A stretch of DNA of 64,000 nucleotides from a virus. Both the position numbers and the translations under genes were made by a program. The first letter of the stretch is position 1, and each line of letters begins with the position of its first letter. The stretch lies in the IMG/VR virus record IMGVR_UViG_3300045684_000009, positions 69,829 to 133,828 of that record; one strand, 5' to 3'. The notes beneath the pieces were generated by a model. That model was not told the origin of the DNA and did not search any database. It saw only the letters and a program-made list of their open reading frames with translations. Below, in pieces: positions 1 through 64,000 of the stretch.

Positions 1-1283
1 CTGGACATAGTAACGATGATATGTTTAAAGGTAGGACTGCAGCAGACTTTATAAGTGACACGCCTGTATTAAAATTCATGAAAGTTATAGCATCAACGTT
101 TGAGAATTTCTCAGAGGCTAGTTATACTGTATTTATTAACAGACTTGCGGCCACCCAATGGAACACATTTCTTAAAGTAAATGAAAATGCGTCTGTTGAG
201 GAAATGAAGGAATACGCAAAAGTTATAAATAACAATGTAGGAAGGTCTAATCTTAAAGTTACTGGTCCTATGAGTGATATAATATTAGCTCCTCGATTTT
301 ACACATCTAGGATTCACATGTTAGCAGAACCATTTAAGGTGTTAGGTAGAGGTATAAAAAAGAAGGGTAAATTAAATCTTGCAGATAAAGAAAGACTTAG
401 AGATTTAACATCTACTGTTACAGGTTATACAGCGTTGATAGCGTTGATGGCAATGGGTGGATGGGATTATGAAGAAGACCCAAGAGCTAAAGGGTTTGCT
501 AAATTCAAAAAAGGAGATGAAACTATAGATTTTACTGCTGGAATGGGTAAGTGGGCAGATGTAGCTGTTAAGTCTTTGGCTTTTACAGATTCAATATCTG
601 GTGTTGAGGCTTTTAGTAAGTTGTTTGGTGAGAGACTAAAATCAGAAGAGTTCAATAAATTTACAGACGCACCTTTGACATTAGGTCTTAGAAAGATAGG
701 AACATCGCTTAACGTACCATTTTTATGGTTAAACTCGTTAATGACAAATGAAAACGTAATTGGTCAAAACTTAGGAGTAGAGTGGTATCAGAGATTACCT
801 AACACTATAGTTGCTGCAATATCTCCTATTGTTTTTCAAGACTTTATTACAGATGCTATTAATCAACCTTTAGATGAGAAATATCCATCCCCATTTTGGG
901 CGAAAGAATATAGTAATACTTTATCTATCTTAGGTATAGGTCATATAGATTATGAAAATAACTTAAAACATATACATGTTATAAAACATTTAGATAAGTT
1001 AGAAATATCACCCGATAGGTCTATTGACAGAAGTGTTGTTACTAAAAGAATACCCGAAGTAGATAAGGCTAGTTTTAGAAACGAAGCTATTATAGACAAC
1101 GCTAAAGCTGAAATAAAACACGCAGTTGGTAGTAGAATATTGGCGGACTTAAATAAAGGTAAAAACCCAAGTAAAGAAGTTATAGCTAAATATACAAAAG
1201 ATGAGGCAACTAGAATTCTAAGAATATATTCAAAACACTACGGTCTTAAGTTCAACTCATCAGGTAAAGCTAAGAAGAAGTAA
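1..1283 (+). CDS. C-terminal part of a large phage protein (probable virion/ejection protein; LPD38-like region possible), truncated by the window edge
   Basis: The frame of ORF 21..1283 is open back to the window start. The segment EEDPRAKGFAKFKKGDETIDFTAGMG resembles the E.DPR..DF.K...G...ID..AG pattern of large polyvalent/ejection proteins. The gene ends at a terminator facing the convergent genes. Confidence 0.45.
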   Translation, partial: GHSNDDMFKGRTAADFISDTPVLKFMKVIASTFENFSEASYTVFINRLAATQWNTFLKVNENASVEEMKEYAKVINNNVGRSNLKVTGPMSDIILAPRFYTSRIHMLAEPFKVLGRGIKKKGKLNLADKERLRDLTSTVTGYTALIALMAMGGWDYEEDPRAKGFAKFKKGDETIDFTAGMGKWADVAVKSLAFTDSISGVEAFSKLFGERLKSEEFNKFTDAPLTLGLRKIGTSLNVPFLWLNSLMTNENVIGQNLGVEWYQRLPNTIVAAISPIVFQDFITDAINQPLDEKYPSPFWAKEYSNTLSILGIGHIDYENNLKHIHVIKHLDKLEISPDRSIDRSVVTKRIPEVDKASFRNEAIIDNAKAEIKHAVGSRILADLNKGKNPSKEVIAKYTKDEATRILRIYSKHYGLKFNSSGKAKKK

Positions 1284-1288
1284 TAAAA

Positions 1289-1322
1289 ATAACCCCTCCA
1301 ACACTTTTGTCAGAGGGGTTAT
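1289..1322. terminator. Probable bidirectional intrinsic terminator
   Basis: Inverted repeat ATAACCCCTC...GAGGGGTTAT between convergent genes ending at 1283 and 1345. Confidence 0.75.
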
Positions 1323-1344
1323 ACGAAATGCTAGTAACTTGTTC

Positions 1345-1599
1345 TTAATTATCGTTTATATCGTCTAGTAAATCTTTAATAGCAACGTCTGAGTTGAAAT
1401 TGTTTATTAAAGGTTCTACAGTTTCATTGAATACTTTATCAATGTCATCTAATAAAGTAAACAACATTATATCATCTGTTGTTGGTTTTTTATTCGAACT
1501 CTGTATAGACATATTAATACCGAACGCTATTTTGTGCGTGGTCATAAGGGTACTCAATATTTCTATATTTTTCAATAACATATCTTTTTTGTCATCCAT
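1345..1599 (-). CDS. hypothetical protein
   Basis: 84-aa ORF, packed in the minus-strand operon. Confidence 0.6.
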   Translation of the reverse strand: MDDKKDMLLKNIEILSTLMTTHKIAFGINMSIQSSNKKPTTDDIMLFTLLDDIDKVFNETVEPLINNFNSDVAIKDLLDDINDN

Positions 1600-1601
1600 A
1601 T

Positions 1602-1916
1602 TTACTTAGATTTATAAGCTACAACCTTCTTACTATCATCACCACCTGTGATAAATATGTTAAAGGTTTGAGAACTAGTTGTAATAACTTCAATATCGAA
1701 GTCTTTAATTAGATTATTGATTAAGGCGTCTATATAAAACAACCCACCATAATCAGTTGTCAATCTTAACGCTGCATGCATTAAGTTTATTGGTGGTGGC
1801 GATTTACCTTTATAAATGAAATAATCATTCATAGTAGTTATATCTACATTACCATACTTAGTCGGTGGATGTTGCATCCTGTAATTCAGGTATTGTAAGG
1901 TTCTCTTCTGATTCAT
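1602..1916 (-). CDS. hypothetical protein
   Basis: ORF in the operon, overlapping the recA 3' end. Confidence 0.55.
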   Translation of the reverse strand: MNQKRTLQYLNYRMQHPPTKYGNVDITTMNDYFIYKGKSPPPINLMHAALRLTTDYGGLFYIDALINNLIKDFDIEVITTSSQTFNIFITGGDDSKKVVAYKSK

Positions 1917-2895
1917 TCTCTATATTTATACGTTCTTCAATAATAGATTCATCTATCCTTGCTCTAATTTCAGCTTCAAGACCTTCATTATCTTTAATGA
2001 ACTCTTTAACTTTGTTTGAGCCTTGACCTAACTTTGTACCATCATACGCGTACCAAGAACCTGATTTGTTGATTATATCAAAATCAACAGCGTTGTCAAC
2101 AACGTCTTGAAGTATATCAAACCCCACACCATTGTAATAATACAAAGTGAATCTTTTACCTCTATTTCCTGATAGTTTGTCTTTGTTAACAGTTACGTTA
2201 ACCTTCTGACCTATCACTTCTGTACCGTCTTTTGCGTTAGCCAAGCTAAGTCTTAACTTTTGTGCGGGATAATATCCTACACCTTTACCGCCTGGTTCAA
2301 CTATAGGTTCGAATGTGTTTCCAATATTATCATAGACCTTGTTGGTCATGAGTAACGCTGTATCAGTCTTATACACTCTACCTCTAAACTTCTTAAAGAA
2401 CTTGTTAATGATTCTAGCATCTGTTCCCATCTTAGTTGACTGCATGTCATCTTGGAACTCGGCGGCAGAACCAATGGAAGTTAAACCATCATGTATAATG
2501 ATATCACATATGTCACACATATCATATACTATATTAGCAGCTTCCTCTAAGTACTCAGGTTGTAATACGTGTATTCTTTCACGTTCTATACCAAAGTAGT
2601 CGTATACCCACTTATATGAAGCCTCAGTCCACTCAAACTCACAGTCTAAGAAGCCAATATCTGCGTCTTTGTTATATCCTGCCATCTGCAAAGCTAAACT
2701 AGTTTTACCCGTAGAATATTTACCTGCATATGTTGTAATCTTTCCAATTCCTGGACCTCCACCAAGATATCTATCGAATGAGGGGAATGGGTTGTCTAAT
2801 CTCCTAACACTATCATTGAGTTTAGGCTTTTGTCCTTCGTACTTTTTATAAAGAGCGTCTAACGAACCTAACGCTTTATCCATCTTTTTAGCCAT
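1858..2895 (-). CDS. recA: RecA/UvsX-like recombinase
   Basis: Walker A GKYSTGKT, FLDCE, QPEYLEEA, PGGKG motif, and C-terminal GSWYAYDGTKLGQG typical of RecA. Confidence 0.93.
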   Translation of the reverse strand: MAKKMDKALGSLDALYKKYEGQKPKLNDSVRRLDNPFPSFDRYLGGGPGIGKITTYAGKYSTGKTSLALQMAGYNKDADIGFLDCEFEWTEASYKWVYDYFGIERERIHVLQPEYLEEAANIVYDMCDICDIIIHDGLTSIGSAAEFQDDMQSTKMGTDARIINKFFKKFRGRVYKTDTALLMTNKVYDNIGNTFEPIVEPGGKGVGYYPAQKLRLSLANAKDGTEVIGQKVNVTVNKDKLSGNRGKRFTLYYYNGVGFDILQDVVDNAVDFDIINKSGSWYAYDGTKLGQGSNKVKEFIKDNEGLEAEIRARIDESIIEERINIENESEENLTIPELQDATSTD

Positions 2896-2896
2896 A

Positions 2897-3298
2897 TTAT
2901 TTAGTTAATGAAATTCGTGAACTAATTGCATTTAATATCTGATTAACTGCATCTACCATTATCTTTACTTTGTAATACTTTCTACCTGCTTCTAACCAAT
3001 CGTTTTCAGCTTCCGCACATTCAAGTCTAGCGGTATTAGATAACTCTTCACGAGCTATGTTCCTACCTGTTTTCTCTGATTTAGAACCTCGCAACCTTTC
3101 CTCTACTTCGGCAATACATCGTTTACGTCTGTAATCTGCTGCTTCATGTCCGTGTCTTATATCTGAATAAAAGTCTGACATCAAGAATAATTGATGACTT
3201 ATATCTTCTCTCATTGATACTAGATCGTCAGGGTCATACGTTTCTTTTTTAGCATTGTATCTGTCTATTAATTTTGAAATTGCTTCTACTGGATGCAT
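2897..3298 (-). CDS. helical protein, possibly a UvsY-like recombination mediator
   Basis: 133-aa all-helical/coiled-coil protein directly upstream of recA. The function is inferred from size and context only. Confidence 0.35.
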   Translation of the reverse strand: MHPVEAISKLIDRYNAKKETYDPDDLVSMREDISHQLFLMSDFYSDIRHGHEAADYRRKRCIAEVEERLRGSKSEKTGRNIAREELSNTARLECAEAENDWLEAGRKYYKVKIMVDAVNQILNAISSRISLTK

Positions 3299-3885
3299 TT
3301 GTTATGTTTTTTTAAGAGTCATGTAATTAGAAAAATAGTTTGGATTGTCAGCATATAAAACATCTAACGCCATTTTAAGTTGTGCAAATTCATAAAATGC
3401 GAAGTTGATTTTTGTACCAAGTATATTCATAAACACGTCGTCATCATTTATCTCTATTTTTAGAAACTTAGATTTAGGATTTAGATAACCACCTGCTTCA
3501 TTAAATGTATATTTTGTGATATCATTTTTTAATTCTTTAGTGACAGTATAATCAATCTCATTGGTACACTTGTTCACTATAAATAGTTTATCTTTCATAA
3601 TTTTTATCTTTATAAACGTGATGTAAAAACTCACCTACTTGAATTACAGGTGTGTCGTTGATTTTCCAAATGCCATTTTGTACAACTAGATTGGTGAGAG
3701 ATTTACATGGGAATGTGAATGAGTTCCCATCCACTTTAACATCACCTAATATTACAATTGAGTACATGTCACCACCATAATAATAAGATAATATATCCCC
3801 ATACTCATACCAATCTACATCTAAACGTATAACATCTGATTCTTTAGAGTTAAACAATTCTAAACACATTGATTTAGCCATATAT

Positions 3886-4554
3886 TTATTGTTTATTTAA
3901 ATTATGTATTAAATTGACACTCTCAAGAACTTCCTTGCACAATTCGTTTGGTATCTTACTTCTATTGTAATTACCTTTTAAACCTTGAGTTCCTGTCCTA
4001 CTACCTCTAGGTGCGGGTTGGTGGTGGCAATTCTTATTACCATTAAAACACTCCTTTCTCGGTTTCCAACCATCCACATTGAACATACTATATAGGTGGT
4101 TAGTCCATATATCAGTTGGTTTTGCTCTAAAATCACCATAAGTACAGTACCAAACTGTAGTTCTTTCTAAATCAGCAACGACTGGTAACTTCCGCAATTT
4201 ACCTCTAGGGTTTTCCATAAACCATTTTAAATTAGGGTTTAAATTCAAGAAGTGATTTATAATATTTAAAGTCGATTGTACGTACTCAACACCTTTTAAA
4301 GCGTTCTCACTTTTAGGAGTGTGGTCTTTATTCCAATGCTTTCCTATACTTGCAACACTGAAGTACGTGCATGGTGGTGATGCCCATATAACATCAGGTA
4401 TAAACGGCACTTTAGATACATCAAAAGAGTTAATATCTACAGAGTAGTCTATATCATCAAAGTCGTTAATATCAGAAGAGAATACGTTGAAACCTTGTTT
4501 CTCAGCCTCTTTTCCAACACTTCTAGACCCTGCAAATAATTCTAATAAATTCAT
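3886..4554 (-). CDS. DNA cytosine-5 methyltransferase (short phage type)
   Basis: Motif I LELFAGS, catalytic WASPPC, motif VI MENP, C-terminal RSKIP. Confidence 0.85.
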   Translation of the reverse strand: MNLLELFAGSRSVGKEAEKQGFNVFSSDINDFDDIDYSVDINSFDVSKVPFIPDVIWASPPCTYFSVASIGKHWNKDHTPKSENALKGVEYVQSTLNIINHFLNLNPNLKWFMENPRGKLRKLPVVADLERTTVWYCTYGDFRAKPTDIWTNHLYSMFNVDGWKPRKECFNGNKNCHHQPAPRGSRTGTQGLKGNYNRSKIPNELCKEVLESVNLIHNLNKQ

Positions 4555-5595
4555 AATTATTGTTTTAATTGGTTAGCGTATTGTTCCATTATTTCTTCCA
4601 ATGTTATGTAATCACCATCACCATACCAAAAAATAGGCTCTATTGGATTTACTCCTTTGCTCTTCAAAAATTCCTCTGCGCTCTTTGTCTCTTTAATATG
4701 GTGTACATTCCCGATAATATGACTCACCACTTCACTATCGGGCTGCTCTGATTCGATTAACTCAAGTAGTTTGATTGCTTCACACTTAGCACCTTGATAG
4801 TGATTATAAATAGGACGTCCTAGCAATGGGTTGTCTCTCACTTCTATCATTTTAGCTTTTAACTCTACAATCCTATCCTTTATCTGTTGTATTAAGTATT
4901 TCATATTATTGTTTTAATTGGATACTGCGAAAAGAATAAGCATACACACAAAAGATACTACTATAATTATACCTAAGAAGAAAAGTACATTCTGTAATGT
5001 GCTAGGTGATTCTTCTTCCATAATTTCCCAAAAATAATCATCTTCTATTTTCATCTTACTTGTTTTAGTTTTAGTTATTTTTTTTAATTTTCTTAGATTT
5101 TTTATTAGGCTTGTATCGTTTTGTAGTGGTAACCTTCCATGTATCATTGCCTAAATTTTTCCAAATAGGATTTTCATAATGCTTCTCAAATACCGCGTAC
5201 CATTTCACAACAAGTAATATCATAAGAAATATAGCTGCTATTACGCAAAAGAGTAATATTGATACTAATAATGTGTCTAATGTTTCCATATTTTGTTTTT
5301 CAGTGATTCTTCTAATAAATCCATAATTATAGTTTTAACTGGTTAGCGTATGCTTCCATCGCATCTAAAATATGTAAAATCATTTCAGTTTGATTATCGT
5401 TATCGATTGCTATAAAAATATCATCTTCGTATAGTTTCAAAATTTGAGCTGCACTTTTCTCAGCGATAAATTTCACCTTCCAATATTCTTTATCATAGTA
5501 TTCTAACACTATTGGACGTTCGTCACCTACTTTAAATTCAATAGATGGGTCGTCTTCGTGTGTATATGATTTAATACAAATACCTGTAACTGTTT

Positions 5596-6063
5596 TCATA
5601 ATAATTCTTTAATTAACTCAATATAATCATTTCTAAATGTAATGTCAAGTGTTTTAGACCTATTTAACAAATCATTAACAAGTTCTTCACCTAATACTTC
5701 TTCGAACTTTTGGTGGTGTAAAGACCTAAAACCTTCGACAGCCACCTGAGCATCCCAACAATTAGATTGTTCACTACATATTAAACAATTATCGAAATCC
5801 CACCTCAATCCTAAATGTGCTCTATCGATATAATGACACACTTGTGCTTTGTTAAGTCTCCACCACTTGTTAGTTAAAGGACAATGGAACTTACCCCCTG
5901 AGAAGTCATCAGATGACATCTGAAGGAGTTTCTCTCTAAAGAGATAGTCTAAGACCTTTTTGATGTCAGAGTTGCTTAAAGGAGCTGTAGTAGCTTCTGT
6001 ATCTATAACTAACTTGTCGTAATTATCGTTAGTCCATTTTTTGGGGTTGAAGTATTTAGTCAT
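5596..6063 (-). CDS. NinG/Rap-like nuclease
   Basis: CPLT...QVCHYIDR.HLGLRWD.DNC pattern of the NinG family. The likely start is ATG 6063 (MTKYF), not 6111. Confidence 0.65.
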   Translation of the reverse strand: MTKYFNPKKWTNDNYDKLVIDTEATTAPLSNSDIKKVLDYLFREKLLQMSSDDFSGGKFHCPLTNKWWRLNKAQVCHYIDRAHLGLRWDFDNCLICSEQSNCWDAQVAVEGFRSLHHQKFEEVLGEELVNDLLNRSKTLDITFRNDYIELIKELL

Positions 6064-6243
6064 CGTTAAACTTATAAGGTGAATAAAAATCACTATCAAG
6101 AGGTAAGACATTAATAGCCTCTCTTAATGCTTGAATAACCATCTCAGGTTTAACTGTTATAGCCCCGAGGGCTGGGGAGGGCGTGAATTGCACCTCCCCA
6201 AATGTTGTGTAAATTTTAATTGCTGACTTGTCTTTGTTCATAT

Positions 6244-8160
6244 CTAATATATTAGATCACATGAACCGCCTGCACAAGCCAACTCTCCTTTAAGATTTGT
6301 ATTGTCATGCTTTTCTGTGATTTTGGTTAAATCAATAGGGTTATCTCTAATGTACTTCATACGTTTATTATATTCGTACTCTGTACAGTTCTGAAAAGGA
6401 GCATCTTTATAAGTACCGCCATCATACGGTAATACAGATAACCCATTATAGTTATCTCTATGTTTCCATAACCATTCTCCTACATCGTCCCAATCACCTT
6501 CTTTCACGCTACAAGTAGCTGATACGTTATTCGTATTTGGTCCTGATACATGGCCTTGATGTACCCATTCTAAATTGAATCTGTCAACTCTTTCTAAGAA
6601 ACCTAACCAGTCCTCATTCTCTCTCAATGTAGCCGTTTTAGGTGCTTTTTGAGGGATACCGATTACGGCAGAATTAGGTTGATAGTCCATCACTTTAATT
6701 AGTGAGGGATGATTCTTTACAAAATAATTATACAAATCATCTCCAACAGTACATTGCATGTTTCTAATGTAGAATTCAGAATGCCAAGCATGTATACCGC
6801 TAGAACTACCTACTACACAACTTGTTGTACCGCTAGGTTTGACTGTGGTGGTTCTAGCCGCAGGGTTAATACCTATAAGATTAGCCACTCTTACATTCTC
6901 ATCTTTGACTATTGCGGCGGCTTCTAACAAGTCCATATCGTATATATTGCCATTACATATACCCGTAAGACCTACACCAATTAACGCATCCTTTTCCGTA
7001 TTATCCTGCCAGTCAGGACGAAGATAATGGAAATCTGTAAACCCTGCCTGTAACGTACCAAAGAATGCTGCGACCCTAGACCTCTCATTGAAATCTTTTT
7101 GATCTCTTAATGTACCTGCATTTAGCTCTGTTAAGTTACAGAATGTACACCATCTTAATGATATTTCACAGCATGGGTTAGTACCGTAATTGGGGTCGTT
7201 CGTGAAGTAAATACCAGGCTCTCCTGAACCTGAGTCTTTTACTATCTTCCAAAAGTCAATAAAGTCTTTCTTCTTAACTCTACCTCTCACAAACACTGCA
7301 GAATTATTGGCTCTACCTCTTTGTGGGTTATTCTCCCACCAATTCCCATGTTTACATGTAGCCATATCTTTCGAGTCCATAGAGAATAGAGAGATAAGAG
7401 CTGCGCGACGAATTCCACCAGCTAATACAGCATCAGCAATGTGACAACATATATCGTGACATTGAAGGTCAGTCAATTTATCTCCATTATCCATGCTATT
7501 AAGAATCGATTCTATATTTACTAATGCAATTCTTAAAGGGTCTGGTCCAGGAGCTTTACCTCCTGCGGTGACTAAAGCCTCACCTTTTTCTCTAATGTCT
7601 GAGAAGTCATATCTAGGTTTATACTTACGTAACCCCATATAAGACTGTATAAGTACTTTAATAGCATCAGACCATCCTTCTATAGAGTCTGATATAAGAT
7701 ACTTTCGCTCTTTCAGGGGTTTCTGTATCGATGGTAACTTTCTGATGTGGGAGAATTGAACAGAGTAACCTACTCCCGTACCACCCAATAACAAGAACAT
7801 GAGTTCACTAAAAGCATGCACATCATCTATAGGTAAATACCCGCAATTATATACTCTACTTTCGGTCTTTTCAATTGCTGGCCCTGCAAACTGTAATGCT
7901 CTCATACTAGGTAACAAGTCTCTATTGTATAAATACTTAGAGTTAGTTACAATTTCATCTGCTAATGATCCTTTCTCTGTTGTTAATACCTTAGTTTTGA
8001 ATTGGGCATATACATCATCTCCACAATACTTCTTTAATAGCATTGCTATATATCTGTCAATAATCTCATCCCAATTCTCTCTTCTTTTTAAATCAGGTCT
8101 ATATCTCGCATACTTGTTATAAACGACAATATCTGATAATAGTTGTTGTGATTCATTCAT
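6244..8160 (-). CDS. nrdJ: Class II (adenosylcobalamin-dependent) ribonucleotide reductase
   Basis: LPSMRALQFAG, YNC, GTGVG, GGIRRAALI, NPCCEI catalytic loop, VKPSGT, C-terminal CAGGSC. Confidence 0.93.
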   Translation of the reverse strand: MNESQQLLSDIVVYNKYARYRPDLKRRENWDEIIDRYIAMLLKKYCGDDVYAQFKTKVLTTEKGSLADEIVTNSKYLYNRDLLPSMRALQFAGPAIEKTESRVYNCGYLPIDDVHAFSELMFLLLGGTGVGYSVQFSHIRKLPSIQKPLKERKYLISDSIEGWSDAIKVLIQSYMGLRKYKPRYDFSDIREKGEALVTAGGKAPGPDPLRIALVNIESILNSMDNGDKLTDLQCHDICCHIADAVLAGGIRRAALISLFSMDSKDMATCKHGNWWENNPQRGRANNSAVFVRGRVKKKDFIDFWKIVKDSGSGEPGIYFTNDPNYGTNPCCEISLRWCTFCNLTELNAGTLRDQKDFNERSRVAAFFGTLQAGFTDFHYLRPDWQDNTEKDALIGVGLTGICNGNIYDMDLLEAAAIVKDENVRVANLIGINPAARTTTVKPSGTTSCVVGSSSGIHAWHSEFYIRNMQCTVGDDLYNYFVKNHPSLIKVMDYQPNSAVIGIPQKAPKTATLRENEDWLGFLERVDRFNLEWVHQGHVSGPNTNNVSATCSVKEGDWDDVGEWLWKHRDNYNGLSVLPYDGGTYKDAPFQNCTEYEYNKRMKYIRDNPIDLTKITEKHDNTNLKGELACAGGSCDLIY

Positions 8161-8163
8161 ATT

Positions 8164-8502
8164 TTAATTTAATTTATCTAAAGCTTCTTCTAAACATTCA
8201 TTCATACTTGCACCACCGTTGTAATATACAAGGTCAAAAGAATATACTCCTTCCCCTATTTCATTTGCCATTATTACTTCATAGGGATCGTGTTGATCTA
8301 ACTTTACGAACTCGTACAGCTTACCTGTACTTTTATGAAAGAAGTATTCTTCATACAGTTCGTCAGTTAATGCGTGAGTATTGGACTCGTGATAACTAGC
8401 TACATTTATTTTACGTTTTAAAATAATATCTCTACAATATTCTTCAATATCGTCTGTAATCACTTCTCGAATAACTCCTTTGTAATACACTGTTTCGCTC
8501 AT
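8164..8502 (-). CDS. hypothetical protein
   Basis: 112-aa ORF in the operon. Confidence 0.6.
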   Translation of the reverse strand: MSETVYYKGVIREVITDDIEEYCRDIILKRKINVASYHESNTHALTDELYEEYFFHKSTGKLYEFVKLDQHDPYEVIMANEIGEGVYSFDLVYYNGGASMNECLEEALDKLN

Positions 8503-8688
8503 GTTTATTCTAATTTGTCATTTAAGAAATCTTCAAACTCTCGGTAATCAAACCTATAGTCCGAAATGTATTGTTGCAACATGTCGAGTAACATTTGTTC
8601 GATAAGGTTGTCAGGTATTAATACTAAAGCCTCTGATGGAACAGATTCTAAATCCGCTAAATCATGTATGTATGGTATTTCCATTTAC

Positions 8689-9030
8689 TTATGTTTTAGA
8701 TTCTTCTCTATCGTCACCACTTCCGTGTAACGTGTTAGTCTCTCTTCTTTTTGTTAATTTATTAAAGTTAGCTTCTAATATTTCCTCTAAAGTTAATTGT
8801 AACTCATTTGCAATTGCGGTACAGTACCAAATAACATCTCCAATCTCTTTTTTTATCTGATCTCGATTCTCTTGTACTACGTGACCTCCTTGGTCTCTGT
8901 AAATCTTTTTAACTTTTTCAGCAACTTCACCTGCTTCACCTGTAAGTCCTAGAGCGCAATATGCTAGTCCTATTTCTTTAGGATATATTGCAGTCATTCC
9001 TATTATTGTTTGATATTCAGCTAATGTCAT
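8689..9030 (-). CDS. MazG-like NTP pyrophosphohydrolase
   Basis: LGLTGEAGEVAEKVKK...EIGDVIWY...N..KL..R signature. Confidence 0.9.
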   Translation of the reverse strand: MTLAEYQTIIGMTAIYPKEIGLAYCALGLTGEAGEVAEKVKKIYRDQGGHVVQENRDQIKKEIGDVIWYCTAIANELQLTLEEILEANFNKLTKRRETNTLHGSGDDREESKT

Positions 9031-9040
9031 ATTATTTGTT

Positions 9041-9622
9041 TTAAAAAACGTAAGTTAATGCGAAGACTCCACCTGCTCCTACAATAGTACCCATCAGAGG
9101 AGAACCCTCACGGTTTCCTATAAAGTAACCAACACCACCACCTAATACTGTGGCGAGTAGTCTAAGCTTCTTTATCTTTGAGTTTGTTACATTGGTGAAA
9201 TAGTCTTCAATGTTTCCTAGACTCTGAGTAGTCTGATTAGTAAGCTTGAGAGTCTCAGTGTGTACCTCCCAAGCATCTTGAATGATTTTCTCATTATTCC
9301 TTACAAGTAGTTCATTTGATTTAGATACTTGAGCCATAGAACCTGATAACAAACCATTCTTCTTCATTATCAAATTGTTCTCAGTCAGAGATCTTTCTAA
9401 TTCTGATATCTTTAGTTTATAATCAGAATTAACATCTAACAGATGGTCAAATACTTTCAGTTGCCAAGTGTTAATTACATGCAACGTGTCGTGACCTTTG
9501 TTGACCAATGTTATTGGAAAACGAGTATCACTTTTAACCTCAAATATGAACTTCTTAGAAGCTTGACCACTTAAAGTCAAAGCTAAGAATACCAAGAGTA
9601 CTAAAGCTATTAGTTTCTTCAT
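9041..9622 (-). CDS. exported/membrane protein with coiled coil
   Basis: N-terminal signal peptide, central coiled coil and C-terminal Gly-rich hydrophobic hairpin. Confidence 0.55.
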   Translation of the reverse strand: MKKLIALVLLVFLALTLSGQASKKFIFEVKSDTRFPITLVNKGHDTLHVINTWQLKVFDHLLDVNSDYKLKISELERSLTENNLIMKKNGLLSGSMAQVSKSNELLVRNNEKIIQDAWEVHTETLKLTNQTTQSLGNIEDYFTNVTNSKIKKLRLLATVLGGGVGYFIGNREGSPLMGTIVGAGGVFALTYVF

Positions 9623-9984
9623 TGTTCTTCTTTAAATTGTTCATCTAATTTATGTCTAATAATCACGTTAAGTCCATCTAACTGAGTGTCAGAATTAAAC
9701 TTAGGAGATGCTCTTTGAGGTTTCCTCTTTAATAACGTAAGTTCGTCTGTTAAAGCTATTATTTCCTCCCTATATATAGAGTCTTGTGCAGAGAACATTT
9801 CTATTTCTCTGATTACACCATTTAGTGAATCTATCTCGGTGCTCAACTTAACAACAGTTTGTTGTTCGATAACTAGTTTGTTTTTAACGTTACCGTACTG
9901 TACAGTGTAGTAAGTTAGACTAGCGATTAACATTGCTATTAAAATTAAACCGATTTTATCCACTTCACTTAAGTTAATTTTCAT
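9619..9984 (-). CDS. membrane-anchored coiled-coil protein (spanin-like architecture)
   Basis: N-terminal TM helix followed by heptad repeats, overlapping the next membrane gene. A spanin role is speculative. Confidence 0.4.
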   Translation of the reverse strand: MKINLSEVDKIGLILIAMLIASLTYYTVQYGNVKNKLVIEQQTVVKLSTEIDSLNGVIREIEMFSAQDSIYREEIIALTDELTLLKRKPQRASPKFNSDTQLDGLNVIIRHKLDEQFKEEQ

Positions 9985-10951
9985 ATGTTATGTTTTTTAA
10001 TATGTGACAAATAGTATCTATATTCCACCCATTCCCTAACATCTTGTAACGTTGAGTGTTTGATACTGACTCTGTAAAATTATCAGGAACTGTTTGCAAT
10101 CTTTCACACTCAAGGGGTGACAACCTTCTACAATATTCTTCAATGACACCATATGGAACTCCTTTAAACATGTTAGCAGTTAAACAAGCTGCTTTACCGT
10201 CTAAAGGGTTTCTATGGAATTCCCATCTAGGTTTACCGTTTCTAAGTCTATCCATATAACCGATAGCTTTATCAGATAATATTAGATAATCTTTAGACAC
10301 AGTTGTTATAGCGTTAGACTTCTGAGTACCGTTGACTTCTATACGTTGTTCAATAGTACCGTTGTCGGTGTATCGACCTCTTTTGGCAGCACCCCAATAA
10401 ACAGTTTTATCTTCAACTATGTCTTTCAATAAGATACCTTTGTCTTCAGGATTCCAATCTACACCTTTGATGTTGGTCCAATAAATCCTTGGTCTATTTT
10501 GTGCTGAAAACAACCTAGAGTTTAATAACTCACCCTCTACTCCAAACAAATCGTCTAGTACATTTTTATTAACCTTAGACATTTTGACATTCTCAAATAA
10601 GAACTTAACGTTAGGGTTCTTAGATTGTACATGTTTAAAAATATCTCGAGTTACGTATGCAAGTTGACCTCGTTCGTCATCGAAACCTTTATTGAGTCCT
10701 GATAGTGAGAACGACTGACATGGGAATCCCCCGATTAATAAATCTATGGTGGACCAATCTAAATCCCAATCCTCCCACTTCGTCACATCTCCTAATCTGA
10801 TAATGTCAGGGTAGTTAACCTCAGACACTAAGGTTGCAAATTTATCAACCTCACTTGCATAGTAATTGCCTACTGAAATGTCAGACCTTTCAAGAGCTAA
10901 CCTTCCACACGACATACCATCGAAGAGTGATAATACATTTAATTCACGCAT
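9974..10951 (-). CDS. DNA cytosine-5 methyltransferase
   Basis: LSLFDG, GGFPCQ, FENV, QNRPRIYW, ECERLQT, RYKMLGNGW. Confidence 0.93.
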   Translation of the reverse strand: MRELNVLSLFDGMSCGRLALERSDISVGNYYASEVDKFATLVSEVNYPDIIRLGDVTKWEDWDLDWSTIDLLIGGFPCQSFSLSGLNKGFDDERGQLAYVTRDIFKHVQSKNPNVKFLFENVKMSKVNKNVLDDLFGVEGELLNSRLFSAQNRPRIYWTNIKGVDWNPEDKGILLKDIVEDKTVYWGAAKRGRYTDNGTIEQRIEVNGTQKSNAITTVSKDYLILSDKAIGYMDRLRNGKPRWEFHRNPLDGKAACLTANMFKGVPYGVIEEYCRRLSPLECERLQTVPDNFTESVSNTQRYKMLGNGWNIDTICHILKNITYEN

Positions 10952-11853
10952 TCAAAATAGTTTTGTTTTTCATTGAAATTTGCTAATACCACCATATCCT
11001 TTTTAATAGGTTTGGAACTCTTAACTGTGTAATCTTCGTTATCGTCACCTTGAATTTGATACATCTGTTTCTTACCTTTAACCTTTGAAACCATTACAAC
11101 TGTAGTTTGCAAGTCAGGTGCAGATGGTGGTGGTACATTAAGGAGAATATCATCATACAACACTATATTCTCTAACCTAAGTCTCTTAACTATATTAAAG
11201 GTAGCTAATACATCATGAGATACATATTGAGTTATATCCTCTAATCTACCATCGTAATATGCAGCATTTACCATAGACCCGTCAATATCTCCTTTTGGTG
11301 AGGGAATGTCAAGGTGGTAACATAAAGCTATCAATGATGAACCAGGACCTGTGAACGCAGACTTATACATCTCGTTAGTATCGAGAAGGTCAATCTCCCA
11401 AGGTTTAGCACCTAGTACATCTAACATCTTAGGTACTTTTAAAGAGTTAGATTGATAAGCTTTTACCAATTGGGGATAATCAAAGTATTTACCTGCATGC
11501 GCACACAATGTGAATTTATTGTCGTATAGTTTTTCAAGTATTTCTCCTAGTTCAACCAACACTTCACTTTCACTGTCTGATGATATTGTCTTAATTCTGA
11601 ACGTTTGGTCGGATTGTGACCAATATCCAATACCTACCGCTATTATTTTATTGAACTCTGCATATAATGCGGCGGTTCTTTTAAATAAACTGTTTAACTC
11701 ATCTGAGTCAGGTATTTCACCTTCGTTCTTGTTCTTATACTGCCATGCTAACTTACCTGCTTCAGATAAGTCGTCATAGTTTTCTGTTTTAGCACAAGTC
11801 TCTATATCGATGAATGCTATCTTTGTTAAATCTAATCGTTTAATGTAATTCAT
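10939..11853 (-). CDS. Stand-alone PolB-type 3'-5' exonuclease
   Basis: FIDIET (ExoI), H.GKYFD (ExoII), Y...DV (ExoIII), PWE..LLDT and PSPKGDIDGS of the DNA_pol_B_exo2 family. Confidence 0.85.
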   Translation of the reverse strand: MNYIKRLDLTKIAFIDIETCAKTENYDDLSEAGKLAWQYKNKNEGEIPDSDELNSLFKRTAALYAEFNKIIAVGIGYWSQSDQTFRIKTISSDSESEVLVELGEILEKLYDNKFTLCAHAGKYFDYPQLVKAYQSNSLKVPKMLDVLGAKPWEIDLLDTNEMYKSAFTGPGSSLIALCYHLDIPSPKGDIDGSMVNAAYYDGRLEDITQYVSHDVLATFNIVKRLRLENIVLYDDILLNVPPPSAPDLQTTVVMVSKVKGKKQMYQIQGDDNEDYTVKSSKPIKKDMVVLANFNEKQNYFECVN

Positions 11854-12128
11854 ATTATTGTTGTCTATGTTCGTTTGAATAACTTACTTTAATACGGTTG
11901 CGTCCTAATATATACGCCACACCATCTATAAAACCTTCTGCTTTTTCTTCGCCTTTATCATGATAATAGTCACCATAAGATTTAACAAGTTTACCGTCAA
12001 TATATATATCTACACCTTGGCAATCACCACCAAAATCCTCATCCTTATCTTCTTCATCATAATATCCGAACCATGTTGTTACTGTTATTTTTGTTTTCAT
12101 ATCGTACTATTTTCGTAATGTTTAATTT

Positions 12129-12158
12129 AACCCCCACACCTGAATTGATGCGGGGGTT
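12129..12158 (-). terminator. Probable terminator/stem-loop
   Basis: AACCCCC...GGGGGTT hairpin just downstream of ORF 12168..12845. Confidence 0.55.
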
Positions 12159-12167
12159 GATAGTCAA

Positions 12168-12845
12168 TTAAAATAAAAGCTCATCAGAAGTTTTTTCACT
12201 TACTTCGTTTTCAACTTCATCGTCATTTGTTTCTGATCTGTTACCTGCAGAATCGAACCAATCTTGTAATGTCACATCTAAATCAGTACAAATTTGATCT
12301 GCTTCAGGTGTTATACCTGAGCTTTCTAATACAGGAACTCTAAAGGTTACAACACCTTTCTTCCTCTGTTCGAAGTCGGTACAAGTAACTGAACCTTCAG
12401 TCACTGGCTTGTCTTTTGAGAATTCTATCCAAGAACCTAACGCAGAACCCGAAAGTTCTAATGTTCCTATTGAATACTCACCATCTTCATTCTTATATGC
12501 TACGTATAAATAGTTAGCATACTTTCCTCCGTTGTCTCTAATGGAATCTTTTATGTCAGCATATAAACCTTTACATACTGTCTTCTTTCCACATCGAACT
12601 GTAAGAACTTCTGACGATTGGTCTATAATGTGGTTAGACCACAATCTACCACCAATGGCGTCATTCCACCCCGTAATACCGCTTCGTTCGTCTAATACAA
12701 CAAACGTGAATGGGTTTTTTACTAACTCATCTTCGTCTCCGTTGTAAAACTTGAACACACCGCCATCTGCGCCTCCCTTCCATATAAATCGTCTAGTTAC
12801 TGGTGAAGGTCTAGACATACCTTGGTTTGGTCTTGATCGACTCAT
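12168..12845 (-). CDS. putative single-stranded DNA-binding protein
   Basis: Beta-rich core with an acidic C-terminal tail ending ...SDELLF, typical of phage SSBs. Confidence 0.5.
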   Translation of the reverse strand: MSRSRPNQGMSRPSPVTRRFIWKGGADGGVFKFYNGDEDELVKNPFTFVVLDERSGITGWNDAIGGRLWSNHIIDQSSEVLTVRCGKKTVCKGLYADIKDSIRDNGGKYANYLYVAYKNEDGEYSIGTLELSGSALGSWIEFSKDKPVTEGSVTCTDFEQRKKGVVTFRVPVLESSGITPEADQICTDLDVTLQDWFDSAGNRSETNDDEVENEVSEKTSDELLF

Positions 12846-12878
12846 AAAATATATATATTTAAAAAGTTAAAAAATCAA

Positions 12879-13706
12879 TTAAAATAGCTCTATAATTTCT
12901 AAATTCTTTGGTTGCACTGCGTTCTTACCCCACCCCTTCTCTACCGTAATAGAGAAGTACTTTTCAAACACACTATTAGTAGTAAACACTTTGTCAAAAT
13001 AATCAGTAACAGGGTCTTCTCCTAATCCTTGAACCGTTATATGAGACACTGCTAAATACTTCTTTCCCACATTCGCACTATCTAACAATGCAGATAATCC
13101 CTTAAAAGTTCCCCCACCAATCGAAATGTCATCAATAATCAACACATCTTTCCCTCCAAAGTCATCAATAGGTAATTGTTGCTTCAATTTAGTCTTACCA
13201 TTTACATACGTTCGTACTTTTGAGGCGGATAAAACATCACCTTTCCAACCCAACGTATCCATAGTCTTATTAATCCATTTGTAAGCACCTGCGTCAGGAG
13301 ATAGTATACTTACACTTTCATCAATGTGATCGCCTATACTCTTTAACACCTTATTAACAAAAAGAGTATTATCCATAATCTCCACCTTATCACCCATATA
13401 AGCCTCCACGACTTCGGGGTTATGTGGGTGGAAGATGACGAAATCAGCATCCATACCATTTAAGAACTTACATACTTGCTTTAAACCGCTAGATTCATCA
13501 TCATTGAATCTCTTATCAGCTTGGCCATCAATTAACCAAGGTATTATGATAGCAGGTCTTTCTGCGTACTTGTGATTATGTGCATCAACATATTGACCTA
13601 ACTGCCATAACTCTGCATAGTCTCCTATTCTGTATACTACTTGAGGTTCATCTTCCTCAATCTTCCAATAAGTAGTACCGTCTGGGTGTGATATTAGTTT
13701 ATTCAT
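12879..13706 (-). CDS. Ribose-phosphate pyrophosphokinase-like protein (candidate NARP1 ADPR-PP synthetase, Adps)
   Basis: Prs-family motifs QADKRF, FHPH, SPDAGA, K.R, and PRPP-loop LIIDDISIGGGTF. The likely start is ATG 13706. Confidence 0.85.
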   Translation of the reverse strand: MNKLISHPDGTTYWKIEEDEPQVVYRIGDYAELWQLGQYVDAHNHKYAERPAIIIPWLIDGQADKRFNDDESSGLKQVCKFLNGMDADFVIFHPHNPEVVEAYMGDKVEIMDNTLFVNKVLKSIGDHIDESVSILSPDAGAYKWINKTMDTLGWKGDVLSASKVRTYVNGKTKLKQQLPIDDFGGKDVLIIDDISIGGGTFKGLSALLDSANVGKKYLAVSHITVQGLGEDPVTDYFDKVFTTNSVFEKYFSITVEKGWGKNAVQPKNLEIIELF

Positions 13707-14082
13707 TGCCGTTAATTTTATCGTATACTCGACCCAACATTGAGAGAGCGCCATCTAACCCAGCTCTATCGTCAAGTAATATGTTGAAATAAGGTTTAGA
13801 CTCTGTTCCGAACTTAAGATTTGGAATTGCGGGAGTATTAACTCCTACAATATTCAACCCAACTTCCTTACAATACCTCTCTATAAATGGATATCTTTCA
13901 GGAGCAGAAGCTGTCCAAATAATGATGATCATTTGATCTTGCATTCGTAGTAACTCACCTATTGTAATCATACATCTACCCCAACTCGACATTCTATATG
14001 GAAATATAGTGTCATCGAAATCTACAGCAACTATTAATTTACCGTGAGTTACCCACTCATCTGTTAATCTCTGTTCTATCAT
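13699..14082 (-). CDS. HAD-superfamily phosphatase (capless)
   Basis: AVDFDDTI (DxDxT), IIWT, K, LLDD motifs. Confidence 0.75.
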   Translation of the reverse strand: MIEQRLTDEWVTHGKLIVAVDFDDTIFPYRMSSWGRCMITIGELLRMQDQMIIIIWTASAPERYPFIERYCKEVGLNIVGVNTPAIPNLKFGTESKPYFNILLDDRAGLDGALSMLGRVYDKINGNE

Positions 14083-15842
14083 AATTGTTCATTTATACGT
14101 TGTCTAATAGTATCCAATGACTCGTCAATCAATAACTTACCATCTCTGAATACTTCTTTTAATTCTCCTGCATTTTCTACTGACCAAGTGACTCCATCAA
14201 AAGCTTTAATCTTGTCATCTTGTCTGCCTACAGATATCAAACCTTTCAAACTCTTCTTATTCATTCCACCCTTTGTTTTAGGGTCTTTGAATATCTCTTT
14301 ACCTCTTGTTTCATATTCAACATGTTCTTGGTCCATACTGTGTCTAGGTAGTTTAACTGATTGCTCAATATACGTAGCTTTCATAGCAAATCCAAATGTA
14401 TCTCTAGTATTCATCTGATAAGTATAAGAACCTATACCTAGAACTAGATTGTTAGTAGAGAATCCTTTAGCGACTAATCTCTCACATATTTTATTAGCAA
14501 TAGGAATAGTTACTGAGTCACCATAGATAAGACCTATGTGAGTATCAAGGTGCTTGTACATGTTACCATCGCTTCCTTCTACTTCTGTTCCTCCAAATGC
14601 ATCCCACAATACTTCGATTGAGCCTTTGAATTCAGGACTATTTTCTAACTTAGTAAATGTGGACTTATCAGAATCTTTACCGTAGTTGTCTATGTAGTAA
14701 TATTGTTTATCGTATCTATTCCAATCAGGTGAGTATTTAACTGAATATAATTCACCTTTATAACTTATCACCTTAGTTATATCCCCACCACATTCACCAT
14801 GAGGCGTATCCTCTCTCAACTCTGTATCTAAATACTCAGTAGCCCATTCCTTAAACTCTTCAAAAGTTTCAGGCTTGTCAAATCTTTTGTAGATCTTACC
14901 ACATATCATATCCACAATATCACCCGAGTCAGGGCGAACCACCACTCTACCATCACGAGCCATTATCTCTGCTTTAAACTCAGTACATAATAAGTTAAGC
15001 AATGACCAATAGTCATATGTATCAGCTACTATCGACACTATACCTGTAGGGTATAAGTCCAACATGTGGCGGATATAAGCTCTCTCATCACCCTCTCCTT
15101 CATAATGTGAAGATGCTACTGAATGCTCACTGGCAGGTACTGAACCTGCGATAAGTCCGTTTGCGTTATAATACTCCTTAGCAGCTAAGAATGCAGGAAT
15201 AGTGTCTGTACCTGTAAATGATGTTAAATGGGCTAAACCACATACTGACGAGTGTCTACCAAATAAACCTCTCATTGCAAAACTGTGACCTTGCCAATCA
15301 ACAAAATCAACAGGAGTTCCCGTTAATCTAGCATATTTCATAAGTATTTGCTTGTATTCTCTAGCTATAGTGGCGTTAGTCATATATGGCCACAACTCTG
15401 CAGAAAACAAAGTCTCTAAATAATTAGTTAACCAAAAGCATTTAGGGTCAGTGTTGTAGACTGTAACTGCAGGAACGCCTATCGGACACATTGTTCCTTC
15501 AGGTAATGCTTTAATTACCAAAGGTAAGTATCCTAAATCGTGCAGGTAACCTATGTGGTCAGCATCGTATTCTGAACCCATAAATTCTGACATCAATGCT
15601 GAATACTCTTCTACCATTAACTCCTTATCTGCGCTGAAGAAGTGGTCTTCAAAGTCTGCAATTAACTTCTTAAGCACTATCTGAATTCCAAACACCACCA
15701 CTCCATCAGTGTTGTTACCTTGATAATGTCTGCTTGAGCGTGGAGTCCAATTTGAATATACTAACGTAGTATTCTTTGGATACTGAGCTCTGTGTGACAA
15801 CTTGTAGGCATCAGTTGCGTAAATCGGATTTTCATGTATCAT
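14079..15842 (-). CDS. Nicotinamide phosphoribosyltransferase-like protein (candidate NARP1 Namat)
   Basis: TDAYKLSH, SNWTPRS, WLTNYLET, SVPASEHSV, SIVADTYD, VRPDSGD, GLIYGDS, RDTFGFAMKAT, KDPKT. Confidence 0.92.
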   Translation of the reverse strand: MIHENPIYATDAYKLSHRAQYPKNTTLVYSNWTPRSSRHYQGNNTDGVVVFGIQIVLKKLIADFEDHFFSADKELMVEEYSALMSEFMGSEYDADHIGYLHDLGYLPLVIKALPEGTMCPIGVPAVTVYNTDPKCFWLTNYLETLFSAELWPYMTNATIAREYKQILMKYARLTGTPVDFVDWQGHSFAMRGLFGRHSSVCGLAHLTSFTGTDTIPAFLAAKEYYNANGLIAGSVPASEHSVASSHYEGEGDERAYIRHMLDLYPTGIVSIVADTYDYWSLLNLLCTEFKAEIMARDGRVVVRPDSGDIVDMICGKIYKRFDKPETFEEFKEWATEYLDTELREDTPHGECGGDITKVISYKGELYSVKYSPDWNRYDKQYYYIDNYGKDSDKSTFTKLENSPEFKGSIEVLWDAFGGTEVEGSDGNMYKHLDTHIGLIYGDSVTIPIANKICERLVAKGFSTNNLVLGIGSYTYQMNTRDTFGFAMKATYIEQSVKLPRHSMDQEHVEYETRGKEIFKDPKTKGGMNKKSLKGLISVGRQDDKIKAFDGVTWSVENAGELKEVFRDGKLLIDESLDTIRQRINEQL

Positions 15843-15853
15843 ATTGTTGTTTT

Positions 15854-16132
15854 TTAATTTATTTTATCATAAGTTTTATCAAATATTATGGGGTCACAAG
15901 GATAATACTCACCCTCAACTCCCCTAATAATTACGTAACCGTGAGGTACTTTATATGAATCGCCTTCTAAAGTTCTAACCCAAATCTCATTTTCAAAGCC
16001 AAGTTGAGATACAATAAAGTGGTCCTTAATTAGATCATCCATATTGCCTAACCAATTGACAAGTTCGATATAGTCACCATCCCAAATGTGATAATTAATT
16101 TCTACTGGTTTCTTTCTTGCTTTCATGAGCAT
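15854..16132 (-). CDS. conserved phage protein (PGDYG-like)
   Basis: RKKPV...TLEG...VIIRGVEGEYYPC.P.IF.KTY pattern. Confidence 0.65.
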   Translation of the reverse strand: MLMKARKKPVEINYHIWDGDYIELVNWLGNMDDLIKDHFIVSQLGFENEIWVRTLEGDSYKVPHGYVIIRGVEGEYYPCDPIIFDKTYDKIN

Positions 16133-16322
16133 ACGAATTCTACGAATTTATTAATATTGTTATCATTATGGAAAGGGTCGATACTGTCATCACCCCTACA
16201 CTCTTCAGCCTTTATTGGAAATAATTGTAACGCATAGTTAAAATAGGCTTGACCCCATCTCCACTCTGAAGGTTTATTATTTACGTCCATGACTAATTTA
16301 TTAATTCTTTCTAGTTTTGTTT

Positions 16323-17213
16323 TCATAATATATCGTTTAAATGTTTAATTCTTTTATGTCCCACATCATACTGTTGATTGTGTGGTGCATCCATCAAATA
16401 ACAACAAACACCAGCTCTATTTAAATCTATAAAGTTATGATAACTGTCATCTACAAATATATCCAACTCTAATTCTAAAGCAATATCGACCTTAGACCTA
16501 CCTACACCAACAGTATGTACGGGTTTGGTGGGGAATCCCGAATCGAATAACCACTGTTTCGTTACGTCCGTATCAACTGGACGGGACGTGATGTAACAGT
16601 GGGGTTCGAATGGGAGGGTATAATCTACTTTCTTAGGAAGAGATAAGTAAAACTCAGTAAGAGTATCTTGGTCTGTCATCCTATCAAAGTGATCTCTAGT
16701 CTTATAATCAAAGTACCAATATTTAGGATCTGGATCAAGCCCATGTAGATTGGTCCAAGGTCCAACCCAATCACACAACACCTCATCGATATCTAGACCT
16801 ATCTTAAAGTCTCGAAGGTATTCATGTTTTCTATCATCACCTTGAGGATATATCTTATAATAAGTTATTAAAGACGCAAGACCCCAGGCAGCATTCCCTA
16901 AATGTAAAGTTCCCAAATCGGGATCAACATCTTCACCTTTAACCCAAGATGATATATGTCGTTTAACGCTTGCCATAGACCCCATCCAATTTTGTCCTAA
17001 TCTCCAATTGTCTGCACCATCGTCTACAATAGTCATACTTGCAGAATCTTCTAGCGATATGTTAGCTCCTTTATGTTGAACACCTTTTGCATCTTCATAT
17101 ATTGTGTATTTATGTGCACCTAAAGTGTACACCTTAGCTAACTCATCTAGGAACTCTTGAGGTATCAATTCGTACCTTAATTTTCCTTTATTGTATCTTT
17201 TTGCTTTACTCAT
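16323..17213 (-). CDS. dATP/dGTP diphosphohydrolase (DUF5664-like) fused to a HAD 5'-nucleotidase
   Basis: N-terminal K.RYELIP...GAHKY...NWRLG...RH...GED.DPD.G..HL..AAW; C-terminal GLDIDEVL, ITSR, FVDD. Confidence 0.8.
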   Translation of the reverse strand: MSKAKRYNKGKLRYELIPQEFLDELAKVYTLGAHKYTIYEDAKGVQHKGANISLEDSASMTIVDDGADNWRLGQNWMGSMASVKRHISSWVKGEDVDPDLGTLHLGNAAWGLASLITYYKIYPQGDDRKHEYLRDFKIGLDIDEVLCDWVGPWTNLHGLDPDPKYWYFDYKTRDHFDRMTDQDTLTEFYLSLPKKVDYTLPFEPHCYITSRPVDTDVTKQWLFDSGFPTKPVHTVGVGRSKVDIALELELDIFVDDSYHNFIDLNRAGVCCYLMDAPHNQQYDVGHKRIKHLNDIL

Positions 17214-17567
17214 GTTTATCTTTTTTTGTTTCTGAACCTTGGTTAGCCGAGGCTTCTAATATTGCGTAATATGCTTTACAATGGTCACATTGATACATAC
17301 ACTTAGGTTTGTCGTCTATGTCTCGTTGACAGTAGTTAAAATTCGATTGGTTCGTCATAATAAGTTTCTTGTTGCATTATTGTTTTTAAAATTATGATAT
17401 CTTTCATATCAAAATAGTGTGCGATAAATATTCCATGATAATATGCACCCCACAACCCATCGTCGTCTGCTATAGTCAGCCCATCGTATTCGGGATGTAA
17501 ACTCCAAGATACATTGTTCGTCCAAACAAATCCAGCTTTAATTAATCCGTTAATTGTTATATTCATA

Positions 17568-18080
17568 TTATTCAGGTAATAATTTGTTAATTAGTTCTCT
17601 TGCAAATGCGTGAGTGGTCTCCAAGTTTAGTGTAGTCATTAATTCTTCATACTCTTTTCTACACTCATTTTCAAAATCTTTAGACTTTTTAACTATTGCA
17701 GTTAATTGATTAAGAATTTCATCATATTCAGGTTTCCACAAAATCAATTCATCATGTGCGTACTTCGATGTTAAATTAATCCTTTTTTTATCAGATGAAA
17801 TGAAATCTTTATCTTTTCTTATACCTACTATTTCTATAAGATTTGTACTATTAGAACCGAACATTCGACCACCAAATGAAGGTCTATTCATAACCTTAAA
17901 AGGTTTAAATGTAGCATTACGCTTGATGTAATCATCTACTGCTTTTTTAGCAGAAGCATAAGATTGCTTATCTTTACTTTGCCAATCTCGAGAGTCCTCA
18001 ACTACTGCGTAAAACTTCTCACGAACTGTATCGAACATTATTTCAAAACCTCGATAATCTTCTATTAATGCTTTGCTCAT
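17568..18080 (-). CDS. hypothetical protein
   Basis: 170-aa ORF in the operon. Confidence 0.6.
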   Translation of the reverse strand: MSKALIEDYRGFEIMFDTVREKFYAVVEDSRDWQSKDKQSYASAKKAVDDYIKRNATFKPFKVMNRPSFGGRMFGSNSTNLIEIVGIRKDKDFISSDKKRINLTSKYAHDELILWKPEYDEILNQLTAIVKKSKDFENECRKEYEELMTTLNLETTHAFARELINKLLPE

Positions 18081-18094
18081 ATTTGTTTATTTTA

Positions 18095-18889
18095 TTAAAA
18101 TTTAAATTCATCCCCTACTAATCTAATATATCCTCTATCATCATGTTCAAAACATACGGGAGCATATACGGGTAAGTTCCTAGCCCTATTATTAGTCGCA
18201 CATGATACGCCAGTTTTAGTGTCATATTCTACTAACCAAGACGAAGTACATTTCTTGTCTATAACCGCACCTAAATGTCCTAAAGTATCTATACCCCCTC
18301 TATTAGCATGTATCACCACACCAATTACACAGTCATATTCCTCTGCAGCGTTAAGTAAGAACGTAGTAACACGTTTCACACTACTTTCATCGTTGGGATT
18401 CTTCACTAAATCGGCAACTTGGTCTATGAATATGAAACCTATCTCTTTGCCAGATTTAATCATATTGTCAATTATCCCTTTTATCAAGTCTAACCTTTCA
18501 ACAAAGTCAAATTGGCGGAGATGAAACGAGTAATACCCATCTATATTATTATCCTTATGTAAAGAAGTATGAAACTTCTTTTGATTCTTACCCCACTGAT
18601 TCTTCGATTCCTCTGTGACAAAATCAAGTATAACTTGGTCTCCTATCTCCATAGAGAATCCTAAGTTTATCAACTCATCGTCTGTATAATTAGCAGACTC
18701 TATACCTTTAACGAAACCACTCTTCCTAGTTTTCTCTCTTCCATATATTACAACAAGGTCACCAGGACCTGCTACGCCAATAGGTGTATCTAAGTCAGCG
18801 TTTTTATAGTATAGGTAATAAGAATCCTCATCGTAGTGTTTATTAAAGTCGTATTTAATCTCTTCTAATAGTTCTTTATTTAAATCCAT
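18095..18889 (-). CDS. AAA_25/RepA-like P-loop helicase
   Basis: Walker A variant GREKTRKS, Walker B FIDQVAD, VIHAN and LGHLG motifs of SF4-like helicases. Confidence 0.75.
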   Translation of the reverse strand: MDLNKELLEEIKYDFNKHYDEDSYYLYYKNADLDTPIGVAGPGDLVVIYGREKTRKSGFVKGIESANYTDDELINLGFSMEIGDQVILDFVTEESKNQWGKNQKKFHTSLHKDNNIDGYYSFHLRQFDFVERLDLIKGIIDNMIKSGKEIGFIFIDQVADLVKNPNDESSVKRVTTFLLNAAEEYDCVIGVVIHANRGGIDTLGHLGAVIDKKCTSSWLVEYDTKTGVSCATNNRARNLPVYAPVCFEHDDRGYIRLVGDEFKF

Positions 18890-18920
18890 ATATTATGTCA
18901 TTTGTTTTATTTAATACGTT

Positions 18921-18932
18921 GTAAATATACAA
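18921..18932 (-). promoter_or_regulatory. Bacteroidota-type -7 promoter element upstream of the helicase
   Basis: Minus strand TTGTATATTTAC, one mismatch from TAnnTTTG, about 30 nt upstream of the start codon. Confidence 0.4.
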
Positions 18933-19593
18933 AATAGCTAGTGAACTTCAAAGTTTTCTACTTCTTTTAACAATTCATTAACTTCTTCTATTTCTAAACC
19001 ATCCAAATCATCAGGTGTAACAGGTCTAAATCTTGATAATCGGAAATGAGTGTAAGGGAAATTATTAGAGGTGTCTATTTCTTCTACAGACACCCCCAAA
19101 ACTCCCCCCATCATACTCATCTTAACTACTTCTAATATCGTATAAATTCCATCCTTCTTAATCCATTTGGAAGCAGGAAAGTCAGGAGGTTTATTACTAT
19201 CGTCAATACATACTATTTGGTCCATTATATTAATTAGTATTTTGACATTGTTTTAATACAAAGTTGAATAATCTATCTTTGTTTCTAAAGTTATACCTCT
19301 TTTTAGCTCCTTTAAACCTAACCCAATTGTTTGCAGGATTTACATACATATTCCCATTTACAAACAGTTGTTGTTGATGATACCTGTATTCAAATTTAAT
19401 ATCTTCATTTTTCTCAAGGCGTTCAGCAAATCTATCGTATGATGCCCACTTCCTACGCTTATGTCGATAGTTACTTTCTTCTAAAGAAGATTTAACACAT
19501 TCACAAAAATCTTTGTGACATTTAGGGTCAAATATTTCACTATCTATGGCCCATTTACAAGTATCTTCGTTGTGATGTAAGTCTTTTCTCATA

Positions 19594-20238
19594 TCAATTA
19601 GTATTTCGATTGTGATGAGAGTCTAAGAACGCCTCTCTAATATTACAGAAATCTAGGAACTCGTCAATAGTTATAGGTCGGTATTCACCAATCGCGTTAT
19701 ATACGTTGTCAATACCTACATCAAATGATTTACCTAACCCCGCATATGAACCATGAACATGACCAAAAGCATGAAATGCTCCCTTATGTCCTTGATGCCA
19801 TATAGCCATAGGATAATGGTTAACAACTATATTGTTCCCTTTGAATTGGATGTATTGAGTGTCGGCTGCAGGTAACACATTCTCGAAATAGTGTTTGTGT
19901 AAACCTTTAGTTCGAATGTTATGATCGTGATTACCATATGTTAGAATGATATTCTTACAGTTCACTCGTTCTGCAAACTCTAATATTCTATGTGCACCAC
20001 CAAATGCAACATCACCTGCATGCATTAATACATCGTTCTCCTTTACGTTTTCGTTGATACCTTTAATAATAGTATCATTCATTTCTTCTAAGGTGTCGAA
20101 GTCTCGCACTGAGTTGTCACCTCCATGTTGAGATAAATCCCAACGAGTAGTTCCTCTACATATGTTGTTGTGTGCGTAATGTGTATCGGAAGTTAACCAT
20201 AGTTGGTCAAACTTATTTAATGAGTCAAATCTTACCAT
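19594..20238 (-). CDS. Calcineurin-like metallophosphoesterase
   Basis: TSDTH, GD, GNHD, HYP, GHVH, DVGID motifs. Confidence 0.9.
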   Translation of the reverse strand: MVRFDSLNKFDQLWLTSDTHYAHNNICRGTTRWDLSQHGGDNSVRDFDTLEEMNDTIIKGINENVKENDVLMHAGDVAFGGAHRILEFAERVNCKNIILTYGNHDHNIRTKGLHKHYFENVLPAADTQYIQFKGNNIVVNHYPMAIWHQGHKGAFHAFGHVHGSYAGLGKSFDVGIDNVYNAIGEYRPITIDEFLDFCNIREAFLDSHHNRNTN

Positions 20239-20462
20239 TTTACTGATTTTAATTTCTTATTTAATTATTATTTAATCGCACCAAGGCTCTCCTTTATCTA
20301 ATTCTCCAAATAATCTGTTAGATAATCTACGAGCCCTGTTAATAACTTCGTCATCTAATAACTCCTTGTTCTCGTCAATGTATTGTGTTAATGCAACACA
20401 TATTATAACTACATCTTTATAGTGTAATTTTGTTGTTACTTTTTCATATATGTCGTATCCCA

Positions 20463-21197
20463 TTACTTCTTATTTGTCATTTGTAATTTCCAGCCTTTAG
20501 GAAACAGTTGTTTATATATTTCAAAATTCCACATTTGAAGACATTCTAACCACCACAAAGTATCATACGTATTGTGGTTAAACATCTTATTCAATTCAGA
20601 GTAAACTCTTTCAGTAGATATTACTGAGAAGTCTCCATTGTAATCTTTGATAGCGTCTTCTATCTCATCTGACAATTCAAACTCTTTAGTACATGCAAAT
20701 CTCAATGCTCTCAATATACGTAGAGGGTCATCGTTGAAAGTCACATGAGCGTCAATAGGTGTTTGTAAAATTCGGTTAGCCAAATCTTCCATCCCACCAA
20801 ACAAATCAATAATCTCACCATCCTCCGCTTTAGCCATTGCATTAACAGTAAAGTCTCTACGCTCTAAGTCATCTCTCAATGTACCTAGTTCAACTATAGG
20901 AGTCCTTGTTCCCTCCACATATCCAACTTCTTTTCGGGCAATAACAAAGTCAGCAACACCACTATGAGTATGGTCATCGGGAAACAAAGCACGAACAGTA
21001 TAACAATTTTCCGTAACCAAAAAGATTTCATATCCTTGTGTTTCTAAATGTTCAGCAAATTTGCGTGTAACTGTATTGACATCCCATTTTGTGGGGTCAT
21101 CTAATACAACCGAATAATCTATATCCTTAGATTGTAATCCTAACAATTGGTCTCTTATCCGACCACCAACCTCATATAGTGTATATTTCATTACCAA
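20463..21197 (-). CDS. tRNA nucleotidyltransferase (CCA-adding)/poly(A) polymerase family
   Basis: VGG.IRD.LLG..SKDID, DL.RRDFTVNAMA, DDPLRILRALRF, S.ERV..EL.K. Confidence 0.9.
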   Translation of the reverse strand: MVMKYTLYEVGGRIRDQLLGLQSKDIDYSVVLDDPTKWDVNTVTRKFAEHLETQGYEIFLVTENCYTVRALFPDDHTHSGVADFVIARKEVGYVEGTRTPIVELGTLRDDLERRDFTVNAMAKAEDGEIIDLFGGMEDLANRILQTPIDAHVTFNDDPLRILRALRFACTKEFELSDEIEDAIKDYNGDFSVISTERVYSELNKMFNHNTYDTLWWLECLQMWNFEIYKQLFPKGWKLQMTNKK

Positions 21198-21799
21198 CTC
21201 ACTCTAAATGTAATTTCATCGCCAATATTGACTCGCATTTTACCCCTAACCTTGCGCAAATGCTCACAAGCTTGTTCACATGCCATATCTAAAGGCATAT
21301 CATCATCTTCTGTAAATCCAACGTATTCTGAAACTGTATGGTTGTAGGTTTCACCGTCATAAAAGTCTAAATCCTTCCATAATTCAATTACGTGTGGGGG
21401 GAAACCATCTTGAAATATTTCATATATCCTTGTTTGTTTCATTATGCTCCTAATTTTAATACATCAGTAAATGAAGGTTCGGATATTGAGATATTCCAAC
21501 TACCCTTAATCTCACCAGCCTTAGTGATAGTCTTCCACATATCTCCATGCTCCTCACCCTCACCCTCTACGAAGAAGAAGTGGTTGGGGAATAACTTTGA
21601 AAGCTCCTTAATATTTGATTCATGATCGTACCATTTCATGTCATCACCAAGTTCACCTAAATCAATACTGTACTCAGATATATCTTCTAACCTACGTTCT
21701 ATTAGGTATGCCTCGTCAGATGTATAATCCAACTTTTCAAATTTACCATTTGTCTTTTCAGTGTAAACGTTTACTATAAATCTTGTGTAATATCCCATG

Positions 21800-22345
21800 T
21801 TATGCTAATTTAAATTGTTTTAAAAATGTTCTTAAATCGAGAATACTTTCTCCACCCATTTCTGTTAAATACTTTTCCCACGCATCTGGAAAATCAAGAG
21901 ATAAAGCTGTAGGTTCTTGGTCAGATTTATATACACCTTTAGAATCAGGGTCTAACCACTTATTAAAGTCAGGATACTTATCATAATCCCACACTCTCTC
22001 GTCAGCAAGAAATACTACTGCGGTGAGTGCGTCATTTAAGTCTGGCTCATGAAATGTAGCGTGAGGTACGTCATTATTAACTAACCAAGCATGCTGCTGA
22101 TTTAAAGTGCCGATACTAAACCCTTCATCGTCTATTTTACTATTAGTAGTACCACCATTAAGTATAATGAATGTTTTATCATCCTCTGCCCATATATTGC
22201 AATCATGAACACAGCCCGCATTCAGGCAATCATAATTGTCCATCATATACTCAACAACAGCATGTCCAAACTGTATACCTTGTTGAATAGGTGAAAGGTT
22301 GTACGGTACGAGTCCGTACATTCTGTATTTTAGTTTATCTGTCAT
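21800..22345 (-). CDS. Pth2-like peptidyl-tRNA hydrolase family protein
   Basis: QQGIQFGHA and F.EPDL..ALTAV motifs seen in phage Pth2-like proteins. Confidence 0.6.
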   Translation of the reverse strand: MTDKLKYRMYGLVPYNLSPIQQGIQFGHAVVEYMMDNYDCLNAGCVHDCNIWAEDDKTFIILNGGTTNSKIDDEGFSIGTLNQQHAWLVNNDVPHATFHEPDLNDALTAVVFLADERVWDYDKYPDFNKWLDPDSKGVYKSDQEPTALSLDFPDAWEKYLTEMGGESILDLRTFLKQFKLA

Positions 22346-23418
22346 AAGTTATCTTTTCTAATTGTTAATAATAAATTCTGTGTAAACTTAGGCTTAACCT
22401 CGCGAGGTAAATTAGATGCATCAAATGCTGCTTTAATATCGTCAATCATAGACTCAGCATCGTCAAGTAATTCGTCATACTTCATCTCACCTCTACGGAT
22501 TTGAAGTAGATATTCTCTCTCAGGTCTACGCACCACAATACCTTTACCATCTGCAATGTCCTTAGACATATTTAGAAGTCTCATACAATGCATCATGTTT
22601 TTGTGGTCGTATCCTTGCTCTCCCTTTAGATTATCTCTATATCTAGCTTCATTCCTATTCTCTAACCATTCAGTGTATTCTCTATAATCCTTACAATGCA
22701 TTGAGTATGCATCTACATCAAATCTAAGATACGTTAGGTGACAAGCGTCTTTAGGTATGCTCACAGTTCTAACATTGTTAGAATCGTCACCAATAATACC
22801 ACCATCCCCGTCATCCATGTCGTACATAGAGTATGTATTTGGGATGTTATTAACTTTAGCTAAACCTATATACTTTTGAGCAATTATGGGGTCACCTGCC
22901 CCATTAATGTCGCACCATTTTTTAAAATTTACAGTGTGTTCGTTGTACATTAATACATAACAAAAATCAAGTACATCCTTTCTAGTCATTGCTTTAGCCT
23001 CTTGGTTTATTTTCTTATTTAAACCTTTTGCCTTTTGTATTTGAGAGTACGCGTATCCTGTATACGTATGTTTTAACTTTGTAGTGATGAATTTGGCTCT
23101 AGTTTCTTCAGGGAAGTATTTAACCCAATCATCTGTTGTAATACGTACACAGTCGTCGGGTAAATTAAACAACTCCTGCATATTAGGATTACCTTTCGAT
23201 AATAGTTCTATAAATCGACCTATTTCATAATATGTTTCATCGTTGGTGTTGTCGGATATTTGAGGAATATATCTACCCGCAAGTACTTCATCTGTGGGTA
23301 GAATAAAAACACCCCTCACGTCAACGTCACTACCTTCTACGTTTGTCCCATAAGCATGTGAACCCGATATACCTTCGAATATAATGCGCCCCGAAGTTCT
23401 TAATTGTTCAATATTCAT
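22342..23418 (-). CDS. Pol-beta nucleotidyltransferase (RlaP/YcgL-like)
   Basis: GSHAYGT..EGSDVDVRGVF, GNPN..E, GYA..Q, K.MMHC.RLL, LL.IRRG. Confidence 0.88.
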   Translation of the reverse strand: MNIEQLRTSGRIIFEGISGSHAYGTNVEGSDVDVRGVFILPTDEVLAGRYIPQISDNTNDETYYEIGRFIELLSKGNPNMQELFNLPDDCVRITTDDWVKYFPEETRAKFITTKLKHTYTGYAYSQIQKAKGLNKKINQEAKAMTRKDVLDFCYVLMYNEHTVNFKKWCDINGAGDPIIAQKYIGLAKVNNIPNTYSMYDMDDGDGGIIGDDSNNVRTVSIPKDACHLTYLRFDVDAYSMHCKDYREYTEWLENRNEARYRDNLKGEQGYDHKNMMHCMRLLNMSKDIADGKGIVVRRPEREYLLQIRRGEMKYDELLDDAESMIDDIKAAFDASNLPREVKPKFTQNLLLTIRKDNL

Positions 23419-23993
23419 ATTTGTGATTTAAAATAATTTAATGATTTTACAACCCTGGTGTCAAAAACATCTTCAGATGTATACCGTTTAATTATGTGGT
23501 CCACATATTCTGATTTATGACGCTTCCAAGTACTCACAGCTTCTCTTTTTTCTGAAAATACACCGATATGACGCTCCAACCCGTCGTGATTCATTCTAAC
23601 CCTGTATTTACCATTTTTAATAGTTATTCCTGTAGGTAGTTCTCGATTCAGGGATGAGTGAAGATTTAAGCAGTTATTAACATATCTAGGTATAAATACG
23701 CAAACATCAGGGTCGTATCTTTTATTACCTGGCTTCAATAAATCCTTATCTAAATGATACCCATCTATATAGTTAGAGTCCCACCATTGTTTAAATTTAG
23801 AGAACGATAACCATTCCGAACAGACGGAACAATCAACGTATGTGGGATACTTATTGAGAGATTTAGGTGAATATACTCTAAATAATATAGATTTCCAAAT
23901 TGCATATTCTTTTAATTTAGACACCCCTCCTCCATAGTCATTCATACCTACGCCGTATACCAATCCCATAATATTATAATGTTGATTCTTCAA
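23415..23993 (-). CDS. HNH-like endonuclease with AP2-like DNA-binding domain (probable homing endonuclease)
   Basis: Y..W..IL.R, YPTY.DCSVC.EW..FS.F, LDKDLL..GNK.Y.P..CVF, followed by LPTGI...YRV...HIGVF. Confidence 0.7.
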   Translation of the reverse strand: MKNQHYNIMGLVYGVGMNDYGGGVSKLKEYAIWKSILFRVYSPKSLNKYPTYVDCSVCSEWLSFSKFKQWWDSNYIDGYHLDKDLLKPGNKRYDPDVCVFIPRYVNNCLNLHSSLNRELPTGITIKNGKYRVRMNHDGLERHIGVFSEKREAVSTWKRHKSEYVDHIIKRYTSEDVFDTRVVKSLNYFKSQI

Positions 23994-24275
23994 TGAATAA
24001 ATACTCTCCTGAATCTAACCTACGTCTACAGTCATCTAATCCACAGTTTAGAAACTCATTTCTATATTTACCTGTAGTTCTTGAATAGTTCCAAGCACCT
24101 GTCAAGAAAACTGTATCGCTGTTGTCTTTTATAGCGATTATACTATCATATGATTTGAACATACTACCATTATCAAATTCGATAATTATTTGCTTTGGTG
24201 TTAAGTTGCGACCACGCGTTCGCATGTTCCTAGCACTCTTAAATGTACCTAACGTTTGTACTACTGTTTTAAGTT

Positions 24276-24758
24276 TCATATTCCATATTTTGAATAGAGC
24301 TGTTTAAACTCTAAGTTACCTAATAAAGATTCTAATTGTTTCTGTTGTTTTCTAATTACTTTCCCTCCCACACATCTATCTCTATACATATCACGTTCTA
24401 AACATTGGTCAACCGAAGTTTTCATTAAAAATATATGAGGGTCGAAGTTAATGTTACCAATTAAAGGTTTAAGATAAGATATCTTTAAATTAGTAGCATC
24501 TATGATAACATTTCTATCTGCACATGTGGCGGAGTCAAGTATGCCATTAATTACATCAGTAACTAATTCTTCCCTATAACTTATATCTTTAGAGTTATAG
24601 TAATCTTTATGTTGATGGTCTTCTAACCCCCACAATGCACTTCTAATACTATCTCTTGATACTATTATAGTGTGAGAGTGTTCTTTCATCAACCTCTTTG
24701 CTTCTGTAGACTTACCTGAACCTGATACGCCTATAAGTATAAACATTTTATTCATCAT
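24276..24758 (-). CDS. Polynucleotide kinase-like P-loop protein (AAA_33), no phosphatase domain
   Basis: GVSGSGKST, SRD.IR, IIDATNL, C.ER...R..V...VI..Q. Confidence 0.85.
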   Translation of the reverse strand: MMNKMFILIGVSGSGKSTEAKRLMKEHSHTIIVSRDSIRSALWGLEDHQHKDYYNSKDISYREELVTDVINGILDSATCADRNVIIDATNLKISYLKPLIGNINFDPHIFLMKTSVDQCLERDMYRDRCVGGKVIRKQQKQLESLLGNLEFKQLYSKYGI

Positions 24759-25558
24759 TCTGATTTTAAATGTAAGCTAATATATTGTCTTAATTGTTTC
24801 ATACCAGTTAACTGGCCACCTATTGATATTTCATGATGTAAATTATCAGCATCTAACTTGTCTTTCTCTCTCTTTCGAATCCTCTTATCAATCCACGCCA
24901 ATAACTCATCTTTGTTAACAGAACCTGGCGTACTGTAATCTCCCGACTTAGGTGCTAAACTCTTAAACTCAGAATATTTGTCTTTAAATAATGTATGGTA
25001 TCTAGCATGTATAACCTCCCACAATTCATTCCTTTCATGTTTATCAGCCAAGATATATAATTCTTCAAGTAACCACTTATACCTTGCTGGTTCTACGATG
25101 TCACCATGTCTTATTATCTGAATTCCGAAATCAAATATACGAATGGCGTGGAATATAGACTTTATAGCTAACACCTTGTCATAATCTGCAGATACAGTTA
25201 ACTTCTTATTTCCCTTAACCCACGCACCGTTGGCAACTGTCGAGAACGACTTCCTAAGTTTTCCTAAATCAATATCTATAGGTCCATAATTTCGATCACT
25301 ATCAAGGTATATACATTCAATCGCCCTAACGTCATGAGCGTCAACTGCTGCATCGAAATCAACCTTAGTAAATATATGTATTGTAATATTACCTTCATCT
25401 ATTAGAGAACCGTAATCGGGGTAAGGCTCACCGTCTGCTAATACTAATATGTAGTCATGGTCAGAACCTTTTCGTTGAGTACCGTAAGTAAATGAGCCAA
25501 ACTTAAATATAGAATCGAAGTTTAATGTGGATGTTACTTTATCTAATTTATCATGCAT
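24755..25558 (-). CDS. Pol-beta superfamily nucleotidyltransferase
   Basis: FGSFTYGT...SDHDYI followed by a helical KS.FHA.R domain. Confidence 0.78.
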   Translation of the reverse strand: MHDKLDKVTSTLNFDSIFKFGSFTYGTQRKGSDHDYILVLADGEPYPDYGSLIDEGNITIHIFTKVDFDAAVDAHDVRAIECIYLDSDRNYGPIDIDLGKLRKSFSTVANGAWVKGNKKLTVSADYDKVLAIKSIFHAIRIFDFGIQIIRHGDIVEPARYKWLLEELYILADKHERNELWEVIHARYHTLFKDKYSEFKSLAPKSGDYSTPGSVNKDELLAWIDKRIRKREKDKLDADNLHHEISIGGQLTGMKQLRQYISLHLKSE

Positions 25559-26246
25559 ATCTAAATTCTCTTATATTATTTGAATCTAATAATTGTTGTA
25601 ACAACGGATCATCACAATCCTCAATGTAATAGTTTTCTAACTCTCCTTTATTGTACATATCGTTCATGGTCTTCCTCAAACCATCGTGTCTGTTCTTAAG
25701 GCGAACTACCATTTTATGGTTGTTGTTGTATAACTCTATTTGTTTTCTAACGCCCTCCAATGTGGGAAGTTCATTCTTTAGTAGACAACTAGCACAGTAT
25801 AAACCTCTAGCAGCGTGTCCTAACTTCTTATCGTGTTTCCAATTCCTTATATCTCGTTTAGCGAAACCTAAATAAGCCTTAATTACTTTGTAAGTTCTTA
25901 CGTGAGCTAAAGCTGATTCATCTAACAGGCTACCTTTTTTAAATAAAGACCTATTCCACATAATTACATCACTGTTTATAGTGGATTCACCCGAGGTTTG
26001 ATTGCGGGAGAATTGATCCATTGTTGTCCAAATATAATCAGTGTTATCTTCTGTATATTGGAATTGATGAGAGTTTGGGAACATCCCTAAGTCATCATTC
26101 CACGAAGTTGGTGGTCGATAAACACACAATAAATCCAGATCACTATCTCTACTATTAGTTCCATATAACCTAGAACCTATTGTTACCTTCCTGTTTGTGA
26201 AACTATCTAATCTTAGATGTTCCTCTTTAGTTATTTTAATGTTCAT
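25551..26246 (-). CDS. Pol-beta superfamily nucleotidyltransferase
   Basis: IGSRLYGT...SDLDLL, AYLGFAKRD, K..HA.RGL. Confidence 0.78.
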   Translation of the reverse strand: MNIKITKEEHLRLDSFTNRKVTIGSRLYGTNSRDSDLDLLCVYRPPTSWNDDLGMFPNSHQFQYTEDNTDYIWTTMDQFSRNQTSGESTINSDVIMWNRSLFKKGSLLDESALAHVRTYKVIKAYLGFAKRDIRNWKHDKKLGHAARGLYCASCLLKNELPTLEGVRKQIELYNNNHKMVVRLKNRHDGLRKTMNDMYNKGELENYYIEDCDDPLLQQLLDSNNIREFRYA

Positions 26247-26698
26247 CAGATTCTATTTAGTTTACGGAGTCTATGTAATTGTCTGCAAAACTCTCTTTCA
26301 GTTAATACGGTTTTGGATTCATCATTATGGCCTATGTTGTGGGTAAATACAGCATCCCCTGACGCCTCTAAATCCTTTCTAAATTGTTCATTAGTATTTA
26401 ATGCATCGTATGCTCTAGTTAGTAGGTCTTGATAATTATCTGACTTCCTTTTGTATGTTATATCATTCCACCATAACATCTGTAACGATTGCCACCTCTT
26501 ATTTCTACCCTTACCTTTTCGTTTAGCAGCAATACCTACGAGTGTGCATGTATATTTCTGAGCATTAGTGTCATGATATTTAAACGCCTGTAATAACCCC
26601 TCCATAGACGCACACTCTACCCCGTCAAATATAAAAGACCTAGCTGTGAAGTTACTCAACCTTGCAGCAACTCCTTTATTACTCTTTCCTATGTTCAT
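26246..26698 (-). CDS. NADAR-family ADP-ribose hydrolase (T4 gp30.3-like)
   Basis: LSNF...F.FDGVECASMEGLLQ.FK, LWW, L.ASG...H.IG...TVLTE.EF. Confidence 0.75.
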   Translation of the reverse strand: MNIGKSNKGVAARLSNFTARSFIFDGVECASMEGLLQAFKYHDTNAQKYTCTLVGIAAKRKGKGRNKRWQSLQMLWWNDITYKRKSDNYQDLLTRAYDALNTNEQFRKDLEASGDAVFTHNIGHNDESKTVLTEREFCRQLHRLRKLNRI

Positions 26699-28038
26699 AT
26701 ACTTTCTTGTTCTTCCATGTCCACAAGTTTATCAGAGTCTTTTACAATTCCCTCAAGAACTTTGTGTGCAAATGATTTATGTTTAAATAATAGTGGAGCT
26801 TCACCACCTCTGTCTATTCTAACTACAACACCTTCTCTTAATGTATTAGGGAAGAAGTCACATGGTACTTTAGTAGTTTCATACTCCACATAACTCTTAA
26901 AGTTTGTGAGTCCACCACTAACAACTAATTCGAATGCCCCTGATTCATTAGTTAAATAACCAGATATAATCTCAGGGCAGTGTTCAATCTCCATTTCTTC
27001 ACATCTTCTCTTAACTCTCTCCCACGAATAATCAACGCTACTTCCTTGCTCGTTAGTTAATGTCATTCTATATACGAAGATATTGAACTCACCTGCATCG
27101 CAACCATACTGCATTGGAATCTCTGCACCATAGAACTCTATCATTCTATCATACTCTTCCTTACTAAAGAAGTCTTTCAACTTTCTAGTAACATGTGTAG
27201 GTTGTATGTTCTGACCAGAAGGCGTCTGACCGACTATCTCAAAGTAAACAGTCTCACCCTTACAAAGCTTACCTTCAACCTTCTTAGATGCTAATGACCA
27301 TATGTCATCATCATAGAAGTCTTGATTACCTTCTCTCTTATCACCTTCTATGGTTTTAACAACCTTTCTAGAACCAACTACGTACCCATATTGAGGGTCA
27401 GGGGTTGTACCAAATAACTTATGATACCATTTCTTCTTCTGTACTATTGGTAGATAACCAGTACGTCCCGAAGTTCCATGAAGTTTACAAGTCATAGTGA
27501 CGTGGTCACCGTCCTTCAACTTATCATAATACCTCATCAAATGGTCTGTACTCATATGCTCTTTAAACAATGGAACTCTATTCTCTCTAGCTTTACCTAA
27601 CTTACCTAGATTGGCACGAGTAGTAGCATACTTCCTAACATACTTCTCACAAATAGTAACTCCGTTTATCTTATGGTCTTGAACACCATTGTCTAACTCT
27701 ATAGTTCCTATAACGGGTTCTAATTGTGCGAATGATAGAAATAGACATGTACACTGTACACCTTTCAACCTTATAGGTTTGATTCTACCATTGTCTCCAA
27801 GGTATCCTACTTTAGTCACATCTTCATTCAACTCTTTATGTCTATACATATTGAGTCTAGAGGCTATTTCGGGGAATAACTTGGATTCACAATCAATTAT
27901 AATACCTCTTGTACCTATTGGGTTTTCAGATATAGATACAATGGCTATCTCACCGCACATCTCAGTCCAAACTATTCGGTCTGCTCCCTCTATTGGATTG
28001 TGGGTTTTTATTTCTGTTACAATAAATTCTCCTGTCAT
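26695..28038 (-). CDS. ATP-dependent RNA ligase (Rnl2/DRB0094-like with N-terminal OB domain)
   Basis: N-terminal PIEGADRI, motif I KLHGTS, VGSR, YFEIVG, REGVVVR and FKHKS. The likely start is ATG 28038. Confidence 0.85.
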   Translation of the reverse strand: MTGEFIVTEIKTHNPIEGADRIVWTEMCGEIAIVSISENPIGTRGIIIDCESKLFPEIASRLNMYRHKELNEDVTKVGYLGDNGRIKPIRLKGVQCTCLFLSFAQLEPVIGTIELDNGVQDHKINGVTICEKYVRKYATTRANLGKLGKARENRVPLFKEHMSTDHLMRYYDKLKDGDHVTMTCKLHGTSGRTGYLPIVQKKKWYHKLFGTTPDPQYGYVVGSRKVVKTIEGDKREGNQDFYDDDIWSLASKKVEGKLCKGETVYFEIVGQTPSGQNIQPTHVTRKLKDFFSKEEYDRMIEFYGAEIPMQYGCDAGEFNIFVYRMTLTNEQGSSVDYSWERVKRRCEEMEIEHCPEIISGYLTNESGAFELVVSGGLTNFKSYVEYETTKVPCDFFPNTLREGVVVRIDRGGEAPLLFKHKSFAHKVLEGIVKDSDKLVDMEEQESI

Positions 28039-28637
28039 TATAATGTAGGCGTTGTGGCAGATGTAATCCACCTATTAAGTAATTGGGCTTCCATGTTGTT
28101 TTTAAAATCAGCATCACCCATGTCAATTATTGGTATTTCAAAATCAATTCTAGTGAAGTCACCTAAATTGCAGACATAATGGGCTACACCTTTTCTTATG
28201 TAGCTAAAGTAAGCAATAGGTTTCTGCTTGTATAAAGCTTTTTTAATTTCTGTATTTGTCATTGTTTATTAGTTTATCAAGTTCATAATCGTTAGCTAAC
28301 CAAGCTTGAACTCCATACGGAGTCTGTTCTATTATCACATGGGGTCGGTCAATATCTCCCGATGTTAAAACTCTTATGTGAGTCTCTTCATTTAACATAA
28401 AGTCGTGTGTTACTCTATCTTCCATTTTATTTCCTTTTTAATTGTTTAATTTCATCTTCTGTCAACGACCACCAATCATTATTATCACTGTGTTCATAAT
28501 CTAATATATAATCACAATAATCCCAATCATTAATAATCTCTCTAGGGTGCGGCAAGTCCATAGGATCAACTCCTGAATTTAAAAGAGTCTTCCAATGACT
28601 TCTCACTATTCGCCAATATATATCTTTCTTATATGCT

Positions 28638-30653
28638 TTATCTTTGTATATCGCCTTTTTGTAACTTCTCGACATCTTTTTGATTTATAGTGTTAATTAA
28701 TTCATGACATTGATCTATATAATAGTCATAGTTAATTCCAGAATATCTATAAGAACCTCTTTTAGCTTTAGGTGATTCTTTACCGTGTATTATCTCAGTA
28801 CGCGTCACCGTTGGTAATGGTGTTACTAGAAAACCCTTATTTACAGCTTGTAAGTTGTTAACTCTATTATCTAAGAAATGTTTGAATATATTAAATCCAT
28901 CTTTCGATATATAATATCTGACTACTCTACCTTCAAACTTCTTCCTCTCAATCTTAGTTACTATATCTTCAGAGGCTTGTATACCTACATATTCAAAATT
29001 AGACTTATTCTTAATACCTATAAGGAAGTCATGTATATTGTTGTGGGTTAGTATAGTATCTTCAACATTCACCCCATTAATATAATATTCAGATAAAGCT
29101 TGCGGTATTATAGATGCTGAAGGGTTCTTATGATATGACCCTTTAATATCATCATATGTCTCAAACATACCTTTACGTTTGACATTACCCTCCAAATCAA
29201 TCGATAGATAGTTGTTAACATCTTTGATAACCATTTTAGAATACTGAACTTCTTCTAATATAAGACCTGTCAGTGATTCAAAGCTTTTACAAGCGTTTCT
29301 AAGAATCTCTAAATCCACCTTCTTAATCATCATTGTTAATCCGTCAGTATTCACTTGAATAATCTGACCTAATTGTGAAAGTCTGTCACATAACATTGAC
29401 AATAATAATTGACCATTTACTGTGGTGGAGACGGTACATTGAGGGTCAAACACTATACTATATTTGTTATTGAATAACCCATATATTGAGTTAAGTACAA
29501 GTTTTAAAGATTTATTCTTAATACTCCCTTTAGGGTGTCGCTTCCTTTCATTATATAATTTCTCTAGAATTATAGTAAACTTCTTAGATAGATGTTCAGG
29601 GAATATGTCACCCGTAATAGCCAACCAAGGATAATATGATGCGAAATCTAAATCAATTAGTATTTCATCAGATTTAGGTTCGTAACAACCAGGTGAAATA
29701 CAAGCATGTAATCCGCCTGCGCCATACTCATATGTTAACCCCCCAAATTCCATAGAGAATCCTAAAACCTTTTTACCTTTTAGTTCAATCTCACCATTTG
29801 GATTCTTTCGAAGTACCTTACTTTGAAAATGTCTTAAAGCTTCATTAAATTCAGGATTCTTGAAATTGATATAGTTTCTAATCAAATCTTTAACCACTAT
29901 TTGTTCTCGATCTGTTTTGAGCTTCTTAAGTTGAGGTTTAGTCAATTTCAACTCTTCTGACAATATCTCTTTTAACATGAAAGAAGATATTGAGGGTTCA
30001 GACATGTTAATCAGTCTAGGTTCTTTATATTCTCTATATAAACCTTTCCTTAAATCTATATCTTCTTGACATGTTAGATAAAAAGCATACGTGTCTTCTA
30101 CATCTTTCTTATTATATTTGATAATAGCGTCTACCTTTTTTTGAGTATCAATCATCTCTGTAAAATGATAGGGTAAATCTTGCATACTTGGGCGGCGCAT
30201 GGAAAAACCTAACCATTTCAACGAAGTAGTCTTAGCACTACCTATACCGTAATGATTAACACTCATTAAATCAAGTTCAGTTAACTTCTTCTTCCACTCG
30301 TCGTATTCACTATCCCACCTATCAGTTTTCAACCTACCTATAACACTTTGAGCAAATTCGAACACTTCTGTACCTGTGTGTAGGTGACCTCTCAATATAT
30401 GTTCTAACACTTGACCATCAAACTTTAAATTGTTATAGCCTACGAGTGAAGGTTTCGTTTTAAGCCACTTTAGAAGCTCTGTGCGGTCATTTCTCCCCCC
30501 AACTATGTCATGCATCACAAAGTCTACAAAGATACCTGTGTGAGGTTCTAACGCCACCACAGTGAATAAGTTGGCATATGTTTCTATATCATATATCCAT
30601 ACATTCTTGTTTATGTCTATGTTTGGTGTCATATTAGTCGTTTTCATCATCAA
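28638..30653 (-). CDS. DNA polymerase family B with N-terminal 3'-5' exonuclease
   Basis: YDIET, GYN..KFD, YN..DV exonuclease motifs; DLDFASYYP, K.VLNS.YG, NTDG, DVNNY, KG polymerase motifs (crAss-like PolB). The likely start is ATG 30632. Confidence 0.92.
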   Translation of the reverse strand: MMMKTTNMTPNIDINKNVWIYDIETYANLFTVVALEPHTGIFVDFVMHDIVGGRNDRTELLKWLKTKPSLVGYNNLKFDGQVLEHILRGHLHTGTEVFEFAQSVIGRLKTDRWDSEYDEWKKKLTELDLMSVNHYGIGSAKTTSLKWLGFSMRRPSMQDLPYHFTEMIDTQKKVDAIIKYNKKDVEDTYAFYLTCQEDIDLRKGLYREYKEPRLINMSEPSISSFMLKEILSEELKLTKPQLKKLKTDREQIVVKDLIRNYINFKNPEFNEALRHFQSKVLRKNPNGEIELKGKKVLGFSMEFGGLTYEYGAGGLHACISPGCYEPKSDEILIDLDFASYYPWLAITGDIFPEHLSKKFTIILEKLYNERKRHPKGSIKNKSLKLVLNSIYGLFNNKYSIVFDPQCTVSTTVNGQLLLSMLCDRLSQLGQIIQVNTDGLTMMIKKVDLEILRNACKSFESLTGLILEEVQYSKMVIKDVNNYLSIDLEGNVKRKGMFETYDDIKGSYHKNPSASIIPQALSEYYINGVNVEDTILTHNNIHDFLIGIKNKSNFEYVGIQASEDIVTKIERKKFEGRVVRYYISKDGFNIFKHFLDNRVNNLQAVNKGFLVTPLPTVTRTEIIHGKESPKAKRGSYRYSGINYDYYIDQCHELINTINQKDVEKLQKGDIQR

Positions 30654-31149
30654 GTTCTAAAGTGTCATCTTCTTCTGAATACATAGGTGACCATTTCTCA
30701 AATTTATCAATTATCATAGGTCTTATAGTTGGAAATTCTAAATCGACATGAGATTTCTTAAACGAAGCTTGTTCGTCACCTATTAGGTGTTCAGGAGTCT
30801 TTAAATCTAAATAATATCCTTTAAATACACTCAAGTATCTAGATGTTCGGTACATGTATGGGTTATACTTAGATAAAGAATCATCTACCACCCAACAATC
30901 AACTTTTATAGTGGTGAACACTGGTTCGTTTTGTTGTTCGCGTCTTAGATACTCGTCATTTCCGTCATTTATATACGTTTCTTCACTGAGTATTTCGTTT
31001 ATAATCAACTTTTCACCCTCGTACTCTATATATTTCTCTTGCTCGAGAAATACTAACACAAAGTCATAATAACCTTCGGCTATATGTTCTTTTTGAATTT
31101 GGGTGGGCGAACTTCCACCAATTAAATCAATCACATTTTGTTTATTCAT
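30634..31149 (-). CDS. hypothetical protein upstream of the DNA polymerase
   Basis: 171-aa ORF, first gene after the divergent promoter region. Confidence 0.6.
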   Translation of the reverse strand: MNKQNVIDLIGGSSPTQIQKEHIAEGYYDFVLVFLEQEKYIEYEGEKLIINEILSEETYINDGNDEYLRREQQNEPVFTTIKVDCWVVDDSLSKYNPYMYRTSRYLSVFKGYYLDLKTPEHLIGDEQASFKKSHVDLEFPTIRPMIIDKFEKWSPMYSEEDDTLELDDEND

Positions 31150-31204
31150 TTTAAATAGATTATATAGTATAAGTTATATTTAATTAATAGATTGTCTTAA
31201 TAAT

Positions 31205-31270
31205 ACTGTAAAAATACAACAAAAAAGGTATATTTGCAACAATTTAAGACCATTTAACACAATGTTAACA
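31205..31270. promoter_or_regulatory. Divergent promoter region
   Basis: Plus-strand TATATTTG at 31229-31236 (perfect Bacteroidota -7 element) and minus-strand TTGTATTTTTAC, with phased TTAA repeats at 31244/31254/31265. Confidence 0.55.
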
Positions 31271-31360
31271 TTGGTCAACAGAGGTTTACCACCGCCCCTA
31301 ACCTTAAAATGCGGTGAGTCTACACTTTGTAGATACCGTAAAACTAAAAACGAGAAAAGC

Positions 31361-31891
31361 ATGGGATTCCAGCTTAATTACGAAATTAGGCAACTTAAAA
31401 AGTGTCTAAAAGAGCTTAAATGTTCTGTGGCAAACCTGTTTTCAGGTGTAGAAGCCGAGGATATACTCACTATCAACAATGATGGCGACATAGTTTCACA
31501 CCCACAATTAACAGTAAGTGACGAGGTATTGACTTCTGACTTAGGTATTGCTGTAAACGGCGGTTTAATGTTAAATGTTAGAAAAGAACCTGCGGGCGAT
31601 TACACCTTGGCTACAAACGATATAGTATTCATGTATTCATCATTAACTTTCGGTGTAGAAAGTGTATTAACTTTACCTCTTACCCCAATTGAAAATCAAG
31701 TATATATTATTAAAGATAGCGGTGGGGAAGCGACGATAGGCGGTGGTGGAAAGTTTATAAGAATCGATGTAGCACCAGGGTCAGGACACGATATAGATGG
31801 GTTAAATGACAGGAGCATTATAACAGCATACGGGTACAGACATTTAATATTTAACGGCGGCACTTGGTCTGTAATAGGCAGTGACGTATAA
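31361..31891 (+). CDS. probable virion/tail-fibre-associated protein
   Basis: C-terminal TLP...IIKD.GG...I...IDG...I.TAYG...L.FNG.TW.VI beta-sandwich pattern common in phage fibre proteins. The likely start is ATG 31361. Confidence 0.55.
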   Translation: MGFQLNYEIRQLKKCLKELKCSVANLFSGVEAEDILTINNDGDIVSHPQLTVSDEVLTSDLGIAVNGGLMLNVRKEPAGDYTLATNDIVFMYSSLTFGVESVLTLPLTPIENQVYIIKDSGGEATIGGGGKFIRIDVAPGSGHDIDGLNDRSIITAYGYRHLIFNGGTWSVIGSDV

Positions 31892-31900
31892 AACATAAAC

Positions 31901-32293
31901 ATGGCAGATTATCAGCTAATAAACACATTAGAATATCAAACTAGATTATTAGGATGTATTAAAGAATCGGTTAGCACTTTAAGCGGCGGTGACGTTGTTG
32001 CACCCATTGGTGGAACGATAGTAGGAACAATTCAAAATGCAGTAGCAACGCTTACTACAGGAGATTTAACTGGTGCTTCTTCTGATATAAGATCAATAAA
32101 TGTACAACTGGAATCTTCAACTCTTGTTGAAGTGTTGGTTACATTTACAGATAACTCAACTACCACGCATAATATGTTTGGTGGTAGTTACACTTTAGAG
32201 TTAGACAATAATCAAACGGCGGTGAAATCAGTCACATTAACAGAAATTGATGGAACATCTACTAGAGCCATTATTAATTACATAAGTAAATAA
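31901..32293 (+). CDS. probable virion protein
   Basis: Thr/Ser/Val-rich beta protein in the plus-strand island. Confidence 0.45.
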   Translation: MADYQLINTLEYQTRLLGCIKESVSTLSGGDVVAPIGGTIVGTIQNAVATLTTGDLTGASSDIRSINVQLESSTLVEVLVTFTDNSTTTHNMFGGSYTLELDNNQTAVKSVTLTEIDGTSTRAIINYISK

Positions 32294-32302
32294 AAAACAA
32301 AT

Positions 32303-33250
32303 ATGATAAATCTTTTCATGATGATATTTATAGCAGGACTTATTTCGGGAGTTATCGGAGTAAGTATTACAAAAAAAGGTAGAGCCTTTTTTGTTGACCT
32401 TTGGGTTAAGTTACGATATCTATTCTCAACTAAGGTAGACATAGAGTCAGCAAACTACGGATGTGTAGATGGCGATACAGAAGCTTTTAGAGTATTAGGT
32501 TCAATAAAACCTATTGAGGGTTATATCACTTGGTATTTAGATACTGACCACCTATCTAAACGAAGCATCTCTAGAGAAGACGCTATCAAAGGATTAAAGA
32601 AAGGTTTTGGTATACTAGCTCCACACATGAGTAACGTTGAATTTAAAGAAGTTCTCAGTAAAGAAGGTGCTCAAATAGTTATAGGTTTTTATAAGAATGG
32701 CGAACAAGGTTTACCAAAGGCTTTCTCTCCAAATACATTAGCTTACGCATATTTAGCAAATAATACAGATGCGTTAGGTATAGTTTCAGATATGTTTTTT
32801 AATGAACGCTTCTTGTGGGCATTATCTCATGGGGCAGGACGAATTAACTTTACCAAAGTATTCGTACATGAAGTGTTACATTCATTAGGTATGTATCATA
32901 ATACAGCAGATAAGTCTAGCATACTATACCCATCGTATTCGCCTAATAATACTATCAAACTAGCAACTGACGATATTAATGGTTTAAAGTTTCTTTATGA
33001 AAAATATGAAGGACCAACTGATACACCTGACGACGATGATGATTCAGATGATGGAAATGGTGGTGGGCAAGACGAAGATAACTGCGCAAAGCATTTAGAA
33101 AGAATTACAGTGTTAAATAAGGAGCTGGCAGCATGTAGAACAAAGGCTGCTACTGATATAAGAAAGCTAGAAGACACTATTAAACAAAAAAACAAAGACA
33201 TAGCTGTATCGTCTAAAATCATACAGTCTATAAAGTCGTTATTAAAATAA
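32303..33250 (+). CDS. Matrixin-like (M10) zinc metallopeptidase with N-terminal TM helix and C-terminal coiled coil
   Basis: TLAYAY strand, HEVLHSLGMYH zinc-binding motif, SILYP turn and L..DDI.GL..LY. Confidence 0.82.
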   Translation: MINLFMMIFIAGLISGVIGVSITKKGRAFFVDLWVKLRYLFSTKVDIESANYGCVDGDTEAFRVLGSIKPIEGYITWYLDTDHLSKRSISREDAIKGLKKGFGILAPHMSNVEFKEVLSKEGAQIVIGFYKNGEQGLPKAFSPNTLAYAYLANNTDALGIVSDMFFNERFLWALSHGAGRINFTKVFVHEVLHSLGMYHNTADKSSILYPSYSPNNTIKLATDDINGLKFLYEKYEGPTDTPDDDDDSDDGNGGGQDEDNCAKHLERITVLNKELAACRTKAATDIRKLEDTIKQKNKDIAVSSKIIQSIKSLLK

Positions 33251-33254
33251 AACA

Positions 33255-34727
33255 ATGAGCATAAATAGTTCTTATACAAATAAGTCAAATATAACTTCTG
33301 AGTTGTTGTATTCCAACTATGCGGCAACGCTTGCTGACACATCGGAACTCGATAGCGGTTGGTTAGACGTAAGTGGTGTAGATAAAATACAATTTTCAGG
33401 TAGGTCAGATACAGCAGGTCTTAATCTTGTAATTGATTCAAGAGGTGACTCGTCACAAACTGTATTGACTACTAATACCATATATTCAGATGGTCCGTTC
33501 TTCCTATTCAACGTCCCAGCTAGACAAAACGAAATGAGGTTTAGGTGGCAGAACAACACGGGAGGATCTGTAAACGATGTAACTTCGGAAGTAAAAGCGA
33601 CTTACGGTAGTTCCGACAAATTATCTGTATTCCCAGTTGGAGTTCAACCATCAGATTTCTCACAAGCAGCTTTAGTGCAATCTGTACTTAGAGGACAAGA
33701 ACCTGTAAACGGTACATATAAACAAGTACAAGTTAATCAATCAGGAGCGATGCTTACTTCCGATTTTGGTACAGAGGTTTCTCGAGGATTATATGAAGGT
33801 ACAGGTATTAATGTTAAATTTGGTAGAAATAGCGATATAGACATAGGAACACCAGAGGATGTGTGGGAAGGTGGTGGAATTTACACTGGGTTTCCTACAT
33901 CTGAAGAGGCAATTCAAGTGTTTAGTTCAAGCGGTGCGGACGTAGGTAGTGTTTTATCAACAGAAGTAGCAACAAGTGGGACTAGTACTACAATGACATC
34001 AATAGGAGCAACTTTTGTAAGTTCAGGCGTAACAGTAGGTGACGTTATGGTAAATGACACCAAAGGAGAACATGGAATTATATCTAATGTTACAGAAGAT
34101 ACATTGACTGTTTATAGTATGTCAGGAGGTGTTACTAACGAAGCAGGAGACAATGTTAGAGTAGTTACTAATTCATCTACAGGTGTTTCATTAATAAGAC
34201 TGCAATCGTTGCTTGATGGTAATTTTATTAAGCAAACGGACGTCTACGTGGTGACGAATGGTGTGACAAGTGTATCTACACCACTTAGTAATTATACTAG
34301 ATGTTCTAGAGTAAAAGCTATCCATGCAGGAAGTGGCGGAGTGAATGCTGGTAACATAACTGTAAGACAAGCCACCACTACAACTAATGTTTATTCAACA
34401 ATGCAAGTAGGGTATGGTCAATCTACTGTATCAGCAACATCTACACCTTCTGATAAGATATACCTTATAAAATCAATTGATGTAGAAATGGCTAGATCTA
34501 ACGGTTCAGCAGGTTCTGCGGTAATTCAATTTCTTGTTAGAGAAAGAGGTGGTGCTTGGAATGCAAAAAGAGTATATGATGTTACTGATTCAGTATCAGT
34601 AAATACTAAATTTGTAGGAGGGATTGTAGTAAATCCTATGTCTGACATAAAGGTGCGGGTAACTTCTGTATCAGATAATAACACATCTGTGGAAGCCTCG
34701 TTTGAATACTTTATAATAGACATTTAA
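33255..34727 (+). CDS. probable virion structural protein (beta-rich)
   Basis: 490 aa, S/T/G/V-rich, with a KFG.N.DID....EDVWEGGG.Y motif frequent in phage structural proteins. Confidence 0.5.
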   Translation: MSINSSYTNKSNITSELLYSNYAATLADTSELDSGWLDVSGVDKIQFSGRSDTAGLNLVIDSRGDSSQTVLTTNTIYSDGPFFLFNVPARQNEMRFRWQNNTGGSVNDVTSEVKATYGSSDKLSVFPVGVQPSDFSQAALVQSVLRGQEPVNGTYKQVQVNQSGAMLTSDFGTEVSRGLYEGTGINVKFGRNSDIDIGTPEDVWEGGGIYTGFPTSEEAIQVFSSSGADVGSVLSTEVATSGTSTTMTSIGATFVSSGVTVGDVMVNDTKGEHGIISNVTEDTLTVYSMSGGVTNEAGDNVRVVTNSSTGVSLIRLQSLLDGNFIKQTDVYVVTNGVTSVSTPLSNYTRCSRVKAIHAGSGGVNAGNITVRQATTTTNVYSTMQVGYGQSTVSATSTPSDKIYLIKSIDVEMARSNGSAGSAVIQFLVRERGGAWNAKRVYDVTDSVSVNTKFVGGIVVNPMSDIKVRVTSVSDNNTSVEASFEYFIIDI

Positions 34728-34754
34728 AATTAAAAAACAACAAAAGCAAGACGA

Positions 34755-35198
34755 ATGAAAAAAACAATATTAGAAAGAACAAAAGATTTTGACACAGATA
34801 AGTTAAAGAAACCAAATCCACTTGATGTACTACATGATTTAAGAATTGTGAGAGATGCATTGGATAATGCTATAGAAGATGCTGCGAAAGTTGCGGCGGA
34901 AACAAAGACTTCATTAGTTAAATTACTAGGCGATCACCGCAATCTATCAGTTGAGTTTGGAAACCTTGCTAGTTCAAGTAAGAACTATGCAAAACAACAA
35001 GCTGAGAACGCCTTTGTAAGAGCACATAAAGATGCGTTGGAACTATCCAAGGTGTTAGAGAAGAAGATATCGCACATCACTTCTCAGAGAGTTACACGAG
35101 AAGATTTAGAAGCTTTAAGACTTAGGTTGTTAGACTTAGAAGGTCGTAAGGGTTTCTTGAGTAGGTGTTGGAATAAGATTAAAAGTATATTCTCATAA
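34755..35198 (+). CDS. coiled-coil hypothetical protein
   Basis: Last gene of the plus-strand island, with an amphipathic C-terminal helix. Confidence 0.55.
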   Translation: MKKTILERTKDFDTDKLKKPNPLDVLHDLRIVRDALDNAIEDAAKVAAETKTSLVKLLGDHRNLSVEFGNLASSSKNYAKQQAENAFVRAHKDALELSKVLEKKISHITSQRVTREDLEALRLRLLDLEGRKGFLSRCWNKIKSIFS

Positions 35199-35208
35199 AT
35201 GGGAATTG

Positions 35209-35237
35209 AGGGGAGACATTTAGTCTCCCCTTTTTTT
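35209..35237. terminator. Intrinsic terminator between convergent genes
   Basis: AGGGGAGAC-ATTTA-GTCTCCCCT followed by a T-run. Confidence 0.85.
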
Positions 35238-35238
35238 A

Positions 35239-35616
35239 TTACTGCACGTAGCTTGCAGGGATTTTACAAAACTTTCCGTCAGTCTTCTCTGCGATAATAG
35301 GGTACTTCCTAGATCGTGGTGCGATGCCTACGATTTTATATTTACGACCATTCAACTCAACCTCGGTCAACCATTGTTGGGGAGTCAAACCATAGGAACT
35401 ACAATGTCTCATGTAGTCAGCTTTGAAAGATAACAACTCCCCATCCTTTTGATTATCCGCCGTACCAATCACTGCTTCCAGTTTAGTTCTGAATCCATAG
35501 TCATCATAACTAATGTTACCTAGACTTAACTTAATAGAGTGCTTTGTTTCTAACGCCGCAACTGCTTTTGCAAAGTCTGTTCTGAATTGTTTAAAACTTG
35601 CTTTGTCTGTTTTCAT
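35239..35616 (-). CDS. hypothetical phage protein
   Basis: 125-aa ORF with a C-terminal G..PR.RKYPI motif. Confidence 0.6.
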   Translation of the reverse strand: MKTDKASFKQFRTDFAKAVAALETKHSIKLSLGNISYDDYGFRTKLEAVIGTADNQKDGELLSFKADYMRHCSSYGLTPQQWLTEVELNGRKYKIVGIAPRSRKYPIIAEKTDGKFCKIPASYVQ

Positions 35617-36116
35617 GTTAATTATTTTTATTTATTTAATTTTGTTTTCATTAATTCTAATTCAGTTAATACGTTTGTAGCCACCTCCTTTATTTTCACA
35701 ATTTTGTAATCGACTTTAGTAGCATTACATATCTGAATTGCTTGTTCTAATGATATTGCTATAACATGGCGGTCTTGCCCGTAAATATCAACAGCTCTAT
35801 ATAAGTTCAATTGCATAACTTTATTTTATTAATTTATTAATCATTAATTCCCACTCACCATTCTTATAACTGTTAGTATACACTCTAGCTGTATCAAACT
35901 TCATCTTTATTTGTGCGTAACGAAAGTCAGGGTTTTTAAGTACCGCAGCTTCAAACTCTGAATCCATATACTCTAAAACTCTAGTATCACTAATAGCCAT
36001 ACCATAATGGCGTGGTGTTAAATAGCGAACCCACTTCTCATTAAACTCAGTTGAAGTCATGTTAGCTTTCTTCATCATGTTAATTAATTGCTGATGAGCA
36101 CTCATTAGTATTATGT

Positions 36117-36938
36117 TCATAACCTTATGTTGTGTTGTTTATAAATGTTTGGATCGTTTAGGGTCATTGGTGTTTCTATAGCACCCCAAAACCATCTCAC
36201 CACACTATCTAAAGGTATCTCAGTATGGCTATCGACCAACTGACCATCAATAGTCATTTGCTTTACAATGAACGAACCTCTCTTCTTACTATAGTGTAGG
36301 TCATTCCAATTGTGACCTTTCTGAAAACACAACTCCTGCACTTCATCTCCACTCTTCTTATGTAGTTCTTTGTGTGAGTATAAGGATTGACCTAACATAC
36401 TGATAGAGTTCTTCACCGCATCTCGTTGTCTTGCATGGAAGTAATTAGGTACTTCTTCTTTTGGTATATTGAACACTCTTGAGTCGAAGAATGCTAAAGG
36501 CATATTATCAATAGACTCTAGTATAAATTCCCCATAATTACTCTCTTCTGATTTACCCCAATCGTTTACTCTCGATATTCTTAACTGATTAAACTTTGCG
36601 GTACATAAGGAAGCACTTATACTTGTCATCTTCTGTACTGAGTAATCAAACCAAGCCTGAGTCTTAAGATTCACATAATCTGTAATAAGGATAGATATCT
36701 CATCACTTTGAACATACGCACATTTAGCTCCCTCAATCTTTGAGCATAAATATGTAGCAGTATCTCGCATATCTTCAATCAAACCTTCGTCAAAAGGTTT
36801 ATCAAGCCCTCGTGTATATGTGTGGAAAGCTTTACCATCGAGTCTCATTATCACAGGAGTCCTTCTAGTTAGGAAAGTCCTGCTACGGGTTTCGTAATTA
36901 GCTTTCATTCTTTGCATAATTGGGTCGTTCTTACTCAT
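36117..36938 (-). CDS. tRNA(His) guanylyltransferase Thg1-like protein
   Basis: RLDGKAFH, KPFD, YVQSDEIS, QK..S.SAS, FDSRVF, RQ.DA.KNSI. Confidence 0.93.
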   Translation of the reverse strand: MSKNDPIMQRMKANYETRSRTFLTRRTPVIMRLDGKAFHTYTRGLDKPFDEGLIEDMRDTATYLCSKIEGAKCAYVQSDEISILITDYVNLKTQAWFDYSVQKMTSISASLCTAKFNQLRISRVNDWGKSEESNYGEFILESIDNMPLAFFDSRVFNIPKEEVPNYFHARQRDAVKNSISMLGQSLYSHKELHKKSGDEVQELCFQKGHNWNDLHYSKKRGSFIVKQMTIDGQLVDSHTEIPLDSVVRWFWGAIETPMTLNDPNIYKQHNIRL

Positions 36939-39900
36939 TCTAACTTTTTTAATTGTTTATTAATGAAGTCTATCAACACTGGGGTAAACATAAACGCTAT
37001 ATTGTTAAGGTCATCAAGCAGGATATCAGTTATTTCATTACTCCCTACAGCAATAAGCACACTACAACAAATTAACCATATTAAATAACCAAGCATCATT
37101 TTTATAGGTAAAGGTTGTTTACTAAAAGCTAATACAACCGCATCCATCTCCAAAAAAGTATGACACAAATACCCCAAAATAAATAATACGACTGCTGTCC
37201 AAAATGTTGTTACTATATCCATTATATTAATTTTAATGCTTCTTGTAATCCTTGCTCTAAGGCTTTCTCATAACTTTTATATTTGTTATCGACATATATT
37301 CCTAAATGATAACTATCAAAATCAGCTTTACTGTACAATTGATTCAATTCACATCCAAATAATGGGTTATTAAGACTTCGCCAAGTGATATTAATATGTA
37401 TACCATGCACTTCCCTCAACCATCGTTGTAGTAGAGATTGAGTACTTTTAAAATATAATATAACTTCTTCTGATTTTTTGTCATACTCACTCCTACGTAA
37501 ATAGCTATCCCAAACTTTACCATTCTCATCGCAATAGTAAAATGGTGTATAAGCTATATTCTTCCATATAATAGGAAACCCCTTCTCCTTAGCTAACTTA
37601 GCTGTTTTAAATGTTATTAGTTCATCTTTCATACTTCTAATTTTACATGATGATAACACCTCTTACACACATACCCCGTAGATTTATCTGATATAGTTTT
37701 ATCGCACCTTGTGCAATCAGATAGTTTAGGAGGAGCATTAGCTTTCAATATCTCTTCTTTACTTAAGAAGTATAAAGCATCACCCATACTGTCTTGAGCT
37801 TCAAGCCATTTTCTAATCTGTTCTATTGTAAATCTCATTGTTCTTGATTTTATTAATTACAGCATTTAACCATTTGGTACGAGGTTGTACTGAATATTTT
37901 TCCCACCAATATGTAGCATAAACCTCATTTTTAGATATTGTCGTAAGGAAATCCTTACATCTATAGTATTGTTTGATATAAGTATGCTTGTTGGCTCTAG
38001 CGTTCAATACACACAAACCCCCAATACCTACCTCAGATACCTCGAATACTCTATCCATCATGTTTTCTAATCCAACCAATAATCTCTCAATTCTTTCAGG
38101 TGAATACCCTGCAAGAACGATGTCGATTTGTTCTTCGTATTTAATCATGTCAATCAATTTCAATTACTAAATTAATACGCTGCATGTTTATACCATCGTA
38201 TAACTTACGCTTCTCTTGTAAGTCTTCACTTGGCATAACATAAACTGGATAGTCTTCATAACTAAACGTGTCACATACACTTATGATGTGGGTAGCACCT
38301 AACAATTGTGCTTCTTTTATCCACCTCGCTTTACGATTTCCTTTCATTAGTTTTATATTTATTCTTCAAATATATCTGTGAACTCTATAGGTTCATCAGA
38401 TTCAAAATACTTAGCAGCTTCGTCATGATAGCTTTTAATTTCACCCTTCTTTTTACGCTTAGGTTCTAAATACCAATATATGCCTAGACAAGTTAGGCAT
38501 ATTATTAAAGCAATCAAAAATACATTAATTATTGTTATCATTTTGTACGAGTTTATTTCTGTAATTAGTTTTATTAGTTGTCATGTTCTTAATTTACGAA
38601 GTTATAAATATAATCAAATAACCAATCTATACCTAATGCTTGACTAAAGTAGTTCATTATTATTGTAGAGATTATGGTGGTTAGTACCCACCCAAATATA
38701 TTACCGAAAGTCTCAAATATCTTAGAGAACCACCCACCAAGAAACCTAAGTTCTAAATAGTATAATATACTACCTGTGAATCCATAGAATCCTATGTAGT
38801 AGAATAACATTGATACTATTTTGTGGGCGATGATATATTCAAGCTTATCATAAGCTGAACATAATGATTGCCACATGCAATCCATATTATCTAACCACAT
38901 CCAACACACAAGGTCGGCTAACTGACTAGAGAAGATTCCTAGAATTAAAAACACTGTTGCTAATTGTATCTTGTTGTTCATATTAGTTTATATTTATTAG
39001 TTTTAAACATTGGTCAACCATTGTCTAGTTAATAATCACTGCTTTTTACAATACCATCGTTCCATGCACCACATAGCATGCATTGAAGTTCATCATTTAA
39101 ATTGCAAGCGTTACATCCACAAACATCTCCTACAAAATCGTCATACGAATCTACAATGTTAGGATATGTTTTGTCTAAATCATCTGAACCTAGTACTGAC
39201 ATCTTTCAAGTTTTTAATTAGTGTTCTAATAATCATACCTTTTATATTAAAAGAGTTCATATATTCGTGGTGAGTTTTAGGTTCACCAAATATATCAGCA
39301 TACAATTCAGAAGCTGTATCTATATACTTCTCATAAACGTTCCAAGGTATATCCATAATATTTAATTTATACAAACTGCGTCAGGATTATCTTCAGTATC
39401 CATGAAGTAGTTGTCGTTGTATTTACCTAACGTGGGTGAATACTTAACGGTGGTGTAATTGTTACCTTCATCATCAGATGAATGAATCGCTGTCAAATCT
39501 TTAGCTTCGGGGTTCTCTTTTAAGAAGTGAATTAGTCCGTCTACATATTGTTTTAAAGTCATAATATTTTTCTAGGTTCAGTACCTCCATCTAATATAAA
39601 CCAAAAGGTTACAAAAGGTACAAAGTTAATGCAAAATCGATTATTGTATTCAGAGTAATGGCAACCTATCCACACAGATTCCCATCTAAATAGTATTCCG
39701 TATTTCATGATTAATCGTATTTATGATATTTAGTAGTCTTTCCTCTCACCGCAGTTCCGTATTTCTTATACACTTCTATACAAACTGAATGAGTATTGCA
39801 ATGAATGTGTTGAACACTTAACGTATCACCTTGTGAATTGAGTGAGTAAATTGGTGGATCACCTACAAGTTCACAACTTGAGTCATATAGGTTTTCTGCA

Positions 39901-41399
39901 CACAGTGGATATCTACTCGTTGTACAACATGCAAGTAACGCACAGCAGCCGAATATTATAAGCCACCATAGCCAAATTGTTTTGTCTGGATTTTTCATTA
40001 TAATTTTGTTAATTTAAAAAAGTTAATCTCATCTGTGTACCCATTGTCGTTGAGATACTCAAGTATAACTTCGGTAGATGTGTCAACAATGCTACATTCA
40101 ACATCGAAGAATTCGTTAACTAAGTTATTTTCAACAGTGTAAGTTGTTATAGTTTTCCACCCAGTCAACTCTTTGATGCCATCACCTACGTCTTGATATT
40201 GGTTTTCAACTACGTAATATAAATTTCTCATGTTTTGTCTTGTTTGAGGTTTCATAATTAATCTTCTACGAAGTATGCAGCAATTACAAACGCAAATGTG
40301 CCTTGAATAAATACAGGCTCAAGAGTTAACATATATGTTACGACACATATGGTTGAGCTTATTATTAAATAAATTGATTTTCTCATAGTTTAGTATTTAT
40401 AGTGATAAAATGAAGGGTATTCTATTACAGAATCATAAGCCTCTTCTAGTACTGATGCGTCAATTGCGTCATCAAACCATATTGAATTAGAGTTGGCATC
40501 CATATACCTCCACAAACCTGTATTAGTAAATACAACCATACAAATTGTTGGATGAAATTCTCTGATAGCTTCAAAAGCTTTTAATATTTCTCGTGTCATA
40601 GTTAACGTTTTATATAGTGAACAAATATACATAAATTGTTCAACATGATGAACCTTTTAATCAAATAAAGTCTCATCTTCAAAATCAATATCTTCTTTCG
40701 TATATGGGTTAACACATGGAACAGAGGATTCGTATATACTAGCATCTATTCCAAATATCCCATTAGTCTCTGTATCTCTGTAAATATCTAAAGTCTCATC
40801 TTCATTTGAGATTGACCCTATCTGTTTGTATCTTTTCATAGTTTAGTTCTTTAATATTTAAATTGTTAAAATCTGCAGGTAACTCATTGTCTATAGCTGC
40901 CCTTATCAATCCCGACTTTACTCGTTCTAATACATCATTAACTACGCTCTCAAAGCTGTATTGAAATTCGTCTACTTTATCCATTACAGAATCTAATGAG
41001 TCGTGCTCGAATGGTTCGTAAATAACTACATCAGGTGGAACATCGTAATCACCATTAGCATGGGCTTCCTCAAGAAGTTTAACATCTCTATCAAAGTCAT
41101 CCCCAGATGAACACAGTATTTGCATGTAAGCGGCTGTTCGAATTATATCTTCCATTGTTATAAGTTTATGTGGTCTGCGCGACCTGTTATTATTGTAATA
41201 TTTTATTTGGGTCAAATGGTTCATTATACCAATCTTCTACTACATCGTCAACTTGGAATGAATCACATATGTAATCATCATCAGGTATACTAAGGAATTT
41301 ATTTAAAGCTTTGTCGGCTGCTTCTTGTAAGTTTTCAGCATCTACAGTGAACACTTCTACTTTCTGATATATTATAGGTATGTCATAACTTTTGCTCAT
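36935..41399 (-). other. Array of about 18 small hypothetical genes (accessory region), several with TM helices or a lipoprotein-like N-terminus
   Basis: Tightly packed 60-145 aa minus-strand ORFs with no recognisable motifs. Confidence 0.6.
40622..40631 (-). promoter_or_regulatory. Bacteroidota-type -7 promoter element
   Basis: Minus strand TGTATATTTG (TAnnTTTG) about 25 nt upstream of an ATG at 40599. Confidence 0.5.
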
Positions 41400-41603
41400 A
41401 TTTATTATATTTTAGTCATTTAATTCATCAACTAATTCGTCGATATTAATTTTCAATTCTTCAATAGAGTTTGCGAACTCCATGAATGCGTCACAATCGT
41501 CTATACTGTACGCTTCGTAGTACCCCCACTCATTAGCAACAGTATCTATATTATAACCTTTGTATTTCTCTGTCATGATTTCTATCTTTTAAAATAAAAG
41601 TAG

Positions 41604-41674
41604 TTAGAGTAGGAGGATTCGAACCTCCGATATCAGCTCCAAAAGCTGATGTGTTACCACTACACTATACTCCA
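41604..41674 (-). tRNA. tRNA-Gln(UUG), CCA not encoded
   Basis: Minus strand TGGAGTATAGTGTAGTGGTAACACATCAGC-TTTTGGA-GCTGATATCGGAGGTTCGAATCCTCCTACTCTAA: 7-bp acceptor stem, D arm, anticodon stem TCAGC/GCTGA, GGTTCGAATCC T-loop. It is followed by CTA, not CCA. Confidence 0.93.
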
Positions 41675-41852
41675 ATAATAAATCAAGCTTTGAATATCTC
41701 ACCCATAAGTCTTTCGACTCGTTCCCATGACCACGTACACTTGTAATTCAAGCTAATGGAAATACCAATACGCTATATAGGTCTATTTGTGAATGCAGGA
41801 ATAAACTTAGCTACTCTTCCTCTTATTGAGCAGTACTTGATCTGTTGTTTTC

Positions 41853-44159
41853 TTATTTAGTTTTAGACTTCGGTTGACCAATGTTTTCCGTTATTGTTTG
41901 AGGTTCAACTTCGGTCCACGCAGTAATGTAAATCTTATCACCGTCTTTGTTTATTCCACTACAATACATACCATCGAGTTTGTGTATTGTAATTTCATCA
42001 CCTTTATTTACCACTAATGCCCCAGGCGGCGTTCGTATGATATTATCAGTCACTATAACTTTTGTTCCATAAGTTACTTCATGTGCTTCCATAATTTATT
42101 AATTATTTAGTTATTAATTTCTTATCCAATGTAAACCCGCACGTTTAGTACCTGCGCTTACTAACAACCCTATACCAACATCTAACAATAGATGTTCTAT
42201 CTTTTGTTTTTCTCCAAGTGTGATGATTACGCCACCAGTTATGTAACCTATCTTTCTCAGATCATCTGATACATGATAGTAATCAAATACACCAAAGTTT
42301 TTAGCATACCAATTGTCTTTATTTTCCCATGATGAAGACCCCCAAAATCCACTTGGGTCAGCACCATACTTTCTTTCAAATGAAGTGCGCCCATCAAACT
42401 CATAACCTTCTACTGCTCCATCAATAAACCCTGTGACTGCTAATACAGACCACCCTATTACTTTGCTCTTAGGTACTTTGTATTGGGCTTGTAAGTGATC
42501 TGGATAGGATATTGCCCATGCCAACACTACTAATATCAATATAATCTTTAATTTATCACTCATTAGGTATAATGTTTTTAACTTAATTCGAATCTAAATT
42601 TAGGGGTATCGTTATCTATCTTGCTCAACTTATCTGCGACCTCATTAAATTTTAAGCAGGTGTTATAATATTGTGAACTTAATGTCAGCAGTAATTTATG
42701 CCCACAACTGTAATCCTCAAAACCATCCCTTGCTTTTAAATACAATTTTCTGTATTGCTTTTTCAAATACCATTTTTTCATCTTCTATTGTTTTAATTGG
42801 TCATCTTTAAAATTAAAATCTATCTCTGACATGGGTGTTAAATAATCTATGCCGCTATCGTAACAATCTAACTTTAACTCATCTGATAAATCTAATGACT
42901 GGTCAGGAGAGAACAAATAACGTAATAACAAAATTAACAATGTGAAAAGTAATTGTGTGATACCATATATTAAATAACTATTCATTCTATTGTTTTAATT
43001 GTTTTTCCAATTCCACCACATAATACCTAATCTTGGACCTCTATTAGTTTCAACTCCTAAAGACAAGTGTAATCCACTCCAACATTGCCACCCAATGTCA
43101 ATACCATAAGATATAGAAGTATCTGTATAAGTATCAACAGAAGCAATACTACCTGCTAAAGATATGGTAGGATGTATCATGTGTCCAATACTTATTCTTC
43201 TACCGAAACCATTTAATTCATCATCAGATATAACACCAAGTGATAAATAAGTATCTCCATAACCTCCAATAAAGTTTAAATCATAATCAGCAAATGGATT
43301 TTCATTGTCAATTATTCTTCCTAAAGACACACCAATTTTAAATTGCGGTTCTTGTATAATTCTTGTTGGTGGTGGCATAGGCCCTCCACATGCATCTTCT
43401 TGTGCTACACCTAATAAGGGTAGTACACATAATAATAATATAATAATCCTTTTCATGTTAATATTTTTAATCCTGTTTTTTTACGTAGAGTAGTATACCC
43501 TACTTTAAATTTCTTAAGTAATCTAGGCATGTCTTGAGGTTTGCGATTCAAATAAGATGCTGCGATATCGGGGTCGCCATTACTTCTTAACAATGCTTTT
43601 ACAACATTCACACGAAGATTCACATTTAAGTTTAATCCTAATACTTTAGCTAACATTTCGTTAAGTTCATCTTCTAACAATAAAACATATACCGACTTAT
43701 CCTGTTTAACTCCTTTTATTCTCATTGTTTTTATTTGTTAAATAAATATTTTACTATTGCCACTAAACCCGACATCACAACATGTATAATTACCGTAGCT
43801 GATAAAACATAAAACACAGTTCTAGCTGCACTTGTACCGTTTAATACTTCTATTATTTCAATCATAATTGATTATAAATGATTATTAATAACTTCAACAA
43901 TCTTAGACAGTGTTGACAGTTTTATACTAAAGCGTTGTTGAACCAATCGTTTACTTTTGTACTCTTTTAATAATTCAAAATCTTTATATAATTCAAAGTT
44001 ACTAGTAAGAGTCCGTCTGCTAATAATTAACGCTGGATCCATTGTATCAGTCTTTGTGACTGTGAATTGTGTTTTACTAAGTTCGCCGAAGTTAGTTTTA
44101 GACTTCAAACTAAACGTAGGTGTAAGAAACCGTATTACTTCTGTGATATCGTTATTCAT
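41853..44159 (-). other. Cluster of small hypothetical genes, including two exported proteins (42114..42563, 42995..43456)
   Basis: Signal-peptide-like N-termini. The 42995..43456 product has alternating beta-strand patterns reminiscent of a small outer-membrane barrel. Confidence 0.5.
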
Positions 44160-44407
44160 AATATTTGAATTTTATAAATTAATAACCAAACCTTGGTCAA
44201 CCGAAGTTGAGGGAGGGTCGAAACCCCCCCCCATCTACAGAATTAGTTACCTATTAGTATAGGTGTTTCCGTGGTCATCTGTCACTTCTTTACCTTGGTT
44301 GGAGGTATAAGTGTTGTAAGACAACCATAAGAAAATTGCAGTAGCTAAAAGGCCACCAATTGATAAATACAAAACCATAATTAGTTGTTTTTTAAAAAGT
44401 TAATAAA

Positions 44408-45709
44408 TTACTTACCACCGTTCATTTTGGCGATAAGCTCTAATGCTCTCTCCGCACCAAATACTTTCATCAAGTCAGATGAATTACCATCACTACCTCC
44501 CATAATAACTACTTGAGGTGTAGATGCTTTGGCGATGTTTGCAGACGTTACCTCAGCAATCTTAATCTGAAGTTCCATCTTCTGCTCTGGCGTAAGTCCT
44601 GCAGCAACTAATGCTCTGTTGGCAGCAGCTTGCGCTCTACCTTCTTGCTCAATCTTATCAGCAGTATATTTAGCTTGTTCAGCTTGCTCCTTAGCAACCA
44701 ACTTAGCTTTACGTGCTTGAATGACTTCTCTTTGTTCTTCTGCCTCCTCAGTAGCCTTAACTTGTGCAATTTGTTCTCTACCTTTAACTTCGGCAGTCAT
44801 CTCTTTCTGTTGAGCTGCTACCAATTCTTGTTTAGAGTTAGCTTCATCTGCAGCAAACTTAATCTTAGTCTGTAACTTAATGTAGATTTGATTATCATAT
44901 TGAACATTATCTATAGACGCAAACGATGGTCTCATACCTATGTCGTTAATGTCCTTAATAGATTTCTTATTACGTAGTACCCTACCTAGTGAATCAACTC
45001 TAGGTTCTACCTCAATATAAGTCTTAGATGTACCGTCTGTTTGAGTTCTACTCTTAGTTTTAGTAACTAACAACACCTGCCCTAATGATAATTGATCTTG
45101 AAAGTATTCATTCAATTGTGATTGACCACCACTATAGTGATCTTCTGACGAAAGACGTTGGCAAGAATAACTAGCCGTCTGTCTTTGATACTGCATTAAT
45201 GTAGTGGTTGCTAGATTACTTATATTACCGTAAGTATTATGCAACTTCAACATGGTAGGTTCATCCAGTGGTAAATCCCACTTAACCGTATGACTCAATT
45301 GAGCAGCATCTCCTTCTGAGAATGTTCCAGGATGTTCTGCCATCCAGTAGTCTGCTTCGGGTGACCTGTGGTCTTTAGGTGAAATCTGTAACGTAACGTT
45401 GTTAGGATAAGTAGTTACCTTCGAGAAGAAACCACTGTAGTAAAATCCTGGGCTAAACTTAGTGTACAGATCACCACCAAATGTCTGCACTACTTGTCTT
45501 TCACCTGCATCATTAACAGAGAATGGATTACCCATCATTGCAACGAATGTCAAGATTAAGAACAACCATCTCATTCTGTACACTTTTGAACCTATTAAGT
45601 CGTCCAAGTGTAAGTTATTTCCATCCTTGTCGTAACCTGTAGGTATTACCTTGGACGCGAACAATAGGATGGCCAATAAAAAGAATATAATTCCTAAAAA
45701 TGTAATCAT
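44408..45709 (-). CDS. SPFH/band 7 (flotillin/prohibitin-like) membrane protein
   Basis: Two N-terminal TM segments, GER.VVQ.FGG...PG SPFH start, and a long A/E/K/Q-rich coiled coil ending GLTP. Confidence 0.8.
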   Translation of the reverse strand: MITFLGIIFFLLAILLFASKVIPTGYDKDGNNLHLDDLIGSKVYRMRWLFLILTFVAMMGNPFSVNDAGERQVVQTFGGDLYTKFSPGFYYSGFFSKVTTYPNNVTLQISPKDHRSPEADYWMAEHPGTFSEGDAAQLSHTVKWDLPLDEPTMLKLHNTYGNISNLATTTLMQYQRQTASYSCQRLSSEDHYSGGQSQLNEYFQDQLSLGQVLLVTKTKSRTQTDGTSKTYIEVEPRVDSLGRVLRNKKSIKDINDIGMRPSFASIDNVQYDNQIYIKLQTKIKFAADEANSKQELVAAQQKEMTAEVKGREQIAQVKATEEAEEQREVIQARKAKLVAKEQAEQAKYTADKIEQEGRAQAAANRALVAAGLTPEQKMELQIKIAEVTSANIAKASTPQVVIMGGSDGNSSDLMKVFGAERALELIAKMNGGK

Positions 45710-46224
45710 AAAAATTAATGTTTTTAGTTAAATAAATAAAGGACTGTTTGGGTCTTGATTTTCAATCATAGATACCGTACCTTTCCCACCCATATGGTTA
45801 GGAGATACAGACCTACCTTGTTTTCCTTTTACTATAGGTAGTTGTTTCCAACTGTCAAAACGCCACGCAATATTTCTATCTTCGTGCGGTTGTTGAAAAT
45901 GCATTCTCCCCCACGCAACAAATGGATTAAACGTGGGGGATTGAGCAATTATTAATGTCAATCTGTCGAATAAATTTAGTGTTTTAGTCATGTTTAATAT
46001 TTTTGTTTAGAGAAACTCCTCTTCAGGAATATTAAAATCATTATCATTATCAGAATCATTCTTCCAATCTTTGTACTTAGAATACACCCACTCATATATT
46101 TGAGCAAGTGTAAATAAGGAGGCTAGTAACGCGAGTAATCTATGCATGATTCTGTTTTAGCGTGAATAATGAGTAGGCTCAACTAAAGCCCACACTTGAT
46201 AATATCTTCTTCTGAACATTCTTC

Positions 46225-46596
46225 TCATTTAAGTAGTTTTTCTAATGATTTAATATCCAACTCTTTCAGTGAGGCTTCTTTCTTTTCTTGAATCAAAGAT
46301 AATATCTTTTGATTATGGGCTTTTACTCCCGATTGAGCCATCGCAGTCTCTTTCTCTTCCACCAAAGTGTTAAGAACAGCTAGTACAATGTCGAACTGTA
46401 ACTTAATGGTTTTATCCTTTGTACTCTTTTTAGACAGATAAGACTTACCTTTAGAATCATCGTATGACTTAGCTAACCCTACAGCCAATTCATCTAAATC
46501 CCCTAAAGACAAGTCCCAAAGCTGATCTAACGACAGTAAACCTTTAGTGGTTGGGAATTTTAGCTTCAACCTAGAAGCCTTCATAAAATCTGACAT
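46225..46596 (-). CDS. conserved phage hypothetical protein
   Basis: ASR.KL.FPT.KG.L..DQLWDL motif, directly downstream of the 705-aa gene. Confidence 0.6.
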   Translation of the reverse strand: MSDFMKASRLKLKFPTTKGLLSLDQLWDLSLGDLDELAVGLAKSYDDSKGKSYLSKKSTKDKTIKLQFDIVLAVLNTLVEEKETAMAQSGVKAHNQKILSLIQEKKEASLKELDIKSLEKLLK

Positions 46597-46617
46597 ATTT
46601 GTTGTTTTAAATGTTAA

Positions 46618-48735
46618 TTAAAATTTAATCTTAAGCATTCTTTTGTGAGACCCTTGTACTTTTACAAGCACTTCATCTCTTACTGTGGCGTTAAAGCCTA
46701 AACCTGATAATTGGTCACCGTTTGTAGGTTCTATCATACAAGTATTACCCAACACCTCCAATACTTTCCTATGTTTTCTTAATTCAGGTATTAAGTCTAC
46801 ATTGTGAAATGATCGTATTGACGCAGGAGTTTTACATCCTTCCAACATAAATAGATAATTCTTATTTCCTACTTCATTCTCACCCCAATGATTAGGGCTT
46901 AAACACATTAGGTTTACTTTGTGGAAGTTATTACTGTCCAAACCGTATATGTTTTTAGATGTTGAGGTGTGAGGAAGTTTGTGAGTTATATCGACCATCC
47001 TCCCGTCTTTAATATTAACTCTTGCTATTTCAGTATCTTTCATCACTGAACCTTCAACTCTATAGTTGAACGTATCGTTGTCCATCTCTATTTCGGCATT
47101 AAAACCTGTGTTTCTACCTTTGTCGTAATTCTTCACCCAAAACTTATACTCTCCATCTTTCATCTTAGATCGGTCTGACCAAGTGATATTTTCAACTCCT
47201 AATTTTGTAGGTCGAATCATATCCACATCTAGATTACCAGTCATGCTCGTTTTATCTCTACCTCTATATCTAGAGAAAGAAATGTGACTACCGTTAGGTT
47301 CTTGTGCATGTACGTCAAAGTCACATCGACTTCTTCCATCTTCATTCCAAGATATGCTACATCTTAATACTCCATCAACCTTACCCCCAGCTGCTTTGAC
47401 TGCTGTTTTAATTTCACTCTTTCCCGCCAAATTACCGTTGAACGTTTGAGAATAGTTATTTGAATAATTGAATATAGGTTTAGAACCTTGGTCAACAGAG
47501 GTTGTCAACGTCATCATGTTTGCTGCATGTTGGTTCTCTAAGAACACTTCTAATGAGGTAGCAGAAGGTAATACAGTTTCCATGAACTTATTTATAGATA
47601 TCTCTTCAACATTCTCGAACTCATTTCTACTATGTCTACTTTTCTTTGTAGTTGTCACTCCATCAAATATAGATGCAGTTTTTATAACGCCGTCTCCTGA
47701 ATTAACATGTAGAATTTCACTAATGTCTATGTCAGATAGTGTGGCGTATCTTCTATTAAAAGAACTTTCGTATCCGTTTTCATCCACATATTTCTTAGCA
47801 GCCTCAACTTGCTTCTTAGTTATAGGTGCTGATGCTTTCATGTAATTGACGGGGTCTACTCTTTTATTCCAATTCAAGCAAGCTTTATTTATATCCTCAC
47901 CTTGAGATAACTCGACACATAGAACACCTATTAGTTCATTTCTAAACTTAGCAATGTTTAAATCTCTAGACTTGACCCAACACCAATTTGGTTGATACTT
48001 TTTAGCCAACTCATCATATTCAGTTTTGAACTCAACCATAGTCTCAATTTTACTAAGTTGAGATTCAGCATTCAGTAAAGAACCTTGATTGATAAGGTCT
48101 TTAACTAAGATAAACGTGTCTAGGGATATTTCCTCCATAGCTCGTTGAAACACTTCCATGTTGGTTCGATGATGTGCCATAAGCGACTCTACAGATGACC
48201 CCGACATATCTACGAATTGTTTGGGGATATCTAAAAAGAAGTGGTCAAAGGTTCTGATTTCTCCTTCTTTCACTACACCGTACAGTTCAGCTTCATCTTT
48301 TGTATACCTTTTATGATTGTCTTTCACTCCAAGTCTGAAAACCTTTTGAGTTCTTTTACAAGCCTCGTAAGGTAGACTTTTTAACTCATCAAATGTTTCA
48401 AGAAATACATTTTCAATCTTAGAAGCTTTAATCTTCTTGGATATAGCTTTCATAGATTTAGAATACTCATCAGATGCGTCTACATCAAATAAGCTAATAA
48501 GATTTCCATCATCGTCTATAGCAACTATATTACCATATCTACGTATGAAGTTTTTACAATGATTACAATTGTGTACTGTAGATTGAGGATCTCTAAATAC
48601 AGGATCATTCTTTTTCAAGAACGATTTAAGGTACAAATCCCACACAGCTCTCCCAGTCATTGTTACTCGGAAAAGTTGTCTATCAACCATGTTCTGTTGA
48701 AAATGTTGCTGAATTAAATTATTTAATGTTTTCAT
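46618..48735 (-). CDS. large conserved phage protein with N-terminal HNCxxC motif and YfaP/DUF2135-like domain
   Basis: HNCNHC; LR.SISWN...DFDVH..EP.G..I.F...G.LDVD...VENITW pattern. Confidence 0.6.
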   Translation of the reverse strand: MKTLNNLIQQHFQQNMVDRQLFRVTMTGRAVWDLYLKSFLKKNDPVFRDPQSTVHNCNHCKNFIRRYGNIVAIDDDGNLISLFDVDASDEYSKSMKAISKKIKASKIENVFLETFDELKSLPYEACKRTQKVFRLGVKDNHKRYTKDEAELYGVVKEGEIRTFDHFFLDIPKQFVDMSGSSVESLMAHHRTNMEVFQRAMEEISLDTFILVKDLINQGSLLNAESQLSKIETMVEFKTEYDELAKKYQPNWCWVKSRDLNIAKFRNELIGVLCVELSQGEDINKACLNWNKRVDPVNYMKASAPITKKQVEAAKKYVDENGYESSFNRRYATLSDIDISEILHVNSGDGVIKTASIFDGVTTTKKSRHSRNEFENVEEISINKFMETVLPSATSLEVFLENQHAANMMTLTTSVDQGSKPIFNYSNNYSQTFNGNLAGKSEIKTAVKAAGGKVDGVLRCSISWNEDGRSRCDFDVHAQEPNGSHISFSRYRGRDKTSMTGNLDVDMIRPTKLGVENITWSDRSKMKDGEYKFWVKNYDKGRNTGFNAEIEMDNDTFNYRVEGSVMKDTEIARVNIKDGRMVDITHKLPHTSTSKNIYGLDSNNFHKVNLMCLSPNHWGENEVGNKNYLFMLEGCKTPASIRSFHNVDLIPELRKHRKVLEVLGNTCMIEPTNGDQLSGLGFNATVRDEVLVKVQGSHKRMLKIKF

Positions 48736-48772
48736 ATGATATATTAATTATAAGTTTTAATTAAAGTTGGTG

Positions 48773-49126
48773 TTATATCCTAAACACATTTACTACAAAA
48801 TAATCAGTATCACCTTGGCAAACACCCGTCATGTAGTTCTGTTTATATACCACTTTAATCTTATGACCACCCATAGTAGACAATGAGTCTATAACAGAAG
48901 GGTCAGTCACAGTAAAGTTAAACTGAGTACCTGCGGTATCACCCGTTTGTAAAGTTCCTTCCCAAGTTTTACATAGGAATCCTTTGTTAGAGAATTTAAC
49001 AAGTTCTCCTATTCGTTCTCCTTCTGAGAATCCTCCAATACTTATGAAGACTTTACTAACCATAAATGCCGACATTATTATCAATGCACTTATCACTAGT
49101 TTTGAAAATACAGTTAAACGTTTCAT
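48773..49126 (-). CDS. conserved membrane-anchored protein
   Basis: TM helix followed by SEG.R.G.LVKFS.KG..CKTWEG motif. Confidence 0.55.
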   Translation of the reverse strand: MKRLTVFSKLVISALIIMSAFMVSKVFISIGGFSEGERIGELVKFSNKGFLCKTWEGTLQTGDTAGTQFNFTVTDPSVIDSLSTMGGHKIKVVYKQNYMTGVCQGDTDYFVVNVFRI

Positions 49127-49137
49127 GTTTTATTTAT

Positions 49138-49479
49138 TTATGTGAAATAATAATTATAAGATTCGATTAAGATAACTAAGTGTAATATTTGATCTAACGC
49201 TGTCCAATTTATCATGGCTCTTTCAGTTTCACCCGAAGGTAAATACCAATCTATTACGCCGTGGGATATTACGTTTATAAGTAAGAATACACATGTGTCT
49301 GTAGCATTATTACCCATAATTAACATAGCTGCACATATTATACCAATATATGAATAAACGTCCGCAACAATATGTCCAAACAACGTCCGCACATTACTCT
49401 TCTTACTTTTAGCAGTCTCTCTAGATTGTAAAACCCAATCTCCTATGAAGTGTAAAGTTATTATAATTGAATATATCAT
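49138..49479 (-). CDS. DUF3307-like membrane protein
   Basis: HFIGDWVLQ...K...H...SH..ID...DQ.LH signature. Confidence 0.75.
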   Translation of the reverse strand: MIYSIIITLHFIGDWVLQSRETAKSKKSNVRTLFGHIVADVYSYIGIICAAMLIMGNNATDTCVFLLINVISHGVIDWYLPSGETERAMINWTALDQILHLVILIESYNYYFT

Positions 49480-49951
49480 ATTGTTTAAATTTAAACGGTT
49501 GGCTCAACAACCTTATTAGGAAATACAGCATCACCATGAAATGACAATTCGATATTGTATTTTCTAAATAGTTCAATCAACTTTTGTTCTCGTTCTTCGA
49601 TTGTAATAAAACAATCGTCGTTAATATCCATCGCTCTTTTTGATAACTCAGTATTCTCCCAAATACCTGATTCTTCGTCTTGTATTGTAAGAATATCTAT
49701 AGTTTCACCTACAACCATAGGCTCAGGAGACCCCCCAACGTTAACCCCTTCTGAGACACATATCTGACCTAAACAACACATAAATCCCTCATCGTTACAT
49801 AAAACAGTCTCACCTCTACCTACCACATTTACATTTAAAATAAATTCAGAAAGCTCAAATTCGTCTCCACCACTTCTCCATTTACTTCTGTCAATTTCGT
49901 ATGCTTTTTTCATGTTAATTTGTTTTTATATAAACCTCTGTTAGCCGAGGT

Positions 49952-50947
49952 TTAATATTGATTAATGAATGAGTTTAATTGATATATAATGTTTGTCATA
50001 TTACCATCGCAGAACTTCCATTCCTCTGTTATATCCTTAGTAGTATCCCCAGTAAATCTGAAGTTTATAGTAGGTATTTCGAGGCGTGTTTCAATCTTGC
50101 TTGCGATTCTCTGACCCGTTTGATGTTCGTTGTGGTCGGTGTCTCCTATATATATGATGTTTGGGAATCTTGACTTTAATTCATCCCACCGCAATAGTAA
50201 TTGTTTAATTGAACTTTCAGAAGGGTTATATACGCAAGGATATTTCTCTTTCAATACGTGCTTAAAGAATACCATCATATCTTTTTTACCTGAATTGATG
50301 AATAAGTATTTGGCGGACTTAGGAAGGTTTCTATAATTACCTAACTCAAATATCCCACCACTTCTCCACTTACGCTCATGCTTTTTATGCATAGGTGAGT
50401 ACATCTTCCAACCTATCCTACTTCCATAGTCATCATAATATTCAAATACGAACTTAGGTTGTTCATCTTTCTTCCACTCAATCTCAAAGTTAGAGTAACT
50501 TATAGACTCTAGTGATTTGATATCATTTATAACCATATCAGAGGTGGTCATACCTGCTTCTTTCATCCACCAATTTATCTCAGCATTTGTATAATCAATA
50601 GATGTTATAACATTGGCGGGGGATGATTTCTTAACAATAGGTTTTAAATCAGTCAAGTTATGCTCAGTTTGAATTCTACCTTTTAATATTTGTTGAATGT
50701 GGTGGTGGGTAAGACGAAGTGTTAAATCCTCCATCTCTCTCACAAATGTTATCACATTTCCCGACCTATCCAATTCATTCCTCTTACACCACAATATAGA
50801 ATCACCATCATCTGTGGGGAATAGTAAGAAACTAGGGTTGTGTTCTGTTTGGTGGGGAAAAGGACACCTGATAGAACAAGGTAAACTAAAGTCACCTATA
50901 TAGTGAGAATAAACTTGGTATTGTTGATTAAAAGATAGTTTCATCAT
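49952..50947 (-). CDS. DNA primase (crAss-like, Zn-finger plus TOPRIM)
   Basis: CPFPH..EHNPSF, GNVITFV, KMYSP...KW, SGKKD, PSES, D.D..G, KDITE. Confidence 0.75.
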   Translation of the reverse strand: MMKLSFNQQYQVYSHYIGDFSLPCSIRCPFPHQTEHNPSFLLFPTDDGDSILWCKRNELDRSGNVITFVREMEDLTLRLTHHHIQQILKGRIQTEHNLTDLKPIVKKSSPANVITSIDYTNAEINWWMKEAGMTTSDMVINDIKSLESISYSNFEIEWKKDEQPKFVFEYYDDYGSRIGWKMYSPMHKKHERKWRSGGIFELGNYRNLPKSAKYLFINSGKKDMMVFFKHVLKEKYPCVYNPSESSIKQLLLRWDELKSRFPNIIYIGDTDHNEHQTGQRIASKIETRLEIPTINFRFTGDTTKDITEEWKFCDGNMTNIIYQLNSFINQY

Positions 50948-50991
50948 TATTGTTTAATAGTGTGTTAAAAAGCATTAGTTCTTACGTTTTA

Positions 50992-51053
50992 GTGAAGGTA
51001 CAAAAAATAAGGTAAACTTGCAACTTTTTAACACACTTTAACATTTATTTAAC
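50992..51053 (-). promoter_or_regulatory. Promoter upstream of primase, homologous to the promoter at 31208-31240
   Basis: gtgaaggtacaaaaaataaggtaaacttgcaac aligns without gaps to gtaaaaatacaacaaaaaaggtatatttgcaac. Phased TTAAC repeats follow at 51028/51038/51049. Confidence 0.55.
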
Positions 51054-53479
51054 GCATATAGTATGAGTATATGGTATGTATATATTGTCGAATGAGATTG
51101 ATACTGTTTGTAGGTGACCTTGTACGGGTTTCTAACATTTGACTTGATTCACTTTCTTCATCACTTATCGTAGTTTCTTCTTCTGCGTTGGGTGATTCGG
51201 GTTCATCACTTTCACAGTTTACAACTGTCGCTTCCATAGTGGGTGTTATAATGTCGTAACTGTGTACCCAACTCCCATCATCGTAATTTGACCATTTTCT
51301 ATCATATGTTGTAAAAGATTCTTTTCGCTTACGCTCTGGCGAAATAGATTCCATCACAGTTTTCAACAAATCTTTAAGTTCTACATTGTATAGATTCCCT
51401 ATGTTTTTTAGAACTGACTCAAGTCCAAACAGGTTTAAATCCAACAACTTATATTGACCTTGTGCGAACTCTAAATAGTTATCACCACTTCCTTCAAAAT
51501 ACACTAAAGAACCATATGGTGAGTCTTCAACTTTGGTAACTATTACAACTTTACCATGAAAGTCTTCGAACAATTGCGAATAAGCATATACATCAACTAA
51601 TATTCGATCTCCTACTTTGACTAAATCGCCTTGATTTTTCTTGTTTAATTTATAATTCATATATTTTATTATTTGTTATTAGTAATACATTCGAACCTAC
51701 AAATCTTGTCTTAACTTTTCTACCATCACACACACAATTCCTAATAAAATAATTATCATAATACGGATTATAAGTTATCCAAGGTAATGTATTCAAATGT
51801 TGCTCTGAGACCTCATTAGAATCGATGTCAGAGACTTTCTCTGCGATTAGGTATGCATGTGGAGTTTTCTTAGTAGAGGCTCTTACACGCTCTCTAATGT
51901 TGTCATTTATATATATAGAAACATTGGTCAACCGTAGTTGATTACTGTGTGCGATTACCAACCATCTATTTCCAATCTGCTGTTGTATAGATAACACGAA
52001 CCCTTTTCTATTTAGATTTCTGTAAATTCTAGATAGTTTGTGTGGGTTGTATGTTCTACCTTTATATGATATCATATCCATTTTTCATAATGATTATGTA
52101 ATGCCCTTCCTAAAACATTGGCTTTATCGTATTCCATCTGTCTTTCAACATTCAACTTCTCTCGTTCTTTCATTAACTTTAAATGTCTTTTGTAGCAAAT
52201 CCGCCAAAATACTTTGTAAGATTCTCTTTTCAATGCAATACTAAGTATTACAGTGTAATCTACAATACAAGTTTTGTGAACATCATCCTCAATGTATATA
52301 AGCCTATCTCCATAATACGCTAAGAGGTCCGATTGTGGGGTTATTGTTTCCATGTTTCCTTTTTAAGTAACGCGTCAGCTTTTGCAACTATCATCTGTAC
52401 GTCTGTGTAGTCCATTATAGCTACAGCTTTTATAAAGTTGTACAACTCTTTAGAAATATCACACGTAGAGTCTTCAACGTCTAACGTTAATTTTTCAGTA
52501 GATATCCCAAATACTTCTTCTTCACTCCACACACCCGATTCTACTGCCACTTCTTGTATGTAATCCAAGAAATTAACGACCCCATCAATATCAGATGCTT
52601 CTGCTCTTGTTATCTCACAGTCAGATGTGTACTTATCCATTGCTACATTTACTAGTGAATTCTTTTGTATACGTAATAAACTCCAATCAGGTGCGGTGAT
52701 GAGAAATGTTTTCATTTTTATAATTTTAAATAATGTTTTGAATCAATTGCTTTCTTTATATGTTTGTACAGAAATCTATCAAGCATTACGTCTCCATAAT
52801 TCAATTTAATAAAGTAAATAGTAGCTTCCACCATATCGCCATATTTACCTGGGTTAGTGTAATAACCTATAGGTTGGTGAGCCGTCAATGTGCGTATTGT
52901 AAACAAAGGTTTAATGGTCGATAAGAATTTATTAGAATTAAGATAGATACGTACTAACTCTCTTTGACGTTTTGGCAGCATGTAGGTGAGATTATCTATT
53001 TTAACTTTAAGAATTTTATCTCCTCTAATTGCCCACGATTGTAAATGCTCAGGATAATTCTTCTTACACATGTTTAAAGTTAGTTTAATCAAACTGATAA
53101 TACATTCTGTCAATAGTTTGCTGCGTTGCGCCATTCTTACGTGCAAACTCTATAGCGTTCATTGAATGACCCTCCTTACCTTGCGGACATAGGTCAGCTA
53201 TTAACTCACATACCCCTCTTAAATATTCAGGGTGTACATTGTTAATGTCATCTATAAGGTTAGAGGCTATGTTTTCGATTTTAGTATAATCCATAATCAA
53301 TATATTGATATTCCATTAATCTTTAAGAAGTCGTCTGCTAATTCTTTCTTCTTAACTTCACACACCCTTTTAATATTTTGTGACACAGGATTAGATTTAG
53401 AACCTTGGCTGACCGATGTCATCAGACTCATTTTAATTATGTCTTTTCGTATCTCCTTGTAATCCATAAAATCTTTCAT
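51049..53479 (-). other. Cluster of small hypothetical genes
   Basis: Seven packed minus-strand ORFs with no recognisable motif. Confidence 0.55.
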
Positions 53480-53480
53480 A

Positions 53481-53840
53481 TTATCTTCTTATAAGTTTGT
53501 AGGTTATATCCCATTTCCCATAAACATGCGGTGGGACTAATAAATCAATTACACTACACCAACTATACCTATTGTTCATTATGTCTTGTATTTCGTAAGT
53601 ACCTTCTACCTCACAACCCCCACACCTTATGATAACCAAATCTCCATATGCAAGAGTACCATTGTAAATCATATTACGTGGTACTGCTGCTATTCTTGGT
53701 GGATTTTGGGGGTCACTTATTGTGTAACCGCTTGATGTTATACAAGGTGTCGAATCTGTTTGAGAAGACACAGCATGATAAACCGTAGCTTGTGTAAAGT
53801 GTGGCGTTTGAAATAGTAACAATATTATAAACAATATCAT
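53481..53840 (-). CDS. 3D-domain (MltA-like) cell wall-associated protein
   Basis: Signal peptide, AT.Y...QTDSTP.ITSSG, AAV.R, YG, QD.M, IDL. Confidence 0.75.
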   Translation of the reverse strand: MILFIILLLFQTPHFTQATVYHAVSSQTDSTPCITSSGYTISDPQNPPRIAAVPRNMIYNGTLAYGDLVIIRCGGCEVEGTYEIQDIMNNRYSWCSVIDLLVPPHVYGKWDITYKLIRR

Positions 53841-55348
53841 ACAACAGATGTTAAAAAGTCAAATAACTGTTTTTTATCACATTTTTCTAAAGCTGCTGTT
53901 AATTCTAGATATTTTGCTAATGATATATTGTCACCACATATTTCAAACAGACAATCTTTTGGAAGAACTTCATCCGTAATACTACATTTACTTATTTGAC
54001 TTTTATGATAAAGGTGTTCATTAAATTTCACAAGATGTTCGTGGCCTTTAGGTAGGTAAGTTTTGTCTTTTAATTGTACGCAATCTTCCTCCCATTCATA
54101 TTCATTAATGTGTTGGCACATTCTTGCGTGGTTAGTAGGAATAGGGTTACCGCTAACTGTATTAAATTCTAAGTATTCTTCGGGAACTCTTTGGTCAATT
54201 CTACCAATGTATTCGGAATTTCTGTCGTCATACCAATCACCTTCCCAATATAGGAATCGACTACCTTCGTGACATCTATATCTATGTATTAGTTTTTTAT
54301 TTGTACGTCTGTTTATAAACACACCACACCCGTCTGAGTATACGAGTGTGTCCAAATAAGGATTATAATCATGGTCAGCATTATCTAGAGTGACACATAT
54401 AGATAGTTCAATTTCGTTGATGTACCCGTTTTGCGGAGACATTACATATTCTCCATCTTCAAACGTATTATAGCGAGACCTATACCACCACTTATTCCTT
54501 CTAGCGTAATTTACAAAGGCTTCTTGAGTACCTTGAGACCCATACACTCTATCCATAAATTTAAATCCATCATCTGTAGTCCATATTAAAGCCCTACCTT
54601 CCAATAAACCTTCTTTATTTATCAACGTCAATAATTCAATTTTAGAGGGGTTGTCAACGAATATATCTAACCAATGTTGACATCTTTTATATCTCAAACA
54701 CGAGTCTTGTAAACTGTAGGTTTGTCTGGTTGAATAATTGTCTTCTAAATACCAAAATCTAACATCTTCTCCTTTTACTATTTTGAATTCGAATTGCATT
54801 TCTTGGACGATACCTAACCACTCGTTAACTCCTTGTTCTATTTCTGCATGGGTAACATCAGGAAACACATTCTTTAAAACCTTACCTACCTTGGACATCA
54901 TTCTACATGATTGGTCGTATACATCTACATCTTTAAATATACACTTCTCTAATGAGTCAAAAGTATGAAAAGATATCTTAAATGGGTCAGTAGAACAAAA
55001 GTCTAAATGTGAGTACTTAGAATCAAAAGAGTCTGTAAGTAATCTATTCAACAGTGTGGAATTACTTTTTGATATTATATTTGCCAATCTCTTACGTACC
55101 GACCAATTGAATGCGTCGCGTGTTGCCTTCTCTAATTCACCTTTAAATTGGTAGAAACCGTCCATTGCTTCTTTAATACTTGCATACCCATTAAAACAAA
55201 CATCTGTTGGACTTTTCAACCCTATTTGTAAATTGTTTAAAAACACTCTATCACGCAATGTTTCTATATATACTCTACCACCCAATGGATTATAACATAT
55301 AGTATCCTTAAGTGTATATTCTTTTAAATTCTTATGTATTATTTTCAT
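53837..55348 (-). CDS. conserved phage protein of unknown function
   Basis: K.GKV, SCLRY, RALIW...FMDRVY, PYLDT motifs plus C-terminal short Cys/aromatic repeats. Confidence 0.6.
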   Translation of the reverse strand: MKIIHKNLKEYTLKDTICYNPLGGRVYIETLRDRVFLNNLQIGLKSPTDVCFNGYASIKEAMDGFYQFKGELEKATRDAFNWSVRKRLANIISKSNSTLLNRLLTDSFDSKYSHLDFCSTDPFKISFHTFDSLEKCIFKDVDVYDQSCRMMSKVGKVLKNVFPDVTHAEIEQGVNEWLGIVQEMQFEFKIVKGEDVRFWYLEDNYSTRQTYSLQDSCLRYKRCQHWLDIFVDNPSKIELLTLINKEGLLEGRALIWTTDDGFKFMDRVYGSQGTQEAFVNYARRNKWWYRSRYNTFEDGEYVMSPQNGYINEIELSICVTLDNADHDYNPYLDTLVYSDGCGVFINRRTNKKLIHRYRCHEGSRFLYWEGDWYDDRNSEYIGRIDQRVPEEYLEFNTVSGNPIPTNHARMCQHINEYEWEEDCVQLKDKTYLPKGHEHLVKFNEHLYHKSQISKCSITDEVLPKDCLFEICGDNISLAKYLELTAALEKCDKKQLFDFLTSVV

Positions 55349-55350
55349 AA

Positions 55351-56322
55351 TTATTCTGGATTTAATATTAATTCATATTTACCACAGTCCTCACATCTAT
55401 AATACTCACTACTGAGTCCGTCAACATACATGTCACCTTCACAACTACGACATTCGATAGGGTCTTCTTCTCGATAGTAAGCTTCTAGAAGTTCTTTCAT
55501 AGACATGTTACTTTTAAACTGTTCAAATGATGCAGGTGTTTCTGCAGCTTTACTCCACCTATTTCCACTAAATTGCGTGAACAGTTCAATAAATAATTCT
55601 AAACATAACATTGCTTCACAGATGTTGACAATTTCTATATCGGTGTGTGCTTCATAATACCCGCAAGATACATTAGCTGCACAACACCCTGCTCCATTTA
55701 TTATAAGCTCACCTACATCAGTCATAGACCCAATGTTAAACTTATAACCGTATTCCCCAAGTAAACCATCGACAGCCATGTTGAATTCATTTGTAGTAGT
55801 GTTGACTCCGTTAGTATAGTTAACGAAATCGTTTGTATCTGACCTTCTGTCACCTTGTAATATAAAACAACAGTCTTCGAAAAAGGAGGTGTCAAAGTCC
55901 GTAGACCCTAGACACCCCACCTCTTCATCTACAAACAACACCACCTTACAAGCATCTAATGCGAGTAAGCATTCTAAACACAACCACACGCCTACTAAAT
56001 CATCACCCCCACATCCAACTTGTTCGTAATTGGATATTGCCATGAAGCAACCTTTGTGTTCTATGATGTCATAATCTTCACGGAAAATGTGCACTTGATC
56101 TAAATGCGCAACAACTGCTGGATAAAACTCACCATCTTTAGGTTTACCTTTCACTATAGATACGTTACCTAACGCATCCATATCCCAAGTCAATTTTATA
56201 CCTTTACTTTGCACATGAGTTATAACCTTTTGAGCAATACTCAACTGTTGCTTTAAGTCATAACTTTCTGCTTGTAGCGATAATAGAGTTTTTAATCTAT
56301 CTTTCTTTGTTAACATTTTCAA
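55351..56322 (-). CDS. M20/M28-family zinc peptidase with C-terminal zinc ribbon
   Basis: VAHLDQV, GGDD..G, DEEVGC.GS, DRR, TDV, GYY.AHT; C-terminal CRSC...CEDC. Confidence 0.85.
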   Translation of the reverse strand: MKMLTKKDRLKTLLSLQAESYDLKQQLSIAQKVITHVQSKGIKLTWDMDALGNVSIVKGKPKDGEFYPAVVAHLDQVHIFREDYDIIEHKGCFMAISNYEQVGCGGDDLVGVWLCLECLLALDACKVVLFVDEEVGCLGSTDFDTSFFEDCCFILQGDRRSDTNDFVNYTNGVNTTTNEFNMAVDGLLGEYGYKFNIGSMTDVGELIINGAGCCAANVSCGYYEAHTDIEIVNICEAMLCLELFIELFTQFSGNRWSKAAETPASFEQFKSNMSMKELLEAYYREEDPIECRSCEGDMYVDGLSSEYYRCEDCGKYELILNPE

Positions 56323-56327
56323 ACATT

Positions 56328-56361
56328 TTAATAATTAATAAACTGTGGTTGACCGAGGTTA
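56328..56361 (-). repeat. 34-bp direct repeat, copy 1 (contains the 20-bp palindrome)
   Basis: TTAATAATTAATAAACTGTGGTTGACCGAGGTTA, identical to 58366-58399 at 33 of 34 positions. Confidence 0.9.
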
Positions 56362-57018
56362 CGCATTCACAAAGAATAGGTTAGGTAAATCAAATACAAC
56401 ATTTTTCGATATATCTTCTGTACCACCATAATTAGTTACTAACTCTTCTGCCATCAAACTAGCCTCTGTGTTTATACGATGATATATAGAAATAGGGCTT
56501 CCACAAGGAGTGAGGTCATCTTCATCGTACTCTTGTCCTGACTCCAATGCGGCGTATTCAGCAGCTAAAGTTTTATAATCACCTCTAATTACTTCAACAT
56601 TACCACCACGAGCGTTAACACCTCCTGATATTACCAAAGGGTTACCAGTTATCCTTTCTAATATCGCAGCTCTTGCATGATAATTGTCAATAGCCAACAC
56701 AACAACATCGTTAGAATTTGTCCTAAGATATTTAACTTCTCTATCTTGAATTCTGATTGCACCCTCATCATCAATCATAGACGCTAAGTCTTTTATAGCA
56801 TCTACCTTTTTCATACCGATGTGTTTACGAAAGTAGGCTTGATTATTCAGATTCTTTTCCTCAACTACGTCCATATCATATGCTATGATTTTGGTAGAAA
56901 GATTGAGTCTACATAAGTTTTGAATAAAGAGCGAACCCATAGCCCCACACCCTACAACATGGATGTTTCCTTTGATTTTATCTCTGTCTATTACAGAGAA
57001 CGATTTTGTATTCAGCAT
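56359..57018 (-). CDS. ThiF/E1-family ubiquitin-like activating enzyme
   Basis: VVGCGAMG nucleotide loop, D.DVVEEKNLNNQ, IG.KKVDA, AIDN..AR, and candidate catalytic Cys172 (TPCG). No CxxC zinc motifs. Confidence 0.9.
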   Translation of the reverse strand: MLNTKSFSVIDRDKIKGNIHVVGCGAMGSLFIQNLCRLNLSTKIIAYDMDVVEEKNLNNQAYFRKHIGMKKVDAIKDLASMIDDEGAIRIQDREVKYLRTNSNDVVVLAIDNYHARAAILERITGNPLVISGGVNARGGNVEVIRGDYKTLAAEYAALESGQEYDEDDLTPCGSPISIYHRINTEASLMAEELVTNYGGTEDISKNVVFDLPNLFFVNA

Positions 57019-57034
57019 CTTTTTTATTTAATAA

Positions 57035-57994
57035 TTACCAATAATGTTGAAAATCTCTACGTTGGTATTCATTCCACAACTCAGTTCTACACTTGCCAAA
57101 TCTCTCAAGTATATCCTTGTCAACCATGTCTGTAAATACCTTGAAGGCTTCTGTATCATCTTCGGGTAAGTCTTCGAATATTTGATTTTGCAGCTCTAGC
57201 ATTTCTATTTTTGTTAGATTTCCTGGAAGCCGTACCTTGTTTGTTTCCACTTTTTTTTTACTGTAATTCTTAGATCCTCCGCCAGTTTGCGCTCCCGTTC
57301 TAGCGTATGCTTGATTCACACTTGTAATTACATTGTTATTATTATAATAACTGCCTCCCCACGATTTTGAAGAAAACTTAGTTTCAATTGCTTCATCTAA
57401 TTCGTCCGTAATCTTCTCAGACAATGGGTCACATAACAAGTTATAAGCTAGTAAATCACACTTTAAAAGAGCTTTGACGTCATCGACATCTTCGCAAGAT
57501 TTTATATCAAGCATTAGTGAATTCTCCATTTGTTCTTCGTCAATCGGTGCGTCGATAGATACGGGTACATTTTTAATATATATACCTCGGGTTGTATCAA
57601 CTATGTGTCCGAATATTTCCAACCTCTTATTCATAACTATTGAACAATTCCAACCTGAAAGGTCAGCTCTATCCACTATTTCTTCAAAATCTGTACCTGA
57701 TGCGAATACTGCCATGTTGACATGAGAATGCATGTGTCCTAAAGCTTTAGACATGTCTAAACCTTCAGCTAACAACTCTATCATGTCATCATCGTCGAAT
57801 TCAGTATGAGTACCTGTATTGACTTGATTAGGAATAAAGTAATCATACAATCTGAAACTGTCTTTATCTCTATCTGCATGAGTTATCACTGTAAACTCTT
57901 TGTCGTATTTCGACGTTAACATATACCTAAGAACTCTATACAGAGTCCAATCTATAGATATTTTATAATCTAGTTCTAAATTCTTAATTTCCAT
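57035..57994 (-). CDS. JAB/MPN+ (JAMM) metalloprotease, putative Ubl-processing/deconjugating enzyme
   Basis: Glu33 (KEF), P.Q.N, and an exact JAMM motif HSH-x7-S-x2-D (HSHVNMAVFASGTD). Confidence 0.9.
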   Translation of the reverse strand: MEIKNLELDYKISIDWTLYRVLRYMLTSKYDKEFTVITHADRDKDSFRLYDYFIPNQVNTGTHTEFDDDDMIELLAEGLDMSKALGHMHSHVNMAVFASGTDFEEIVDRADLSGWNCSIVMNKRLEIFGHIVDTTRGIYIKNVPVSIDAPIDEEQMENSLMLDIKSCEDVDDVKALLKCDLLAYNLLCDPLSEKITDELDEAIETKFSSKSWGGSYYNNNNVITSVNQAYARTGAQTGGGSKNYSKKKVETNKVRLPGNLTKIEMLELQNQIFEDLPEDDTEAFKVFTDMVDKDILERFGKCRTELWNEYQRRDFQHYW

Positions 57995-58007
57995 TTTAAA
58001 CGATTTG

Positions 58008-58041
58008 AAAAAGGCTAGGACTCTTGGAACGCCCTAGCCTT
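58008..58041 (-). terminator. Intrinsic terminator/attenuator after the Ubl gene
   Basis: Minus strand AAGGCTAGG...CCTAGCCTT followed by TTT. Confidence 0.7.
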
Positions 58042-58063
58042 AAATTAAATAATGTGAAGTATT

Positions 58064-58306
58064 CTAACTAAAGAAGTTTAGAATACGAGATAAAGCACTT
58101 TCATTCTTAGATTTGACACCAAGAACTCTTGCTACAACAAAGTCACTGTCTTCAAGTCTGTCATTAGTATCTCTGTTGTACAGAGTTATCTTTGACAAAT
58201 CTCTACCCAACTCACCTTCAAGAACTTGCTTAAGTTCTGAACACTGAGCACCATCTGATACCTCAACTGTTACTTTCTTACCTGCTGTTTCGAATGTTAC
58301 TAACAT
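58064..58306 (-). CDS. Ubiquitin-like (beta-grasp) protein
   Basis: 80 aa with a beta-beta-alpha-beta-beta pattern (VTFET / VTVEV / SELKQVLEGELG / ITLY / LEDSD..V.RVL) matching ubiquitin spacing. It sits between the E2-domain and JAB genes. Confidence 0.75.
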   Translation of the reverse strand: MLVTFETAGKKVTVEVSDGAQCSELKQVLEGELGRDLSKITLYNRDTNDRLEDSDFVVARVLGVKSKNESALSRILNFFS

Positions 58307-58365
58307 AATCGTTTGTGAAATTCTTTTGTTGTTTTTATTCTGCCATCTTCTCTTTGCAGAAATTG

Positions 58366-58399
58366 TTAATAATTAATAAACTGTGGTTGACCGATGTTA
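58366..58399 (-). repeat. 34-bp direct repeat, copy 2
   Basis: TTAATAATTAATAAACTGTGGTTGACCGATGTTA. Confidence 0.9.
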
Positions 58400-59803
58400 T
58401 AAATCAGTTAAAGAAACTGAATCTTCTTGATGTGCTACTTCTGTAGTCGATTCCATCTCCGTAACCTCTTGTTGCATTAACGCTGTTAAGGTTTCTGCCT
58501 CACGCTTTGCGGCGGCTGCTGCTTTTTTAGCTGCTAATGTCCTTCTTCTTTTCTCTAATGATGCTTTCTTCTTTTGAGCGTCTAACGCTGTTAACTCGTT
58601 GAACTTACTTAAAGAAACCCACCCTTTAGATTTGTATTCTTTGGGTTGGTCACTCGGTACTAACCATCTTCCTTCTATCGGCGAATATACAGTATCAGAG
58701 TCTAAATACCAAACACCGTTAATACGTTTTATTCCTAAATCCTCACCAACTGTGGCGTACCAAGAACCTTTAATATTAATTGCATCATTTCGATATGTAT
58801 AACCTTCTAAGTTTACACACCTGAATGCGTCAGATTTAGGTATCCAAACACCCTGATTTGATATAAGTGATTCTGACTTTACCAAGTTTATACCGAGACG
58901 TTCTGAATACACCATTTCTACGGCAGGTGCTAACCACCTTGTATAATACTTACCTGCTGTATCTCTTGAATTATAAGATTCAGAGAAGTTTTTCAACAGT
59001 ATTTTTATTATAGGTATGTTTAATGTAGTAATGGCTTCTGTCATTTCTGCATTTAAAGTACCTATACATAATGAATTAGTACGTAAATGGTGTGGGTGAT
59101 ACGCGTGTTCAAAGAATGCGTGTCTCTTTTCAGTACCTGACAGAATGTTTACAACCTTATCTGCGAGGTTTATTGTATAGGTTATATTACCTAAAAATAT
59201 GGGAACTCCTTGTCCTTGAACATCTGTTGCTGTAATGTCTTCAATGGTACACTTTAAAATATTTGAGTCATAAACCTCAAATCCAAAATTAAACATATCT
59301 TCTATTAACGCCTCAGAGTTTTTCTCACTTATTTCTAGTTCGTTTTTCAACTCTTGTTCGTGTTCCAACGCTGATATATACGAACGTTTAGCTCTATCAA
59401 TTGTAACCACAGCTTCACTGTGTCTACTTCTAACTAATGACTCTCGCTGACGCTTAAAGTGTAATAATGGAAACATATGCCGTACATACCTTATAGTGTC
59501 GTGTCTACTTAGATAGTCAATATCTAATAAACCCCGCATTATTTGCGCATCGGTTCTTTGCTTTGGACAATGGTATATTACCAAACTATTGTTGATTGTA
59601 GTAATTCTACCTAAACTTGTTTCATCATTTAAATAAAGCCGAACTGCAAACTTATCTTTAGCATATTTATCCGAGGTTAATTGAGAATCCGTCCTATAAA
59701 TTTTGTTAGGTTCTACATCCGCATTTAATTCTAACACCTCTATATTACCTTCCTCAAATGCTGCTTTAAAAGATGGTATACAATATTTTATTATATTCTC
59801 CAT
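58397..59803 (-). CDS. Multidomain protein with a prokaryotic E2 (UBC-like) conjugating domain
   Basis: Beta-strands followed by YHPHHLRTNSLCIG (HPx...C motif of UBC, Cys246) and a helix pair ending SYN..D..G...W. Flanked by a coiled coil and C-terminal repeats. Confidence 0.72.
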   Translation of the reverse strand: MENIIKYCIPSFKAAFEEGNIEVLELNADVEPNKIYRTDSQLTSDKYAKDKFAVRLYLNDETSLGRITTINNSLVIYHCPKQRTDAQIMRGLLDIDYLSRHDTIRYVRHMFPLLHFKRQRESLVRSRHSEAVVTIDRAKRSYISALEHEQELKNELEISEKNSEALIEDMFNFGFEVYDSNILKCTIEDITATDVQGQGVPIFLGNITYTINLADKVVNILSGTEKRHAFFEHAYHPHHLRTNSLCIGTLNAEMTEAITTLNIPIIKILLKNFSESYNSRDTAGKYYTRWLAPAVEMVYSERLGINLVKSESLISNQGVWIPKSDAFRCVNLEGYTYRNDAINIKGSWYATVGEDLGIKRINGVWYLDSDTVYSPIEGRWLVPSDQPKEYKSKGWVSLSKFNELTALDAQKKKASLEKRRRTLAAKKAAAAAKREAETLTALMQQEVTEMESTTEVAHQEDSVSLTDL

Positions 59804-59816
59804 GATATTTCTTTAT

Positions 59817-59850
59817 AAAAATAGCCTACCTCAAAAAAGAGGCAGGCTAT
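59817..59850 (-). terminator. Intrinsic terminator
   Basis: ATAGCCTaCCTC-AAAAAA-GAGGcAGGCTAT hairpin with a minus-strand T-run. Confidence 0.75.
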
Positions 59851-59877
59851 CAATCGTTTTAAAAATAAGGTTTGAAC

Positions 59878-60255
59878 TTAGTCCTCGTCGCTTTCGTCCT
59901 CGTCACTTACGCTAACCACCTCTACCGTTACAGGTTGAGTAGTTACGTTAACAGGAGTATTGAAGTAGTCTTTTTCTACTTGTTGTAACGCCTTTATCGC
60001 ATTAGTAGCTTCCGTGATCTTTTTAGCTATCAACGGAATACTGCTCCAATTTGGTTCTGTAGAATTCAAGTGGTCATAGATACTTGACTGAAGTGTTTCT
60101 CTGTCACCTTCCAATTTTATAATTTGAGACCTGAGTCCCATCTTTTGAATCTCTTCTACTCTTGCCAATTGGGCATCAGTGAGTTTCTTAGACCCAACCA
60201 TTTGAATCTTTTGGAATAAGTTCTTGAAGTTCTTTGCTCTAGCATTCTTTGCCAT
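59878..60255 (-). CDS. hypothetical coiled-coil early protein
   Basis: 125-aa ORF with an acidic tail, flanked by hairpins. Confidence 0.6.
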   Translation of the reverse strand: MAKNARAKNFKNLFQKIQMVGSKKLTDAQLARVEEIQKMGLRSQIIKLEGDRETLQSSIYDHLNSTEPNWSSIPLIAKKITEATNAIKALQQVEKDYFNTPVNVTTQPVTVEVVSVSDEDESDED

Positions 60256-60313
60256 AATAATAAAAGTTTTAAATTAATTAATTAAAAAAAGTTAAATAAT
60301 AAAGGTTTTTCTT

Positions 60314-60342
60314 AGTGCCTCACCCAAATAGGATGAGGCACT
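60314..60342. terminator. Stem-loop (terminator or processing site)
   Basis: AGTGCCTCA...TGAGGCACT, intergenic. Confidence 0.5.
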
Positions 60343-60596
60343 TACCATCACAATCTCTTTAGTTTATCTAAAGCTACATTGATTAGTTCTTCTTTCTCGT
60401 TTTCGTGTAGTGATTTTGATACTTTAATAAAGCCTAAAACACCTTTGAGTACAGAACTGTCTTTGCATGCTGCGATGGCATCTTTCACAAATTCATACAT
60501 AGAATTTCGATGTATCTTTGTTGTTTATCTCATATGTACAGTTTTAAGTTAACAATGTGGACTTGTTTAATGTTGTTCTACAATGGTTGACCAATG

Positions 60597-61997
60597 TTAC
60601 GACAGTTGGTCAATCTTAGTACAGTAACTAAGGTTAGCTGTACGTTGTGCTCTAAGAGTATTGACCTCATTTTGCAAGTTTGCAATTTGGGTAACTCTTA
60701 CTTTCTCCTCCGCATCAATTTGCATATTGATGTTTTGAAGCTTTTCTTTAATGCCGCCAAACACACTAGTGGCATTTTCGCTTTTAGCAATTAAGCCATT
60801 GATATTGGACTTACTACTTAAAGGATTTAGTTTCGATACTTTTTCAAACATAATTTGAATTTTTAATGATTAAATAATAAATGATTCCTCCATGACTTCG
60901 TTCAGTGCTTCTTGGAGTATGTTATCTGATATGACGGGTGCAAATGACTTCATATGACACCACCAAATCTTACTGAAGAGTAGTGTAGCACAATCTCTAC
61001 ACCTTAATGCTGAATTTTCAGGCATTTTAAGTCCTATATCTATCTTCATACCGCAACATAGTTTCGATATATTTAATATAGTATATATGTCACCTTTTCT
61101 AAACGCACCATCTGAGTGACTCACTAGTGCTACAACTTGTGTTCCTACTTGCATATCTCTTACATTATAGGTGTACCATTTAATTTAAATAAAGTATAAC
61201 TGGCATCGTAGGGGTCTTTGTGTTTAAATCCACCCTCAAATCTCAATTTAGTAGCTTCGAGGATATTCTTTAATTTCCAACCATCACGTAAGAGTCTATA
61301 AATCTCTTTCATTGCGGTGTTATGAGTCACACCCATAGACTTCTCCATTTGCGCTATATTGTATAATCTAGCAAACCACGCTTGAACCTTATAAGCCCAC
61401 TTCACGAACTCTGCTGAGAATAACTTCTCTATCCAAGAGTCACCGTCATCTGTGATTACATTGACATATCTGTTTTTATACTTGATAATTGTCTTAGCTG
61501 ATTGTTGATCTAAACTTGAAAAATATCTCATTTTAATTGTTTTTTATTTATTATCAATAACATCTGTTGACCGAGGTTTAAAAACCCACCACACCACTAC
61601 TTTTAGCGGTGGGTGGTAAAATTCAAAATATCACGAAAGTATTTTAGTCTTTTACATATACATAGTAGTTCTGATGTATATCAGCTTCCATGTAACCTAT
61701 TGTGTCTCTACCTCTAATAACTCTATAAGTTCCATCATCTAACAATATGAACTTAATGTCTGTTTCATATATGTAACCACTTCCACAATTCATGTGAAAA
61801 GTGTACATACCTAAACCTCTGTCTATTAATATGTAACCTACATGCTCTGAGAGGTCATTAGAACCGTCGTAAGAGAAGATCTCCGACTCGACGATAGAAT
61901 ATGAGTGTAAGTCTGAAAAGTCCATCTCAACGCCTTGTGTGAAGGCTGAGGTGGTGATGAATAATATCGCTAATAATACGTTAATTGTCTTTTTCAT
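60597..61997 (-). other. Small early genes (four hypothetical ORFs; one Cys-rich, one exported)
   Basis: ORFs 60597..60851, 60870..61154, 61160..61531 and 61644..61997. Confidence 0.55.
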
Positions 61998-62028
61998 GGT
62001 ATTTAATGTTTAAATGTTAATAATAACT

Positions 62029-62691
62029 TTAACATGCTGTTTGTAATTTTAAGGTTTTCAATATGTTTAATGTATATCTTTCGCATCCGCTAGGATATAT
62101 TTTACCCTCCACAAGTTTTAGGTTGGTATCTCCCGTGACGTTCACGGTGATATACTTGTCACTTGGTTTAGAAGAGTATTTGATTGATATGGTGGTGTAC
62201 ATATCAAAACAGTCAGATGTTCGTTCTATAGCTTTACAGTACTTATAGATGTCTTCCATTATTTGCTTCTGTTTTGCGGTGGATAGATGTACATTAAGTA
62301 AACCACCACCAACAATCTTAGAACCTCTGTTGACCGAGGCTCGCATTGACACAGACACAGAGGTATTCGAATCTTCAAACTTGGCTTGATGCTTCTCAAT
62401 TAGAATATTACGTTCTAACTTAGAATATTTCATCACATGTCGTAACTGACTACGACTCTTAATAGTCTTATTTTTAACAAATCTACGAGTGTAGCCGTTA
62501 TCGCATATTTCGTTGTAGGCTTTTACAGCTAATTCTAGAGGACATCTTTCAGCACCTGACCTTAGCCAGTACGCGTCTCTGTCTTGTGGTTCTCTGTAAA
62601 CATACTCTCTTCTTTCTAATTCAGAGAATATTCTTCTTATTTGATTTTTAGATAAGGCTTTCAATCCTTTTGATAGGTCTATTCGCTGCAT
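62029..62691 (-). CDS. hypothetical basic early protein
   Basis: The likely start is ATG 62691 (MQRIDL), preceded by the leader AAAATATCACATT shared with the next gene. Confidence 0.6.
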   Translation of the reverse strand: MQRIDLSKGLKALSKNQIRRIFSELERREYVYREPQDRDAYWLRSGAERCPLELAVKAYNEICDNGYTRRFVKNKTIKSRSQLRHVMKYSKLERNILIEKHQAKFEDSNTSVSVSMRASVNRGSKIVGGGLLNVHLSTAKQKQIMEDIYKYCKAIERTSDCFDMYTTISIKYSSKPSDKYITVNVTGDTNLKLVEGKIYPSGCERYTLNILKTLKLQTAC

Positions 62692-62794
62692 AATGTGATA
62701 TTTTGTAAAAGAGTTTAAAAAACCCACCACACAACTACGTTTAATTGTGGGTGGTAAATTATCAAATAGGTAATAGTAAGTGTGAAAAAATAAA

Positions 62795-62989
62795 TTAACT
62801 TTGGTTGACCGATGTTTTCTTTCTTGTAGCGTTCGACTTATTGGCAAGATCTTCTGCTAATGAAAACGCTAAGAACTGCTGTTCCTTTTTAGCATCTCTC
62901 AAGCACATCTTCATATGTGCTATTTTATCAGTAAGATGTTCAATCTTACCGCTTACTGTTGTGTACCGTTGTAATCTGTCGTCTTTCAT
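62795..62989 (-). CDS. hypothetical early protein (first gene of the minus-strand unit)
   Basis: The likely start is ATG 62989 (MKDDRL), with the same AAAATATCACATT leader. Confidence 0.5.
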   Translation of the reverse strand: MKDDRLQRYTTVSGKIEHLTDKIAHMKMCLRDAKKEQQFLAFSLAEDLANKSNATRKKTSVNQS

Positions 62990-63155
62990 AATGTGATATT
63001 TTAAAGGTTTGAAAAACCACCGCAATAATACAACTGCGGTGGTAAATTAGAAACAATGAATAATATAAAATAGGGTCGCAGTTTAGTCTGCTTTAATTCC
63101 ATCACCTCTGTGTAACAGTCAGCAAGTCTTTAATTTTATTTTAACCCTATTGTTT

Positions 63156-63262
63156 AACATTGGTCAACCATTGTTTGTGGTTATGAACCTCGGTCAACCA
63201 ATGTTTGTGTTTTGGTAACCTCGGCTACCGATGTTTTGTTATAAACCTCGGCTACCAATGTT
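63156..63262. repeat. Tandem array of four copies of the palindromic motif
   Basis: Copies at 63156, 63186, 63217 and 63244, separated by 10, 11 and 8 nt. Confidence 0.9.
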
Positions 63263-63277
63263 CTGCTTTTTTTGTGC

Positions 63278-63325
63278 TTATATATATATATGTTTTCAAG
63301 TTGGTACTATATATATATATATATA
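63278..63325. repeat. Two (TA)n tracts
   Basis: TATATA... runs at about 63278-63291 and 63308-63324. Confidence 0.85.
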
Positions 63326-63367
63326 CGTACAATAAGCCTTATAAAACTTTAATCTAGTCTTAGACAA

Positions 63368-63425
63368 CAAATATACAAATAAAGAAATAGCTAATAGTTA
63401 AGAAAATGTTAAGGAAATGTTAAGG
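63368..63425 (-). promoter_or_regulatory. Probable strong host-type early promoter with upstream 11-bp direct repeats
   Basis: Minus strand TTTGTATATTTG (perfect TAnnTTTG) at 63368-63379, with GTTAAG repeated at 63397/63408/63419. Confidence 0.6.
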
Positions 63426-64000
63426 TTTTTTATGTAATATATATACATATTGAGAGGGAATAATACAGCCTCGGCTACCAATGTTGTAAAATAAACCACC
63501 AAAATGTAACGTTGGCTACCAATGTTTGTAATCGCGGCGGTGAAATAAGGTATATAATACACCAACAAAACCTACAACAATACTATAAGAAGATATAAAG
63601 ATGAGTAAGAAAGTATAGAGAGTGAGAACAATGGTTGACCGATGTTGAGGGTTTGAATGTCTTAAAACGTGGTTTGGGGGTTAAACCACCACCAAAACAC
63701 CACCACTTAACACCCGTAAACCCTTGATACACAGTGGTTTACACCCATAACCCCTAACACTCCCCCAAACAGACATATATGTCAACGTTTCTTGATTGCG
63801 GTGGATATCTACTTCGGAAACTGTACTCTCTATACTATATAATGAGTGTAATCAGTGTATGTTTGTCTTCTACCCCCCCCCCCAAACAGCATATTTATAG
63901 CAATAATGATGGTCACATGTCACCCCCACACACTCGTATACGCACGTATGTATGTACACATATGTATGAACTAGTATGTTGATGGTCATTTATACTAGGT

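Follow-up and report, generated by a model that had tools for sequence, protein, structure and literature searches.

Known prokaryotic conjugation systems

Characterised bacterial ubiquitin-like (Ubl) conjugation either serves anti-phage defence (CBASS, Bil) or has an unknown role (Bub). The locus compared here with these systems lies in a 64,000-nucleotide stretch of viral DNA, the window. Like the window set, Bil types I and II have separate Ubl, E2, JAB and E1 proteins, cysteine chemistry, a JAB that trims the Ubl precursor and no E3. However, the Bil E1 consists of IAD, AAD and CYS domains with a zinc site whereas the window E1 is a 219-aa single domain. The Bil Ubl ends in Gly and BilB has a His after the Cys, in contrast to the putative Ala end and the His before the Cys in the window, and Bil is a cellular anti-phage system while the window set is phage-borne (PMC10557695 and PMC11601596, in part). 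PADLOC gave a weak match to BilD (E 6e-4) and none to BilA, BilB or BilC. Membership in Bil was rejected on the missing IAD-AAD-CYS and zinc site, the missing C-terminal Gly and the missing gene order Ubl-E2-JAB-E1.

Type II CBASS Cap2/Cap3 shares with the window a homodimer-type E1, a JAB isopeptidase and a natural Gly-or-Ala terminus of the conjugated protein, but Cap2 is an E2-E1 fusion and its tag is a CD-NTase, unlike the separate enzymes and predicted beta-grasp Ubl of the window (PMC10097602, in part). The separate genes, PADLOC matches limited to the E1 domain and a scan of neighbours that found no CD-NTase exclude the locus from this type. Bub types I and II also use a minimal, UBA5-like homodimeric E1 and a JAB that frees the Ubl end from a precursor; they differ in Tyr/Ser oxyesters, gene fusions and DUF6527, where the window has invariant Cys and separate genes (PMC11601596, in part). 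With Cys172 and Cys246 invariant and no DUF6527 among the 12 neighbouring proteins scanned, Bub membership was rejected too.

Operon type 6D (Iyer et al. 2006), or PRTRC, likewise has its Ubl, E2, JAB and E1 as separate genes on mobile DNA, but its Ubl is Gly-ended, a JAB-N domain and an extra helical protein are present, and the E2 His is downstream of the Cys (PMC1779556, in part). Of the PRTRC family models, TIGR03736 alone matched, with 38.5 bits for the window E1 against a cut-off of 144.75, and membership in PRTRC was rejected. Sulfur relays of the ThiF/ThiS or MoeB/MoaD kind were set aside on the lack of a Gly-Gly carrier, the presence of an E2 and the absence of rhodanese, ThiG and MoaE from the phage genome (0/1 each, controls positive in 11-14/14), an absence already claimed in the earlier note.

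The nearest likeness is to other phages. In crAss001 (gp79-gp78-gp77-gp76), the Steigviridae (Yutin 'beta' group) and Flavobacterium phage Fpv3 (gp55-52) the same four genes are adjacent, with a hairpin behind the Ubl gene. Their order is Ubl-E2-JAB-E1 in contrast to E2-Ubl-JAB-E1 in the window, their Ubl is Gly-ended and mostly long-tailed where that of the window has an apparent Ala end and a 9-residue tail, their E1 has a DGR motif, and the coiled coil and repeat module predicted in the window E2 are not shared. Judged by sequence and predicted structure, the window locus belongs to the broad class of prokaryotic Ubl-E1-E2-JAB systems, with a Ubl fold, a UBC domain with its Cys, an E1 crossover Cys and an intact JAMM.

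The cassette and its carrier

The carrier is an uncultured crAss-like phage of 133.8 kb, assigned by its virion and packaging markers: the genome encodes a crAss-type major capsid protein (MCP), a terminase, a portal and, in one block, virion proteins of very large size. The MCP is 22-26% identical to crAss-like and Fpv MCPs (49 records). The four-gene E2/Ubl/JAB/E1 cassette on the minus strand is confirmed (Table 1). The five reading frames described in the earlier note, the peptidase included, were recovered on that strand. The E2 has HPH at 236-238 and Cys246, the JAB has E33, H89, H91, S99 and D102, and the E1 has GCGAMG at 23-28, NLNNQ at 56-60, DNYHAR at 111-116 and Cys172, as described there. 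The complete set, with predicted beta-grasp and UBC folds and invariant catalytic cysteines, stands on a phage genome. The probable source contig of the window, which is not independent of it, spans the region unbroken and without a single difference.

Table 1. Features of the conjugation locus and its surroundings (window coordinates)
Feature	Position	Strand	Basis or detail
Terminator-like hairpin immediately upstream of E2 gene	59820..59851	-	intergenic stretch -24 kcal/mol, z -5.7
E2-like conjugating enzyme, 468 aa	58397..59803	-	structure models, structural alignment, residue invariance
E2 residues 1-110, poorly modelled; coiled coil 112-161			predicted structure
UBC-fold domain, E2 residues 161-295 (His236, His238, Cys246)	58919..59323	-	model, domain pLDDT 93.9
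E2 beta-hairpin repeat module, residues 296-397, then C-terminal helix and acidic tail			
34-bp direct repeat copy 1, 20-bp imperfect palindrome 58379-58398	58366..58399	.	family D5, 97% identity
Ubl precursor, 80 aa; beta-grasp domain about 1-71 and 9-residue tail	58064..58306	-	predicted-model comparison
Predicted mature Ubl end K67-N-E-S-A71, Ala in place of Gly	58094..58108	-	register against relatives
Intrinsic-terminator-like hairpin and U-run between Ubl and JAB	58011..58041	-	-18.4 kcal/mol, z -4.9
JAB/JAMM metallopeptidase, 319 aa, long variable C-terminal part	57035..57994	-	JAMM residues
Minimal single-domain E1 (ThiF/UBA5-like), 219 aa	56359..57018	-	Pfam ThiF, E 1e-17
34-bp direct repeat copy 2, palindrome 56341-56360	56328..56361	.	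family D5
M20/M28/M42-type peptidase, 323 aa	55351..56322	-	phrog_4191, E 1e-39

Two close relatives were found, L007 and L008, and each has the four genes side by side. The order E2-Ubl-JAB-E1 recurs in L007, and L008 has Ubl-JAB-E1-E2. A 125-aa gene upstream of the E2 gene is not counted as part of the cassette because it has no match to its positional counterpart in L007.

The peptidase, which had been proposed as a further cassette member, does not belong to it. None of 166 other E1-centred loci has it (single-sequence phmmer), and in Cellulophaga phage phi38:1, whose genome lacks ThiF, it lies beside a homologue of the window's downstream 503-aa gene. Instead of a fifth component it is part of a separate two-gene module with 53837-55348.

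Ubl tag

The 80-aa protein was expected to have a beta-grasp fold, and structure prediction bears this out. Its residues 1-74 match a NEDD8 cluster at TM 0.73, with predicted models on both sides. Eight of 10 structure rows aligned on ubiquitin-type Pfam and the other two are a FUBI-eS30 fusion and a BAG/ubiquitin cluster. By sequence, Pfam ubiquitin reaches it at E 0.056 only, and a word-indexed protein search found no relative.

The window Ubl has no Gly within its last 18 residues, a feature that the earlier note missed. Its K-N-E-S-A is in register with the K-x-K-S-G of 80 crAss001/Fpv3-type Ubls, and the P5-P1 register K-x-x-[S/N]-[G/A] is kept across the Ubls, many rows of which are near-copies. 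This register places the putative cleavage after Ala71. P1 is Gly in all 80 crAss-type Ubls, every one of them tailed. It is Ala in 3/3 close Ubls, one of which (L007) terminates exactly there, and in all 23 Ubls of a second set of loci, group B, of which 14 terminate exactly there. The Ala end of the window clade rests on three sequences since a Ubl was visible in just two close loci. In five group-B loci (L011-L015) the reading frame ends in a Gly three residues past the Ala, so a Gly end is possible in those five. Of the 119 IMG/VR stretches picked up by a DNA-pattern scan for the Ubl end, not one has an E1, JAB or E2 in its vicinity. The tag of the window phage appears to end in Ala and not in the usual Gly. 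Ala is a natural terminus of CBASS CD-NTases (PMC10097602, in part).

E2-like enzyme

A UBC fold around Cys246, which the earlier note had proposed, is found in the predicted model. When the domain was compared with 48,161 chains by VIA-align the top 12 matches were all E2 enzymes (Z 5.9-6.7), with an rmsd of 3.2-3.8 Å over 110-114 residues. The match of the model is modest (Z <8, rmsd >3 Å). Neither the full-length protein nor the UBC domain had a Foldseek match in the PDB at E<=0.001, no E2 family was named for the protein by Pfam/NCBIfam, and a PDB sequence search with the E2 profile returned coiled-coil noise only. In the ESM Atlas, the named structure nearest to the domain is PRTRC protein B / Prok-E2_D, at TM 0.49.

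Pro237, His238 and Cys246 are invariant, in 39/39 rows of one alignment and 57/57 of another (60 matches minus 3). The His-to-Cys spacing is 9-11 residues in 54 of the 60 homologues, and 10 in canonical E2s. One homologue touches Pfam UQ_con (E 0.03). The C-termini are variable, with the repeat module in 40/60 homologues and a MIB/HERC2-like domain in one.

JAB and E1

The JAMM residues E33, H89, H91, S99 and D102 are invariant in 7/7 aligned JABs. Profile scores of the window JAB are low (Prok-JAB E 0.08, PADLOC JAB E 0.014, JAMM1 E 0.25), whereas crAss-type homologues pass the Prok-JAB cut-off. A tblastn search of cultured phages with the JAB gave no match.

The best PDB sequence match of the E1 is UBA5 (E 1.8e-13). 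Cys172, in the crossover loop, is invariant in 55/55 rows (57 matches minus 2 fragments). The E1 has three cysteines only and lacks the zinc cysteines. Asn59, also passed over at first reading, replaces the ATP-binding Arg of UBA5 and UBA6; crAss-type E1s have Gly at this position. Positions 26, 59 and 177 are candidates for explaining Ala tolerance, but no claim is made for them because only two or three independent clades are available. In a tree of 74 E1 rows, built by a quick method, Ala-ended tags go with E1 clades of their own. Both Ala groups fall there with four other rows in one weakly supported open group; the tree neither shows nor excludes a single origin of the two. Complex prediction with two E1 copies and the E2 domain gave a score of 0.03 (mark 0.32) and weighs on neither side.

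Hairpins and repeats

The hairpin between the Ubl and JAB genes was overlooked by a generic scan. None of 200 shuffles was equally stable. A terminator-like hairpin follows the Ubl gene in 79/86 unique loci, against 13/79 after the E2 gene, 17/88 after the JAB gene and 4/86 in shuffled sequence; this contrast is inflated because the sequence behind E2 and JAB is mostly coding. A hairpin so regularly placed implies that the tag may be made in excess. Each repeat copy overlaps a stop codon: that of E2 for copy 1, which lies ahead of the Ubl gene, and that of E1 for copy 2, which precedes the peptidase gene. A generic promoter scan performed at chance (46 found, 47.4 expected), and the listing for the locus contains no RNA holder.

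Relatives in other phages

The kit is not peculiar to the window phage. Homologous four-gene sets occur in crAss001, a Kolpuevirus, cr106_1 and Fpv3, and an E2-like gene was found in DAC15 too. When domain profiles were compared, those of the crAss type matched the window Ubl at E 9e-5 and, with His and Cys in alignment, the window E2 at E 4e-4; the E2 alignment against crAss001 gp78 alone was not significant (E 0.38). The full set is present in 76/80 crAss-type loci, the four misses having less than 1.7 kb upstream of the E1 match, and in 23/25 group-B loci. Single-protein and JAB-profile scans of IMG/VR found no close relatives, nor did a search of GTDB genomes.

A primase is located at most 6 kb away in 69/80 crAss-type loci, and the crAss001 homologues gp79-76 adjoin the primase in the replication block. 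This block comprises middle genes (PMC8375218, in part), an expression class that gp76-79 would share by position. That the window cassette is among the phage's earliest genes, as the earlier note had it, is unproven, although a non-coding region nearby allows it.

Related kits sit unrecognised in cultured gut phages. The E1 is annotated ThiF in crAss001 and Fpv3. Supplementary Fig. 2B of PMC7886860, a source covered in part, lists the crAss001-type genes as 'ThiF family', 'MPN, metalloprotease' and two 'uncharacterized' genes in the replication block. Term searches of the main texts of PMC7886860, PMC6235969 and PMC7824862 found no statement of a Ubl system for the crAss genes, and full-text searches outside subscription journals gave, among the matches listed, no paper on a phage-encoded Ubl-E1-E2-JAB system.

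Mechanism and alternatives

The locus probably encodes a self-contained system for conjugating and removing an Ala-ended Ubl tag. It is proposed that the hairpin behind the Ubl gene ends the majority of transcripts, so that precursor would exceed the enzymes. The JAB would cut the precursor after Ala71, and the minimal, probably homodimeric E1 would adenylate the Ala carboxylate and form a thioester on Cys172. The tag would then pass to Cys246 of the E2, assisted by His236/His238. Without an E3, the coiled coil and variable C-terminal modules of the E2 may choose the target, on which a lysine isopeptide would form, and the JAB could undo the conjugation. Its most likely place of action is the infection cycle of the phage itself, near the DNA-replication phase. 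Within this explanation the acceptor would, by a slight preponderance, be a host protein (takeover or defence); a phage protein is a substantial possibility and a competing phage's protein a small one. Host tagging or anti-immunity as the function is unproven.

The same cascade could serve an acceptor other than a protein lysine, such as an amine on a lipid (as with Atg8), the base or terminus of a nucleic acid, or a replication-linked small molecule. The minimal homodimer-type E1 and single small terminal residue do recall the UBA5 and Atg7/Cap2 lines, a lipid acceptor is left open for Cap2 (PMC10097602, in part), and the primase linkage is tight. But characterised bacterial sets make protein conjugates (PMC10557695 and PMC11601596, in part) and no constant lipid- or nucleotide-modifying partner gene occurs among the cassettes examined, which makes such an acceptor unlikely. 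A Bil-like weapon that tags a rival phage's structural protein, in superinfection exclusion or carrier-state competition, is slightly less probable again. The fixed replication-block site in many related phages is not that of a variable hotspot (PMC7886860 Supplementary Fig. 2B, in part), and the PADLOC result for Bil is poor, even though the four activities are those of Bil, crAss001-type phages have the Bil gene order (PMC10557695, in part) and crAss001 persists long with its host (PMC8375218, in part).

A ThiF/ThiS-like sulfur relay, forming a thiocarboxylate for tRNA or DNA thiolation with borrowed host sulfur donors, would agree with the ThiF annotations, with the best E1 score being to ThiF models (far below cut-off) and with JAB-trimmed sulfur carriers (PMC1779556, in part). 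An E2 with an invariant Cys in almost every locus, an E1 devoid of a zinc site, and the missing Gly-Gly end and sulfur-transfer partners make it very improbable. Least credible is a decoy that performs no productive conjugation, its JAB stripping host Ubl or CD-NTase conjugates and its Ala-ended Ubl jamming host E1s. A Gly-to-Ala change does slow transfer from Cap2 so that thioester accumulates (PMC10097602, in part), and the canonical E1 Arg is missing, but even distant phages keep the E1 and E2 cysteines without exception and the Ala end follows its own E1 clades.

Significance

It is possible, at somewhat less than even confidence, that several unrelated phage lineages have a ubiquitination pathway of their own firmly built into the infection programme, and that one branch (the window clade and group B) rewired E1, E2 and JAB to an Ala-ended beta-grasp tag. 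The rule of a Gly end for Ubls would be broadened by such a tag; the precedent for an Ala terminus, the CBASS CD-NTases, is not beta-grasp. Host E1s and JAB isopeptidases that are specific for Gly could neither charge nor remove it; the tag would be orthogonal to them, and it could yield an orthogonal protein-tagging system. To mark host proteins the phage would rely on an E2 with interchangeable targeting modules of its own. What a phage tags is directly testable because homologous genes are present in the cultured gut phage crAss001 (gp79-76). Ubl conjugation owned by lytic phages reverses the direction known from bacterial anti-phage defence, and would give phages a new means of taking over the host or of regulating themselves.

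The E1 and E2 proteins

All five ORFs and every motif that the earlier note had quoted were found in place in the window. In the JAB, E33, H89, H91, S99 and D102 are invariant in 7 of 7 sequences. The E1 matches Pfam ThiF (E 1e-17); of all solved structures, that of the minimal E1 UBA5 comes closest to it in sequence (E 1.8e-13). Alignment of 55 of the 57 homologues found, two fragments being excluded, showed that G23, G25, G28, D48, N56, Q60, K71, D111, R116 and C172 are invariant. The predicted ATP site is non-canonical, because position 59, Arg in UBA5 and UBA6, is Asn in the window and Gly in the E1s of crAss-type sets (crAss001/Fpv3-like, with a Gly-ended Ubl). The invariant residues K5 and R181 could compensate for the absent Arg.

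For the 468-aa protein, 60 relatives were found at E<=0.001, and P237, H238 and C246 are invariant in both alignments (39 and 57 rows). In 54 of the 60 homologues the His and the Cys are spaced 9-11 residues apart, compared with 10 in canonical E2s. As had been claimed, a UBC fold surrounds Cys246 in the predicted model: when residues 161-295 (pLDDT 93.9) were compared with 48,161 chains, E2 enzymes took each of the first 12 places (Z 5.9-6.7, rmsd 3.2-3.8 Å over 110-114 residues), and UBC or RWD folds made up nearly all of the top 50. Given such modest Z values and the lack of a significant Foldseek match in the PDB, the protein as modeled is a diverged E2.

The cassette has no E3. In the window E2 the UBC domain lies between a coiled coil on its N-terminal side and a repeat module on its C-terminal side. 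Of the 60 homologues, 40 have this module (the profile was derived from 39 of those), and the 503-aa protein, encoded two genes downstream of E1, also carries it C-terminally (E 8e-11). The closest E2 homologue, P0009, has at its C-terminus (residues 414-462) a MIB/HERC2-like domain, known in eukaryotic E3 ligases, with an E-value of 1.6e-7, just under the cut-off. By analogy, these variable parts, coiled coil, repeat module and MIB/HERC2-like domain, may choose the substrate; a loop of BilB is proposed to do so in the account given in PMC10557695.

The Ubl and its probable alanine end

The 80-aa protein, earlier read as a beta-grasp protein, has a ubiquitin fold in the ESM Atlas, with TM 0.73 to NEDD8, and its profile matches that of the crAss-type Ubls (E 8.6e-5). 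Gly is absent from its last 18 residues. The C-terminus reads K67-N-E-S-A71 followed by nine more residues, in register with the K-x-K-S-G of the crAss-type Ubls, all 80 of which continue into a tail beyond this motif (one false HMM match was removed, and 7 rows, 5 mis-tallied and 2 missed automatically, were read by eye). In the two close metagenome relatives, the Ubl ends exactly at the equivalent Ala (L007) or is one residue longer (L008). In group B, a second set with a probably Ala-ended Ubl, all 23 Ubls read K-x-x-[N/S]-A, and for 14 of them (13 unique) the ORF stops at that Ala; many of the Ubl rows behind these counts are near-copies. In five group B loci (L011-L015) the ORF closes with a Gly three residues past the Ala, making the reactive end ambiguous there. 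Counting back from this Ala as P1, the conserved Lys at P5, the small polar P2 and the tail-less ORFs ending at P1 make Ala the likely reactive end. The E1 tree has three separate, well supported groups, two with Ala and one with Gly, and does not demonstrate one common origin of the Ala end. We know of no characterised beta-grasp Ubl with an Ala end. Among CBASS CD-NTases, which end in Gly or Ala, conjugation of an Ala-ended one is described in PMC10097602.

Distribution of the cassette

The four-gene kit is a trait of the family. All four genes occur in each of the two close relatives, as E2-Ubl-JAB-E1 in L007 and Ubl-JAB-E1-E2 in L008. Following the E1 into cultured phages gave a Kolpuevirus, cr106_1, crAss001 (gp79-76) and Fpv3 (gp55-52), whose Ubl, E2-like, JAB and ThiF genes adjoin the primase or sit one gene away. 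The crAss-type E2 is present in 74 phage records. Among the best 80 of 370 crAss-type E1 loci in IMG/VR, all four genes were found in 76 and a primase within 6 kb in 69; in the four incomplete loci, the sequence ahead of the E1 match is shorter than 1.7 kb. Supplementary Fig. 2 of PMC7886860 lists the cassette genes only under the beta group, so that by that figure the cassette is not universal in crAss-like phages.

Group B (L011-L034 and L036) was selected from 80 E1 relatives by a JAB gene close upstream, and 23 of its 25 IMG/VR loci have all four genes. In domain profile comparisons the window E2 matched that of group B with E 1.6e-5 (probability 79%) and the crAss-type E2 with E 3.5e-4 (37%), the His and Cys being aligned in both. 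A reverse transcriptase (Pfam RVT_1) lies within ~1 kb after the group B E1 in 4 of 4 loci tested, and in 24 of 25 loci the Ubl comes after a conserved gene of 122 aa. In L030, L031 and L033 the 122-aa gene forms part of a longer ORF, and its fusion behind the Ala end of the Ubl in L031 and L033 suggests a JAB-cleaved polyprotein. Viral Ubl cassettes of other layouts were also seen (Table).

Features of the window and of other viral loci
Feature	Coordinates	Strand	Remark
E2	window 58397-59803	-	468 aa
Ubl	window 58064-58306	-	80 aa
JAB	window 57035-57994	-	
E1	window 56359-57018	-	
Peptidase, M20/M28/M42-type	window 55351-56322	-	
503-aa gene	window 53837-55348	-	no assigned family
NAD-salvage, tRNA-repair and nucleotidyltransferase-like genes	window 14079-28071	-	run of genes
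Examples in this run	window 14079-15842, 20463-21197, 22342-23418, 24276-26246	-	read from N-terminal sequences only
20-bp palindrome sites	window 56341, 58379, 61559, 62322, 62797, 63156, 63186, 63627 and others		
58-bp repeats	window 61573-61630, 62711-62768		intergenic, start of leftward block
Element resembling the 58-bp repeats	near window 63010-63045		
Reverse transcriptase	L011:6941-8266, L016:6927-8075, L034:7594-8769, L036:7446-8663		group B
122-aa gene	L016:2530-2898 and homologues		group B
Ubl/122-aa fusion	L031:3099-3743		group B
Tandem Ubl genes	L037:3437-4141		Ala-Gly ends
Two E1 genes flanking Ubl, large protein and JAB	L046:5977-9682		
Cassette whose E1 has a long N-terminal extension	L059:4886-6876		

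The phage genome and the flanking genes

The virus record has 133,828 bp, and the window is its bases 69,829-133,828. Its ends overlap by 127 bp and it is classed as having direct terminal repeats; the CheckV completeness estimate is nonetheless 66%. PHROG family matches were obtained for its terminase, portal and major capsid protein. In 49 records, from crAss-like gut phages, Azobacteroides phage ProJPt-Bp1 and Flavobacterium Fpv phages, the capsid protein is 22-26% identical to that of this genome. The genome is treated here as that of a distant crAss-like phage. A sediment metagenome is the one sequencing run that contains it, and probably the source of the record.

The peptidase, which the earlier note had made a cassette member, does not belong to it. 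It was not found in any of the 166 other loci searched, and in Cellulophaga phage phi38:1, whose genome lacks ThiF, it adjoins a homologue of the 503-aa gene. The two genes form a separate module, tied to the cassette solely by the shared repeat. The 503-aa protein accompanies the M28 peptidase in two Cellulophaga phages, phi38:1 and Calle_1, and 7-15 copies are present in each of five megaphage records of 635-735 kb.

The cassette is possibly among the early genes, because it lies ~3 kb from the non-coding region where the leftward gene block starts. According to PMC8375218, the early genes of crAss001 occupy the right end of its genome, whereas its replication genes belong to the middle expression class; gp79-76 lie ~11 kb inside this right-end region, after helicase and primase. 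Elsewhere in the window, the run of genes read from N-terminal sequences as NAD-salvage, tRNA-repair and nucleotidyltransferase-like suggests a putative large anti-defence repair island.

Hairpin, repeats and palindromes

A strong hairpin with a U-run (-18.4 kcal/mol, z -4.9) lies between Ubl and JAB. Our own hairpin-plus-U test placed an element of this kind behind Ubl in 79 of 86 unique loci, versus 13/79 after E2 and 17/88 after JAB, control regions that are mostly coding, and 4/86 in shuffled sequence. This fits a tag used in bulk and enzymes that are catalytic.

Two 34-bp direct repeats (97% identity) overlap the E2 and E1 stop codons and so flank Ubl-JAB-E1. Each contains one copy of a 20-bp imperfect palindrome, AAC-M-T-Y-G-G-N4-C-C-R-A-K-GTT, a pattern derived from these same sites, which has 23 genome copies at <=1 mismatch versus 0.2 in Markov controls. 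The copies are densest in or near the non-coding region at 63.0-64.0 kb and often overlap stop codons; the palindrome looks like an operator or an origin or packaging protein site. Neither L007 nor L008 contained a match to a looser pattern used before this one. Two 58-bp repeats with 81% identity and an internal inverted repeat are possibly promoter stem-loops.

Mechanism and relation to known systems

The most probable mechanism is reversible lysine tagging. The Ubl precursor would be made in excess and trimmed by JAB after Ala71; an E1 dimer would adenylate the trimmed Ubl and hand it from Cys172 to Cys246 of E2, which would join it to a lysine of a target picked by its accessory domains. 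The attachment would be reversible. That the acceptor is not a protein at all is unlikely. Many phages have the cassette at a fixed position in the replication block, which favours a role in the phage's own cycle; use as a weapon against other phages appears quite improbable. A sulfur relay is more improbable still; as had been claimed, sulfur-transfer partners are absent, rhodanese, MoaE and ThiG not being found in the whole genome. That the cassette is a decoy is the least credible of these alternatives.

The tagging cassette would work like Bil, but differs from it in E1 architecture, Gly end and gene order, and these features rule out membership. It is not Bub, since the Cys is retained, nor CBASS, there being no fusion and, among the neighbouring proteins scanned, no CD-NTase; PRTRC/6D is ruled out by NCBIfam cut-offs. 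A Ubl-E1-E2-JAB operon class was predicted earlier in PMC1779556, where the phage cases described include lambdoid tail Ubl/JAB pairs. The crAss genes are labelled singly in PMC7886860, as 'ThiF family', 'MPN, metalloprotease' and two 'uncharacterized'. A literature search outside subscription journals found no paper on a phage-encoded Ubl-E1-E2-JAB system.

The complete conjugation cassette that had been proposed is borne out by the folds, the invariant residues and the same genes in relatives. It is a real, conserved, phage-borne ubiquitin-like conjugation set, its conjugation activity being predicted from sequence and models. What would distinguish it among known Ubl systems is its predicted Ala-ended tag.
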